The notes below the pieces were generated by a model. That model saw only the letters and a list, made by a program, of their open reading frames with translations. It searched no databases and was not told where the DNA came from. From positions 11,719 to 75,718 of IMG/VR virus record IMGVR_UViG_3300025141_012845: 64,000 nt of DNA, one strand, 5' to 3'. Shown here one piece after another: positions 1-64,000 of the stretch. This stretch comes from a virus. How positions within the stretch are numbered: position 1 is the first letter of the stretch; each line of letters begins with the position of its first letter. A program made the position numbers and the translations under genes.

Positions 1-618
1 TGCTTTATTCCACTCTCCTGACGCGGAAAATGCATAGTGGCGACTGATAGGTTTATAGTGATTGAGCGTATTTTTTAAAGCGTGTATATAAGAACCTGAA
101 ACAGTTGTTGCCTTTTGCTTTTGACTAAGCGGATCAAAAATAATAATTTGTTTACTTTCTGACTTGTTGTTTGCATTTGGAAAATCTGCAGGATAATATC
201 TTCTGGCAATAGATGCTGACAAAGGATAACTGAAACTGGCTGTTAATATATCTCCGGGATCCGCTTCGTTTACAGAGGCTGTTGACATTGTCTTAAAGGC
301 TATAGAATCTCCCGTCAAGTGTACAAATGGATGAATCATTGCCTTTACACCGACCTCTGTTGAATAGTTGTAGGTGTGCAAATGTTCGGGCCTGTCGACA
401 TTTAGTTCGTATAAACTGATATCTCCAACAGGAGTGTGTGTGACATTTCCACTGTGATTGAATGCTACTCCGTCGTTTGTTGGAGGTAATAAACTACCTG
501 TATCAAAGGGGGCATTATTGTAAAAAACACTGCCGCTATAAATTATTAAATTTGTTTTTGGGCGCGTTTTTATTCTATTGTAAAAAACATCATTTCTTCC
601 GAATCTGTATAAAGGCAT
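1..618 (-). CDS. Partial virion structural protein (3' end runs off the window; not in the ORF track)
   Basis: I translated it by hand from ATG at 618: MPLYRFGRNDVFYNRIKTRPKTNLIIYSGSVFY..., open to base 1. It starts 15 nt after the upstream stop and carries the same S/T-G/A-S motifs as neighbouring structural genes. Confidence 0.8.
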   Translation of the reverse strand, partial: MPLYRFGRNDVFYNRIKTRPKTNLIIYSGSVFYNNAPFDTGSLLPPTNDGVAFNHSGNVTHTPVGDISLYELNVDRPEHLHTYNYSTEVGVKAMIHPFVHLTGDSIAFKTMSTASVNEADPGDILTASFSYPLSASIARRYYPADFPNANNKSESKQIIIFDPLSQKQKATTVSGSYIHALKNTLNHYKPISRHYAFSASGEWNKA

Positions 619-633
619 CTTCCAACAACCATC

Positions 634-1770
634 TTAAAAGTCCAGTCTAACACGCAAAGTAAGTTCGCTTTCAGGAGTTTTTTTGATGGGCTCGGACAGT
701 TTTGCCACTGCCATAAGTTCGTTTTCTGCAGAATACAACCCAACCGTTGTTACATATGAAACTGGTTGATCCAAGCTGGACTCTTTAACTCTGATTTTGC
801 TCCCGGAAACATACGTTGGGTTAGAACTGTAATTAAACTCATTGTGTCTCATTCTACAAAAGTGAACTGTAGAGTTTAACTCTGTTGTATTATTAAAATC
901 TAAGTTCTTCCATCTGTTTCGAAGACCGTCACAACTTCTTTGAATTGTTGAACCAGTAAGAGTGTCATGTGCAGTTTGGGTTCCGGTCTCAAATTGATCA
1001 CGAAGAATATCTACAGAGGCGGAAAGAATTCCTCTTCCATTCCAACCATCAGCATCACCTGAGTTTATCATGAACGCTGAAGCGGAAAGAACTGCGATTC
1101 CTGCTTGATAGAACAATAGCCCAACTGGGAATGTTATATCTCCTGTGGTGATATTGTCTGCTCCGCTTAGAGGAGTTCCCATACTGTTACTCGCACTTAA
1201 AATTGCATACTCTCCGGCAGGCGAATCAGTGAAATAATCAGTAAGTCCGTTTGTGTCCGCAAGCTTAATTGTTTTTTCAAAGGGTTGAGTAGATGTTGCA
1301 TTCACACCAACCTCAAGACTAAAAGATCCCTTTTTAACTTCATCTTTAGTCAACAATCTTGAGAAGTTAACAAAATAAACTTCTCTCATATTAATCGATT
1401 GTCCAGGAATTTTAAATTCTTTGATTGATCCAGTGATATCGTGACCCATCAATACTTGCGCCATTTGATTATAAAGGTTAATCTTTTTAGCATTTTGCGA
1501 ATTGCCAGAAGCCGAAAGCGCAGATCTTGAACCATATCCGACAGTTAAGTCATAAATATGATTAGCAGAAGAACTTAAATAAGGATAGTCATACACAGAC
1601 TCAAACATTCCGTGAGAGTATGTTTTAATATGCGGTTCGCTGCCAAGAGCGGTTGCTGCAGTTCCGTATGTTCCTGAAACAATCGATCCCGTAAGCGGGA
1701 TTGCTTCATGAAGAAGCGTTTTAGTTGTTACCTTATCTGAAGGGTGGAGATCTTTGAATGTGTTAGCCAT
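634..1770 (-). CDS. Virion structural protein (baseplate/tail-associated)
   Basis: C-terminal YVTTVGLYSAENELMAVAKLSEPIKK...LRVRLDF is typical of large-myophage baseplate-region proteins; located in the structural operon. Confidence 0.65.
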   Translation of the reverse strand: MANTFKDLHPSDKVTTKTLLHEAIPLTGSIVSGTYGTAATALGSEPHIKTYSHGMFESVYDYPYLSSSANHIYDLTVGYGSRSALSASGNSQNAKKINLYNQMAQVLMGHDITGSIKEFKIPGQSINMREVYFVNFSRLLTKDEVKKGSFSLEVGVNATSTQPFEKTIKLADTNGLTDYFTDSPAGEYAILSASNSMGTPLSGADNITTGDITFPVGLLFYQAGIAVLSASAFMINSGDADGWNGRGILSASVDILRDQFETGTQTAHDTLTGSTIQRSCDGLRNRWKNLDFNNTTELNSTVHFCRMRHNEFNYSSNPTYVSGSKIRVKESSLDQPVSYVTTVGLYSAENELMAVAKLSEPIKKTPESELTLRVRLDF

Positions 1771-1781
1771 TATTTTTACCT

Positions 1782-2771
1782 TTATACCATTTTAACGAAT
1801 CTAACAGGAATGTCAATTCTTGCGCCCGTTGTTTGTCCCGTTACTCTTACAACAGTGTCAATGTACTTTACAGATTGAACAGTCGAACTAGCATCCGAAG
1901 AGCGAGTCCAATTGCCTGACGCTCCAAGTTTATCAAACAGGAAGTCACTTTGTTGAAGATCTATAGAGGACAATATCTTAAATTCAAGTTTTGTACCGCG
2001 TGGCCCTTTGATAACAGACTCGCTCTTATCAGCAGAACTTGTATCCGTCGTCAGGTCTCCTATTAAAGTTCCTGTTGAGGTAGAGCCTGCTGAAATATAA
2101 TAGTGGTGAATGTTGTCGTCGTCAAGAAAACTAAACGGCACTACTTGTGGGTTGTCTGAAGATTTAGTTGCAACTTTGCCAAGTCTAGCATCGATTTCAA
2201 TCTTATACTGATTCTCATACAAATCAAAAGACTTAAGTGGGACTGTTGGATCAATCTCGTTTGTGTCCAGTCCCTGATCAATTCGTATAATTGAACCTCC
2301 GTTTCCGGTGGTTCCTCTGAGAACTCCATTAGAGTTTGCAAATAATCCGGGGTTACTAGACAATGTTTCTTTTTCTGAAGTGTCTGCGTCAACAAGAACA
2401 ACAAACTTGTTGTCACCGCCGCCAACCAATGCTTGATTGCTTGTGCTGTTGCGGGCGTTGTCTGAATGCGCTGTCTCGTTCAGTCGTAAAACTGGGAGAT
2501 ATAGTAAATCGGGATTCTTGATCATTAACAACTTATGCTTCATCATTGATGTGTTATTTGTGAAAGCTTCTAATATTGGGGTCTGCAAAAGATCTAGATC
2601 GTAATATGCGCTTCCATTCGCATGATCCTTATTATAAAGTTCATAATTAATCTCATCGTCTCCCAATGAAAACTTTGCAATATTAAAACTTCCCTCAGCC
2701 ATTCTCTTTCTTCCGAAGTCGGTTAAAACAGCGTCTAAGATGATATCGCCAGAATTGTCTAAGAATCCCAT
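1782..2771 (-). CDS. Conserved virion structural protein
   Basis: N-terminal MGFLDNSGDIILDAVLTDFGRKRMA...FSLGDDEINY motif; AGGAG ribosome-binding site at 2781-2785; structural context. Confidence 0.65.
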   Translation of the reverse strand: MGFLDNSGDIILDAVLTDFGRKRMAEGSFNIAKFSLGDDEINYELYNKDHANGSAYYDLDLLQTPILEAFTNNTSMMKHKLLMIKNPDLLYLPVLRLNETAHSDNARNSTSNQALVGGGDNKFVVLVDADTSEKETLSSNPGLFANSNGVLRGTTGNGGSIIRIDQGLDTNEIDPTVPLKSFDLYENQYKIEIDARLGKVATKSSDNPQVVPFSFLDDDNIHHYYISAGSTSTGTLIGDLTTDTSSADKSESVIKGPRGTKLEFKILSSIDLQQSDFLFDKLGASGNWTRSSDASSTVQSVKYIDTVVRVTGQTTGARIDIPVRFVKMV

Positions 2772-2796
2772 ATTTTTTTTCTCCTAATTCTTTGTT

Positions 2797-2806
2797 TATA
2801 AATAGT
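2797..2806 (-). promoter_or_regulatory. Putative late-promoter motif ACTATTTATA
   Basis: Intergenic, 25 nt upstream of the ATG at 2771; variants recur upstream of other genes. Confidence 0.5.
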
Positions 2807-2849
2807 TTTGTTTAGTAAAATAGCTCATTTCCTAAAATTTATTACTCTA

Positions 2850-5800
2850 TCAGCACTCTTCCTCATCAGGATCTTGAGTAGTTGTTATATCAGTTCCCGT
2901 CAAATCAGGTGGTATAATTTTGCTGGTCATTGGGTCTTCTACTATCTCCGCCATACTCTCCCAAATGATGTCTTCCTCTGGTGTTTTGTTATGATTGTGG
3001 CTAAATCTAAGAATGAAATCCATCTTTCTGCCAGTTGATTTAGACGTCAGTCTAACCTTAAACTTCCTAAAAGTATCGTCTCTGAATAAAGACTCTTCTG
3101 TTAGCCCGATTGGGACATTGTAAGAGTCGGGTGCTCTTCCGCGAGTAACGTGTCCAGTAGAGGTCCTTTTCTTTCCTTGTGGGCCATATGCCCAATTATC
3201 AAAAACACCAGCAGTGTTTTCGTCCAACACTGATTGTTCATATGTGGGCCTAACCTGTAAGAGTTTTCTCATTGGCTTGGTAAAAGTTTCTTTTGGATCC
3301 TGAAATTCAAATATTTTGGTTGCCAAATACACCGCTCCGGAGTTGTTTACTAACTCAATTTCATATATGCTAGTCGGATTAGACATATTGCCTCTGCTAT
3401 CTTTGGCTCTAAAAATATAATAATATTTCTTATTTGGAACAATGTTCTCAAAGTGCCCAATCGAAGACGCACCATCTAAAGGAATCTCTTTATAATAGTT
3501 TCCGTCTACAGAGTTATCATAAGTCGCCTTTCCGAAATCCATATAACTTGTAGGCTTGTATCCTAGTCTGAAAACCTCATATGAAACTGGGATGTCGTCT
3601 GTTTTATATATTAGAGGAAAGTTGTTTTGTATTAAAACTCCAATTTTGGCTTTTAGTTGTAGTACAGGGTTTCCAATACTGGATGCTTGTGCATATTTTT
3701 GTTCAATAAGGGTCTTTTCTTTAGTGGATATGTTCATGCTACTAAGTTCTTCATCAAAATCAAGAATCTTTGCATTAATATATTGATGAATATATTGTGG
3801 AACTGGGTCTTCTTCAGGGCGTTGCGTAGAACTGAAAATATTTATAGGCTTTTGTTTAGAGGTCAGTGAACCCTCTCTGAGGTTGAAGAGAAATTGCCTA
3901 TCATTATTCTTAAACGGAATAGGCTCAACCTCTGGCGGTGTCGGATTGAGATCGACAACCTTTATAAATGGTGTTTCAAAATAGGGTAGTTCAACAATTA
4001 AAGGATCGGGAACCGACTCAACTTCTACTCTCAAAGAAAAAGGTCCTGGTTTTGGTGGTACGCCAGGTCCATCTCCTGGACTAAAGCCTCCTCCTCCAAG
4101 ACTTACGCCTCTCATTTTATAAGCATATCTTGTGCCAACAATCAACTGTAGTGCCGTAACTACATATTTGTACCCTACTCCGTACTTGACTTGCGAATCA
4201 ACATAGTTGAAAACTTCTTTGCTGCCACTATTAAGAAATAAAATTCTTTTTTTGACCTTCTGTTCATCATCGCTGACACCTTCTCTGATTTTCTCTATAA
4301 CATATCCTATTGTTTCGCTGTGGGCTAGTTTTCCGTCTAATATTTCTGAAAAACTTCTAGTTTTAGAATATAAAGGTTGTAACCCGTGCATTATCCAATC
4401 TCTTATGTGCTCATTTTGATCAGCACCAGATGGGCCAACAGGAGTTGCTACTCCATCGACTCCGTGTATAAACTTTAAAAACGGCATATAATGTTCTTCG
4501 CTATAATCTTTAAAGAAGGTTGTATAATTTGCGTCAGGGGCATCAGATCCCTCACTATTTGAGCTTCCTTCGTCTAATAAAAGATCTTTAGGCCTTCTCA
4601 AAGAAGGGTCATTAACATCTAAAATGGTTGGGTTTGCTGGGTCTTCAATTTCTTGTCCTGGGAAGTTCCCAACAAGAATAGTCTTCGGCAGATAGTAGTT
4701 ATACAAAAACCCGCCACATACAAACAGGTTTCTTGCGAATCTTGTTAAATTAAGAGTGTCGCGAGCCACATACTTTGCTTCTTCTAACTCATCAGGCATT
4801 AAACCATCTGTCATCACCAGTGGTGTCACCGTCCAATCATCATGAACTTGTTTTATATACTGTGAAGATTCATTTAAAGATCTAAAATAGGATGGCCTAT
4901 CTGGCTTTTCCTGCTTGGCCTCCATAATTCTCTTTACTATTGAATATTCTGGTGAATATTCCAAATCCTTAACCTTTGTAACATCTATTTCGATGAGTTG
5001 TTTGCTCAGTCCTGCTACGCCCACTTCTGCTACACCTGGTACTGTATATTCTCTAGACCCTCCGAAAAATAATGGTTTTAGACTTCCTGCGTAGGCTGGC
5101 TCAGTGTAGAAACTAATTTTATTATAGAAGGGGTACATTGTTATGTTTGCAGGGTTGTCCTCCATTACCCGGATACTTTCATCTAGTAAGATGGTGTTCT
5201 TAAAGTGATCAAGAGGGGTAATTCCGCCTGACCAAAATGGGTGGTCGGCAGCAGTACCTGATACATACTTTGCCCACTTTTGGTGGTAATTTTCAGTTTT
5301 CGCTTCGCCAGCCTTTAAAAACTTTATTCCAGACCCGGCGTAACCCTCACCCATTGGCACGGCTTCATACGAAAACTGATCTACAAAAACATCAAGTTTG
5401 CCAGCTAGTGTAACAAATTGGTGATAGTTTTTTTCAGTTGGAAGAAACTCGGGGTTGTCAAAAGTTATCTTATCGAAGGTGTTGACTTCCATTGAAATCG
5501 CATGATGATCAGGCAGAGTGTGTTCTGGTATATAATCTGGCTTTATAGCCTCCTCGTATGATTCGAGCTTGTTTTGAAAAATTGGAGAAGTGTGAAAGCC
5601 TATAACGTCTTCCGGATGAGAATCTGGTCTTATATACCTCGATACATAATCGTAATATTCTCTTTCTAGTTTTTCATCTTTAGCGATTATCTCAGAGGCT
5701 TTTTGGAAGACCCCTTTGATCTGTACAAGATGCTCCGGAAGGGTTTGATTGTTTGGATATCTTATTTCAAGTATCTCTCTTATAGGCTTTCCCTTTGTAT

Positions 5801-6476
5801 AAGGAGAGGACTGTGGCGAATTGTAGAATCTACTAATCCTCCAGACACTGTTTACATCTGCAACCAAATCATTCTGCTTTTTCTGAACCACCGGAGTGAG
5901 TGGACTTTGTCCATAGTAGATGTCTCCAAGATACCAAGAATTCTTGTGATGTATGAGTTGGTAGTTAAAATACTGTCCATAAAAAGCGCGGTCAATATAA
6001 TCGTCAATCGGACCCATTGAGCCGTCTGTGGAAAACGCCTTCCCGATGTCGCTCATAAGAGCAATTCTTTCAAATCCGTAGCCTTTAGCCTTAAAATCAT
6101 TAATGCTTTTTAAAAACTTTATTTGCCCGCCATGGTCGGTAACTTCGTTCGCCCAGATTCTACCAAGAAATAATCTAACAAAATCCGATAAAGGTTCTGG
6201 TCCCAGCGTCCCCCACGAATCAGTTAAGGCTCTTTGCCAAACAAGATGTCCTCCAACTTCTGATTTATAAAACTTTGCTATGTCTAAGATACCGGATATG
6301 TATGGTGAATACGTATCTTTATTTCCAAAAACAGAAGCCTCTCTATTAAAAATATGATATTTTCCCTGTAAGATAGGCCCATAGTTGGATAGAAAACCGA
6401 AATCACCGCCTTTGGTAGTTTGGCCAACCGCAGGGTTAGGATTAAATAATCTTTTTTTATCTATAATATTAGCCAT
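2850..6476 (-). CDS. Large hypothetical protein, probably structural
   Basis: 1208-aa ORF in the structural operon; FN3/Ig-like-looking C-terminal segment (KKYYYIFRAKDSRGNMSNPT). Confidence 0.55.
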   Translation of the reverse strand: MANIIDKKRLFNPNPAVGQTTKGGDFGFLSNYGPILQGKYHIFNREASVFGNKDTYSPYISGILDIAKFYKSEVGGHLVWQRALTDSWGTLGPEPLSDFVRLFLGRIWANEVTDHGGQIKFLKSINDFKAKGYGFERIALMSDIGKAFSTDGSMGPIDDYIDRAFYGQYFNYQLIHHKNSWYLGDIYYGQSPLTPVVQKKQNDLVADVNSVWRISRFYNSPQSSPYTKGKPIREILEIRYPNNQTLPEHLVQIKGVFQKASEIIAKDEKLEREYYDYVSRYIRPDSHPEDVIGFHTSPIFQNKLESYEEAIKPDYIPEHTLPDHHAISMEVNTFDKITFDNPEFLPTEKNYHQFVTLAGKLDVFVDQFSYEAVPMGEGYAGSGIKFLKAGEAKTENYHQKWAKYVSGTAADHPFWSGGITPLDHFKNTILLDESIRVMEDNPANITMYPFYNKISFYTEPAYAGSLKPLFFGGSREYTVPGVAEVGVAGLSKQLIEIDVTKVKDLEYSPEYSIVKRIMEAKQEKPDRPSYFRSLNESSQYIKQVHDDWTVTPLVMTDGLMPDELEEAKYVARDTLNLTRFARNLFVCGGFLYNYYLPKTILVGNFPGQEIEDPANPTILDVNDPSLRRPKDLLLDEGSSNSEGSDAPDANYTTFFKDYSEEHYMPFLKFIHGVDGVATPVGPSGADQNEHIRDWIMHGLQPLYSKTRSFSEILDGKLAHSETIGYVIEKIREGVSDDEQKVKKRILFLNSGSKEVFNYVDSQVKYGVGYKYVVTALQLIVGTRYAYKMRGVSLGGGGFSPGDGPGVPPKPGPFSLRVEVESVPDPLIVELPYFETPFIKVVDLNPTPPEVEPIPFKNNDRQFLFNLREGSLTSKQKPINIFSSTQRPEEDPVPQYIHQYINAKILDFDEELSSMNISTKEKTLIEQKYAQASSIGNPVLQLKAKIGVLIQNNFPLIYKTDDIPVSYEVFRLGYKPTSYMDFGKATYDNSVDGNYYKEIPLDGASSIGHFENIVPNKKYYYIFRAKDSRGNMSNPTSIYEIELVNNSGAVYLATKIFEFQDPKETFTKPMRKLLQVRPTYEQSVLDENTAGVFDNWAYGPQGKKRTSTGHVTRGRAPDSYNVPIGLTEESLFRDDTFRKFKVRLTSKSTGRKMDFILRFSHNHNKTPEEDIIWESMAEIVEDPMTSKIIPPDLTGTDITTTQDPDEEEC

Positions 6477-6486
6477 TTATTAGTCC

Positions 6487-9483
6487 TTAATAAGAAGTGG
6501 TAGTCATTGTTGCTGCGCCCTGCGTTGCTCCTGCCGTTGTCGTTGGCGTTCCAGAAGGAGTCAAAAGAAAGTACTGATTATATACAGGATAGTCAAGCTG
6601 ATTTATGCTAGGCCTGCCCATCTTTTTATTAGTCTCCTTTATAATCCTGCACAGATAAGTATTTGTATCATTTAATATACTATCAGTTAAGGGCTCAAAA
6701 ATAGGCCGTTTTATTTGAGCCCCTTCTGTTCCTTGTTCATAGCCAGTCATAACCTCAACTTTATATAAATTTATAAAATTTTGATAAAACCAGCCAAAGT
6801 TTCCTTGATCCCCTGAATAATTCAAGATATTAGTGCCACTCTCTGTAGAGTTTGCAATTATTAAAGCCTTGGTTTGTGGCGGTAAAGTGTTTAAAGTTGT
6901 ATCATCCGGTGGGCAATGGGTTGCGATGCGTATTCCGCTAGATCGATTTCGAAGATCATAGTATGTCCTCTCAGTATAGCGATTGATTTTTTCAGTTGCA
7001 TTGCTTATGGTTGCTATATCTTTTATCTTATCTGCCACAATACTATACTTTTCTTTCTTGTCGTTTAATCTCAAAACGTTTCCAGCATCGAGTCCTTTAA
7101 TTGGTGCTTTTTCATCAACTTCTGAAATTAGATTGTCAGTTTTCTTTGATTTCTTTCTTTTTGGATAGAAATTAAAAGAGGAATCATTCGACGCGGTTTT
7201 CTTTGAAGACCTTATTTTCTCTAAAGAGTTATAATCTGAAATCTTCGCAACAATCTTATTTTGTTCCCTTAATTCACTTGTGTCCTTTGGGATGTGAGAA
7301 CAATCTACTTCGTCTTTTTTCCCAAAGGAAACCTTTAAAGGGCTAAAATATTGATTACTGGGAGATGCGGCAATCTCTATCTCATCAACAATTGCGCTTG
7401 TTGGTAACTCCCTGAAATATTTGTTAAATTCGTTACCTCTTCTTTCTTTAAATTTAGTTTTAGACACCGATGCTAATGATAGCCTTCCAGATTCAAAGAA
7501 ATCAAAGACCCTTTGTCCGCAATTCTCTTCTGAATTGGCATTGTATATGGTCTCAAACGTCTTATCAATCCTTAGAAGACGAGCACTACCTTGCGCAAAT
7601 GTTTCGTTTGCTGGTCTAACCGTATTTTTTAAGCTCTTGTTTGTAGGTCCCGACCTTAATGAATCATAATCTTTTTCGAGGATATGAATGTTATCTCCCA
7701 CAATTGATAAAAATTCGTTAATTAACGATGGAGAACTTTTTCTCGGATGGATCATTCTATAGAGATCTTGCCATGGAAGATTCCTTCTATTAGAGTGTGT
7801 TAGAAATGAAACATGTTTTACATATTCTTTTAACGCAGAGGTTATATTGGCTTTCATTTTGTTTTCAAACTCAATCACGAAATCTTCATCAAACTTTTTT
7901 GCTACTTGATTATATCTTTTCTGCGAGGCTCTTAAATAATAATCTTTAAAAACACCATGCAAATTTTGAACTTTATGCAGTGTCTCTTTCAACATGTCAA
8001 CTGTTGGGTCCAGCATTTCTAGTGAAACAGTGTAAGAAAAAGTACCCTGCAGGTCTCCAGCACTTGAAATGTCAATTCCGCTAAAATATCGCACACCAAT
8101 AGGATTAAACACACCGAAGACAGTCTCACTTATACTGCCCTTTTCTACTAAAGTGTCTGGTATGTTTGGCCCTATTTTATCTTTTCTTTTGAGTGTTCTC
8201 TCATAGTATGTTCGCGGGATCAGCCTACCTCCCTCGTTTTCGCTTTGAGTCTCTGCAACAACTTGAGGAGACGATCTTTCGAAGCCCTCTCTTTTTTTCA
8301 CAACCTTTAGACTAGAAATGTTAATTTTGTTTGAGATACTCTGTAGGCTTTGGGGATCTTTTAAGATCGCCGGATAAGCACAATTGTTCTTTAAATATGT
8401 CAAGGTATCCAATCCAAATAAGAATCTAGCCTTCTCATCAGAATCTCTAGAGATAAAGATATCAGTAAAATATGGAATCTTCTCTCGTTTTGAACTTATA
8501 AACCCGCTGGGTGTTTTATAACTTGTTTCACCGACCGTATCCTTTAAAGACCTGGTATCTATAACTTCTCTTACCGGCAAGGTCTGTTCTACAAATGGAA
8601 GCTCTGCTTCTAACAAAAGCCCACTAGACGTTATATAACGCCCATCTTGTGTTCGCTCAACAATATCTGTTGGAAGATTATTTTGAGTTGTATAGTATTT
8701 TTTACTCGTAACAATTTTACCTCCCTGCAGGATATTCTTTTTTAATAAAAAATCTACTTCTGGTACATCGTTTTCTTTATCGCGTCGAGAACTAAAAGGC
8801 ACCAGGAACATTGTTAAATTAGTATCAACAGGGAGATCTTTAAATGTAGCCGAGATTGGTATTAAATATTTAGAACCGCCAGCACTATCCTGAAAACGAG
8901 GTAAGTCATCAACTGAATTTACTATAGATGGATCTATTTTAGCGATCAAGACTCTTCTTTTCTCAGGATTATATGCAAGCCTGTGTACGTGAGGCGGAGC
9001 GCCTTCGGCTCCATACAAGTCTTGACAATTTGGATAACACTCACTTTTTGCTGATTTTATATTATATTCTTGTACTTTATGCACATGGTTTATCATTGGC
9101 TCCGAAGGGTGATATGCTTTTTGAGTCATACCAGTACCTTTATAGTCCAACATATATTCATGTCTGTGTCCTGCATTTTCAGTTGTCACACCATACATGA
9201 TGTTCGAATCCTTATCTCCTCTGTTTATCCATAAATCTTTTATAAGCATATGTCTTGGCAAAGACAGTGAGTTATTTATAAATTGCGGTTGTGTGCTCAA
9301 TGCTATAAAAAAGTTCGCAGAACTTATGTCTCTTAAGTTTCTTGCAAAGTTTGCTGCTGGTAATCTTGAGAATGCTTTTGGTATACTGACCTCAGCATCA
9401 AACTCAATTTGAAGATCCATTTTTCTTTCAGATGAATCTTTTAGATAGAACCTAAAATTTACTAGACGTGGTAACATTAGCAA
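6487..9483 (-). CDS. Large hypothetical protein with a His-rich (HxH x3) insert
   Basis: 998-aa ORF; GHRHEY, NHVHKV, CYPNC and PHVHRL within about aa 105-170. Confidence 0.55.
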   Translation of the reverse strand: MLMLPRLVNFRFYLKDSSERKMDLQIEFDAEVSIPKAFSRLPAANFARNLRDISSANFFIALSTQPQFINNSLSLPRHMLIKDLWINRGDKDSNIMYGVTTENAGHRHEYMLDYKGTGMTQKAYHPSEPMINHVHKVQEYNIKSAKSECYPNCQDLYGAEGAPPHVHRLAYNPEKRRVLIAKIDPSIVNSVDDLPRFQDSAGGSKYLIPISATFKDLPVDTNLTMFLVPFSSRRDKENDVPEVDFLLKKNILQGGKIVTSKKYYTTQNNLPTDIVERTQDGRYITSSGLLLEAELPFVEQTLPVREVIDTRSLKDTVGETSYKTPSGFISSKREKIPYFTDIFISRDSDEKARFLFGLDTLTYLKNNCAYPAILKDPQSLQSISNKINISSLKVVKKREGFERSSPQVVAETQSENEGGRLIPRTYYERTLKRKDKIGPNIPDTLVEKGSISETVFGVFNPIGVRYFSGIDISSAGDLQGTFSYTVSLEMLDPTVDMLKETLHKVQNLHGVFKDYYLRASQKRYNQVAKKFDEDFVIEFENKMKANITSALKEYVKHVSFLTHSNRRNLPWQDLYRMIHPRKSSPSLINEFLSIVGDNIHILEKDYDSLRSGPTNKSLKNTVRPANETFAQGSARLLRIDKTFETIYNANSEENCGQRVFDFFESGRLSLASVSKTKFKERRGNEFNKYFRELPTSAIVDEIEIAASPSNQYFSPLKVSFGKKDEVDCSHIPKDTSELREQNKIVAKISDYNSLEKIRSSKKTASNDSSFNFYPKRKKSKKTDNLISEVDEKAPIKGLDAGNVLRLNDKKEKYSIVADKIKDIATISNATEKINRYTERTYYDLRNRSSGIRIATHCPPDDTTLNTLPPQTKALIIANSTESGTNILNYSGDQGNFGWFYQNFINLYKVEVMTGYEQGTEGAQIKRPIFEPLTDSILNDTNTYLCRIIKETNKKMGRPSINQLDYPVYNQYFLLTPSGTPTTTAGATQGAATMTTTSY

Positions 9484-10553
9484 GGCTCCTCAGTGTCGTC
9501 TGATGTTGCATATATATCTTTTGATTTTACATTTGGTAGTTTCGTATCACAAGCAATTATCCTGTCATTTAATCTATTTCTTTTCTTGTCGAAACTTTCC
9601 GCAAGATCCGATGCACAAATTATATCTTCAGTTATTTCCTCATCCACATAAATGTCAACCCAGTACTCAACATGTTCTGGTGTGATTTCGCTATGGATGT
9701 TTGGATCATAAAAAGCCAACGGTTTATACCCTTTACTTATAAGGTAGGTTTCTGGTGCTGCAGCATCTCCTGTGTTTACTGTGAGATTTACATGCTCTTC
9801 AATTAAAAATTCAATATCGAAATTCTCTCTTAAAAAGTCAACATTCTCTTCCAGAACTTCCACAAGCATATAATCGTTCTTAACCTGCATTACTGAGCCG
9901 TCTTGATATGGGCCTCCTGGTGGAGTGTGCCCTTGTGAGAAAAAATCAGCCATCGCTTCCGCAGCGTTTTCTGCTCCGTCCAAATCAATCTCATTATAAT
10001 CAAGGCCATAATTGATGCTATCAACATCTTTTTCCATATAGTTTTTAGTCAACTCGCCTGTGTTGGGATTGATATAGGTTACATAGGATTGGTTCTCTAT
10101 CGTCGTGGTAAGTTGTGGTATTCTAACTATATGTTTTCTGTTGTTCGCAGAATATTCATAATAGTCATAAGAAGAGAGAAGGCTATTATTATAATATGTT
10201 ACCTTCCAAGAAGGGTGATACTGAGAAGATACCGCAGAGTTTCCCATTGGTTCTGGTAAATACTCATCCCTTATTATGATTTTTTGTTGAGGATTGTAAT
10301 AATTTACCTGCTTTGTCCTTTGTTCTTCAAGTCCTCTAAAGTTGTGTTGCGACTTTATTCTTGGTATCTCTTCTATTCTGTTCTCGCTTTCATTTTGTTT
10401 TTCAAGGACGCCGCCTGATTCGGAATCATATGTGATATCATCATCAAAAAAAGCATAGTAAACCGGTTTAAACTTCCCCAAAGACAGCAGTCTCTTGCCG
10501 TCCTGTGTCAGTTTGACATCTAATACTTCTTCTTTTCTATTAAAAAATTCCAT
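9477..10553 (-). CDS. Virion structural protein, N-terminus paralogous to 1782..2771
   Basis: MEFFNRKEEVLDVKLTQDGKRLLSLGKFKPVYYAFFDDDITYD aligns with the N-terminus of the 329-aa protein. Confidence 0.6.
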   Translation of the reverse strand: MEFFNRKEEVLDVKLTQDGKRLLSLGKFKPVYYAFFDDDITYDSESGGVLEKQNESENRIEEIPRIKSQHNFRGLEEQRTKQVNYYNPQQKIIIRDEYLPEPMGNSAVSSQYHPSWKVTYYNNSLLSSYDYYEYSANNRKHIVRIPQLTTTIENQSYVTYINPNTGELTKNYMEKDVDSINYGLDYNEIDLDGAENAAEAMADFFSQGHTPPGGPYQDGSVMQVKNDYMLVEVLEENVDFLRENFDIEFLIEEHVNLTVNTGDAAAPETYLISKGYKPLAFYDPNIHSEITPEHVEYWVDIYVDEEITEDIICASDLAESFDKKRNRLNDRIIACDTKLPNVKSKDIYATSDDTEEPC

Positions 10554-10609
10554 TTCTACCAGTAATTATCCCAATTTGCTAAATTTCAGCCCATAAAGGC
10601 TCCCTGTAA

Positions 10610-13600
10610 TCATTCTGATTCAGATGGCGGCATTTCTGTTTGCATCGCAACATAGGTTGTTGGTGCAGATTTGCTTGTTCCGTTTGAATCTGAATCTCCT
10701 GACTGTTTCGTTTGCATCCCCATATAAGTTGTTGGTGCAGACTTGCTTGTCCCCTTTCCTTGTTCTGTTTGCATTCCCATGTAGGTTGTTGGTGCAGACG
10801 CCTCACTGGTTCCATCTCCAGGATCCTGCATTGAAAACTTAAGACTACTTTGAAGGGTCTTACTAGTAAACTCTGCTTCTGCATCCAGTTTCGCCAACTC
10901 GACAAGCGAAAAGAAGTCATAAGGCCAATTATAACTATAAGTAGGAATTTTGGACTCACCACCAATCTGAAGCTTAAACCCAAATCTGTCGTCATCAGTT
11001 GAGTCTGCTGTCGTAGCGAAATAGTTAAAGTTCGCTCTTTGTTTTACCTTAAATACCATCCATTGTGTTTCGGGTGGAAGTTCTTCGCCAGAAAAGAACT
11101 CGTTTTTAGCCATGACGTGCGAAATCACAACTTCTTCTTTTTCAGCAGTTGTCGATATTTTTGGCGTAAGGTTTTGCCAGATATCGGATAAGTCATCCCT
11201 GTCTAATCTATGAGTAAATTCAAATATATACGCAACGAATGGCTTCACATTCTTGTTGTTTAAAAAGTCTAGGTGTGGAGGGAAAACATATTTCTGCATC
11301 GACTCAACCATATTAGTGATTGATTCTCCAGGAATCTTGTTCTTGCTCTGCAGAATTCCAACTTGCTGTTTAGTTGCGACTCCCAAAACATAGTCAATTT
11401 GAGACTTTAAGACTGGGAAGAACCTTCTTTTCCTCTTCTTTTCTATAAATGGGATCGCTACTATCGCTTCAGATATTAATTTTTCATCAGCAACCTCTCC
11501 AACTCGCTTCTGTTCAGGACTAAACCCGCATACGTCAATTAAAGAACCAGTTGTTGGCTGAACGCCTATGGCATTTAGATCTGCTCCGGTAGATGGAAAG
11601 CTTTCTTTTATTCTCATGAAGATCCCTTCTTGCCCAGTTGGAGCGGAGCCATACGCTCCCCAAATTGATTTTGTTGCGACAGAACTTGTTAAAACATTAA
11701 ACGGTGCTCCAGTGTTCGATGGATCGTACGCAACTTGTGCATCATATAAAGTTCCAACATTTGAAGAGGACACATTAATTGTCGGACATTCAAATTTAGG
11801 ACTTATAACCCAAACATCGTTTGCTGAACTAATTGAATCTTTAATTTTATCTGCTACAAATTTACCATCTGCGGCCTTTTCAACGCCATATTCAATCTCT
11901 TTCAATCTTGTTTTACCAAAGAGGTTTATTGAGGAAGAAACCCTCATTTGAGACAAGCCTGCTGCTGCACTAAGCTCTTTTGACCTTTGAAGAACGTTTG
12001 TCATATATGTATAACTGGATGTAAACAGGGTTTCCACTTTAGCCCCGGCTAGTATTTCATCTAAAGTAAAGGTCTTGCTCTCATTATCCAAAAGGAAGTC
12101 TTTCTTATGTGGGCTGAAGGCTAGTCTAGCAATTGCTGCTCCATAAAAATATGGAGGAGTGTACGGAGCGAATGAAGGGTCGATGTTATTAAACTCCATG
12201 TTCATAGTTACCTGCCCTGCTGGAACAGCGTGAACAGGCATTGTTTTTACAGGGGGTCCATAAATAGCACCCCTATAGTTTGCAAAATATCGGTCGCCAC
12301 CAGCAGAAACACCAAAATCTTTTGCCACGCCTGCAGCAGAATTATAATCTACTTTAAATTGTACATGTGATGGTCCCTCTGATAGTACAAAATTATCCGT
12401 TTTATAAAGCTCAACATCCATATAATAAGTTGTTCCTGAAACCATTGGTTTAAACTTGCTTTCTGGAGCGGACGTAAAAGATTTAAACTTTTGATTTTGA
12501 AGAAAGAAGTTAGGCACTTCTGCTAAGAAGTTGTGCATCGCAAGTGAATATTGTGGCTTACTTTTACCATTCCAATCAAAGAAGATGTGTTGTTGAGATC
12601 CTGAGTGTGGATATAGAAGGCTTATTCTATAATCCGGGAATCCACTGTCTGAGGCTCCTGAAACAGGTATATATCTTTGTGGCTCAACCAGTGCTTCAAA
12701 AGGCATTCTATAATCAAAGATACCCCCTCCTCCAGCAGTATCAACTTGGGGGTCTCCTGCAAAACTAAAAAATGAGAAATGTTCTCCGTCAACTCCATGC
12801 TCTGGAGGGGTTGAGGCCGTAACATTAACAGAGCCCGTACACACCGGCCAGTCCACAGCAATCCCCGATTTTACAGTGTTATACATGATTCCTGGTGCAA
12901 AGAATGGCTGTAATAAAGATTGTAGTTTCTCTGCTTGTTGTGCATCTGGTGTAAGACTGGTTATTTTAGAACCGCCGATGAAAGGTCCGAACGACTGAGA
13001 TAAAAGTCCTCCAAGTTGCACAGTTCTCAAAACGGGATAAAACCCCTGATATGGTAACAGTTTTTTAACACCGTTGCATTTAAGAGTCAGCCTAGAAAGT
13101 CTTGCATTATCAAGATCTTCCGAAACTTCTGCGAAATGTTTCATAAAGTCAGAATGTGAATAAGTTGTAAAGAAGTCCTCATTATAGGATCCCGTACCAG
13201 CCGCATCTGCACTTGCAGATACCTTCGCTCCCTCAAGTGTTAGAAAGCGATTATTGAACGAGAATCCGTTGTCAACGTAGTAGTCCATATGTTCAGAAAT
13301 CCTAAACTCTGGTATGACTGTGTGATCTTGTCCCATTCCTTTTATATCCTGAGCGTAATCGTCATATGAATCATACCAAGGATTTTTACCGGCAAATTCA
13401 CTAGTTCTATAGAAATTATAGTTAAGATTCCAAGATCTATTGTATTCCATTCCCCAAAGTTTAGTTGTGCCAGCATCACTAGACCAATTAACAAAATTTG
13501 GATAGATAAACTGCTGAGATGCCGTCGGGGCTGTTGCCGTAAGATAACCAGCGCCTCGACTTGGTACAGTATCTGAGGTACCTAATGCCGCAGACACATG

Positions 13601-16600
13601 AAGGATCCCTCTAAATCTTTTATTTCCACCTGGATCGCTAAGTTGAGAGAATGCGTCTTTTACAATCGTAAACTCTGTAGGGGCCATCAACTCCCCATTG
13701 ATCCCGTTATAAGTTGATAACTTTGATGTTGAGGTAGAACCAGAAACATAGTACCCATCTAAAGGCCATACACTTAAAGCGGGCGGCTGTACAATGGAGG
13801 CGTCAAGAACGCCGCCTAGTGAAGAAGAATATGCTCCAACATTTAGAACTTGTAATTTATCTGTAGTATTCTTTGCTGTCCCCGAAGTTCTCTTTCTGTC
13901 TGTGACACCGTCTCTCCAGAAAGTTCTTTGATCGCCCAATCGAGAAGAGTCTATTTGCGCCTGCGTCTCTGTATATGAAATTCTTCCTCTTGCTTTTGCC
14001 AAGAATGCGTTTTCCTCTCTAGGGTAAACCGTTTCAGAGTATGTTAACTTGCTGAGTTGTAGTTGGTTTGATGGGCTTTGTATTACCGACTTAAAAGAAT
14101 CATATTGAGTCTTTTTAGCCTTTGCTACTTGATCCAGTCCAAGTTTATAATCTAAAGTATCATCTGGCATAAACTCTAACTCATTTCCAAATGACTGATC
14201 TATTTCTACAGGCTCCTCGCCTGGGATCTCAACTTCAAACTCAACTGGCTTGTATTTATTCGTTACGGAGGTAACCGTAAAGCTTCTTATATCTCTTTTC
14301 AAACGTGGATCATTTGAGTAATTGGTAAGTTCTGGCTTGTTAGGTAAGGCATCTGTTTCTATAATATCAAGAACGTTGTTTTTTCTTTGATATCTTACAA
14401 TAGGGTGACTGTCTTTAATGTTTAATTTCCAACTCGCGCCTTGATATGGGCCGCTTCTATGCTTCATCAAGATGTTAAACCGATTTCCCACTGCAAAAGA
14501 GCCAGCAGAGATTACATCTGAATTTCTGTAATCGACAGAAGAACTTAATGTATTGCTCGCGGTTAAAACGGTATCAACCACAAGAGTGTTGAGACCAACA
14601 GCATCTGAAAATAAATTACCATATTTTGGAAACTTTCCTTCGGAAAAATCGATTGCAGGTTCAAAACCTCCTGCGCCAGAAACCATGCCGTCATAAGACT
14701 TATTAGTCGATGTAAACTCAATTAACTTGTGATTGCTTTTAATCGAGGAAGTTACCCAAGCATATTGCAACTCAGTTCGTGGAATAGCATGATTAACAAA
14801 GTAGTTATTAAATACGGAAGCAGTAATATTTCCAGCAGTAGAGTTTTCTATTCTTCTAATAACGTTTCTGTGTGTCTTATGGTAAGAGGCTGTAGTTTCA
14901 TAGTCTGACGCCCCAACTGTTCCGTATTCACCATCAACGCCGAAACGGCCTGAACGTCTTGAGAGGACCTGTCTTAAGCCGTCATTGTTGGTATGAAAAT
15001 CTGTCTTAACAGAGATATTCATCGGGCCATTGGTATCTGTGGATGCTTGGCTTCCAGAACTGTTCAGAACATTATGGTTTCTGAATGTGTGAACATTGTA
15101 GACTGAAAGCTCTTCTGCTGCTGTATCAAGATATCCTCTCGAACTTACTTCAAAACCTCCTGGTGCGGAGAACCTCTCAACTATTACCTTATTCTGAGTT
15201 GAACGAACTGGAATTGAGAAGTCAAGAGACCCTGTAAAATAGGGTACTTCTGCGGTTGAGGAAGAAATATTGCTTGCATTCAAAGAGAGCCATTTATTGT
15301 TTAATCTTCTTCCTGAAGTTTGCGCAAGTTCATATACATTCTGATAATTACCTATGTTTGTTCCTGGAGAATCCGAAGAAGCGGTTGTCATTTGTATATT
15401 TTCAATGTTTATTGGAGATTTTGTTCCTTTATTAAAGAATGATCTCGGCAAGTTATAGTTTATTGCACCATCTAAATCTGAATCTGCGGGGAAAATTGAG
15501 ATATTTGCTTTATCGCCGCCAGCATAAGTAGACTCTAGATGTGATGCAGATCCTGAAATTCTAAAAAACTCTGGTCTCGTTAATATTGTATCGTTAACGG
15601 AGTCTCCAACAGGCTCTTTTCTGTGTGGTCTTCCGCCAACAAATCTTTCTGTGAAAACGCTCTGTAATGGTTTTTCATATCCGATATCGTAATCTTGGTG
15701 AATGTTTGTTATTTCAACGCCAGAACTATTTGTGTAAAAGGCTGCTATACCTTCTAGAAACTTATTACTCTTAACATTAGTTGCCTTACTTATAACTTCC
15801 GGAAATAATCTGACCTTCGGGTTTTTTGTTGTTGGCTTCTCAAAACCTTTCAGTGTTACGGAACCCGAGACGACTAATATTCTAGTACTTGGCTTGCTAT
15901 CTGAATCAAGACCTCCGAAAATGGTGGCCGGATTTAGCGCGTCGGTTTGTCCTCCTGTATCTGAAGGTTGATTATGGCCCCCTTTGATTATAACTCCCGG
16001 CGACATTTTTAAGTCTACACTGAAATTGTCACCAGCCCCATTGAACACTCCAAGAGTTGATGCGTTACTGAACTTCGCCGCTAGGAAATCGGAGCGTTTA
16101 GAATCTACGGTGCTGTTTCCGCTGGTGTTGCTTTCATCGCTATCGCCAGGATCATGTCTTGAGTGCCAACCGTGTCCATCTGCGTCTCCTGTGTCCTTAT
16201 TGTTGTCTGGACCGGCGTTTCCTTCCCGGTCCTCATTGAATCCAGGAGGTTTAACACCTTCGTCGGTCCACTGTTTTCTCTTACTTAAAAAATCATCCCT
16301 ATCAATCTTAGCTTCTATGTCTGGTGGTAACGCGTCGGCAACAGTTCGAGTTGCCTCTGCATTAGGCACACCATCAAGTCCAATTACGGTGGGTCGACCA
16401 GGTTGATGTTTCTTTGAGATTCTGCTTCTCTGCTCTATCGTTGGATACTTATTCCAATATTTATTTCTTTCTAAGACATGACTCTCAACAACTGTTCTCA
16501 ACCTATCAGAGTGGTCTGCAGAAGCAGGAAACAACTGTTGAAGCATCTCTCCGAGCGAACTATCGAGCCATCTATAATAGGTTACATACTTGTCCAAGTC

Positions 16601-19600
16601 TGGGGTGTTCTTAACTCTTTGGAAAAACAACTCTCTTAGTTTCTCCATATGCTTATAGTTCATTCGGTATCTGTTAACATTCTCACCAATTAAATTGTTA
16701 AAGCCCTTTATGGTTGCAAAGAAGTTTAACATCTCCTCAGAAATACTTTGATACATACTCTTTTCAATTGCAACATAATAGTTTGTTGGTCTAGTCTCTC
16801 TGGTGAAAGTTACATCATCTTGCGTCAGAACATTGACCATGTCTGCGCTGTTGATCATTTCTGGTCCCTTCTGCTCGAAAGAATTCAAATATACAATATC
16901 ATGCGAAGATGTTGAATTTGTTGGGAATTTATCTCCACGAGCGGTGTGTTGATGCTCGATTACGTTCTCTATCCACCCATACCTGCCTGGAACAGGCATT
17001 GTTTCCACTTTCCCATCACTATCAAAAGTTGTATTAGCCGAACCAGACGATGCGTCTGCCACAAAAAACTGTCCCGATGCATTAGAGCCCGTTATTTGAT
17101 TAAAGTTCCAATTAAGAGCCAGTGTCTTAATTTGTGGAACTCTCCTAAATTGGCCCTGTGCGATAGACTCATTTAAGTAAGTTTGCATATCAGCATCTGC
17201 ATTTTCAAACAAATAGGCGCTTTCATATGGATATAATGTTCCATAATTTGAAACATCTTTTGCATGTGCATCAATGACATCATTATTAATATAATCCATC
17301 CATGCTCTAACGGATGACACTTTAACATCAGAACTTTGTTGTATGCTACCTGTAAAATTCTCTCTATGTGCTCCTGCAAAAATCTTTTTTGGAGAACTTA
17401 AAAAGTTGTCTCCTGCTTGATGTGTCATAGTTCCACTTACAAAGAACTTGTGTTGTGCAACGTTAGAAACCATATTCACTCCGTAGAATTCTACATCATA
17501 GTGATTCACAGCAGTCCCCCCATCTGAACTGCCGCTCACAGTATCAGAAAACAGGTGGGTATTCGGCTTGATTCTTACCGCTAAATTCCATTTTAAGTTA
17601 TCATAAAGGTTGTGTATCAAACTGCTTGTTAGTTCTGGAATAAACCCTGCTCCTCTTGAGCCTGTTAACATAAAGAATCCGTTAGCCGAATTTGCTTTAT
17701 CCCTAACGGTGAAGACTTGGAAGTCAACATAGTCAGTGTTGGCACTCGTTGTCCAAGAATGATCAGTTCCGACTCTTGGTCGATGTGCTCCAAAGATCGA
17801 GGATGTTACGTCAGAATAGTCGTGGTATCTTGTTCCTCTTATATCATATTGTTTAGGTAAAACGATCTCACATTCAAATGTTTGCCCCAATCCGTTTTCT
17901 GGGAAGGTATTGCTTGGTGTTGATGCCTCTAGAGATCCAGTGATATATCCTATCGATTGCGGTATGGAACTTGTGTGTTGATATATTACTGCTCCGTGAT
18001 TGTCTGCTCTACTAAAGTCTATACACTTCTTAGCAACCGATCTTTGGACGAATCTATCTTTTAATTCAAAATCTAAATTATTTGCATAGAGATTAATTTT
18101 AATCAATTCGTCATCTACGCCAAAACATCTAATTAAATTTCTGAAGGCATTCTCTGTTCCCTTTGCTTTATAGATCGAAGACAAGTTATTATAAATGTTC
18201 TTGTAAATAAGGTTTTTAACATCGTGAAGATCTTCACTAAACAATCTATCTTCATCTCTCTGTAAGAAGTTCTCTAAAACATCTGCATCTGCAAATATTT
18301 CAGATGTAACAAACCCTCTATGTTCTAATAATTTATCAGCGAAAGGAACCGGCTTGAATATATTACCGCTAACGCTGCTTGTCACATAACTATTTGATTT
18401 TATATCAGTTAAAGATTTAATCTGCAATGATAGGGTGTCGAAATAACTTGCCATTATTTGAGTTAATTTTAATAATTGCTCGCCACCGTCGCTATCCTCT
18501 GATGTTATCCACTCAGGAAAACTATAGTAAATCGAACCAGCATTTCTTTTATCATACTCTCGACCGACATATTTCTTTTCATTTACCAGCGAATCTACGT
18601 CTGGGTGGTAAGAATATATGATTGGATCTTTAAATTCTGTTAAAGATGCGCTCGACTCCACAATGGCCGATCCTGTATTTCTTGAGTTTGCGGAATAACC
18701 TGTCCACTCTCCATTTGAAAGACGGCCAGCATAATCTAAAACAACTGCATCTGTCGCAGTAACTCCCGTTATACCTTCATTAAACTTGAAATACACGCCC
18801 AATTGTGTGTTTGCTTCGTCAATATTGGTGCCAGCACCTACAGGCTGCCTCATATATCTGCCTATCAATTCTGTTGGCCTCTCTACTTTCCAGAACCTAA
18901 ACTCGTCAATAGAGCCTGAGAGCTTTCCATAGCCTCTCATCTTTTGCATGTCTTCGCCATTTGCATAAGTTAACGATTGAGCGGCGTTCGTACCAGAAAC
19001 AGAAGCAACCAGAGACCCTACGGTAGCGACCATTGCTCCACTAACATAGTCAACAGTAGAACCGGTTACTACGGTGTCATCGCATTCGCCATCGACAAAA
19101 AGCTTAATTTCTAAACTCGCTGAATTTGCTTGCTCGGATAGTGCCTTTGGGTGATGAACTTTACCTAAAGATCCCGTAGTTTTTACAGTAATCGCAAAAT
19201 GGTGCCAGTCATCATCAGAAATAAGAGCCTTAGTTGCTGTATCTCCAATGGGAACATAATACGCTCCATTGGTACCAGACATATAGGTTATTCGAAACGG
19301 CTGTGTATCGTCATCTTCTGAAAATTCGACTCTCATTCTCGCATAATCTATACTGGAACTTATGCTGCTAGTTGTATAACAATCAAATATGACCTCGTTT
19401 GTCGCTACATGGCTACCCTCTTTAACGAAATTAATCTTTTTCAACCAGAACTCTACAGTATTTCCTTCTATGCCGCCAATTTTAAGATTTGATTCTCTAT
19501 TTTTGGAAAGATCAAATAAATTTGCTCCGCGAGAACCAGACATACGCTTTTCAATGTCTGGAAATGAGTCTTTTATCGAATCATTATCGGGATCTGGGTT

Positions 19601-20038
19601 CGGCCCTCCTTTAAAAAAGATATATTCTTTTGTACTTGATAAAACGTACTCATAAGCAGTAGAGATGGTTGCGGCTGCAGATCCCCATGACCCTGGTGTA
19701 ATAATTCCATAACCATTTGTTCGAGGATACCAGTTTTCAAATATATGCAAATCAAGATAAGAAGAACTATTCATCCATGCGCTTTTTTCATATCTTGACC
19801 CATCATAAGGATATGTCTTAAACACTCTCTCGATTGAGGCTACATAATATTCTTCTGCAGATCCAAATTTAACAAACTCTTCAGGGTTGGTGTAGTCAAG
19901 CTCTGGTTGAAATCTTGTCTTCTCGTCCAGAGATTCGTTAACAAACCTCTCAGATTCCGCAGTTTTGCCAATCTCATCTAAAGTCTTTGATGTTAAAACT
20001 TTCTTAGGGGGTTCATTAAAAAGATCCTTAATACTCAT
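10610..20038 (-). CDS. Giant (3142 aa) virion protein with LamG/concanavalin A-like domains; baseplate or fibre component
   Basis: LamG signature TVEFWLK...WHHFAITV...LFVDG...GSIDEFRFW; baseplate-wedge-like segment IYKAKGTENAFRNLIRCFG; lies downstream of gp25/gp6. Confidence 0.65.
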   Translation of the reverse strand: MSIKDLFNEPPKKVLTSKTLDEIGKTAESERFVNESLDEKTRFQPELDYTNPEEFVKFGSAEEYYVASIERVFKTYPYDGSRYEKSAWMNSSSYLDLHIFENWYPRTNGYGIITPGSWGSAAATISTAYEYVLSSTKEYIFFKGGPNPDPDNDSIKDSFPDIEKRMSGSRGANLFDLSKNRESNLKIGGIEGNTVEFWLKKINFVKEGSHVATNEVIFDCYTTSSISSSIDYARMRVEFSEDDDTQPFRITYMSGTNGAYYVPIGDTATKALISDDDWHHFAITVKTTGSLGKVHHPKALSEQANSASLEIKLFVDGECDDTVVTGSTVDYVSGAMVATVGSLVASVSGTNAAQSLTYANGEDMQKMRGYGKLSGSIDEFRFWKVERPTELIGRYMRQPVGAGTNIDEANTQLGVYFKFNEGITGVTATDAVVLDYAGRLSNGEWTGYSANSRNTGSAIVESSASLTEFKDPIIYSYHPDVDSLVNEKKYVGREYDKRNAGSIYYSFPEWITSEDSDGGEQLLKLTQIMASYFDTLSLQIKSLTDIKSNSYVTSSVSGNIFKPVPFADKLLEHRGFVTSEIFADADVLENFLQRDEDRLFSEDLHDVKNLIYKNIYNNLSSIYKAKGTENAFRNLIRCFGVDDELIKINLYANNLDFELKDRFVQRSVAKKCIDFSRADNHGAVIYQHTSSIPQSIGYITGSLEASTPSNTFPENGLGQTFECEIVLPKQYDIRGTRYHDYSDVTSSIFGAHRPRVGTDHSWTTSANTDYVDFQVFTVRDKANSANGFFMLTGSRGAGFIPELTSSLIHNLYDNLKWNLAVRIKPNTHLFSDTVSGSSDGGTAVNHYDVEFYGVNMVSNVAQHKFFVSGTMTHQAGDNFLSSPKKIFAGAHRENFTGSIQQSSDVKVSSVRAWMDYINNDVIDAHAKDVSNYGTLYPYESAYLFENADADMQTYLNESIAQGQFRRVPQIKTLALNWNFNQITGSNASGQFFVADASSGSANTTFDSDGKVETMPVPGRYGWIENVIEHQHTARGDKFPTNSTSSHDIVYLNSFEQKGPEMINSADMVNVLTQDDVTFTRETRPTNYYVAIEKSMYQSISEEMLNFFATIKGFNNLIGENVNRYRMNYKHMEKLRELFFQRVKNTPDLDKYVTYYRWLDSSLGEMLQQLFPASADHSDRLRTVVESHVLERNKYWNKYPTIEQRSRISKKHQPGRPTVIGLDGVPNAEATRTVADALPPDIEAKIDRDDFLSKRKQWTDEGVKPPGFNEDREGNAGPDNNKDTGDADGHGWHSRHDPGDSDESNTSGNSTVDSKRSDFLAAKFSNASTLGVFNGAGDNFSVDLKMSPGVIIKGGHNQPSDTGGQTDALNPATIFGGLDSDSKPSTRILVVSGSVTLKGFEKPTTKNPKVRLFPEVISKATNVKSNKFLEGIAAFYTNSSGVEITNIHQDYDIGYEKPLQSVFTERFVGGRPHRKEPVGDSVNDTILTRPEFFRISGSASHLESTYAGGDKANISIFPADSDLDGAINYNLPRSFFNKGTKSPINIENIQMTTASSDSPGTNIGNYQNVYELAQTSGRRLNNKWLSLNASNISSSTAEVPYFTGSLDFSIPVRSTQNKVIVERFSAPGGFEVSSRGYLDTAAEELSVYNVHTFRNHNVLNSSGSQASTDTNGPMNISVKTDFHTNNDGLRQVLSRRSGRFGVDGEYGTVGASDYETTASYHKTHRNVIRRIENSTAGNITASVFNNYFVNHAIPRTELQYAWVTSSIKSNHKLIEFTSTNKSYDGMVSGAGGFEPAIDFSEGKFPKYGNLFSDAVGLNTLVVDTVLTASNTLSSSVDYRNSDVISAGSFAVGNRFNILMKHRSGPYQGASWKLNIKDSHPIVRYQRKNNVLDIIETDALPNKPELTNYSNDPRLKRDIRSFTVTSVTNKYKPVEFEVEIPGEEPVEIDQSFGNELEFMPDDTLDYKLGLDQVAKAKKTQYDSFKSVIQSPSNQLQLSKLTYSETVYPREENAFLAKARGRISYTETQAQIDSSRLGDQRTFWRDGVTDRKRTSGTAKNTTDKLQVLNVGAYSSSLGGVLDASIVQPPALSVWPLDGYYVSGSTSTSKLSTYNGINGELMAPTEFTIVKDAFSQLSDPGGNKRFRGILHVSAALGTSDTVPSRGAGYLTATAPTASQQFIYPNFVNWSSDAGTTKLWGMEYNRSWNLNYNFYRTSEFAGKNPWYDSYDDYAQDIKGMGQDHTVIPEFRISEHMDYYVDNGFSFNNRFLTLEGAKVSASADAAGTGSYNEDFFTTYSHSDFMKHFAEVSEDLDNARLSRLTLKCNGVKKLLPYQGFYPVLRTVQLGGLLSQSFGPFIGGSKITSLTPDAQQAEKLQSLLQPFFAPGIMYNTVKSGIAVDWPVCTGSVNVTASTPPEHGVDGEHFSFFSFAGDPQVDTAGGGGIFDYRMPFEALVEPQRYIPVSGASDSGFPDYRISLLYPHSGSQQHIFFDWNGKSKPQYSLAMHNFLAEVPNFFLQNQKFKSFTSAPESKFKPMVSGTTYYMDVELYKTDNFVLSEGPSHVQFKVDYNSAAGVAKDFGVSAGGDRYFANYRGAIYGPPVKTMPVHAVPAGQVTMNMEFNNIDPSFAPYTPPYFYGAAIARLAFSPHKKDFLLDNESKTFTLDEILAGAKVETLFTSSYTYMTNVLQRSKELSAAAGLSQMRVSSSINLFGKTRLKEIEYGVEKAADGKFVADKIKDSISSANDVWVISPKFECPTINVSSSNVGTLYDAQVAYDPSNTGAPFNVLTSSVATKSIWGAYGSAPTGQEGIFMRIKESFPSTGADLNAIGVQPTTGSLIDVCGFSPEQKRVGEVADEKLISEAIVAIPFIEKKRKRRFFPVLKSQIDYVLGVATKQQVGILQSKNKIPGESITNMVESMQKYVFPPHLDFLNNKNVKPFVAYIFEFTHRLDRDDLSDIWQNLTPKISTTAEKEEVVISHVMAKNEFFSGEELPPETQWMVFKVKQRANFNYFATTADSTDDDRFGFKLQIGGESKIPTYSYNWPYDFFSLVELAKLDAEAEFTSKTLQSSLKFSMQDPGDGTSEASAPTTYMGMQTEQGKGTSKSAPTTYMGMQTKQSGDSDSNGTSKSAPTTYVAMQTEMPPSESE
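10634..10813. repeat. Three imperfect direct repeats encoding SAPTTY(M/V)(G/A)MQT
   Basis: gtttgcat...gttgttggtgcaga occurs at about 10638, 10710 and 10767. Confidence 0.9.
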
Positions 20039-20043
20039 AGCGT

Positions 20044-29900: not shown

Positions 29901-32213
29901 GTCGATTCTTTTATACCACTCATCATCGCTGTTCAACTCATTTATCGTCATCGGCCTCGTTGAAGATTCTGCTCTTGCTTTATGTATATTTATTATTTGT
30001 TCATCCGATAAAACTTTCTTAAGTCGCCAGTTTAAGGGCAGTGTCTTAACAACTGCTGCTTCAGTTCCCGGATTCATAACCATATAGCGAGAAGAGTAAG
30101 CATATTTTTTGACAAACACATCTGCCGTCAACTTATCGTCCTTGTTTACTGGAGAAGAGGCTGATCTACCAGATGCTGATTTTACTCTTTGTGCTAAAGT
30201 AGAGTTGGATTCAGCGCTCTGAAAGGCTCCCGGTTTTGGGAAGCCACATGCGGCAGTGATCCTATCTATAACTCCAGGCTCACTGGCAATCTGGTTAATG
30301 CTATACAGGAAAAAGAATGTTCTTAGATAATTGACTTTAAACTTATTCATTTGAAACGGGTCAAATCCGGGGATGTCGCCAAGAATAGCACCAGCCGGCA
30401 CTACTGTGTTCTCATCTGCCAGTGGTCTAGATCCTAACCCTTCCAGTTTAGCAGGTAAAACAAGAAATTCTGGATTGAAATGAACTGTCTTCTCTTCCGC
30501 TGTAGAGTCCTCACTGTCGTGCATAGTCAAGAAAATCTTATCCTGAATTGATAAAAAAGAAGGATTGAGGAAGTTCAGATAGTGATTTACCTGTTGATGT
30601 ATATCAAAAGGAAAAAGGTTGGAAAACATCATCGACTTCATAAGTTCCGCATGATATTCTATCTTATAATCTTTTAATTCGACTCGCAAACTTGCTATTT
30701 TTGCTCTTTGTTTATTTAATTCAACCTGTGATTGAACATTTTTAAGAATCTCGACTCTTTGTTTGATGTCCTTTTCTCTATAGGCGATTTCTTCTTGAAG
30801 GGCCTTCATTGTAATTGATTCAGTTCGAACGTATCGTAGTTGAGGTATTGGGGCGTGATTAGCACTGAAGTCGAAACTTTCCTGGAGGGGTTCTTGTGTG
30901 AGTTCAAAACCGAAAATTATCTTCTTATTGACATTTTTATACAAATCTCCCAAGCCCAAATCTTCTGGATTCTTAAAGGTTCCTTTAAAGGACTCCTCAT
31001 TTAACTTAAAGAACCTATCCATCTTAGTCTTAAAGGCGATAACCTTGTTCGCCTCTTCTTTTAAATCAAGCACAACTCCTTGAGGAAAATTATAAACCCC
31101 TTCTGTACCAAGTAGATCAGGTTGTCCTCCGCCTGCATGAGGGACACCAGCGGCTGCTGGAATATCATCATAATATTCGTACTCTGATTTTTTAAGTTCC
31201 TTGTCAAAATCTAACAAAAGGGCTTGAAGTTCCCCCATAGAGTTTACAAAAGACTGATAACTGTCAAAGGCTATTTCTCTATATTGAACACCTCTTTGTT
31301 CAGGTGGAGGTGGTATGGGCGCTGGTTTGTTCTTTTTCAGAAAATCGGTTATCAGTTCCTCATATACTATCCAGTCAACAATTCTGTCTGGAGGGACCAG
31401 AAAATAGTCCTGCGTGACCGGATCATAATACAGCCCCTCAGCAGATGGTGAAAATCCCACTGCTACAGATGCCGCAATCGCCCCCACTTCTTCTAAAGTT
31501 GGCAAGGGAATAGATTCTTCAATAGCTTGATCTAACGCATTGTACATGCTGGTTATTGTTGACTGCGTAAATTGTACAACCGGCTTATTAATTACAGAAA
31601 GTATCGGACCACTTTCATTTTTTAATGATTCTCTAATCGAGAATTTGGCTGCAAACATCTCAGCATTTTTCAAGTCAGGATGCATATATCTGCTTTCTTC
31701 AGGAGAAACAGCGTCAAGTGATTCGATAAACTGTTTTAAAAATGTAACTTTGAATGCAAATATTCTTTTATCCACATAGTCACCAGCAGACGGTCTTAAA
31801 TGAAATGTTGGGTCTGTAATAGAGACAACTCTTGCCGCATCTCTTGAAACATTCCTCGACGCTTGAGAGTAGTTTCGAAACGGGTTCATACCAATATCGA
31901 ACCCAAAAGGAGTTGCGGAAGTGTTCACCGTGTCGCCTATAACTTCTAGCCCGGTAATATCTGGAGGAACTGAAACTCCGCCTATTTTATTTGCAATCTC
32001 TATCATTTCTTTAGGAACCGATGCCGGGTCTCTTCCGAAATATTTAGACACCCACACAAAAGCGTAAGTTGCCATTTCTTTTTTATTCTGCCATGTCCAG
32101 AACGCTGGATCTGTATCAATCTCATATTCAGATTGATAGTGGAGAGTTATTGAATAGTTTCCGTTCCCATCGATATATGGGGTATTAATTGGTTTATTTC
32201 TCCAATCTGCCAT
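23928..32213 (-). CDS. Giant (2761 aa) acidic hypothetical protein of the baseplate module
   Basis: Uninterrupted ORF between the spike gene and gp25; coiled-coil segment near aa 470-520; no recognised domain. Confidence 0.6.
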   Translation of the reverse strand: MADWRNKPINTPYIDGNGNYSITLHYQSEYEIDTDPAFWTWQNKKEMATYAFVWVSKYFGRDPASVPKEMIEIANKIGGVSVPPDITGLEVIGDTVNTSATPFGFDIGMNPFRNYSQASRNVSRDAARVVSITDPTFHLRPSAGDYVDKRIFAFKVTFLKQFIESLDAVSPEESRYMHPDLKNAEMFAAKFSIRESLKNESGPILSVINKPVVQFTQSTITSMYNALDQAIEESIPLPTLEEVGAIAASVAVGFSPSAEGLYYDPVTQDYFLVPPDRIVDWIVYEELITDFLKKNKPAPIPPPPEQRGVQYREIAFDSYQSFVNSMGELQALLLDFDKELKKSEYEYYDDIPAAAGVPHAGGGQPDLLGTEGVYNFPQGVVLDLKEEANKVIAFKTKMDRFFKLNEESFKGTFKNPEDLGLGDLYKNVNKKIIFGFELTQEPLQESFDFSANHAPIPQLRYVRTESITMKALQEEIAYREKDIKQRVEILKNVQSQVELNKQRAKIASLRVELKDYKIEYHAELMKSMMFSNLFPFDIHQQVNHYLNFLNPSFLSIQDKIFLTMHDSEDSTAEEKTVHFNPEFLVLPAKLEGLGSRPLADENTVVPAGAILGDIPGFDPFQMNKFKVNYLRTFFFLYSINQIASEPGVIDRITAACGFPKPGAFQSAESNSTLAQRVKSASGRSASSPVNKDDKLTADVFVKKYAYSSRYMVMNPGTEAAVVKTLPLNWRLKKVLSDEQIINIHKARAESSTRPMTINELNSDDEWYKRIDVKKVLAKTNKKASDEIGDQLFSALPRRPREIGEVDSITDLFMLVLNKTDIQTIAKEMLACMYLDYSLQDLVEMLCDELLEKAFSPFDGFEALITKAAEEIGLDDVGFYKGKTPEQTFVNFMRAFRSYQVKISAFGESVQVVDGGALYNKMELLFGNWTSRRIDEISGTSFYSNHRRNFDFNEKLFLCEALVYGAIELVNTIIQVFKWAWDYLNGSEEARFERDKIPAFPKCDINFRLPDKLPYLGKILKQLEKKLFETLVKEAEKFITEQVVSQILAWLENCGNSGPQQAGDIDVKTLGLDTSSAEQLFPYLERPEDYLASLFSVFTPGELCQLFQGTATSKLMQDVDIFNRLRFNELYQEYPGIEGIRQLFIDIDGVLDTSVCEFLEDPPCLEDLCDDMEQSLRETKIRAALQRQGYSEDQITLQVAKDRLLQQQDLMGAVEAATDPLKSLKSETNSLMNSAISETPFLKFAGNMATNAILLPLESAVSLDLSNYLGIINQYFEEKWILENGEEIPQDPSQQALITLDGAITSKLDIYDVTFIPPSNPFVEIDLAAPFGHPDTEVLNERYDIATYGGTDFNIRIILPPEITGEASNKTYEIKWIPVKSPDDIGLEPLDQNQLHVMAYATYPNQPFPIPQGPGLPTEQYFSRRIAEAIAHSGGDLEPNDATDTDINGNPVSLPLLKEIGHFAYTDFDLGKYIRATSIGSKLILETKGLNIEESVLEDIKITLSLQIIDPVPAYRYEDYTMQFTQLSSDNWGRKPEHQINMFNIQWLDQRGNNSWVSEGIYDPEGTNFQSDENKGGVYSDIEMVVGADFPGGIVQWVDENKCAEYVLLRNQLSDRLYVDFQNSAAALSVTDKSPDVLPGTYYQKESIESFLDITSMARLWTAMKHSGLNEIVKLLEGSFENLKQYQTLDLENSGIFPIEQLKKISQEAVSVYLQKTDFADPDSNPSAIGDSVQEALIYCVIAFLILEMIVYAPSFSSQVSLEDIFSESQLMNEFLKTVFQEDDQISKFNKKIFEKYAISERINIDTIRKTLLEGIDKKIAKALGLPAPPEGAVSAPNSLLKIYNSTKGLLVMDAPSRNTRLYNPGDFTAFDADDATEILQENFNIKTRISRLWTNNVDADKVKDKGQWWHLKAPEAGDEVLGGWSNQWFEIGDEVESSILDTYEQLLGDEGQPGRFIFETYAKVPTAWLYGDFPVYYTSFPEGDSIYGKPHSLKEEENMTIPDTEKVIVGFPEFKRIIISKLLQAVEEKGGTFNESEWETFFKNTFDFYNFYPSMQANQGEGSEAGSIDTLQPVAWYSTQEFTITNAIDGKKSDSNPRPFFYAAPFVYDSETGEHAGKLSAYLDGPQVGKSPYDFALDTEVDEGGIYEWNHKPINPATGKVVTNAAYSTPSVFNPKTVMSRGLMTDDSEMLRISVQEVYKGDGDEWMGVVGTDAGPEDRYLPSGDVLPIGDCRNDPHWGTATGDNESANSVDVGFWRINATNWRNDSDYHNGLMYGLLTTFHQLSTGSDPWYFPGETYPYGPWIQREGDMTVSGYVLDTVVGNGGKWTLNNAILSHWAKIDIGETKSFKFMDINHPSLELYFNEDCGVKSVKPSYKVVTSTIKVPSIVRVVPGEKVSLITKKSPDESQYITPELPGLTVEGMKKAGIKWPEASTTADKKKTKYFAKVGGDYVWDNDSEIVIVETQPVKIHKIYEIRKEDQDLLEQKSVELLDEGTDNPSPVLMDDFLSDVDFGVRISYVLSDAQIVNDTYLSDDEMLYKKFVMDPMLPEFDNGQILPIGVDASAADASKVLLKGLEAVKSYNFVLKEPSYYNQPESQGINQSGEAMQEKINEKLWQPSSASGESAKIRTLPLASFEMQSPPGGIMKALDHYPLFIGDVSNVEMANNPFLFRGWGRETYESLIEGLRETEEYKNLIENILELKTGAAIMLLSTMGKFKENFEEVPEFEEKIMSNAQAYLDTMIEYINKYPYGKTELDDSDFN

Positions 32214-32221
32214 TTTGCCCC

Positions 32222-33169
32222 TTAGTTCGTGTTATTATTCTTACTTAATATAAAGTCAAAACACTTTGGCGTAAACATGTTTGATTTATACATAATAAGG
32301 TTTGTTTTTGTATTAACAGTGGACATCACAGTGTCAGATGCCATATTAAATAATTCTTGCGGTATTGTCGTTATAATTTTGTTAGTTTGTGGATTTATGA
32401 AGGCAATGGAAGGACTTGTTACTCCGCCCACACCAGCAAACGGATGCGTATGGCTTAAAATTGCATTATTAAGCATACTTTGATCCAAATTTGTTTGCAT
32501 TTGTGCTCTCACAAAAGAAGCAAAGGTCTCAACGATTGCGTTTACGTACTCTACAAGACTTTCGAGTGCGTCAACTAGATTATCTCCAAGAACAAGAGGT
32601 TGTAAGTTAGCATCGTCGTTTCCGGCTATTAAATCGATTCCTGCCCTGCTTTTTATCTTTGCTCCTTTGGAATTAAACCCATCTGTTGAGGTTACAAGCT
32701 TGATCCCCTCTCTGCCGACTACCCTCACAACATCGGCTTTAATTCCAATACCCGCTCTAGCAAGCGGTTTGCCGGTTGTTCCATCGCAAAGATTAAAGTT
32801 CTCATCAATGTCTGTTTTTTGGCTGATATAGATTCTTGCAGCGTCCGCTTTAAAGTTTGGGTCACACCAGTGATTTGGTGTTGCATTTACCATTTGCTGC
32901 TTTCCAACAACCAAATCAATTGCTCCTGCACTAAAGTCTCCTCTTCCTCCAAATCCAGACGAACGATTACCGGGCCTGTCTTTTGTTAAAATTATCCAGG
33001 CATCGTGTCCGTTATTCAAGGTTTTCTCCCAAGAAGCTTTAATATGGTTTGGTTGATATTCCGTCTCCGACTGGATGATAAGTTTATCATCTTCAGACAT
33101 TGCTGATCTGTCTTTTTGAGTTTTAGAATCTAAACTACCTAAATTGACGGCTTTAATCTCGTCTGCCAT
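32222..33169 (-). CDS. Baseplate central spike-like protein (gp5 C-terminal/gpV-like)
   Basis: Beta-rich GIGIKADVVRVVGREGIKLVT, QPLVLGDNLV..L and a distal HTHP metal-binding motif; position upstream of gp25. Confidence 0.6.
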   Translation of the reverse strand: MADEIKAVNLGSLDSKTQKDRSAMSEDDKLIIQSETEYQPNHIKASWEKTLNNGHDAWIILTKDRPGNRSSGFGGRGDFSAGAIDLVVGKQQMVNATPNHWCDPNFKADAARIYISQKTDIDENFNLCDGTTGKPLARAGIGIKADVVRVVGREGIKLVTSTDGFNSKGAKIKSRAGIDLIAGNDDANLQPLVLGDNLVDALESLVEYVNAIVETFASFVRAQMQTNLDQSMLNNAILSHTHPFAGVGGVTSPSIAFINPQTNKIITTIPQELFNMASDTVMSTVNTKTNLIMYKSNMFTPKCFDFILSKNNNTN

Positions 33170-33230
33170 TTTTTTCTTTAACCTCTATAACTTGTTATAA
33201 ATATCTTAAAATCTCAAATTTGCAACAAAC

Positions 33231-34634
33231 TCAAGCATTTAAGTTTTCTGGTAAAGAAGTTGTTACGGCTCCTGTTCTTATTGCATCCTTTAATAGATCG
33301 TAAGATTCTTGAGGAAGATAGCCCCTTGCTCTACATATACAATAATAATGTGTGGCTAAACCATCTTTATAGGATTTTAAAAACTTGCCCCTTGAAATCA
33401 AGCCAGTGGGCCTATCCGCCATATCCCTATCATAACCCCAAACAAATCTTTCAGATGTCACGTTTAGCATTAAATCTATCGAAGGATATTTCTTCTGTAA
33501 TTCTAAAAGTAGAGAATACGCCGCTTCATGCTGCTGCATTGGGGGATTTCGATATTCTTTATATCTGTTAAACTCGACTTGAAAAACGTTTTCATCATCT
33601 ATTTCTCTGCAAACAGGGGCTCCATTGAAAACTTCAGCACTGTCCTCGCCAGAACACCTTCTTACTCTGTTTATTATTTCGATACCAACCGATCTTCCAT
33701 CGACGCCATAATTTGTTTTTGGTTTTCCACCCGAATGAAAAGTAACTCTAGTTTTGGGATCTTCATGTTGCACTATTGTTCCATCTGTTCCGATACTGAA
33801 ATGTACTGATAACTTCTTTCCGTCAAGAACTCTTCTCAACTCTTCTCGACCACCACTTTTTAAATCGGGAGTTTTCTTTGCGTAAGTTTCGCTTTCTGTT
33901 AAAACAACAGTATCTATTTCTTGAATACTTACAGGTTTTCCCCCATTTGAGTTTGTAACGGAGGCACTCCTATCTACAGCGTGCTTAAATGGCTCTCCAA
34001 TTTCGACTTCTAGACCACTCGGTGTCGACATCTTTTCTCCAACTTTCGGCGCTTGAGGTAATTCCGTTTGATTTTCTGGTGGTTTTGTGGCTGCTTGTGA
34101 AGACTTTGCTAAATGAGAGTTGTTGTACGTATCTTGCCAAAGATTTCTTGGAGTTGGAACAATTCCAATAAAGTGGACAGTGTCATCTACCATCGTAACT
34201 TTTATAACTGTTTTTGGCTTTAAGCGTCCAGCAACAGCCTCCTCAAGAATATTATCTACTCTTGGATGTCTAGCGATCTCATCCCAAGAGGAAATAGGAT
34301 CGTGACCGCTTTCATCGGTTGGATGAAAGATGTCGTCAGTTATTGGAATATATTTAGGAGGGTCAGGCATTCCTTTATATCTTGGTACTCGGATATAGGC
34401 AGATAGATGTCTCTGATTAGATTCTGAATCTACAAATATTTTTGAAGCCAAAACCACTGCATTAAAGGTTGTTTTTGCCGCCTTACTATAACTCACAGAA
34501 TATGACTCGGCGGAATCGTTTATAACTTTTACAGGATCTGTATCGCCATATCTGCTATATACTCCTCCATACTCATCGTCATAAATCCTTGGATTCAGAG
34601 CCTCTGCTGGTGGATCTACATACAGTTGTGCCAT
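33231..34634 (-). CDS. Baseplate hub-like protein with a degenerate C-terminal Amidase_2 (N-acetylmuramoyl-L-alanine amidase) domain
   Basis: SVHFSIGTDGTIVQH...TFHSGG...RSVGIEIIN is the Amidase_2 core; the two Zn-ligand His positions appear substituted. Confidence 0.7.
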   Translation of the reverse strand: MAQLYVDPPAEALNPRIYDDEYGGVYSRYGDTDPVKVINDSAESYSVSYSKAAKTTFNAVVLASKIFVDSESNQRHLSAYIRVPRYKGMPDPPKYIPITDDIFHPTDESGHDPISSWDEIARHPRVDNILEEAVAGRLKPKTVIKVTMVDDTVHFIGIVPTPRNLWQDTYNNSHLAKSSQAATKPPENQTELPQAPKVGEKMSTPSGLEVEIGEPFKHAVDRSASVTNSNGGKPVSIQEIDTVVLTESETYAKKTPDLKSGGREELRRVLDGKKLSVHFSIGTDGTIVQHEDPKTRVTFHSGGKPKTNYGVDGRSVGIEIINRVRRCSGEDSAEVFNGAPVCREIDDENVFQVEFNRYKEYRNPPMQQHEAAYSLLLELQKKYPSIDLMLNVTSERFVWGYDRDMADRPTGLISRGKFLKSYKDGLATHYYCICRARGYLPQESYDLLKDAIRTGAVTTSLPENLNA

Positions 34635-34918
34635 TATTCTTCACCTTGAATAAGGTCGAATAATTCTTCTTTATCGCTTGAGGTCAGTCCCTGCTCTTTA
34701 GTCTCCCTCTTTTGCAGCAAAGCCGCAATCTTAACTAATTGTTCGTTCGACCTTTGAAGAGTCTCTACATACTTTGCTGCAATTGGGCCTACCTCTTTAT
34801 GCTGTAAGTCGTTTTTAGATAATAAAATCATAACGTCCTCTAAAAGAGATTTAGTAACTTCTCTATCGTTATTGATGTTATTGATTGCATCCTCTAAATA
34901 GCGATCAAGATCTTTCAT
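34634..34918 (-). CDS. Conserved helical hypothetical protein
   Basis: 94 aa; AKYVETLQRSNEQLVKIAAL; GAGG ribosome-binding site; coupled to the next gene. Confidence 0.7.
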   Translation of the reverse strand: MKDLDRYLEDAINNINNDREVTKSLLEDVMILLSKNDLQHKEVGPIAAKYVETLQRSNEQLVKIAALLQKRETKEQGLTSSDKEELFDLIQGEE

Positions 34919-34957
34919 AATTGTACCTCTTTGATTTCGTTAATAATTAGAATAAGT

Positions 34958-35662
34958 CTATATTTTTCCTTCGTTCCAGTCGGACTTAAAGTTTCTATAC
35001 CTTGCTCTTAATTTGTTGAGACTACTAACAACTTGCTTCGTATTTAAGCCCGTTAATTCTCTGAGATAGAGATAAACTGCCTTCTTGTTAAAGATTTCAA
35101 TGTCTTCCGAACTATTAAAAAGAACGTCCACTGCTTGAAGAACCTTTCTTTCATTTTGCTTAAGAGTCTCCTCATGCCAAGACGACATCTCATCTTTTAA
35201 AAACTTCCAAAACTCTTTATATTCTCTATTGGAGACATATCCCTCATCCTCCATACACAAGTGTCTTTGATGTGACGCCTTAGAAACTGCATCAAACTGG
35301 ATCTCTCTTCTCATTGCTGTGGAACACTTCTTAACCTTATGTATAAACCAGTTTTTAGTTATAACGCTGAAATATGAAAAGGCTTTCGATCCTTTGTCAG
35401 GGTCATATTTGTCCAATATTGTGGTGAGCCACATCTTACACTCTTCCATAAGAACATCTATATTTGGAAGACTAGAGAACTTGTATGTATAAACAATCTT
35501 ATTCACCAATTCATTAAATGCTGGCTGTATGAGATCTATATATAGTTTTTGTTTCTCGTCTCTGTCGTCGGATCGTGCGTACTTTACAATTGCATCTTCA
35601 TGATCTTTTGTAAAATAATGTCTACTATTTTTCTTTCTTCTTCTAGTCTTCGGTTTCGTCAT
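34958..35662 (-). CDS. Phage late-transcription sigma factor (gp55-like)
   Basis: YFTKDHEDAIVKY...KYDPDKGSKAFSYFSVITKNWFI resembles sigma region 2 of T4-like gp55 proteins; C-terminal HTH-like LRELTGLNTKQVVSSLNKLR. Confidence 0.72.
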   Translation of the reverse strand: MTKPKTRRRKKNSRHYFTKDHEDAIVKYARSDDRDEKQKLYIDLIQPAFNELVNKIVYTYKFSSLPNIDVLMEECKMWLTTILDKYDPDKGSKAFSYFSVITKNWFIHKVKKCSTAMRREIQFDAVSKASHQRHLCMEDEGYVSNREYKEFWKFLKDEMSSWHEETLKQNERKVLQAVDVLFNSSEDIEIFNKKAVYLYLRELTGLNTKQVVSSLNKLRARYRNFKSDWNEGKI

Positions 35663-35957
35663 CTATTTCATCCTCTAGTTCTAATTCTTTTGTTAAGTCA
35701 AGAATATTCTCGTATTGATCAAACTCCACCAAAAGCTCTTTTGAATGTCTAATAAGATTCTGTAAAGTCTCGTCGCCATAAAATGTTTCGAGAGAGTGAA
35801 CTCCTTCAAGATGAGATGAAAATTCATCAATATCTTCAAAAAGATCTCCCATAGTTTCCGAGACAAACAACAGGTCCCGAATTATCTTTCTCAAATACCA
35901 CAACAACAGTATATTCAGAGATATTGATACAACAGATATGATTATTATCGTAATCAT
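35643..35957 (-). CDS. Small membrane-anchored protein
   Basis: N-terminal hydrophobic helix followed by an acidic cytoplasmic region. Confidence 0.65.
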   Translation of the reverse strand: MITIIIISVVSISLNILLLWYLRKIIRDLLFVSETMGDLFEDIDEFSSHLEGVHSLETFYGDETLQNLIRHSKELLVEFDQYENILDLTKELELEDEIDDETED

Positions 35958-36211
35958 GTTTTATGTTCTTCCTTCATACGTTGTTTTTCTTTTTCGACTT
36001 CTTTTTTTGTAGATTTAATATATTCTTTAACAATAGATCCAGGCTTTTGTTTATTTTGCTTGGAGTCCGTTTTTGTTGTAAATGTAGAGTACACCTTTTT
36101 AAGGCATCCCGTATTATTACAAAATTTGCATCTCTCTAAACGCTCGTTTATAGAATGCACTGCTGAAAATTCCTTTTCACAGTTCTTACAGTGATATTGA
36201 TATATCGGCAT
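35954..36211 (-). CDS. FmdB-family zinc-ribbon protein
   Basis: MPIYQYHCKNC...CKFC signature. Confidence 0.85.
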   Translation of the reverse strand: MPIYQYHCKNCEKEFSAVHSINERLERCKFCNNTGCLKKVYSTFTTKTDSKQNKQKPGSIVKEYIKSTKKEVEKEKQRMKEEHKT

Positions 36212-36474
36212 CAGTCAGTTTCTAATGCCTGTTCTAAAACATCGGCGTCGTCGTGATCCAGTTTAACTGTTGGTGGATTTAAAACAACCAAATCGCCCTG
36301 ATTGTCTACAAATTTAAAACCTTTCAAAACAGGTACAATATCACTCTGCTCTAAAAGAGATTTTTGCAGTGCCATCATGACGGCTCCTAAAGCCTGATCA
36401 GAAAGGTGCATCTCCTTTAACTGTTCTTTTTTTTCCTCACCAATGTTTAAAACATTAAATTCTTCGTTACTCAT
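36211..36474 (-). CDS. Hypothetical protein
   Basis: 87 aa, tightly coupled to neighbours, GGAG ribosome-binding site. Confidence 0.65.
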   Translation of the reverse strand: MSNEEFNVLNIGEEKKEQLKEMHLSDQALGAVMMALQKSLLEQSDIVPVLKGFKFVDNQGDLVVLNPPTVKLDHDDADVLEQALETD

Positions 36475-36475
36475 T

Positions 36476-36847
36476 TTAATCTCCTTTTATAACTCTATAA
36501 GAATCGCTATCGTAATGCTCCGTAGAAAACTCAAACAATTCTGAATCTTCCAATGCGAGCATCTGATGTCGTAGACCCGGATAGATATAAAAATTCTGCC
36601 CAGGTTCTAAAATAATTTCTTCTGCCAAATCTATGTCATCATAGTTTGAATACTTTACCAAAAGTTTACCAGACTGTAGATAGAACACTTCGTCCTTTAT
36701 CTTATGATGATGCCAAGAGCATTTCTTGCCCTTTTCAAAGAACAAGAGTTTGCCGCAATATTCTTCCTTGTTGACAATCCATAATTCATGCCCCCACCCT
36801 TTTTTAACAAATTTCATTTCCGGTGTCTTATTTGCTGAAGAAGTCAT
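36476..36847 (-). CDS. Cupin-domain sugar isomerase-like protein
   Basis: KGWGHELWIVN..YCGK...SWHHHKIKDEVFY...PGLRHQM metal-binding cupin motifs. Confidence 0.8.
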   Translation of the reverse strand: MTSSANKTPEMKFVKKGWGHELWIVNKEEYCGKLLFFEKGKKCSWHHHKIKDEVFYLQSGKLLVKYSNYDDIDLAEEIILEPGQNFYIYPGLRHQMLALEDSELFEFSTEHYDSDSYRVIKGD

Positions 36848-37157
36848 CGGCGTTAACCCCCTTATCGTCTATAAAATAGTCTGATTCTACTTTGCCAAGA
36901 TGTAGTTCATGAAACTTAACGCCCCATTCTTTTAACTGATTATATGTAAGTGTATAGAACAATGCATACGCAGCTTCTCTATTGTTGTTGGTTCGGCCCA
37001 TTCCTCTAGCAGTTAAAAATTTAATATGGTGTCCTTGTTCATATAGTTTATTGACCTCATCAATCCTATCTCGAATCGGTTCGGAGCCGGTATAATCATC
37101 ACTTGACGATTCTCCAGATGTACAAATCGTACCATCTATATCAAACACATATATCAC
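36828..37157 (-). CDS. Capless HAD-superfamily phosphatase (capsule-biosynthesis type)
   Basis: FDIDGTIC motif I, LTARG motif II, GK...FIDDK motifs III/IV. Confidence 0.85.
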   Translation of the reverse strand: MIYVFDIDGTICTSGESSSDDYTGSEPIRDRIDEVNKLYEQGHHIKFLTARGMGRTNNNREAAYALFYTLTYNQLKEWGVKFHELHLGKVESDYFIDDKGVNADDFFSK

Positions 37158-37546
37158 TTGTTATTCTCCAATATCTTTGTAGTTGAATACTCATCTATTC
37201 TATCAAAAAAAAGAACTTCTCCAGCATGTTCGGACCCAACAACCTTCTTGCCTCTCCAGTCGGAACCTACAATCATTATATCAGGAAAGTTATCTTTTAT
37301 TAAGTTTTCTAATTGTTCTGCTGAATTAAACACTAAAACTTCGTCAACATATTTAATAGACTCTAAAATAAACTTTCTGTCTTCAGATCTATTAAACGGT
37401 CTTGATTCTCCCTTATCTTTTTTTACCTTACTATCGGAGTCGATCCCTATAACTAGTCTATCTCCCAATGATTTTGCATACTTAAATAATTCAATGTGTC
37501 CTCTATGTAAGATGTCAAAACATCCATTTGTCCAAATCGTTTTCAT
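37154..37546 (-). CDS. Adenylyl/cytidylyltransferase (RfaE domain II/HldC or TagD-like)
   Basis: TNGCFDILHRGH (HxGH), VGSDW, STTKI. Confidence 0.88.
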   Translation of the reverse strand: MKTIWTNGCFDILHRGHIELFKYAKSLGDRLVIGIDSDSKVKKDKGESRPFNRSEDRKFILESIKYVDEVLVFNSAEQLENLIKDNFPDIMIVGSDWRGKKVVGSEHAGEVLFFDRIDEYSTTKILENNK

Positions 37547-38274
37547 GTTGTACCAACTCCTCTTTTCTGAACAACAACACTAGCACACTGATTTGCGAAC
37601 TCAATTGATTTTTCTATATCTCCAGTTTCAGTATATTTCACAGACAATGCTGAAACAAAGGTGTCCCCTGCTCCCGATGTGTCTTTAACCTCAACTTCTG
37701 AAACTGGGTATAGAACCTCATTGTACCGACAGCCCTTTGGACCCAAAGTTACAATTAGTTTTTTTATCATCTCCTCGCTGAGACTGTCTTTTGTTCTTCT
37801 ATATTCCTCTTCGTTTATCTTTATAAACCTTGCCTTTTCGCACCATGCGCCCAATCTTTTCTTGGTATCGAGAAACACTACATCATGCTTACTTGTCACA
37901 TACTCTATATCATCCTCAGATAAGAACCCCTTATTATAATCAGATATTACAACAGAATCGTACTTGCTAAACTTTATTAATTTAAGTTTTGAGCGCCCAT
38001 ACGATTCGTCTCCCTGATCAAGCCTCATAAACATGTGGTTTGACCTTAAATCGATAAATCTTGTTTTAGTTATATTCTGCCAATTACTGTTTGTGTGTAT
38101 GTTAGCATCAGCACCAAGCGCTTGAATGTTTCTTTGAACATTCATTGCCATTCCTGGATTCTCAACTGTACGAACTGGATTGAAAACAGGGACTGGTGCT
38201 TCTGGACAGAGCCTGGTGCAGCGACCATAATTAAACACGTCTTTACAACTTTCCCCTATTACAAGAATTTTCAT
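37543..38274 (-). CDS. PfkB-family sugar kinase (RfaE domain I/HldA-like)
   Basis: RLCPEAPVPV, ISDYNKG, DTSGAGDTF, AN..A..VVQKRG. Confidence 0.88.
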   Translation of the reverse strand: MKILVIGESCKDVFNYGRCTRLCPEAPVPVFNPVRTVENPGMAMNVQRNIQALGADANIHTNSNWQNITKTRFIDLRSNHMFMRLDQGDESYGRSKLKLIKFSKYDSVVISDYNKGFLSEDDIEYVTSKHDVVFLDTKKRLGAWCEKARFIKINEEEYRRTKDSLSEEMIKKLIVTLGPKGCRYNEVLYPVSEVEVKDTSGAGDTFVSALSVKYTETGDIEKSIEFANQCASVVVQKRGVGTT

Positions 38275-38280
38275 TGCTGT

Positions 38281-39438
38281 TTAGCCTCTAACAATCTGGC
38301 AAATGTGCTCAATCTCACTCTCTGTTAGTTCTGGATAGTTTGGAAGGAAGAACCCGTTTCTATGGATTCTATTGCTAACTTCGTCTTCAAACTTGCCATA
38401 TTCTTCGTACCAAAATGGATGTTGACCCAAATTACCTGCACTGAAGATTCTGGTTTCGACTCCGTTATCTACCAGCCTTGATACAATATCTTTTCGATGC
38501 TCTCCGCTTTCTGCTAGAGCCCCAAATGATATGGAAACAGGCTTGTGATCATACCAGTTCTGGTATTGGACATATCCTTCTAGATTCTTTGCATACGCAA
38601 CGTGGTTCTCATATCTACGTGTTGCTGCCCAATTTGCTTTGGCTACCTGTCTGATTCCTATAAATGACTGCAGATCTGTTGCTCTTAGATTCAAGCCTGT
38701 AGTAAAGAATGTAAACGGCTTATGAAAATCATCTACTTCATATTTGTTCATAAGTCGATTATACTCGCTTTCTTCCAAATCCTTTCCCCAGCCATGGCTT
38801 CGCAACATCATGAGCATTTGATAAATTTCAAAGTCGTCCGTATTAACCATTCCCCCTTCAATGGTGGATAATTGGTGTCCAAAATAAAAAGAAAATGAAG
38901 ACATATTACCAACTGTACCAACTTTTGCACCATCAGAATACTCGGCTCCCAATGCTGCACATCCATCCTCTAAGAGATAAAAGCCATACTTTTCTTGAAG
39001 CTCAAGCATTCGTTCTCTATAATGTGGCACGCCTAAAACCTGAACAAAGATTACTGCTGCAGGATTCTCCTTTTCACAAACTCTTTCTAGTTGATCTAAA
39101 TCCATGCCGAATGTTTCTTTATCTGCTCCGACCATTATTGGTTGAAGTCCAAATTGCATTACTGGAGCAACAGTTGTTACCCACCCAACCGATGGCACAA
39201 CAACCTTATCATTCTTAAGTTTGCCAGCCTTTAACGCTGCGTAAACCATTAGGAGATTGGCGGAAGATCCAGAGTTACAGAAAACTGAATACTTTGTTCC
39301 GATGTAGTCTGCCCATTTTCTCTCAAACTGTTCCGTTAAGTTTCCTTTCGTCAATCTCGGATAACTTTTAAGCCAATTACAAAGGGCATCTATGTCATCT
39401 TCATTAATAGTTTCTTTCGCTAGTGGGTATTTTATCAT
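38281..39438 (-). CDS. DegT/DnrJ-fold PLP enzyme, ColD-type NDP-4-keto-6-deoxyhexose 3-dehydratase
   Basis: NSGSSANLL; SFYFGHQLSTIEGG has His at the position of the aminotransferase Lys; LRSHGW with no Fe-S Cys cluster. Confidence 0.78.
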   Translation of the reverse strand: MIKYPLAKETINEDDIDALCNWLKSYPRLTKGNLTEQFERKWADYIGTKYSVFCNSGSSANLLMVYAALKAGKLKNDKVVVPSVGWVTTVAPVMQFGLQPIMVGADKETFGMDLDQLERVCEKENPAAVIFVQVLGVPHYRERMLELQEKYGFYLLEDGCAALGAEYSDGAKVGTVGNMSSFSFYFGHQLSTIEGGMVNTDDFEIYQMLMMLRSHGWGKDLEESEYNRLMNKYEVDDFHKPFTFFTTGLNLRATDLQSFIGIRQVAKANWAATRRYENHVAYAKNLEGYVQYQNWYDHKPVSISFGALAESGEHRKDIVSRLVDNGVETRIFSAGNLGQHPFWYEEYGKFEDEVSNRIHRNGFFLPNYPELTESEIEHICQIVRG

Positions 39439-39461
39439 TTTATTTTTCCATTGGTTTAGTT

Positions 39462-40412
39462 TTATAGATTCTCAACAATCTTAATCGGTGCTCTTTCATA
39501 AAATTTCATGTTTTCTAGTTTTGGATTTGAATATCTAATCATTGATTCCTCTAGTGTTTCCTCTATAAGAAGAAACAATGACTTTCCCAATTCGCGATAC
39601 ACTTCCTTGTCCAAATATTCATAACGATAGTTTTCTAAATGTTTCTTTTCTCTCTTTGAGGCATCATGGAAAAGTGATTTTTCATTATCCACTATGATTC
39701 CAAAGTCAATAGAAACTCTCACTCCTCCATCGTTTAAAACAGTTCTGTGTACACAAGCTTGATCGAACACACTAAGATACCCCATTCTAGCATATCCTAT
39801 GAGTTTTTTATCCTTAAATTTTTTTAATCCGTCATCATAGTTCTTTAATGGCAAAAAGAAGTCATCGGTCAAACCTTGTGGCTCAAAAAATTCCACCGTT
39901 GTTGTGGGGTCTCCTGTCAGTGGAACTGCGATTATAGCGTCTCCAACATGAGAGGCCCATGCATCAGAATGTAGTTTAGTGGTAGCAAGAGGGCGATTAT
40001 GATCTACGCTGTTCTTTGCTCCGGAAACCACCCTTATTGTGCAAGGTTGCAACGCAAGACAACTATCTAAAATTCCTGATTGTTGGAGTGCTTCAACAAC
40101 GCTTTTTTGTAAAGCATTGTATTCTACAATATTGTCCCTTTTCGGGTGAAAAGCCCCATTTTTTGTCCTATTAGGCAAATTCAATATTTCTTCTTTATAC
40201 CTGTCTAAAAAGTCATCGCAAAGGACAAATTCTTCCTCATAAAAACAACTCAAAGTTTTAAAAACATAATCAATTACACGATCAACCATGTTTTTATATA
40301 AACTGGTGGGCAACTTCGTATCAAAGTATATTCCATAGTCCCTATCAGTCTGAGACACAGATCTCATTTCACTATACAGGTCTGATCTTCCTTTTACGAC
40401 ATCATCTGCCAT
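39462..40412 (-). CDS. Putative Fe(II)/2-oxoglutarate oxygenase-like protein
   Basis: KLHSDAW (HxD)...CVHRT (H)...RVSIDF (RxS) pattern. Confidence 0.55.
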   Translation of the reverse strand: MADDVVKGRSDLYSEMRSVSQTDRDYGIYFDTKLPTSLYKNMVDRVIDYVFKTLSCFYEEEFVLCDDFLDRYKEEILNLPNRTKNGAFHPKRDNIVEYNALQKSVVEALQQSGILDSCLALQPCTIRVVSGAKNSVDHNRPLATTKLHSDAWASHVGDAIIAVPLTGDPTTTVEFFEPQGLTDDFFLPLKNYDDGLKKFKDKKLIGYARMGYLSVFDQACVHRTVLNDGGVRVSIDFGIIVDNEKSLFHDASKREKKHLENYRYEYLDKEVYRELGKSLFLLIEETLEESMIRYSNPKLENMKFYERAPIKIVENL

Positions 40413-40956
40413 TTTCGAACACCGTCTCTCTCATTGTCTTACCATTTTCATCTCTTTCTGATAAAGTGGGGTTCATAGTCGGCCAATGAATGTTTAAATC
40501 CGGATCGCTCCACCTTACAGTGATTTGATCATCTGGCCCGCTATACTTTTTAGACCATTTGTAGAAAAATACGCATTTTTCGGTTAAACAAACGTGGCCG
40601 TTCAAACACCCTGGTGGAACTAGAATCATTGTTGGTTTCTTTTCTGTAAGATGAAAAGTCTTGACTGACTTGAATGTTTGTGAGTCTTTCCTTACATCAA
40701 CAACTGCTAAAAATATTTCTCCATGCATACAACAAATCAATTTATAAGTATCGTAATCACCATGAAGACCTCTTAACACATTTTTTCTAGAAACAGTAAC
40801 TTTATCCTCAACAAACTTCGGAAATATCTCACAATCCTCATAGATCGACCAAATTTCACCTCTTTTATCTAGGAAAGGGTCTAGTTGTATTTCTATCAAA
40901 CCATCGATGTCATGACTTTTAAGGTCTTTTACATATTTCATGGAATAAATTTGCAC
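40402..40956 (-). CDS. rmlC: dTDP-4-dehydrorhamnose 3,5-epimerase family protein
   Basis: FLDKRG, SRKNVLRGLH, KLICC..GEIF.AVVDVRKDS.TF, VPPGCLNGH, WSDPDLNIHWP. Confidence 0.9.
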   Translation of the reverse strand: MQIYSMKYVKDLKSHDIDGLIEIQLDPFLDKRGEIWSIYEDCEIFPKFVEDKVTVSRKNVLRGLHGDYDTYKLICCMHGEIFLAVVDVRKDSQTFKSVKTFHLTEKKPTMILVPPGCLNGHVCLTEKCVFFYKWSKKYSGPDDQITVRWSDPDLNIHWPTMNPTLSERDENGKTMRETVFENGR

Positions 40957-41894
40957 CGCATTTCGTCGTAATCTAACTCTTCCTTTGATAAGAAGAGGTA
41001 TTTGTTGACTACACTTGTCAATCTATCTGGATCTTTAATGTACCCATCTTCATCATATGCCTCTGGATTGTGCTGCATAATGTTGTTACATTCCTCGTAG
41101 CCTAATCCGGCTTCATAAGCCTCCTTGTCATTTACAAACTCCGTCGCATCCCTATCATATAGAAGATTGTTCCACATGTTTGAGTGCTTTTCAGAGACGA
41201 AAGAGGCACACGCTGATGCACCGTCAAGGCTATGCAAATGTCTAACCTGTAGATCTTTCATTATCACCCATTTTTGTTTAACGGAAGCAGCCACATAATT
41301 AAAGGTCGATTCACTACAAAATGCCGCAAATATATCAGGATGTATTTTGTTATATTTTTTATAGATCTCGTTACTAAAAAGGTGTACATGTTGATTTATT
41401 GATTTTCCAATTGGTACTACATAATCCTCATCTTTTACTTGAATTTCTGGAGTTTGATAAACAAACTTATCAGGATCAAGAACGTGTAATGCTTCGTCCG
41501 TGTCTGTTTGAACTGCCACAATGCCATATGGACCTGACTTGAAACACTCGTATACAGAGCTTATCACATTAGTCTGATCCTCAAAACTGCACCCTGAATC
41601 AACATATAGATACCCTTCAAACTCTCCAAAATGCTTAACGCTTTCCTGTATTGCTTTGTTAAACGTGATGTTTACGGTATGTGGATCTGTGTGATAGCAG
41701 TATGAAATCTTATCTTTAAAAGTAGAATATACCTCTTTAAAACACTCTGGGCTGTTCAAACAGGAGGAGAATACGACTCTGTAGCCTTCAAAGTCTTGAT
41801 TTAACAAACTGTTTATGGATTCTATGTACCAATCCGTATTGTCTCTCTTTATCCCACATGTATTATATACTACTAACATTTTTCTGTTTTCCAA
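40938..41894 (-). CDS. Divergent GT-A (GT2-like) glycosyltransferase
   Basis: SINSLLNQDF, FNKAI and YLYVDSG at the DxD-equivalent position; island context. Confidence 0.5.
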   Translation of the reverse strand: MENRKMLVVYNTCGIKRDNTDWYIESINSLLNQDFEGYRVVFSSCLNSPECFKEVYSTFKDKISYCYHTDPHTVNITFNKAIQESVKHFGEFEGYLYVDSGCSFEDQTNVISSVYECFKSGPYGIVAVQTDTDEALHVLDPDKFVYQTPEIQVKDEDYVVPIGKSINQHVHLFSNEIYKKYNKIHPDIFAAFCSESTFNYVAASVKQKWVIMKDLQVRHLHSLDGASACASFVSEKHSNMWNNLLYDRDATEFVNDKEAYEAGLGYEECNNIMQHNPEAYDEDGYIKDPDRLTSVVNKYLFLSKEELDYDEMRCKFIP

Positions 41895-41895
41895 T

Positions 41896-42408
41896 TTATT
41901 CTCCTATGTTTAGAGATAAGATTATCTCTTTTATTATTTTTGCTTGGATTAACTCACCTTTCAATCTGAAAGATTTTATTATACCATTATAGCTTACTTT
42001 GTCGATAATTTTAATAGCCGCATCATTAATTGTCATTAATTCCATTTCTCCGTAAGCCTCTACAGAATCTTCTTTAAATTTTTGAAGGATGCCCTTGCCT
42101 ATTAGAGTTGGCAGTCTCACAACTACTCCCTTCTCGCAATGGCTAAGAAGGTATGCCTCAGCGATTTGTTTACAGTAATTGTACCAGTTTTCTTTTTCAG
42201 AATATGTTGAAACAAAGATTATTTTTTTCTCTGCGTGTTCATCAACAAACTCAGCAAACTTCTCACACTCTATCTGTTGTGTTCTCTGATCCTTATCGTC
42301 AATATTCCAAGTGTGGTATATATAAGTTTCCTCCAAAGGGTCTACACTTTCTAATAAATCTCTAAGTGCGTTTCCTAACTGGCCTCGCCCGTTTATCAGT
42401 TTAAGCAC
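41896..42408 (-). CDS. Short RmlD-like SDR sugar-nucleotide reductase/epimerase
   Basis: NGRGQLG Rossmann loop, FVST, YNYCK (YxxxK), VVRLP; only 170 aa. Confidence 0.65.
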   Translation of the reverse strand: MLKLINGRGQLGNALRDLLESVDPLEETYIYHTWNIDDKDQRTQQIECEKFAEFVDEHAEKKIIFVSTYSEKENWYNYCKQIAEAYLLSHCEKGVVVRLPTLIGKGILQKFKEDSVEAYGEMELMTINDAAIKIIDKVSYNGIIKSFRLKGELIQAKIIKEIILSLNIGE

Positions 42409-43628
42409 TAGACGAACTCCGGATGCTTTAATAACCTCTTTATATTTTGTTGTTGACCCAGAAGTTCTTTTTTAAAATCATCCACATTGTCCTTTGAACT
42501 TTCATACTGATTGTATAACTCCCAGCACATTTTATTGCTTTCGTGTGGTTTGCACAACTCTGTACATTTTGAAAACTTCTCAACATTATCAATAACATTC
42601 ATAACCGACCTTCTCTTCTCGACATTATTCCAAATATCTTTAAAAGAACTCTCCTTGAGGTCTCCGTAACTATATTGTTTATAACCTCTATGATTGGTAC
42701 AGACATAGACATGCCCGTCGGCACCAATACACGGTTGTATTTGAGACCCTAAACACTTCTTATAACTCCTGCCATAAAGGGCTGGATCATTTTCCAAATC
42801 CTGTAGTTTATACCCGTTAATCTGATACTTATCTCCAAGAATATTCTTTGCCTCAGCAAGCAGTGGTTCAACTTTATCGTTCCAGAACTTAATTTTGCGC
42901 TGAACGCCTGATTCTCGTTCTCTATTTACAATTTCTGGCTTGTATTGACAATAATCTACATCAAACTTAGAAAAGAACTTTGCAAAGTCAACTATCTCAT
43001 GATATGTGTCAGGAGTTATAACAAAACCAACTCCAATGTTTATTTTCTTATCTTTTTGGTTATTTACTTCTACTAGTTTGGTCAAGTTTAAGGCCATTTT
43101 ATCCCATGTTTGCCCCTTCTTAGCCCGTCTAACGTTGTTGTACGTTTCCGGCGTTCCTGCGTCCACTGAGAACCTTACCCACGTCATATTATCAACTAAT
43201 GTATCGAACAAGTCCCATTTGTCAAGAAGAGTCCCGTTTGTGAACATTCCCATTTTAATTGAGTTCTCTCCCAAATACTGAATTGCCTCTTTTAAATGTG
43301 GATTCAATGTTGGTTCTCCGCCGCCTGTCCAATTTACGGCACGAACATCCATATCAACAAAATCCCTGCAAACACTCATAAGCATGTCCTTATTCATGAT
43401 TGAACGGTCAAAGGTCTCAAGGTTCTTTGATTCTGGTAAGTGAATATAAGACGATATGCAGAAATAGCACCCGTGATTACATGCATTACTTGGATCAATC
43501 TCAACCAAGACAGGAGGAGATGTCCCCTTTTCAAAAAATTCAATCACCCTATCTGCATTAGCAACAACTTTTGCTTGAGGGTTGAAAATGTTGGTTCCTT
43601 TTGAAAGTATTTTATCGAGACTCTTCAT
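42408..43628 (-). CDS. Radical SAM protein with a SPASM/twitch domain
   Basis: CNHGCYFC, TGGGEPTL, FTNG; C-terminal C...IGADGHVYVC...GDL...SF.DIW...C...C. Confidence 0.9.
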   Translation of the reverse strand: MKSLDKILSKGTNIFNPQAKVVANADRVIEFFEKGTSPPVLVEIDPSNACNHGCYFCISSYIHLPESKNLETFDRSIMNKDMLMSVCRDFVDMDVRAVNWTGGGEPTLNPHLKEAIQYLGENSIKMGMFTNGTLLDKWDLFDTLVDNMTWVRFSVDAGTPETYNNVRRAKKGQTWDKMALNLTKLVEVNNQKDKKINIGVGFVITPDTYHEIVDFAKFFSKFDVDYCQYKPEIVNRERESGVQRKIKFWNDKVEPLLAEAKNILGDKYQINGYKLQDLENDPALYGRSYKKCLGSQIQPCIGADGHVYVCTNHRGYKQYSYGDLKESSFKDIWNNVEKRRSVMNVIDNVEKFSKCTELCKPHESNKMCWELYNQYESSKDNVDDFKKELLGQQQNIKRLLKHPEFV

Positions 43629-44544
43629 TTTTCTTCCCTAACCACTCTAAAAAGAATTTAGTGGGATCTTCAAAATATACACGAATAACATCATCAAAGT
43701 ATTTTTTTGCAGCGCTCGCCCTATTCTCTAATTCTTCCAAAGGTAAGTTATAGACTTCCTTAAGCTTCTCTGCGACCTTGTCAGGTGTCATTTCAATATC
43801 ACAAATCCTAAAAACAAAACTAGTATCGTAATAATCTTCTCCTACAAGATAATAGTCCAAGTCAGAGATTAGAATAGGGACTCGATTATAATAACAACTT
43901 TCCAAAAGTCTTACACTATCAATGCCTGATCCTCTCGGGCACAGCGATAAGCCATTTGCAAGCATTGTATCAATATAGTCTTCTTGAACTTTAGATCCTA
44001 TTTCGGAAGGCCCAGCCCATGTTCTATTTACGTGCATTTCTTTTTCTAATTCCGGAGATGTATGGAGTGCATACACCATGATTGCTCTGCATCCATGATT
44101 CATATATCCTCTAAACCCGAATTTTTTATTATCAGGAAACTCAAACTCCTCACTTCTGTTATTGACAATATCTAACAATAAGTGAGAAAAAGTTGGTCTA
44201 GCGAATAGTTTTTGTATGTTCGAATAAAGTTTTACTGGCCCCATTGTTGTAATAATAGAATTATGCAGCCATCCTGGAATAGGCATCCCTCCTTCTCCTT
44301 CTACATCACATATGTGCTTGTCTTCATTTCCTTCAAAGTACTTAAAAGTCTTAGAAGTATAGCGATTAAAGTGGTCATTAGGTATTTGACCCATGTAGAA
44401 GTAATCCGCTTCCTCTGGAGAGACTAACTCACAGTAGTCTTCGATACCTTTCTTGCTTAAAGGCACTGTATTGAAATATATCTCTGTGTCATCATGAACA
44501 TGTTCACGAGCGTTCGGATAAACATATAGTTTTATTTTATTCAT
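43612..44544 (-). CDS. Exostosin-family (GT47) glycosyltransferase
   Basis: KLYVYP, PEEADYF, Y...M....LSLCPRG.G..SVRLLES....RVPILISD. Confidence 0.8.
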   Translation of the reverse strand: MNKIKLYVYPNAREHVHDDTEIYFNTVPLSKKGIEDYCELVSPEEADYFYMGQIPNDHFNRYTSKTFKYFEGNEDKHICDVEGEGGMPIPGWLHNSIITTMGPVKLYSNIQKLFARPTFSHLLLDIVNNRSEEFEFPDNKKFGFRGYMNHGCRAIMVYALHTSPELEKEMHVNRTWAGPSEIGSKVQEDYIDTMLANGLSLCPRGSGIDSVRLLESCYYNRVPILISDLDYYLVGEDYYDTSFVFRICDIEMTPDKVAEKLKEVYNLPLEELENRASAAKKYFDDVIRVYFEDPTKFFLEWLGKKNEESR

Positions 44545-44557
44545 GTGTGTTCCTCTT

Positions 44558-45400
44558 TTAAAAATTTATTTTTGGTTCTTTGTCCGGAAAAGACATTTTG
44601 TTTAGATTAACATCTTTTACTCTTTTCTTTAAGTCCTCGTAAGATATATCGTATTCTAAATCAAGATTGTTGGCGCATGCTGATAAAAGAGCGCAGTAAA
44701 CTTTATAATCGTAATCTTCATTGCTTAATTCACCCTCAAAAGGTGGGAAGGCTGTTATGCCGCAGTTTGTAAGTTCTTTGATTTTTTCACACCCTTTTAG
44801 CCAAAAATAAAACGCCATATAGTGATCGATATATCTTGCCTTAAAGACAGAAGGGTATATAACACCACCTAATTTATCTTCTATAAAATTGCGAGTTATA
44901 ACTGGGAATCTCGCGCAAGCAACCTTAGTTATATCACTAAATCTAGAATAAAAATTAGTATAATTCTTATCTGGTTGAAAGTTTAGCGGAATATTAAACA
45001 ATTTAGTTGCTAAAGATTCCACCCTTTGCCCGTCCTCCGTATATTGCTCTGGAATCATCAAGATAAAATCTCTTTCCTGTACAATCATACGCAGAATGAC
45101 ATCATACTTAAATTGTTCCCCGTAAAGCATCCCGTCGGTGGCCGGATGAACAATTCTCCCCTTTGACATTTTATACATCTTGTTATAGCCAGCAACACTA
45201 CCTACAGTCTCTTCTTCTTTAATCCACGTCACGCCTTCAATTTCAGGATCAAGTGGCGAATATACTAAAATCTCATAGGTAAACTTTTTAGGGCCGCTAT
45301 CCCATTTAATCTCCTGAATGGACTTTACTACTCTGTGGCAGAACTTTTCGTTTGGCCTTCTGTCATTTAAGGTAGGTAGTAAGAATGATACATCAACCAT
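44558..45400 (-). CDS. GT2-like glycosyltransferase
   Basis: VSFLLPT, YEILVYS, GSVAGYNK.YKMSKG, Y.D near the C-terminus. Confidence 0.6.
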   Translation of the reverse strand: MVDVSFLLPTLNDRRPNEKFCHRVVKSIQEIKWDSGPKKFTYEILVYSPLDPEIEGVTWIKEEETVGSVAGYNKMYKMSKGRIVHPATDGMLYGEQFKYDVILRMIVQERDFILMIPEQYTEDGQRVESLATKLFNIPLNFQPDKNYTNFYSRFSDITKVACARFPVITRNFIEDKLGGVIYPSVFKARYIDHYMAFYFWLKGCEKIKELTNCGITAFPPFEGELSNEDYDYKVYCALLSACANNLDLEYDISYEDLKKRVKDVNLNKMSFPDKEPKINF

Positions 45401-47231
45401 CGTCTTTGTTAAAAATGCTAGGCATTGGAGGATTTTTTGAGATCTCTAATGCCTCTACCTCCATATTAGAATAGAATTCCTCTCTTGGCAAGTAGGGATA
45501 CATATCTTCAATAGGAGTGCTCCATCCAACAATTTTAGGCTCATAAACGTGATATTCGTGACAGTTAACATCACAAACTATTGGGCCATCACTATCTAAA
45601 AACTCTCTGACCTGTTTTCTAACAACATCATAGTCTTCACCGCTATTAATAGACATTGTCTTAACCCCATACGCATCTACAATCTTTAAGAAGTCCGGTG
45701 GGTTATAGCCCTTTGGCCCGCACGCTTCACTTCTACCTTCAAAGTTAACCTCTTGAAATGCTTTCGTAATTCCATAAATATGGTTATTTAAAACAATGGT
45801 CTTAAGATTCACATTATAGTTCAATAATGTCTGCAACTCTTGAATATTCATATTAAATCCGCCATCACCGATGACGCAAACAACGTTCTGAGTTTCATCC
45901 GCTGCAAAACAAGAACCAAGTCCACCAGCAAAAGAGAATCCCATTGGAGAGTTTCCATTATTGGTAATATATCTTTGGCCTGTTTTCGTCTCAAATGCAT
46001 GATTTAAAACAACAATATTGCCTCCACAGTCACCAATTAAGATATCGTTATCCTTCATCTCCTCTGAAAGTATTCTAGCGAAAGCATAAGGATGCACATA
46101 TCTTTGAGTGTCATACATCTCTTTAATGACTGGATCATATTTTTCTTTCCATCCATTCACTCTATTGACCCATCCGGAAAAGTCTGGTAGACTTTGATTT
46201 CTTTCTCTGGCTCTATCCAAAAGCATGTTTATAAAAACTTTTGCATCAGAATAAATGCACTCATCAAACGGAAGTTGTTGAAGCTTCTTCTGGAGTGCTG
46301 GTTTGTCAACATCGACCATATACTTTTTAGCGCCTCTTGCAAAAGTCTCCGGTGTTCCTCCGGTGATTCTACCAGAAATTCTACTACCGATTGCTAAAAG
46401 AAGGTCAGAGTTTTGAATTCCAAAATTACGGCCTGCTCCACCATATGTTCCAATTCTGCCACCATAGTATTCAAAGTCAGAACAAATAATATCTAATGCA
46501 TTCCAAGTTGGAAAACACGGAACTTTTAATTCTCTAGCCAGTTCCAGTATCTCTTTCTCTGCTCCCGCAAGTCGAACTCCTTGTCCGATCATCAAGCATG
46601 GACGCTCGCTACCAGCCAAATCATCAAGATATTTGTCAATTTGCTCGTTAATCTTTTCAGTATCAAAAGAGGTTTTTAACCCACAATCGTATCCTAACAA
46701 CCCTTCTGGTTCAATCTCTGCTTTAGCAACATCAATTGGAATATCAAGAAGTACAGGTCCGGGTCTACCGGTTGTCGCAACATGAATAGCCTTTTCTAGT
46801 TCATAACGAATACTATCTGGATCATCAACAAGTTTAGCATATTTTGTTATTGGCTCCACAATACTGACAATATCAGTTTCCTGAAATCCAATCTGTCTAA
46901 TAGACTTATCTGGCCTCATATATTGTGTTTTGATTTGTCCGGTAATAAAGACACAAGGAACTGAGTCATAAAAACAGTTTCCAATCGGCGTAACAAAGTT
47001 CATCCCGCCTGGTCCACTAGTTGCTATCGCAACGCCAAACTTCCCGGAAATCTTAGCATATCCTTCTGCGGCAAAACCTCCGGCTTGTTCATGCATAACC
47101 GCTACATACTTTGTTTTATCTGTGCGAGTAAACGCATCTATCAAATGTCCATTTGCTGCGCCATATACAACAAAAACATCTTTAATCCCTTGATCTCCGA
47201 TATAATCTATTACGTAGTCTGCTAAATTCAT
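45393..47231 (-). CDS. ThDP-dependent carboligase of the acetolactate synthase family (YerE-like)
   Basis: HEQAGGFAAEGY, TSGPGGMN, GDGGFNMNIQEL...NN, and C-terminal PIEDMYPYLPREEF typical of polysaccharide-locus ThDP enzymes. Confidence 0.85.
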   Translation of the reverse strand: MNLADYVIDYIGDQGIKDVFVVYGAANGHLIDAFTRTDKTKYVAVMHEQAGGFAAEGYAKISGKFGVAIATSGPGGMNFVTPIGNCFYDSVPCVFITGQIKTQYMRPDKSIRQIGFQETDIVSIVEPITKYAKLVDDPDSIRYELEKAIHVATTGRPGPVLLDIPIDVAKAEIEPEGLLGYDCGLKTSFDTEKINEQIDKYLDDLAGSERPCLMIGQGVRLAGAEKEILELARELKVPCFPTWNALDIICSDFEYYGGRIGTYGGAGRNFGIQNSDLLLAIGSRISGRITGGTPETFARGAKKYMVDVDKPALQKKLQQLPFDECIYSDAKVFINMLLDRARERNQSLPDFSGWVNRVNGWKEKYDPVIKEMYDTQRYVHPYAFARILSEEMKDNDILIGDCGGNIVVLNHAFETKTGQRYITNNGNSPMGFSFAGGLGSCFAADETQNVVCVIGDGGFNMNIQELQTLLNYNVNLKTIVLNNHIYGITKAFQEVNFEGRSEACGPKGYNPPDFLKIVDAYGVKTMSINSGEDYDVVRKQVREFLDSDGPIVCDVNCHEYHVYEPKIVGWSTPIEDMYPYLPREEFYSNMEVEALEISKNPPMPSIFNKDDG

Positions 47232-47233
47232 TA

Positions 47234-48154
47234 CTAATCCTTACGAGTTACAGTGTTTGGTGTTAGACTATGATTCGTTGGAAAGCCCTGATCTGTTTCA
47301 TACTTCCACTTTGAATCGCCTAACAACTTTTCAAGTTCTTCATCTTTGATTTCATAGAAATTTTCCTGTGCTGGAAAAACTCCAGTTCGGACTTCTTCCG
47401 CATATTGTTGCAGGGCCGACTGCATTGCTTTACCTGCTTCACAATATCGCTTTACGAACTTAGATTTAAATTCCCAAAACAGCCCCATAAGATCGTGGAA
47501 GATGACCAATTGTCCATCTACCTTATCTCCTGCTCCAATTCCATAAACAGGGATAGAAAGCTCGTTAGCAATAATACCAGCAGGTTCTCTTGGCATTGCT
47601 TCCAAAAGAAGAAATGAACACCCGGCCTCTTGCAGTTTCAAAGCCTGTTCTAAAATAACTTCTGTTTGCTTTGCTGTCTTGCCCTGTACTCTGTACCCTC
47701 CTAGTTTAGCACGAGTATGTGGTGTCAGGCCTAAGTGGCTCATAACTAAGATCCCGGCATCTGCTATTGATTTAATTCTGTCAACCATCGCGCCCTCAAC
47801 CTTAACGCAATCCATTCCTGACCTTACAAATCTACCGGCATTTATAACTGCTTCTTCGTTTGATACTTGATATGACATGTACGGCATGTCACCAATAAGA
47901 AAAGCGTTGTTTGTTCCTCTAGCGACTGCTTCGCAGTGAGAAATCATATTATCCATTGTGACTGGTATTGTTGTCTTGTGTCCTAATGTAGTCATGCCTA
48001 GCGAATCTCCAACCAAGATACAGTCGACACCTGCGCCATCTGAAATCCTTGATTGAGGATAGTCATAGGCGGTTGTCAACACCGTTTTTCTTCCCTCTTC
48101 CTTTTGTCTTCTTAATTTTAATACTGTTACCTTATTCTTATCGTTTGCGGCCAT
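47234..48154 (-). CDS. panB: 3-methyl-2-oxobutanoate hydroxymethyltransferase family protein
   Basis: TAYDY, LVGDSLGM, GDMPYMSY, KVEG, HLGLTP, LLE, GIGAG, DGQ...HD; catalytic motifs look intact. Confidence 0.93.
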   Translation of the reverse strand: MAANDKNKVTVLKLRRQKEEGRKTVLTTAYDYPQSRISDGAGVDCILVGDSLGMTTLGHKTTIPVTMDNMISHCEAVARGTNNAFLIGDMPYMSYQVSNEEAVINAGRFVRSGMDCVKVEGAMVDRIKSIADAGILVMSHLGLTPHTRAKLGGYRVQGKTAKQTEVILEQALKLQEAGCSFLLLEAMPREPAGIIANELSIPVYGIGAGDKVDGQLVIFHDLMGLFWEFKSKFVKRYCEAGKAMQSALQQYAEEVRTGVFPAQENFYEIKDEELEKLLGDSKWKYETDQGFPTNHSLTPNTVTRKD

Positions 48155-48172
48155 TTTTTTCTCCTTTTAATT

Positions 48173-49693
48173 TCAATCACCTAATGTTTTTCTTTTTAAC
48201 TTAATCTTAGTTGTGTTTTCCATATTTTCTCTTGCTTTTGAGCCAAATTTCGTCTCCAAAAGGGATAAATAATCTCTATTGGTATGATACTTCATCCACG
48301 CTTTATCTCGAAATTCAAGAATCTGAGATGCTTTAAGATTTTCATTTGATAAATTAAGAGTTTCATATGAGTGCTGGCTATATCCCTCATATCTGTTAGG
48401 TAAAGCGACACCGCTCTTCTTTGCATGTAGATGAAGGGGGCTGCCTGGATATGCCATTGCGCAATACATATTTGTCATCTCTGACAAATTGTCTAAAGCA
48501 AAATTTAACGTGTCATTCATAGATTCCATTGTGTCCATTGGTAGTCCAAAAATATAATTCGCACCGATATTGATACCGGCAGATCTCATTGTTTGAAGTA
48601 TATCATAGATCTTTACTTCTTTAAATCCATCTTTATGAATTTCTTTTCTTAAAGTTTGATTTGGGTTTTCAATTCCCAATCCAAGCCAGTTTACTCCAGC
48701 CTTTTTAAGCGCGTCTAAATACTTTGGCTTACAGGTGTCGATTCGAGAATATGCCCATATATTAAAATCATATCCTCTTTCCGCTATCATATCACATATC
48801 TTCATAAAGTGTCGAGGATTAAGAACAAACAATTCATCAGCAATCTTAATATTTTTTATATTGTTCTCGGCAAAATAATCAAACTGCTTTATGATAAAGT
48901 TGGGATCCCAATATCTGAAGATGTTACTGTCTTCGCTTGAAATATCCTCGCCAGAATCTGTTCTATTGATTATATTAATCATGCAGAATGAACAAGTAAA
49001 AGGGCACCCTAAACTTGTATAAAGTGCTGCAAAGGGAGCGTTGTCTGTATTGTTACTCCATGAATGCCAACCGGAGGTTCTATATTTTGAAAAGTCCGGT
49101 AATAAGTTCCATGCCATTCCTGGTAAGTCTTCTTGGAGTCTTGATCTGGGAACTATGCCTTCAGGCTCATTTAAGACTGCGTTTCCATCTTCGTCTTTAA
49201 ATCCCAGCCCTTTCACCTTTTTAAGAAGGCTCGAATCATCCAAGTTCTCTACACGCAACAAGTTACTAATCGTGTATACTCCCTCGTTTTGACAAACCAT
49301 ATCAATAGAAGGCTCTGTTAAGACTTCTTTTGGAACCGCCGCTACATGTGCGCCTACAAAGAGAATCTTAATTGTAGGATCTCGAAGTTTTACCATCTCC
49401 GCAGTCTCAACTGCTCCGCACATATTCTGACTTGATGCGCTTGGCTGTTGGCCATATACAACAAAGCAGACTATGCGGGCATTGTATTCTTCAATAACCT
49501 TAGCAGATTCTTCTGTTGTTAACTGTTCTGCTTCGCAATCTAAGATTCTTGGTTCGAATCCTCTAGTGACACAATGATTGGCAAGCATCGCTGCCCAAAT
49601 TGGAGGCTCAATAGCAGAATGATTTTTGCTTAACCCTTGATAGATCTTTTTTGATCCATTGGGATGTACAAAAAGCACATCTATTTGTCTCAT
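48173..49693 (-). CDS. Cobalamin-binding radical SAM enzyme (class B methyltransferase-like)
   Basis: N-terminal B12-binding domain (EPPIW, VGAH, GVYT); TSLGCPFTCSFC; GLGIE; IFGLP; YPGSPL. Confidence 0.88.
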   Translation of the reverse strand: MRQIDVLFVHPNGSKKIYQGLSKNHSAIEPPIWAAMLANHCVTRGFEPRILDCEAEQLTTEESAKVIEEYNARIVCFVVYGQQPSASSQNMCGAVETAEMVKLRDPTIKILFVGAHVAAVPKEVLTEPSIDMVCQNEGVYTISNLLRVENLDDSSLLKKVKGLGFKDEDGNAVLNEPEGIVPRSRLQEDLPGMAWNLLPDFSKYRTSGWHSWSNNTDNAPFAALYTSLGCPFTCSFCMINIINRTDSGEDISSEDSNIFRYWDPNFIIKQFDYFAENNIKNIKIADELFVLNPRHFMKICDMIAERGYDFNIWAYSRIDTCKPKYLDALKKAGVNWLGLGIENPNQTLRKEIHKDGFKEVKIYDILQTMRSAGINIGANYIFGLPMDTMESMNDTLNFALDNLSEMTNMYCAMAYPGSPLHLHAKKSGVALPNRYEGYSQHSYETLNLSNENLKASQILEFRDKAWMKYHTNRDYLSLLETKFGSKARENMENTTKIKLKRKTLGD

Positions 49694-49711
49694 TATAAAC
49701 CTCCAATAAAA

Positions 49712-50635
49712 TCAGTAGTTTGCATACCACGGCTCGTCAAGCATTTCATACACACTTACAAGCTGTTGTATTCCCTGATCTAAATCATATTGACATTCAA
49801 AGCCTTTATTGTAAAACTTCTCACTACTGACAACATAATCTCTAACATCTGGATCTTTCGTAAACTCAGCGCATAAGAGTTCTAGCGGTGTGTGTTCTGA
49901 GATCTTCCTTGCTAGGTCGTATTTGTTCATGTTTAAGGCGTCGTTTCCAACGTTATATGTCTCATTCTTACAATCATCCCAATTGTCCAATGCAAATCTA
50001 TACGCTCTGCAGACATCTTGAATATGCACGTAATTTCTCATAAATTCCTTTTCATATAAAACAAGGACGCGGTCTTTGACTGCCTTTAAAACAAAATTGT
50101 TCACAAGCAAATCAGTCCTCATTCTTGAGGAAGGTCCAAACACTGTTGCAAGTCTAAATGTAACATGATTTTCAATATTTTTAAATACTTTTTCTGCTTC
50201 AACTTTAGTTTCTCCATAAAGAGATACTGGATTTAAAGGAGACTCCTCTGTGCAGACTTCTCCCTTTGAAGTGCCATAGCCAGAGTTTGTGCAAGGATAT
50301 ATAACAAGTTGATCTTGTGATTTGTTCTCTGCGATAACCCTATTTGCTTTATAATTGATATTCCATGCTGCTTCAGGATCTCTCTTACACAAAGGAAACC
50401 CCACAAGCGCAGCCAATGGGATGATAGCATCAGATTTATTGACAAGTCTTAAAAGTTTGGGAGTTTCTCTAACGTCCCCTTTTACAAAATTAAAATTTGG
50501 ATGTCCCGCATATCTCAATAAAGATAAATTATCATACATCAAATTATCATAAACTGTTACTTTGTTATCCTTAACAAGATGATCGATAAGTTCACTGCCA
50601 ATATAGCCTGCGCCACCTGTAATTAATATATTCAT
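49712..50635 (-). CDS. NAD-dependent sugar epimerase/dehydratase (extended SDR)
   Basis: ITGGAGYIGS, LAALVG, YGETK (YxxxK), RLATVFG. Confidence 0.9.
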   Translation of the reverse strand: MNILITGGAGYIGSELIDHLVKDNKVTVYDNLMYDNLSLLRYAGHPNFNFVKGDVRETPKLLRLVNKSDAIIPLAALVGFPLCKRDPEAAWNINYKANRVIAENKSQDQLVIYPCTNSGYGTSKGEVCTEESPLNPVSLYGETKVEAEKVFKNIENHVTFRLATVFGPSSRMRTDLLVNNFVLKAVKDRVLVLYEKEFMRNYVHIQDVCRAYRFALDNWDDCKNETYNVGNDALNMNKYDLARKISEHTPLELLCAEFTKDPDVRDYVVSSEKFYNKGFECQYDLDQGIQQLVSVYEMLDEPWYANY

Positions 50636-50636
50636 T

Positions 50637-50936
50637 CTACCACTCCAATTTTCCAGTTAAAACATCTTTAAGCATCACCCAGTCGCACGCTTTTGCCCAC
50701 AATGGCCTTTTCCATGCTGCTGGCTTGTTCTTTTCAAAATACAGATGACCTGTCCATGCAAACGGATAAACCACAAAGGGCACTAATGGCAAAAGAAGCC
50801 AAGTTTGACTTAATAATGCATACAACAGCACTGTAACTGTTGCCAATTGCCCAACTACATGCAGTCTTCTGCATATCTTGTTTTGATGTAAAGTCAAATA
50901 ATGCTCATAATATTGTTTAAACGTAATGTTATTCAT
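50637..50936 (-). CDS. DUF962/Mpo1-like membrane protein
   Basis: YL..HQNKICRRLHVVG...FAWTGHLYFEKNKPA; likely start is ATG 50936 (MNNITF) rather than 51008. Confidence 0.8.
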   Translation of the reverse strand: MNNITFKQYYEHYLTLHQNKICRRLHVVGQLATVTVLLYALLSQTWLLLPLVPFVVYPFAWTGHLYFEKNKPAAWKRPLWAKACDWVMLKDVLTGKLEW

Positions 50937-51336
50937 CCCAGCTAATCTCCCAATCTTTGAATTCTGCTGCCAAGCAATCAATTTTATAATCTTTTCGTCC
51001 TCCAGCAACTTCTTGAATCTTATTCTTTGCAGTGTTGCGAATACCGTTCAATCCGTGTGTTAACTCAAGATCATTACCTTCTGCAATTCCTTTCCTATAA
51101 TTGGACTCATTGTGCCATATGTGAAGGTTCATTTGAGATAACACAACAATTGCTCTAATCACTTGTGCATCTATTTTAGCAGAATTTTCTTTTAATATTA
51201 AATTAATATCGTGAACAATGTCAGAAATCTCTTGTACATACTCAGATTTGTGCTCTGATATGAAAACTTCTTTCAATTGTGCTATCGATAATCTGTCTAC
51301 AAGTTCGGATAAGGTTGGTAAATATTTTCTTTTCAT
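50929..51336 (-). CDS. Helical hypothetical protein of glycan loci
   Basis: SELVDRLSIAQLK...LSQMNLHIWHNE...N..R...KNKI pattern; coupled within the operon. Confidence 0.6.
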   Translation of the reverse strand: MKRKYLPTLSELVDRLSIAQLKEVFISEHKSEYVQEISDIVHDINLILKENSAKIDAQVIRAIVVLSQMNLHIWHNESNYRKGIAEGNDLELTHGLNGIRNTAKNKIQEVAGGRKDYKIDCLAAEFKDWEISWDE

Positions 51337-52970
51337 TAGTTGCTCGCAATAAATTGATCAAAATATGGTTTATATTTTTGGAAGTTACTTCCGAAGAGGT
51401 GTGCATACTTGTAGAAGATTCTTGCTTCTTCTTTTCTTTGATCTAAATTGCGCTCCTGTTGAGAACGGCCTCCAGAAAGATATAACCCAACTGTGTCTTC
51501 TACCTTGTTAAAACTATACCCGGCAGAAACTGCTCTCAACCACATATCCCAATCATCAGCAAAATTACATTCCTCATTATCAAAAAAACCACAAGCATCA
51601 TGTATCTCCCTCTTCCACAGGGGCATTGGACCCGGCAAACATTTGATCATGTTTTCTCTTGAAAATGGATGTGTCGAGTGATCAAATACTTTACCGTCTG
51701 AGGTATTGTTATTATACGTTTCATTTGGATTGTCAGTCAGCAAAACTTCTCCATAAACTAAACCTACATCGCTCTTCTCAATATCATCAAGAAGAATCTC
51801 TAAACAATCGTTACGTCTTCTATCATCAATGAATCCAAAAGTTAGATATTTTGCACTTGCCATTTGAATGCCAATGTTTATGCCCTCTGTTGGAAGCGCT
51901 CTATAATCTAGTCGATGATATACAATGTTATCATACTTCTCCATGTATTTTTCAACTATTTCTTTTTCTTTTCCTGGTGAATCTGCATCGACAAAGATCA
52001 ATTCACATTTGTCAAAAATAGTTTGGCTTGTTATGTCTTCTAAGAAGCCTTCTAGGAACTCCTCTCCCTTATAAAAGGTGCTTAATATCGATATCGAATA
52101 TTCAGTTTCTTCTTTGGATTTCTCAGAGCTTCTTATAATTCCTTCAACCAACTTTCCAACTTCCTCTCTCTTCTCCGTCATGTAGTCGATCAACTCTTCA
52201 CCTTTTAGACTGAACCAGGGCTCCTGTGTTGCTCCAATTAAGTTGTTTGCCACAACTGACATACCCATCATTCTAGCCTCGACAACAACTCTTGATAGAG
52301 TTTCTGGTGTCTGTGGGAAGAACACGAACGTTTTGTTTGCACCCAATTTCTCTAGGAACGAAAAATAAGAACTATCTGAGACCAAGTCATACTCATACCC
52401 CTTGTGTTCGCAATAAGCGACTGTTCTGGAGGTGTTTTTATGAGATATATTAGAATTTAAAACTGAATACTTGTCAGCCTTTTCGTTCTTCGAAAGATCT
52501 CGTAACTTTTCTAAAACTCTTTTAGACCACAAGTTCCCACCAACGCTCGATATATTGTCGAGACCTAAATTAGATTCCGCTATACCTTTGTGAAAATTAG
52601 ATTGGCATATGACCGCTTTAGCATTTTTATAAAAATTATAATTCAGAAGACTGCTTTTTGAAGCAATAAAATTATTATAGTCTGCTGGGTTTCTAGTGAG
52701 AAGATATTTGTGATCATGCTCATAAATTAAATATTGCAGCTCATCCGCTAAATAATTTTTGCACTCTTGACTTAGATTGCAAAAGTTCGAGACAATATAA
52801 AAATTATCCTTCTTCTCCTTTAAAAACTCAACAGTAACAAACTGAGACTGGACCTTGCCTAATTGAAAACCCTTTTGATTTAAAATTTGAAGAAGCTCGT
52901 CGTCGTTAAGTTCTCCACCTCCAAGAATTTGATCAGAAAAATAATCTGAAATTAAGCAGACCTTACTCAT
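51336..52970 (-). CDS. Bifunctional glycosyltransferase (GT-B N-terminus plus GT2 C-terminus)
   Basis: GGGE and ETLSRVVVEARMMG (GT-B); ISILST...QT.F...ELIFVD, NIGI..A, IDD, ADDWDMWLR (GT2). Confidence 0.85.
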   Translation of the reverse strand: MSKVCLISDYFSDQILGGGELNDDELLQILNQKGFQLGKVQSQFVTVEFLKEKKDNFYIVSNFCNLSQECKNYLADELQYLIYEHDHKYLLTRNPADYNNFIASKSSLLNYNFYKNAKAVICQSNFHKGIAESNLGLDNISSVGGNLWSKRVLEKLRDLSKNEKADKYSVLNSNISHKNTSRTVAYCEHKGYEYDLVSDSSYFSFLEKLGANKTFVFFPQTPETLSRVVVEARMMGMSVVANNLIGATQEPWFSLKGEELIDYMTEKREEVGKLVEGIIRSSEKSKEETEYSISILSTFYKGEEFLEGFLEDITSQTIFDKCELIFVDADSPGKEKEIVEKYMEKYDNIVYHRLDYRALPTEGINIGIQMASAKYLTFGFIDDRRRNDCLEILLDDIEKSDVGLVYGEVLLTDNPNETYNNNTSDGKVFDHSTHPFSRENMIKCLPGPMPLWKREIHDACGFFDNEECNFADDWDMWLRAVSAGYSFNKVEDTVGLYLSGGRSQQERNLDQRKEEARIFYKYAHLFGSNFQKYKPYFDQFIASN

Positions 52971-54225
52971 ATTGCTGAACTATATCCTCTATCTCGTTCA
53001 TCCAAGAATTGTCTTGCTGACAATAAACGTCAAAAACTTTACAGAACTTTTCGTATTGCTTTTCCTGCTCAAAGTCTAACTCAATCCACTTTTTCAAACG
53101 CTTTGCCTTGTCTTTATAAACTTTATATTTGCTATAGACATGTCGTAAAGTCTTCATATAACTTGATTTTTTAGGATAACACCAGTTAGATTCGGCTATT
53201 AAGACTTTTCCATACTTTCCAAGGTCCCAAGCGGCTTCAGGTTGTACCTGTTGAATATCGTAATCAACATCCGCAAACATAGGCTTCATAGCACCCTTAT
53301 CGTTTGGAGCATATAGAAAGTCTACCTGACCACTCCAAGCGGGAGAAATCACTGGTAATTCATTATAAACTGCTTCAAAAATTGGAAGTCCGAACCCTTC
53401 GCCATGAGCCAGAGTTATAAGAGATTTTATCTTTTTGTATTGATATAGATACGTCATTTGCTCATCCGTAAGATCTCCATGCAACAAGTAAACTTGGCAT
53501 TTTTTGTCCGGATAATTGCTCAACAGATCTTGAATTTTCTGCTTAGTTAAATTTCTATCTAATATAGAGTTGTTTCTAGTATTTAATTTTAGAATTAAAC
53601 CTACATTTTCTTTTTTAAATTCCTCAACAAAGCCAGTTATTAACTGCTCGACGTTTTTTCTAATACTCCACTGAGCGACTGCCAAGAAATTAAACTGTGT
53701 TGTAAGGTCAAGCTCTACAGGATCAGGGTCATAATATTTTACAGGATAGCCCACAACCTCTATTGGGGTGTCACAAACAAGTTTGCCTGGGACCTCATTC
53801 CCTTCTCGATCAGACATTGTATATCCCGTTTCCTGAAACCCTTGCTTGGCAAATGTTGATGTAACGATAATCTTGTCCATCTCGTTCCCCTTCATAAGCC
53901 ACTCAGGTGCAACACGATCTGTCTCTATACCCGCTGTATACCCTATATTAATCGGAGCCAACTTTTGCCATTCATTTGGTATTGTAACTTGCAGAGACAC
54001 ATCGTATGGTCCATCATAATTTACAGTCTTTTCAATAAGGGTGTCTATCCATTTTCTTTCTTCGTTATCTTCCCATGACCAACCTGTTTGTCCCCAAGAA
54101 ACATTCAATAGATAGATGTCAAATCTGTCTTCTCTGCTTCTAAGTGATCTTAATGCAAATCTTGATTGTTCTCCATAACCAGATCTACTCAATACAGGTG
54201 CTCTTACTAAAATCTTTGTTTTCAT
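52963..54225 (-). CDS. GT4-like (GT-B) glycosyltransferase
   Basis: SGYG, RKNVEQLI..F, HGEGFGLPIFEA...LPVI. Confidence 0.88.
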   Translation of the reverse strand: MKTKILVRAPVLSRSGYGEQSRFALRSLRSREDRFDIYLLNVSWGQTGWSWEDNEERKWIDTLIEKTVNYDGPYDVSLQVTIPNEWQKLAPINIGYTAGIETDRVAPEWLMKGNEMDKIIVTSTFAKQGFQETGYTMSDREGNEVPGKLVCDTPIEVVGYPVKYYDPDPVELDLTTQFNFLAVAQWSIRKNVEQLITGFVEEFKKENVGLILKLNTRNNSILDRNLTKQKIQDLLSNYPDKKCQVYLLHGDLTDEQMTYLYQYKKIKSLITLAHGEGFGLPIFEAVYNELPVISPAWSGQVDFLYAPNDKGAMKPMFADVDYDIQQVQPEAAWDLGKYGKVLIAESNWCYPKKSSYMKTLRHVYSKYKVYKDKAKRLKKWIELDFEQEKQYEKFCKVFDVYCQQDNSWMNEIEDIVQQYE

Positions 54226-55484
54226 TATAATGCTATCAACTCCCAGTTATTATAACCCTTTCTATTTTCCCAAGATCCACACGTCTCATATATATTTGTC
54301 ATCAAGGCGTCCCACCTTTCGGTGTACTTTTCAAGGTTATATTCTTTTAAAACATACTCTCTTCCTGCCTTACCCAGTGCTTCTCTTTCTTCCGAAGACA
54401 TGTTTACAAACTTTCTTAGGGCATTTAAAAAGTCTTCTCGATTGATTCTGTCTTCGTATATATAAGGAACATCTTGAGAACCAATTACGGCTTTAGAACT
54501 TGGCTCAATTCCAATTCCAAACCACTTCTCTCCATCAGTAACTTGCTGTTGTAATCCACCAGTCATACTAACAATAACCGGAGTTTCACAAGATAAAGAT
54601 TCAAGAGTCGCTAATCCAAAACCTTCTGCGTCAGCAACGTTAATTGTGCAATCAGCCATGTTATATAAAAGTGCTAACATTTCTGCTGGATATTTCCCCG
54701 CTGAAAATAGAACCTGATTTCTGTCTAGGCCAAGCTCTTTAACTACATGCTCCAAGTTTGGCCCGTGTACATCTCTAGGATCCGTATGCATCAACAGCAT
54801 TGCTTTATCGTGACCTACTTCATCTAAAAACTCTTTAAACCACCAAAGCACGCTTCCGCTCATCTTTCGTCGAGCATTTCTATTATTCCAGAAGAAAACA
54901 ACCTTGTCTTTACCTATTTGAGAAAGGTTTTGTTTTCTAAACTCTTCAACTACTTCTGGCGTGGCCTTTTTAAAAATATTTGTATCTACAGCATGTGGAA
55001 CGTATTGTTTCCTGACCTCTGGAGCCACTATACCTACGACTTCATCTGTTACTTTAGAAATCGTTGCTATGACATCGTTTGATAGATAAAATGGTCTGTT
55101 AAACTGAGGTGGTGGAAAGTTATCCCAGACGTGATAATAAACCATTGGAATTAGCGGCCTTATCTCATGTTCAATCTCCCAAAGCCAAACATAGAATCGA
55201 GGATCTGTCATAAACCATAACATATCAGGCTTGTGTGTTCTAATCACAGATCTTACCTGGTCTTGACTACCATATCCATCAACAGGGTATATTACCCAGT
55301 CGTCTTTGTATTGATCTGTTTTTTGAGGGGTATGATCTGGATGCCCTACTGCTCCTCCAAAACTAATAACCTGATACTTCCCAGTATTCAATAGCCCTTC
55401 TATAATGTATCTTGATTGAGTACCTACTCCAGAAGGTGAGAGCGGGTGATCCCCAATGGTAAAAATCTTTATCTTCTTTTCCAA
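54225..55484 (-). CDS. GT4-like (GT-B) glycosyltransferase
   Basis: PSGVG, VPHAVD, RNARRK, AEGFGLATLESLSCETPVIVS.TGG. Confidence 0.9.
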   Translation of the reverse strand: MEKKIKIFTIGDHPLSPSGVGTQSRYIIEGLLNTGKYQVISFGGAVGHPDHTPQKTDQYKDDWVIYPVDGYGSQDQVRSVIRTHKPDMLWFMTDPRFYVWLWEIEHEIRPLIPMVYYHVWDNFPPPQFNRPFYLSNDVIATISKVTDEVVGIVAPEVRKQYVPHAVDTNIFKKATPEVVEEFRKQNLSQIGKDKVVFFWNNRNARRKMSGSVLWWFKEFLDEVGHDKAMLLMHTDPRDVHGPNLEHVVKELGLDRNQVLFSAGKYPAEMLALLYNMADCTINVADAEGFGLATLESLSCETPVIVSMTGGLQQQVTDGEKWFGIGIEPSSKAVIGSQDVPYIYEDRINREDFLNALRKFVNMSSEEREALGKAGREYVLKEYNLEKYTERWDALMTNIYETCGSWENRKGYNNWELIAL

Positions 55485-55497
55485 CTATTTTCTCCAC

Positions 55498-56274
55498 TTA
55501 TACACAATGTTGTGTCTTATAAAATTCGCAATTATCACAGGACATCCTGTTTTTTAGATAATTCTCTTTCTTGATATTATACAGTGCGCTTTTTAATAAG
55601 TTAAGGGCATTTTCTATTCTTTTTTTCCCACTGGTGACTTTAAAGATTTCAATGTTGTTTTTCTTCGCTGTTCTTTTCAGAAGAGCAAAATGAGTCTCTA
55701 CATTGCTTGGATCTAAACCGTGCTTGTAAGCGTAATAATGCTTGTAAAAGGCTAGTTGGTATGTTGTCATTGGATCAGCCTTTCTTCTTGCGTTCCAGCC
55801 CCAAGAACACGTTTTCCAGTCGATTACGTGGTACTTTCCATCACTTGTCTTAAGAACTAAGTCAATATATCCCTTAAAAGAGTGATCTTTGCTAATATAT
55901 TCTTCAATATCTTCCATAAGAGGCTCTTCAACAGAAATAACCTCATAATCTCCGAAGTATTCTTTGAGAGAGGATTCGATATGAGGAATGATCTTCCTCG
56001 CTTGAACCCTCATCTTTTTAATAAGACCAATGTCAAGATCACTATCTCTTTCAAGTTCTTTCAATATTGTTTGAAAAACCTTATCAAAATGTTCTTCAGC
56101 ATTAAAATTTGGTGGTGTATCAACGCACTTGTGCTCGCAAACACTATGAAGTGCATTCCCAAAAGCAGTAAATTCATTACCTTTGAAGCCTTTTAATTTA
56201 TCGATGTGAACAAGTTTATGGTAGTACGGGCACTTCTGCCAGTTTTTAAGTTCCGAAAAGGAAATATGACTCAT
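55498..56274 (-). CDS. PD-(D/E)XK exonuclease, Cas4/RecB-like with Fe-S cysteines
   Basis: SFSEL..W.KCP, GNALH, E...GYIDLV...IDWKT, QLAFY, CDNCEF....C. Confidence 0.88.
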   Translation of the reverse strand: MSHISFSELKNWQKCPYYHKLVHIDKLKGFKGNEFTAFGNALHSVCEHKCVDTPPNFNAEEHFDKVFQTILKELERDSDLDIGLIKKMRVQARKIIPHIESSLKEYFGDYEVISVEEPLMEDIEEYISKDHSFKGYIDLVLKTSDGKYHVIDWKTCSWGWNARRKADPMTTYQLAFYKHYYAYKHGLDPSNVETHFALLKRTAKKNNIEIFKVTSGKKRIENALNLLKSALYNIKKENYLKNRMSCDNCEFYKTQHCV

Positions 56275-56276
56275 TG

Positions 56277-56618
56277 TTAACTCTGTGTTGTTGTCTTCTT
56301 TTTGGTTGTTGTTTTTTTCTTAGGTGTTGGCTTCTTGGCTGCTGGTTTCTTCTTCTCCACTTCTACGGCTTCAAAGATCCAAGTGCCTGTACTGTTTTCT
56401 TCAGTATCATTCGCAACATAGGCAGACTGTAGGATCTTGCCTACTCCGTGCCCCTTTGCGTTAATCATAGGGATCACTCTGTCTGTTTTATAAAATGTAA
56501 AGTTTGGATTTACCTCATAAGGCTCGTGAATCCCTCTAGGATACAACCTTTCCCCATCGACAGGTACGGTTAGCGTGTAATAAAGTTTATCGTCTTTAAT
56601 TTCTATATCTTCTTTCAT
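56277..56618 (-). CDS. Hypothetical protein with a Lys/Thr-rich tail
   Basis: C-terminus KKKPAAKKPTPKKKTTTKKKTTTQS. Confidence 0.6.
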   Translation of the reverse strand: MKEDIEIKDDKLYYTLTVPVDGERLYPRGIHEPYEVNPNFTFYKTDRVIPMINAKGHGVGKILQSAYVANDTEENSTGTWIFEAVEVEKKKPAAKKPTPKKKTTTKKKTTTQS

Positions 56619-57301
56619 GTTAATTTTATCTCCAATTCTTCAATTTTATTATATAACACAGGGCTAATCTTTGCAAGATAGGCTCTATCTTTTATGTAAT
56701 AATTCTCAAAGCCTCTCGCCCAATATTCTCTCAAACTAGTCATCGCATAAGGTGAGATGAATATTCCCATTGTTAAGGTCATTAACATTGGGTATCCGAC
56801 TATTTGATACAAAAAAGCATCAAAATCTTCATCGAATTCAGTATCGAGAAAATACCTTGCAGGTATATTATAACCTTCTGAAGTTAAAATGTCAAACATT
56901 TTTGTTCTTTTTCTTAAAAATTCTTGTTCGACCAATCCATCTCCATAAATCTCAGCACCTGCAAATGTCTCTACAGAGTGCGCCAATTCGTGAACTATAT
57001 CATCAACCATATCTGCTTCGTCATCTTGTTCGTTTATTATATAAATTGTGCCATCCTTAAACATCGCATTGGTGCCCATTCTTTCAAATTCTGGCATATT
57101 GCCAACTACAATCATTTCTAAGTTATAAGCCATTGATCTGGGTACTGATTCTTCTACTGTTTTTAAAACGTTTATTATATCCACCCCATTTGTGATGGGC
57201 TCTTTCACATAAACAGGGACATTGCCAAACAAGAAGAAATATCTCTTTCTTTTCTGTGCTCTTGATGAAGATTCTCTTATATAATCTCGAAGTTTAGTCA
57301 T
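56615..57301 (-). CDS. Putative zinc metallopeptidase
   Basis: IVHELAHSVE (HExxH) with downstream Y.....REYWARGF; likely start ATG 57301 (MTKLRDYIRE). Confidence 0.6.
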   Translation of the reverse strand: MTKLRDYIRESSSRAQKRKRYFFLFGNVPVYVKEPITNGVDIINVLKTVEESVPRSMAYNLEMIVVGNMPEFERMGTNAMFKDGTIYIINEQDDEADMVDDIVHELAHSVETFAGAEIYGDGLVEQEFLRKRTKMFDILTSEGYNIPARYFLDTEFDEDFDAFLYQIVGYPMLMTLTMGIFISPYAMTSLREYWARGFENYYIKDRAYLAKISPVLYNKIEELEIKLT

Positions 57302-57584
57302 TAGTTGTTTCTTGTTGAGATTCGAAAATTGCTTTTCCAACTTCAACATCAGTAAGGGCCTGTTCATATCCTCTGATGAAATTCTCTTCTGCTACGACAA
57401 GTAAAAATTCAGGAAACTCTTTTGCTAATGTTTCAACAATCATCTCTACAGTAACCTCTTCACTATCAGGGTTAGTTTGCTTGCCTACATAATCCACCAG
57501 CCATTCTTTGAGTTCCGAATCCTTGCTTACTACTTCTTTAAGATCGGGATTTACGATTTCCTCGTCTTTAAATTCAATTTCCAT
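57294..57584 (-). CDS. Conserved acidic hypothetical protein
   Basis: 96 aa; EFPEFLLVVAEENFIRGYEQAL; GAGG ribosome-binding site. Confidence 0.65.
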   Translation of the reverse strand: MEIEFKDEEIVNPDLKEVVSKDSELKEWLVDYVGKQTNPDSEEVTVEMIVETLAKEFPEFLLVVAEENFIRGYEQALTDVEVGKAIFESQQETTND

Positions 57585-57594
57585 TTTTTATACC

Positions 57595-64000: not shown

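Follow-up and report, generated by a model that had tools for sequence, protein, structure and literature searches.

A PanB-family enzyme adjoining a YerE-like ThDP carboligase in a marine T4-like phage: a probable pathway to a carbon-branched deoxy-heptose

The window described here, a 64,000-nucleotide stretch of DNA carried by a marine T4-like phage, contains a sugar and glycosyltransferase (GT) array of 21 co-directional genes on the minus strand (36476-55484), with intergenic gaps of -80 to +23 nt (Table 1). Within the array lie four consecutive minus-strand genes encoding an SDR, a B12 radical SAM enzyme, a PanB-family protein and a ThDP enzyme, separated by spacers of 18, 18 and 2 nt. 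The original prediction had described these genes as consecutive and embedded among GTs, which the open reading frames, the 2-18 nt spacers and the flanking GTs confirm, and all of the families that it named were recovered with Pfam and NCBIfam profiles.

Table 1. Genes of the sugar/glycosyltransferase array, in order of position in the window.
Product	Position	Strand	Basis
Cupin protein, opens the heptose-activation quartet	36476..36847	-	phrog_7851, E 2.8e-57; 62-74% identity across related loci
Small HAD-type phosphatase, probably GmhB-like	36828..37157	-	phrog_1238, E 1.9e-26; overlaps neighbours by 20 and 4 nt
HldC-like heptose-1-phosphate nucleotidyltransferase	37154..37546	-	TIGR02199 rfaE_dom_II, E 3e-35, under cut-off
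HldA-like PfkB heptose-7-phosphate kinase	37543..38274	-	TIGR02198 rfaE_dom_I, E 8e-36, under cut-off
ColD-type PMP-dependent NDP-4-keto-sugar 3-dehydratase (DegT family)	38281..39438	-	ColD 2GMS top PDB match; His at ColD His188
Possible PhyH/2OG-Fe(II)-oxygenase-fold protein (lead only)	39462..40412	-	Atlas structure match, TM 0.71 (13% of that cluster carry PhyH); no match to Pfam or PHROG profiles
RmlC-like sugar 3,5-epimerase (cupin)	40402..40956	-	PF00908, E 6.5e-40
Possible GT2-like glycosyltransferase (lead only)	40938..41894	-	Atlas feature matches to clusters where 39-68% of members have Glycos_transf_2; kept in type A loci
170-aa protein	41896..42408	-	No family match (Pfam, NCBIfam, PHROG)
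Radical SAM enzyme with SPASM domain	42408..43628	-	PF04055 + PF13186; C50xxxCxxC plus 8 more Cys
Putative GT47/RXYLT1-like glycosyltransferase, weak	43612..44544	-	Pfam E 7e-4 and 4e-3, under cut-offs
280-aa protein	44558..45400	-	No family match (Pfam, NCBIfam, PHROG)
YerE-like ThDP-dependent carboligase, lineage A, proposed C4-branching enzyme	45393..47231	-	Three TPP domains; JanthE 8RPH top PDB match
PanB-family hydroxymethyltransferase, ThDP-paired subfamily, proposed donor 2-oxo-acid synthase	47234..48154	-	TIGR00222, 280 bits
B12-binding radical SAM enzyme	48173..49693	-	PF02310 + PF04055; C230xxxCxxC
SDR 'epimerase/dehydratase', probable NDP-heptose C4-dehydrogenase	49712..50635	-	PDB 6VO6, 280 bits
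Mpo1-like (DUF962) putative Fe(II) dioxygenase	50637..51008	-	PF06127, E 9e-29
135-aa protein	50929..51336	-	78-88% identity across type A loci
GT2 glycosyltransferase	51336..52970	-	PF00535
GT4-like glycosyltransferase, weak match	52963..54225	-	PF00534, E 1.4e-4, under cut-off
GT4 glycosyltransferase	54225..55484	-	PF00534, E 1e-12

The ThDP enzyme is composed of TPP_enzyme_N, M and C domains, with both cofactor motifs (HEQ47 and GDG455-X-NN) intact. It scores 374 bits against the profile of the acetolactate synthase (ALS) large subunit, TIGR00118, where the cut-off is 538, and falls under the cut-off in all 54 families matched. The best solved relative is JanthE (8RPH), at 327 bits, or 433 bits for lineage B2, and it is the closest one for every phage ThDP lineage tested; in the same PDB comparison AHAS structures all reach 244 bits or less against the phage enzymes. 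The entry 5AHK is taken here to be PpYerE. JanthE itself is a YerE-like enzyme that accepts ketones (PMC12188165). In a 114-row tree, made without authentic YerE, ErwE or JanthE sequences, the ilvC/H/D-linked enzymes and E. coli IlvI form one clade (100% support) devoid of any phage enzyme, and the window enzyme belongs to a 69-row clade (100% support) devoid of any ilv-linked member. Furthermore, 26 AHAS-invariant positions (at least 93% conserved across 33 AHAS) are replaced, including QHQM, MH(G), the Asp of FDD and the Trp of QW. Identification as an acetolactate synthase is rejected on scores, clade, hallmark residues and the missing small subunit, ilvC and ilvD. The enzyme is YerE-like, as had been proposed, and not an AHAS; the phage ThDP enzymes are only ~35-45% identical to cellular relatives outside lineage A.

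The PanB-family protein scores 280 bits against TIGR00222 (equivalog cut-off 207.55), is ~45% identical to housekeeping PanB (E. coli 1M3U) and keeps the catalytic and metal-binding residues D45, S46, D84, K112, E114, H136 and E181 (E. coli numbering). Given this score and the retention of all catalytic residues it could, by sequence alone, be an ordinary ketopantoate synthase. In phylogenies that, like the ThDP tree, were built with FastTree or fast IQ-TREE and contain some long branches, it falls outside the housekeeping group and within a separate clade of ThDP-paired PanBs (FastTree support 100, IQ-TREE SH-aLRT 99.4), in keeping with the repurposing of PanB first suggested. The clade unites sequences from phages, giant viruses, group D, L201 and a Bacteriovoracales locus (L049), its sole unpaired member being an actinomycete (L143) with no ThDP gene within 10 kb. 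Beside the catalytic Glu the clade shares V179L, V214I and the loss of P132. Of positions at least 85% conserved in 24 cellular PanBs, those changed near catalytic residues include V179L, the lost P132, I200Y and G116A/Y, to which phage members add Q142H. Among the phage PanBs, partners of ThDP lineages A and B2 are intermixed, indicating that the ThDP enzyme was exchanged and PanB retained.

Neighbourhood searches found panB beside YerE-like genes, a pairing that the original prediction had led one to expect, in phages, giant viruses and one bacterial locus (L049). In every one of the 40 related viral loci seeded with PanB, the gene adjoins that of the ThDP enzyme, hence the juxtaposition is not due to chance; among ThDP-seeded loci it is present in 79, always adjoining the ThDP gene (gap 3-119 nt in 75, ~750 nt in four), with the proviso that many viral loci are near-duplicates and locus counts overstate independent events. 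The adjacency persists across differing gene orders, strands and ThDP lineages, and members of the paired clade, bar the one actinomycete, lie beside a YerE-like gene in phages (three ThDP lineages), prasinovirus-like giant viruses and one bacterium. PanB is absent from 46 of 125 loci with the same ThDP lineages, and from L043 and L046 as well, which makes it an optional add-on. Among cultured prasinoviruses, some carry PanB and others lack it. Within the same ThDP clade, L077 has MhpE/MhpF aldolase-dehydrogenase homologues in place of PanB as 2-oxo-acid supplier, and L043 has a class I/II aminotransferase as another such supplier.

No PanC, PanD, PanE/ApbA, IlvC/KARI, IlvD or ALS small subunit was detected by profile search on the whole 75.7-kb record, and pan or ilv partners are missing from four phage records, including a related 186-kb contig (CheckV 100% complete). 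The absence of panC, panD, panE, ilvC and ilvD first noted for the window therefore extends to the entire record and to a complete relative. The L049 genome has no PanC, and its single PanB is located inside a glycan cluster. These absences bear on the default reading in the literature, in which PanB and 'acetolactate synthase' are ordinary auxiliary metabolic genes for host pantothenate/CoA and branched-chain amino acids. In the virome of an ocean oxygen-minimum zone, viral 'pantoate transferase' was reported to outnumber all other vitamin/cofactor auxiliary genes and was read as a CoA boost (PMC8940887); prasinovirus 'acetolactate synthase' and PanB have been filed under amino-acid/vitamin synthesis or 'role unknown' (PMC5371798; PMC6851583). 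The supra-cut-off score and intact catalytic residues of PanB accord with such a role, yet the ThDP enzyme fails AHAS membership on score, phylogeny and residues, the genes sit in a tightly spaced, co-directional sugar array, and the linkage of PanB, ThDP enzyme and dehydratase is strict across unrelated viruses. Moreover, no single pathway has ALS and PanB as successive steps, which leaves the two without a metabolic reason to be neighbours. Ordinary auxiliary metabolism is thus extremely improbable, and the initial argument against a vitamin B5 role is upheld by the missing partner genes, the non-AHAS nature of the ThDP enzyme and the separate PanB clade.

The sugar acceptor is indicated by the remaining genes. 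The DegT protein matches ColD (2GMS) at 184 bits against 133 bits for E1 (3BCX), and a His aligned with ColD His188 replaces the catalytic Lys, marking it as a 3-dehydratase. The ColD-type assignment made at the outset is thereby borne out, with the His shared by homologous neighbours: a His-type dehydratase accompanies the ThDP gene in 34/34 phage, 21/21 sugar-context cellular and 102/102 further viral loci with a DegT match. The SDR aligns at 280 bits with PDB 6VO6, which we take to be Cj1427, a heptose C4-dehydrogenase; the next match reaches 84 bits. Judging from this alignment it is probably the C4-dehydrogenase making the 4-keto sugar, instead of the tailoring enzyme it was first thought to be. 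The only SDR in the window is this C4-dehydrogenase-like one, and no side-chain reductase of the YerF/ErwF type was identified there; in type B loci a short SDR directly follows PanB. The scaffold, initially expected to be a 3,6-dideoxyhexose, is probably a heptose, considering the HldA/HldC-like genes, the phrog matches, the SDR match to 6VO6 and the published route in which Cj1427 and a C3-dehydratase yield GDP-3-deoxy-4-keto-heptose (PMC10680097).

Overall, the 21-gene array is probably a phage pathway to an NDP-activated, carbon-branched deoxy-heptose, in which the donor, a 4-hydroxy-2-oxo acid that is probably ketopantoate, would be made by PanB and grafted onto C4 by the ThDP enzyme. We infer the chemical steps, the donor and a glycan target on the virion or host surface from the gene content. 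Activation of a heptose phosphate would involve the PfkB kinase together with the HAD phosphatase and the HldC-like nucleotidyltransferase, after which the Cj1427-like SDR would oxidise C4 of the NDP-heptose and the ColD-type enzyme would remove the 3-OH to give NDP-3-deoxy-4-keto-heptose. In parallel, the PanB-family enzyme would convert a 2-oxo acid of the host, most likely 2-oxoisovalerate, by hydroxymethylation into a 4-hydroxy-2-oxo acid, which would most likely be ketopantoate. The YerE-like enzyme would decarboxylate this donor, and attack of the resulting acyl anion on the ketone at C4 would leave a tertiary alcohol bearing a branch of the 3-hydroxy-2,2-dimethylpropanoyl type. Tailoring and transfer of the sugar may then fall to the two radical SAM enzymes, the RmlC-like epimerase, the oxygenase-like proteins and the glycosyltransferases. 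YerE-like enzymes use cluster-made 4-hydroxy-2-oxo acids as donors, and ErwE rejects pyruvate but takes 4-hydroxy-2-oxo acids, including 4-hydroxy-2-oxobutanoate (PMC9306805); ketopantoate is one of that class, in line with PanB as a probable donor supplier. By analogy, the module may be regarded as following the scheme published for erwiniose, with the donor made by an enzyme new to it, and no published description of a PanB-ThDP sugar-branching module was found in the literature.

A variant that retains the branched-sugar pathway, although unlikely, has pyruvate, 2-oxobutyrate or some other 2-oxo acid as the substrate of the paired PanB, so that the donor would be 4-hydroxy-2-oxobutanoate or a monomethyl analogue and the B12 radical SAM enzyme might methylate later. 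The fixed PanB changes near catalytic residues (V179L, P132 lost, I200Y, G116A/Y, Q142H) are compatible with this, as are the acceptance of 4-hydroxy-2-oxobutanoate by ErwE (PMC9306805) and the B12 radical SAM gene next to PanB. Nevertheless, all PanB catalytic residues and metal ligands are kept and the score exceeds the equivalog cut-off. In addition, host cells contain 2-oxoisovalerate in abundance. What is seen of the B12 radical SAM enzyme also counts against this variant. Its predicted architecture stands, with an N-terminal B12-binding domain and a radical SAM core (motif C230PFTCSFC), but the carbon methylation once assigned to it is only one possibility: the best families, HpnJ and BchE, are not methylases and lie far under their cut-offs, and loci of types B1 and B2 have no such gene. 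PDB matches to AprD4 and TokK are weak (26-34 bits), and in cells without PanB the enzyme pairs with lineage-A ThDP; methylation or rearrangement may be its role. The SPASM radical SAM enzyme shows a weak PDB match to DesII, and its relatives occur fused to YerE-like ThDP domains (P0152).

The PanB-ThDP adjacency, as a sequence feature, points to coupling and does not imply a direction of flux, which is consistent with a further reading in which an unusual sugar is made without PanB as donor supplier: ketopantoate could serve as the acceptor ketone for a condensation of the AHAS type, or another enzyme could install a pantoyl-type acyl or ether substituent. AHAS-family enzymes naturally take 2-oxo acids as acceptors, a GNAT lies beside PanB in L049, and GNAT-ThDP fusions exist. 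This reading is quite improbable, however, because all loci with a DegT match pair the ThDP gene with a 3-dehydratase of the His type, a constant partnership that indicates a keto-sugar acceptor, the acceptor-side Trp of AHAS is lost and no acyltransferase was found in the window with Pfam.

A virus-type PanB most likely supplies the side chain of a branched heptose, so that what has been counted in ocean viruses as 'panB' and 'acetolactate synthase' probably serves glycan synthesis and not vitamin or amino-acid synthesis. A broader proposition, to which we give even odds, is that YerE-like enzymes of ocean viruses, be they T4-like phages, prasinovirus-like giant viruses or others between, as a rule receive their side chain from a dedicated PanB subfamily, that the 'vitamin' auxiliary gene of highest abundance in marine viromes belongs, like the prasinovirus 'acetolactate synthase / aminotransferase / PanB' set, to glycan synthesis, and that the phage product is a novel 12-carbon sugar. 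If true, this product would be a previously undescribed 3-deoxy-heptose whose C4 branch, derived from 3-hydroxy-2,2-dimethylpropanoyl and containing a quaternary carbon, is reworked by two radical SAM enzymes. The reading of two widely counted viral gene classes would change, with the genes bearing on glycans of the virion or host surface, and thereby on adsorption, host range and immune evasion, instead of on metabolic reprogramming. The scheme for acyl-branched sugars would be extended by a differently folded donor enzyme and by a side chain with a quaternary carbon. The module would also be a source of new ThDP carboligases that take bulky donors, as is wanted in the synthesis of chiral tertiary alcohols (PMC12247030).

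The closest precedent is the erwiniose cluster of Pectobacterium atrosepticum, with an ErwI/ErwJ aldolase-dehydrogenase, the ThDP enzyme ErwE and the reductase ErwF, from the 'unifying scheme' for acyl-branched sugars (Steitz et al., 2022; PMC9306805). The shared features, in the phage all predicted, are a surface-glycan locus that encodes a maker of a 4-hydroxy-2-oxo acid and a YerE-like ligation to C4 of a 3-deoxy-4-keto NDP-sugar from a PMP-dependent 3-dehydratase, and the MhpE/MhpF homologues of L077 resemble the ErwI/ErwJ-ErwE arrangement. In contrast to the pyruvate aldolase of erwiniose, the phage donor enzyme belongs to the PanB family (PEP-mutase/ICL fold, methylene-THF dependent), the predicted branch has a quaternary gem-dimethyl carbon, and the scaffold is probably a C4-oxidised heptose and not a 6-deoxyhexose; the phage module is virus-borne, with two radical SAM enzymes and no recognised ErwF-like reductase. 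The YerE/YerF pathway to yersiniose A in Yersinia pseudotuberculosis and JanthE share the three-domain ThDP carboligase, predicted in the phage to accept ketones as well, with a 3-dehydratase partner, although the donor of YerE is pyruvate and JanthE has CDG where the phage enzymes have the canonical GDG motif. Predicted counterparts of the Campylobacter jejuni capsular heptose pathway are likewise present in the window, namely NDP-heptose activation, C4 oxidation without 6-deoxygenation, PLP/PMP-dependent 3-deoxygenation and an RmlC-like epimerase, corresponding in C. jejuni to the C4-dehydrogenase Cj1427, the HS:5 C3-dehydratase and a Cj1430-type epimerase (PMC10680097). There, however, the final step is a C4 reductase, whereas here the 4-ketone would be captured by a carbon nucleophile that the ThDP carboligase delivers, and the nucleotide carrier probably differs (HldC-like here, HddC there). 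Finally, the phage PanB shares its fold and its catalytic and metal-binding residues with housekeeping PanB (TIGR00222; E. coli 1M3U), but it has no panC/D/E partner and belongs to a separate clade whose sampled members, except L143, lie beside a ThDP carboligase, and the paired form carries substitutions near the active site together with a 39-residue C-terminal tail.

The sugar genes lie in a run of 21 consecutive ORFs (36476-55484), all on the (-) strand and with intergenic gaps of -80 to +23 nt. ORF calls together with Pfam and NCBIfam searches agreed in every particular with the original prediction, which had placed an epimerase, a B12 radical SAM enzyme, panB and a ThDP gene in succession among glycosyltransferases.

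Features of the gene array and of the ORFs downstream of it (window coordinates)
Feature	Position	Strand	Match
Giant ORF, 3142 aa	10610-20038	-	
Giant ORF, 2761 aa	23928-32213	-	
HldC-like nucleotidyltransferase	37154	-	Pfam/NCBIfam
HldA-like PfkB kinase	37543	-	Pfam/NCBIfam
DegT-family protein	38281-39438	-	Pfam/NCBIfam
orf316	39462-40412	-	no family match in PHROGs, Pfam or NCBIfam
RmlC-like epimerase	40402	-	Pfam/NCBIfam
orf318	40938-41894	-	no family match in PHROGs, Pfam or NCBIfam
orf170	41896-42408	-	no family match in PHROGs, Pfam or NCBIfam
Radical SAM/SPASM enzyme	42408	-	Pfam/NCBIfam
orf280	44558-45400	-	no family match in PHROGs, Pfam or NCBIfam
Three-domain ThDP enzyme	45393-47231	-	Pfam/NCBIfam
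PanB	47234-48154	-	TIGR00222, 280 bits (cut-off 207.55)
B12-binding radical SAM enzyme	48173-49693	-	Pfam/NCBIfam
SDR	49712-50635	-	Pfam/NCBIfam
Mpo1-like protein (TTG start)	50637-51008	-	Pfam/NCBIfam
orf135, 135 aa	50929-51336	-	no family match in PHROGs, Pfam or NCBIfam
GT2 and GT4 glycosyltransferases		-	Pfam/NCBIfam
Cupin and small HAD protein, upstream		-	PHROGs

The context of the window is that of a tailed phage, with a baseplate wedge protein, a late sigma factor and PhoH. Two long relatives have a Gp23 capsid protein of T4 type and lack psbA. The 75.7-kb IMG/VR record containing the window (G000) has a CheckV completeness of 26%, implying ~290 kb, whereas the 186-kb G001, a relative that also carries this cluster, is rated 100% complete; there is doubt about either the completeness estimate or how the two are related. 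The two giant ORFs, downstream of the sugar cluster and adjoined by a baseplate-wedge homologue, may be fibre or structural proteins and are candidate targets of glycosylation. The 135-aa ORF is second only to PanB in conservation (78-88% identity across type A loci, those with the window's ThDP lineage) and overlaps the Mpo1-like ORF by 80 nt, the true start of the latter probably lying further downstream.

The ThDP enzyme had been proposed to be YerE-like rather than an acetolactate synthase (AHAS/ALS), and model scores, structural matches, phylogeny and residues all uphold this. No ALS model reaches its curated cut-off with this enzyme (TIGR00118: 374 bits, cut-off 538). Its top solved match is 8RPH at 327 bits, with genuine AHAS structures all at or below 228, and the second is 5AHK, which we take to be PpYerE. 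The former is JanthE, a YerE-like enzyme that takes ketones as acceptors and 2-oxo acids, 4-hydroxy-2-oxovalerate among them, as donors (PMC12188165, PMC12247030). A tree of 114 enzymes (FastTree or fast IQ-TREE with SH-aLRT), in which cellular sequences were labelled by their neighbour genes, places all 12 enzymes adjoining ilvC/H/D, E. coli IlvI and 20 others in an AHAS clade with 100% support. Every phage enzyme falls in a separate clade, also with 100% support, whose 69 members include many from sugar clusters and none linked to ilv genes. The phage and YerE-like enzymes carry other residues at 26 positions where conservation within the AHAS clade is 93% or more, including the QHQM segment, MH of MHG, an Asp of FDD and the Trp of QW. 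In the window's enzyme the cofactor motifs HEQ and GDG...NN are intact. On these grounds the enzyme is not an acetolactate synthase. A phosphonate cluster (PEP mutase, phosphonopyruvate decarboxylase and B12 radical SAM enzyme) was also considered, and was rejected because PanB is matched over its full length (E 6e-98) and the ThDP middle domain is typical of the AHAS/YerE group.

The gene neighbourhood expected from the original prediction, panB beside YerE-like genes, was found in phages, giant viruses and one bacterial glycan locus. PanB adjoins a ThDP gene in all 40 viral loci recovered by a PanB-seeded scan (73-87% identity), and these ThDP partners, which may precede or follow PanB, come from three distinct lineages (A, that of the window, B1 and B2). 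The surrounding sugar genes vary, type B2 occurring in a nonulosonic-acid-type cluster. In one type B2 phage locus (L020, 13062-18589), a ThDP-PanB-SDR-dehydratase set gives way to a 4,6-dehydratase, an MptE/Maf-like protein, NeuB, a CMP-sugar synthetase, a class III aminotransferase and a methyltransferase, so that the putative branching module of type B2 phages has a nonulosonic-acid pathway as its neighbour. Seeding the scan with each of the three ThDP lineages yielded 125 loci in total, of which 79 have PanB, in every case next to ThDP (gaps of 3-119 nt in 75, ~750 nt in four) and in six loci on the opposite strand, independent events being far fewer than these counts since many loci are near-duplicates or contigs repeated from the PanB-seeded scan. 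Of the 80 cellular loci, a single one has a ThDP gene directly after PanB: L049, from a marine Bacteriovoracales single-cell genome, whose glycan locus also contains a GmhA/GmhB-like gene, a SPASM radical SAM enzyme and an ABC transporter. Neither a second PanB nor PanC was found in that genome. The lack of panC, panD, panE, ilvC and ilvD, noted earlier for the window, extends to its whole record and three relatives, including a 186-kb type A contig rated 100% complete: none has PanC, PanD, PanE/ApbA, IlvC, IlvD or an ALS small subunit.

PanB-ThDP gene fusions, sought as Rosetta-stone evidence, were absent among the extended relatives of the ThDP enzyme, where the fusion partners are cupin, rSAM-SPASM, GNAT or HAD domains. 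Fused YerE-like ThDP domains occur in five of these relatives (P0152, P0167, P0243, P0169 and P0192) and in locus L052, the cupin partner being N-terminal. Functional links are suggested by the presence of SPASM, cupin and HAD proteins as stand-alone genes in the cluster or in type B loci.

PanB itself stands apart from housekeeping enzymes, as had been anticipated. In trees of 65 PanBs (FastTree and fast IQ-TREE with SH-aLRT), all ThDP-paired PanBs, namely the phage clade, the giant-virus groups, group D (a further set of paired loci), L201 and L049, form one clade that excludes 22 of 25 sampled cellular PanBs (FastTree 100, IQ-TREE SH-aLRT 99.4). An unpaired actinomycete PanB, L143, the cellular sequence closest to the paired ones, joins this clade; as there is no ThDP gene within 10 kb of it, it is uninformative. 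Catalytic residues are kept across the clade, which has V179L, V214I and the loss of P132 in common and I200Y in most members, with Q142H in the phage PanBs. Within the phage clade, PanBs with lineage A partners are interleaved with those of lineage B2 as sister pairs, and therefore the ThDP/dehydratase cassette has been exchanged while PanB was retained.

The DegT protein was likewise correctly anticipated as a ColD-type dehydratase. It aligns best with ColD (184 bits, against 133 for E1) and has His where ColD has His188, a site fixed by H188N/H188K mutant entries in the alignment output; the same His is present in the DegT neighbours of 34/34 related phage loci, 21/21 sugar-context cellular loci and 102/102 further viral loci. 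The protein is thus assigned to the 3-dehydratases, and the acceptor type of YerE and ErwE is a 3-deoxy-4-keto sugar (PMC9306805). The scaffold is probably not of the 3,6-dideoxyhexose type of the original prediction. One solved structure, 6VO6, stands out as a match to the SDR (280 bits, next match 84); we take it to be Cj1427, a 2-oxoglutarate-recycling GDP-heptose C4-dehydrogenase. Cj1427 followed by a PLP-dependent C3-dehydratase yields GDP-3-deoxy-4-keto-heptose in vitro (PMC10680097). This route, the SDR match, the HldA/HldC-like genes and the RmlC-like epimerase together point to a heptose rather than a 3,6-dideoxyhexose. The closest cellular cluster, L043 (Nitrospiraceae MAG, 1755-17579), is of GDP-heptose type and agrees with such a scaffold, containing a GHMP kinase, an NTP-transferase, the same SDR (48% identity), a His-type DegT protein and a ThDP enzyme with 64% identity to that of the phage. 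Two B12 radical SAM genes flank its YerE-like gene, and a class I/II aminotransferase and a large GT/methyltransferase are also present. The cluster adjoins fliW and may be a flagellin glycosylation island making a related branched heptose.

One group of ThDP-seeded loci belongs to giant viruses, represented by three contigs of 140-159 kb with 5-8 NCLDV capsid paralogues each. The group matches the reported gene content of prasinoviruses, which encode an 'acetolactate synthase', an 'aminotransferase' and, in some strains, PanB (PMC5371798, PMC5454428, PMC6851583). Among cultured prasinoviruses, OlV7 and OtV-2 have PanB and OlV1 lacks it. Prasinovirus-like loci (L233-L282, e.g. L235, L246 and L250) combine a YerE-like ThDP gene with a His-type DegT gene and often with PanB alongside, and the genes assigned to 'amino-acid synthesis' in prasinoviruses probably represent such a branched-sugar module.

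Comparison with GenBank phages gave no match at the DNA level. At the protein level there were no YerE-like enzymes, the remaining matches being AHAS in records resembling bacterial DNA, and the sole credible PanB was that of Microcystis phage MaAM05, rejected as a member of the module as it sits with panC and suf/isc genes in a housekeeping-type context. This block (MW495066.1, 254372-273160), at the end of a 274-kb record, carries panB, panC, sufBCDS and iscU, is bacterial housekeeping in look, and could represent either true auxiliary genes or host sequence that entered the assembly. Many short unannotated 'phage' records (OR84xxxx-OR85xxxx), named for Listeria, Staphylococcus, Salmonella and Escherichia phages, match PanB/AHAS at host-gene identity levels and look like bacterial sequence under phage names.

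A literature search found no paper tying PanB to YerE-like enzymes or reinterpreting the viral genes, and a 2025 review describes viruses as unexplored for YerE-like enzymes (PMC12247030). The B12 radical SAM enzyme, with HpnJ and BchE as best families, accompanies lineage-A ThDP enzymes also in loci that lack PanB. The SPASM enzyme matches DesII weakly and occurs in P0152 as a fusion to ThDP. No reductase of the YerF type is apparent in the window. The conserved PanB-ThDP adjacency would be most simply explained if PanB supplied the donor 2-oxo acid to the ThDP enzyme, a scheme of which we infer every chemical step. Ketopantoate, which PanB makes, belongs to the 4-hydroxy-2-oxo acids. The erwiniose cluster has an aldolase that forms 4-hydroxy-2-oxopentanoate, which ErwE, an enzyme that rejects pyruvate, ligates to a keto-sugar (Steitz et al., PMC9306805). 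Locus L077 (Candidatus Roizmanbacteria MAG, 300-5701) repeats this erwiniose-type arrangement in a CPR bacterium: genes for an MhpF-like acetaldehyde dehydrogenase and an MhpE-like aldolase immediately precede an 853-aa YerE-like ORF, a slot occupied in L043 by the aminotransferase.
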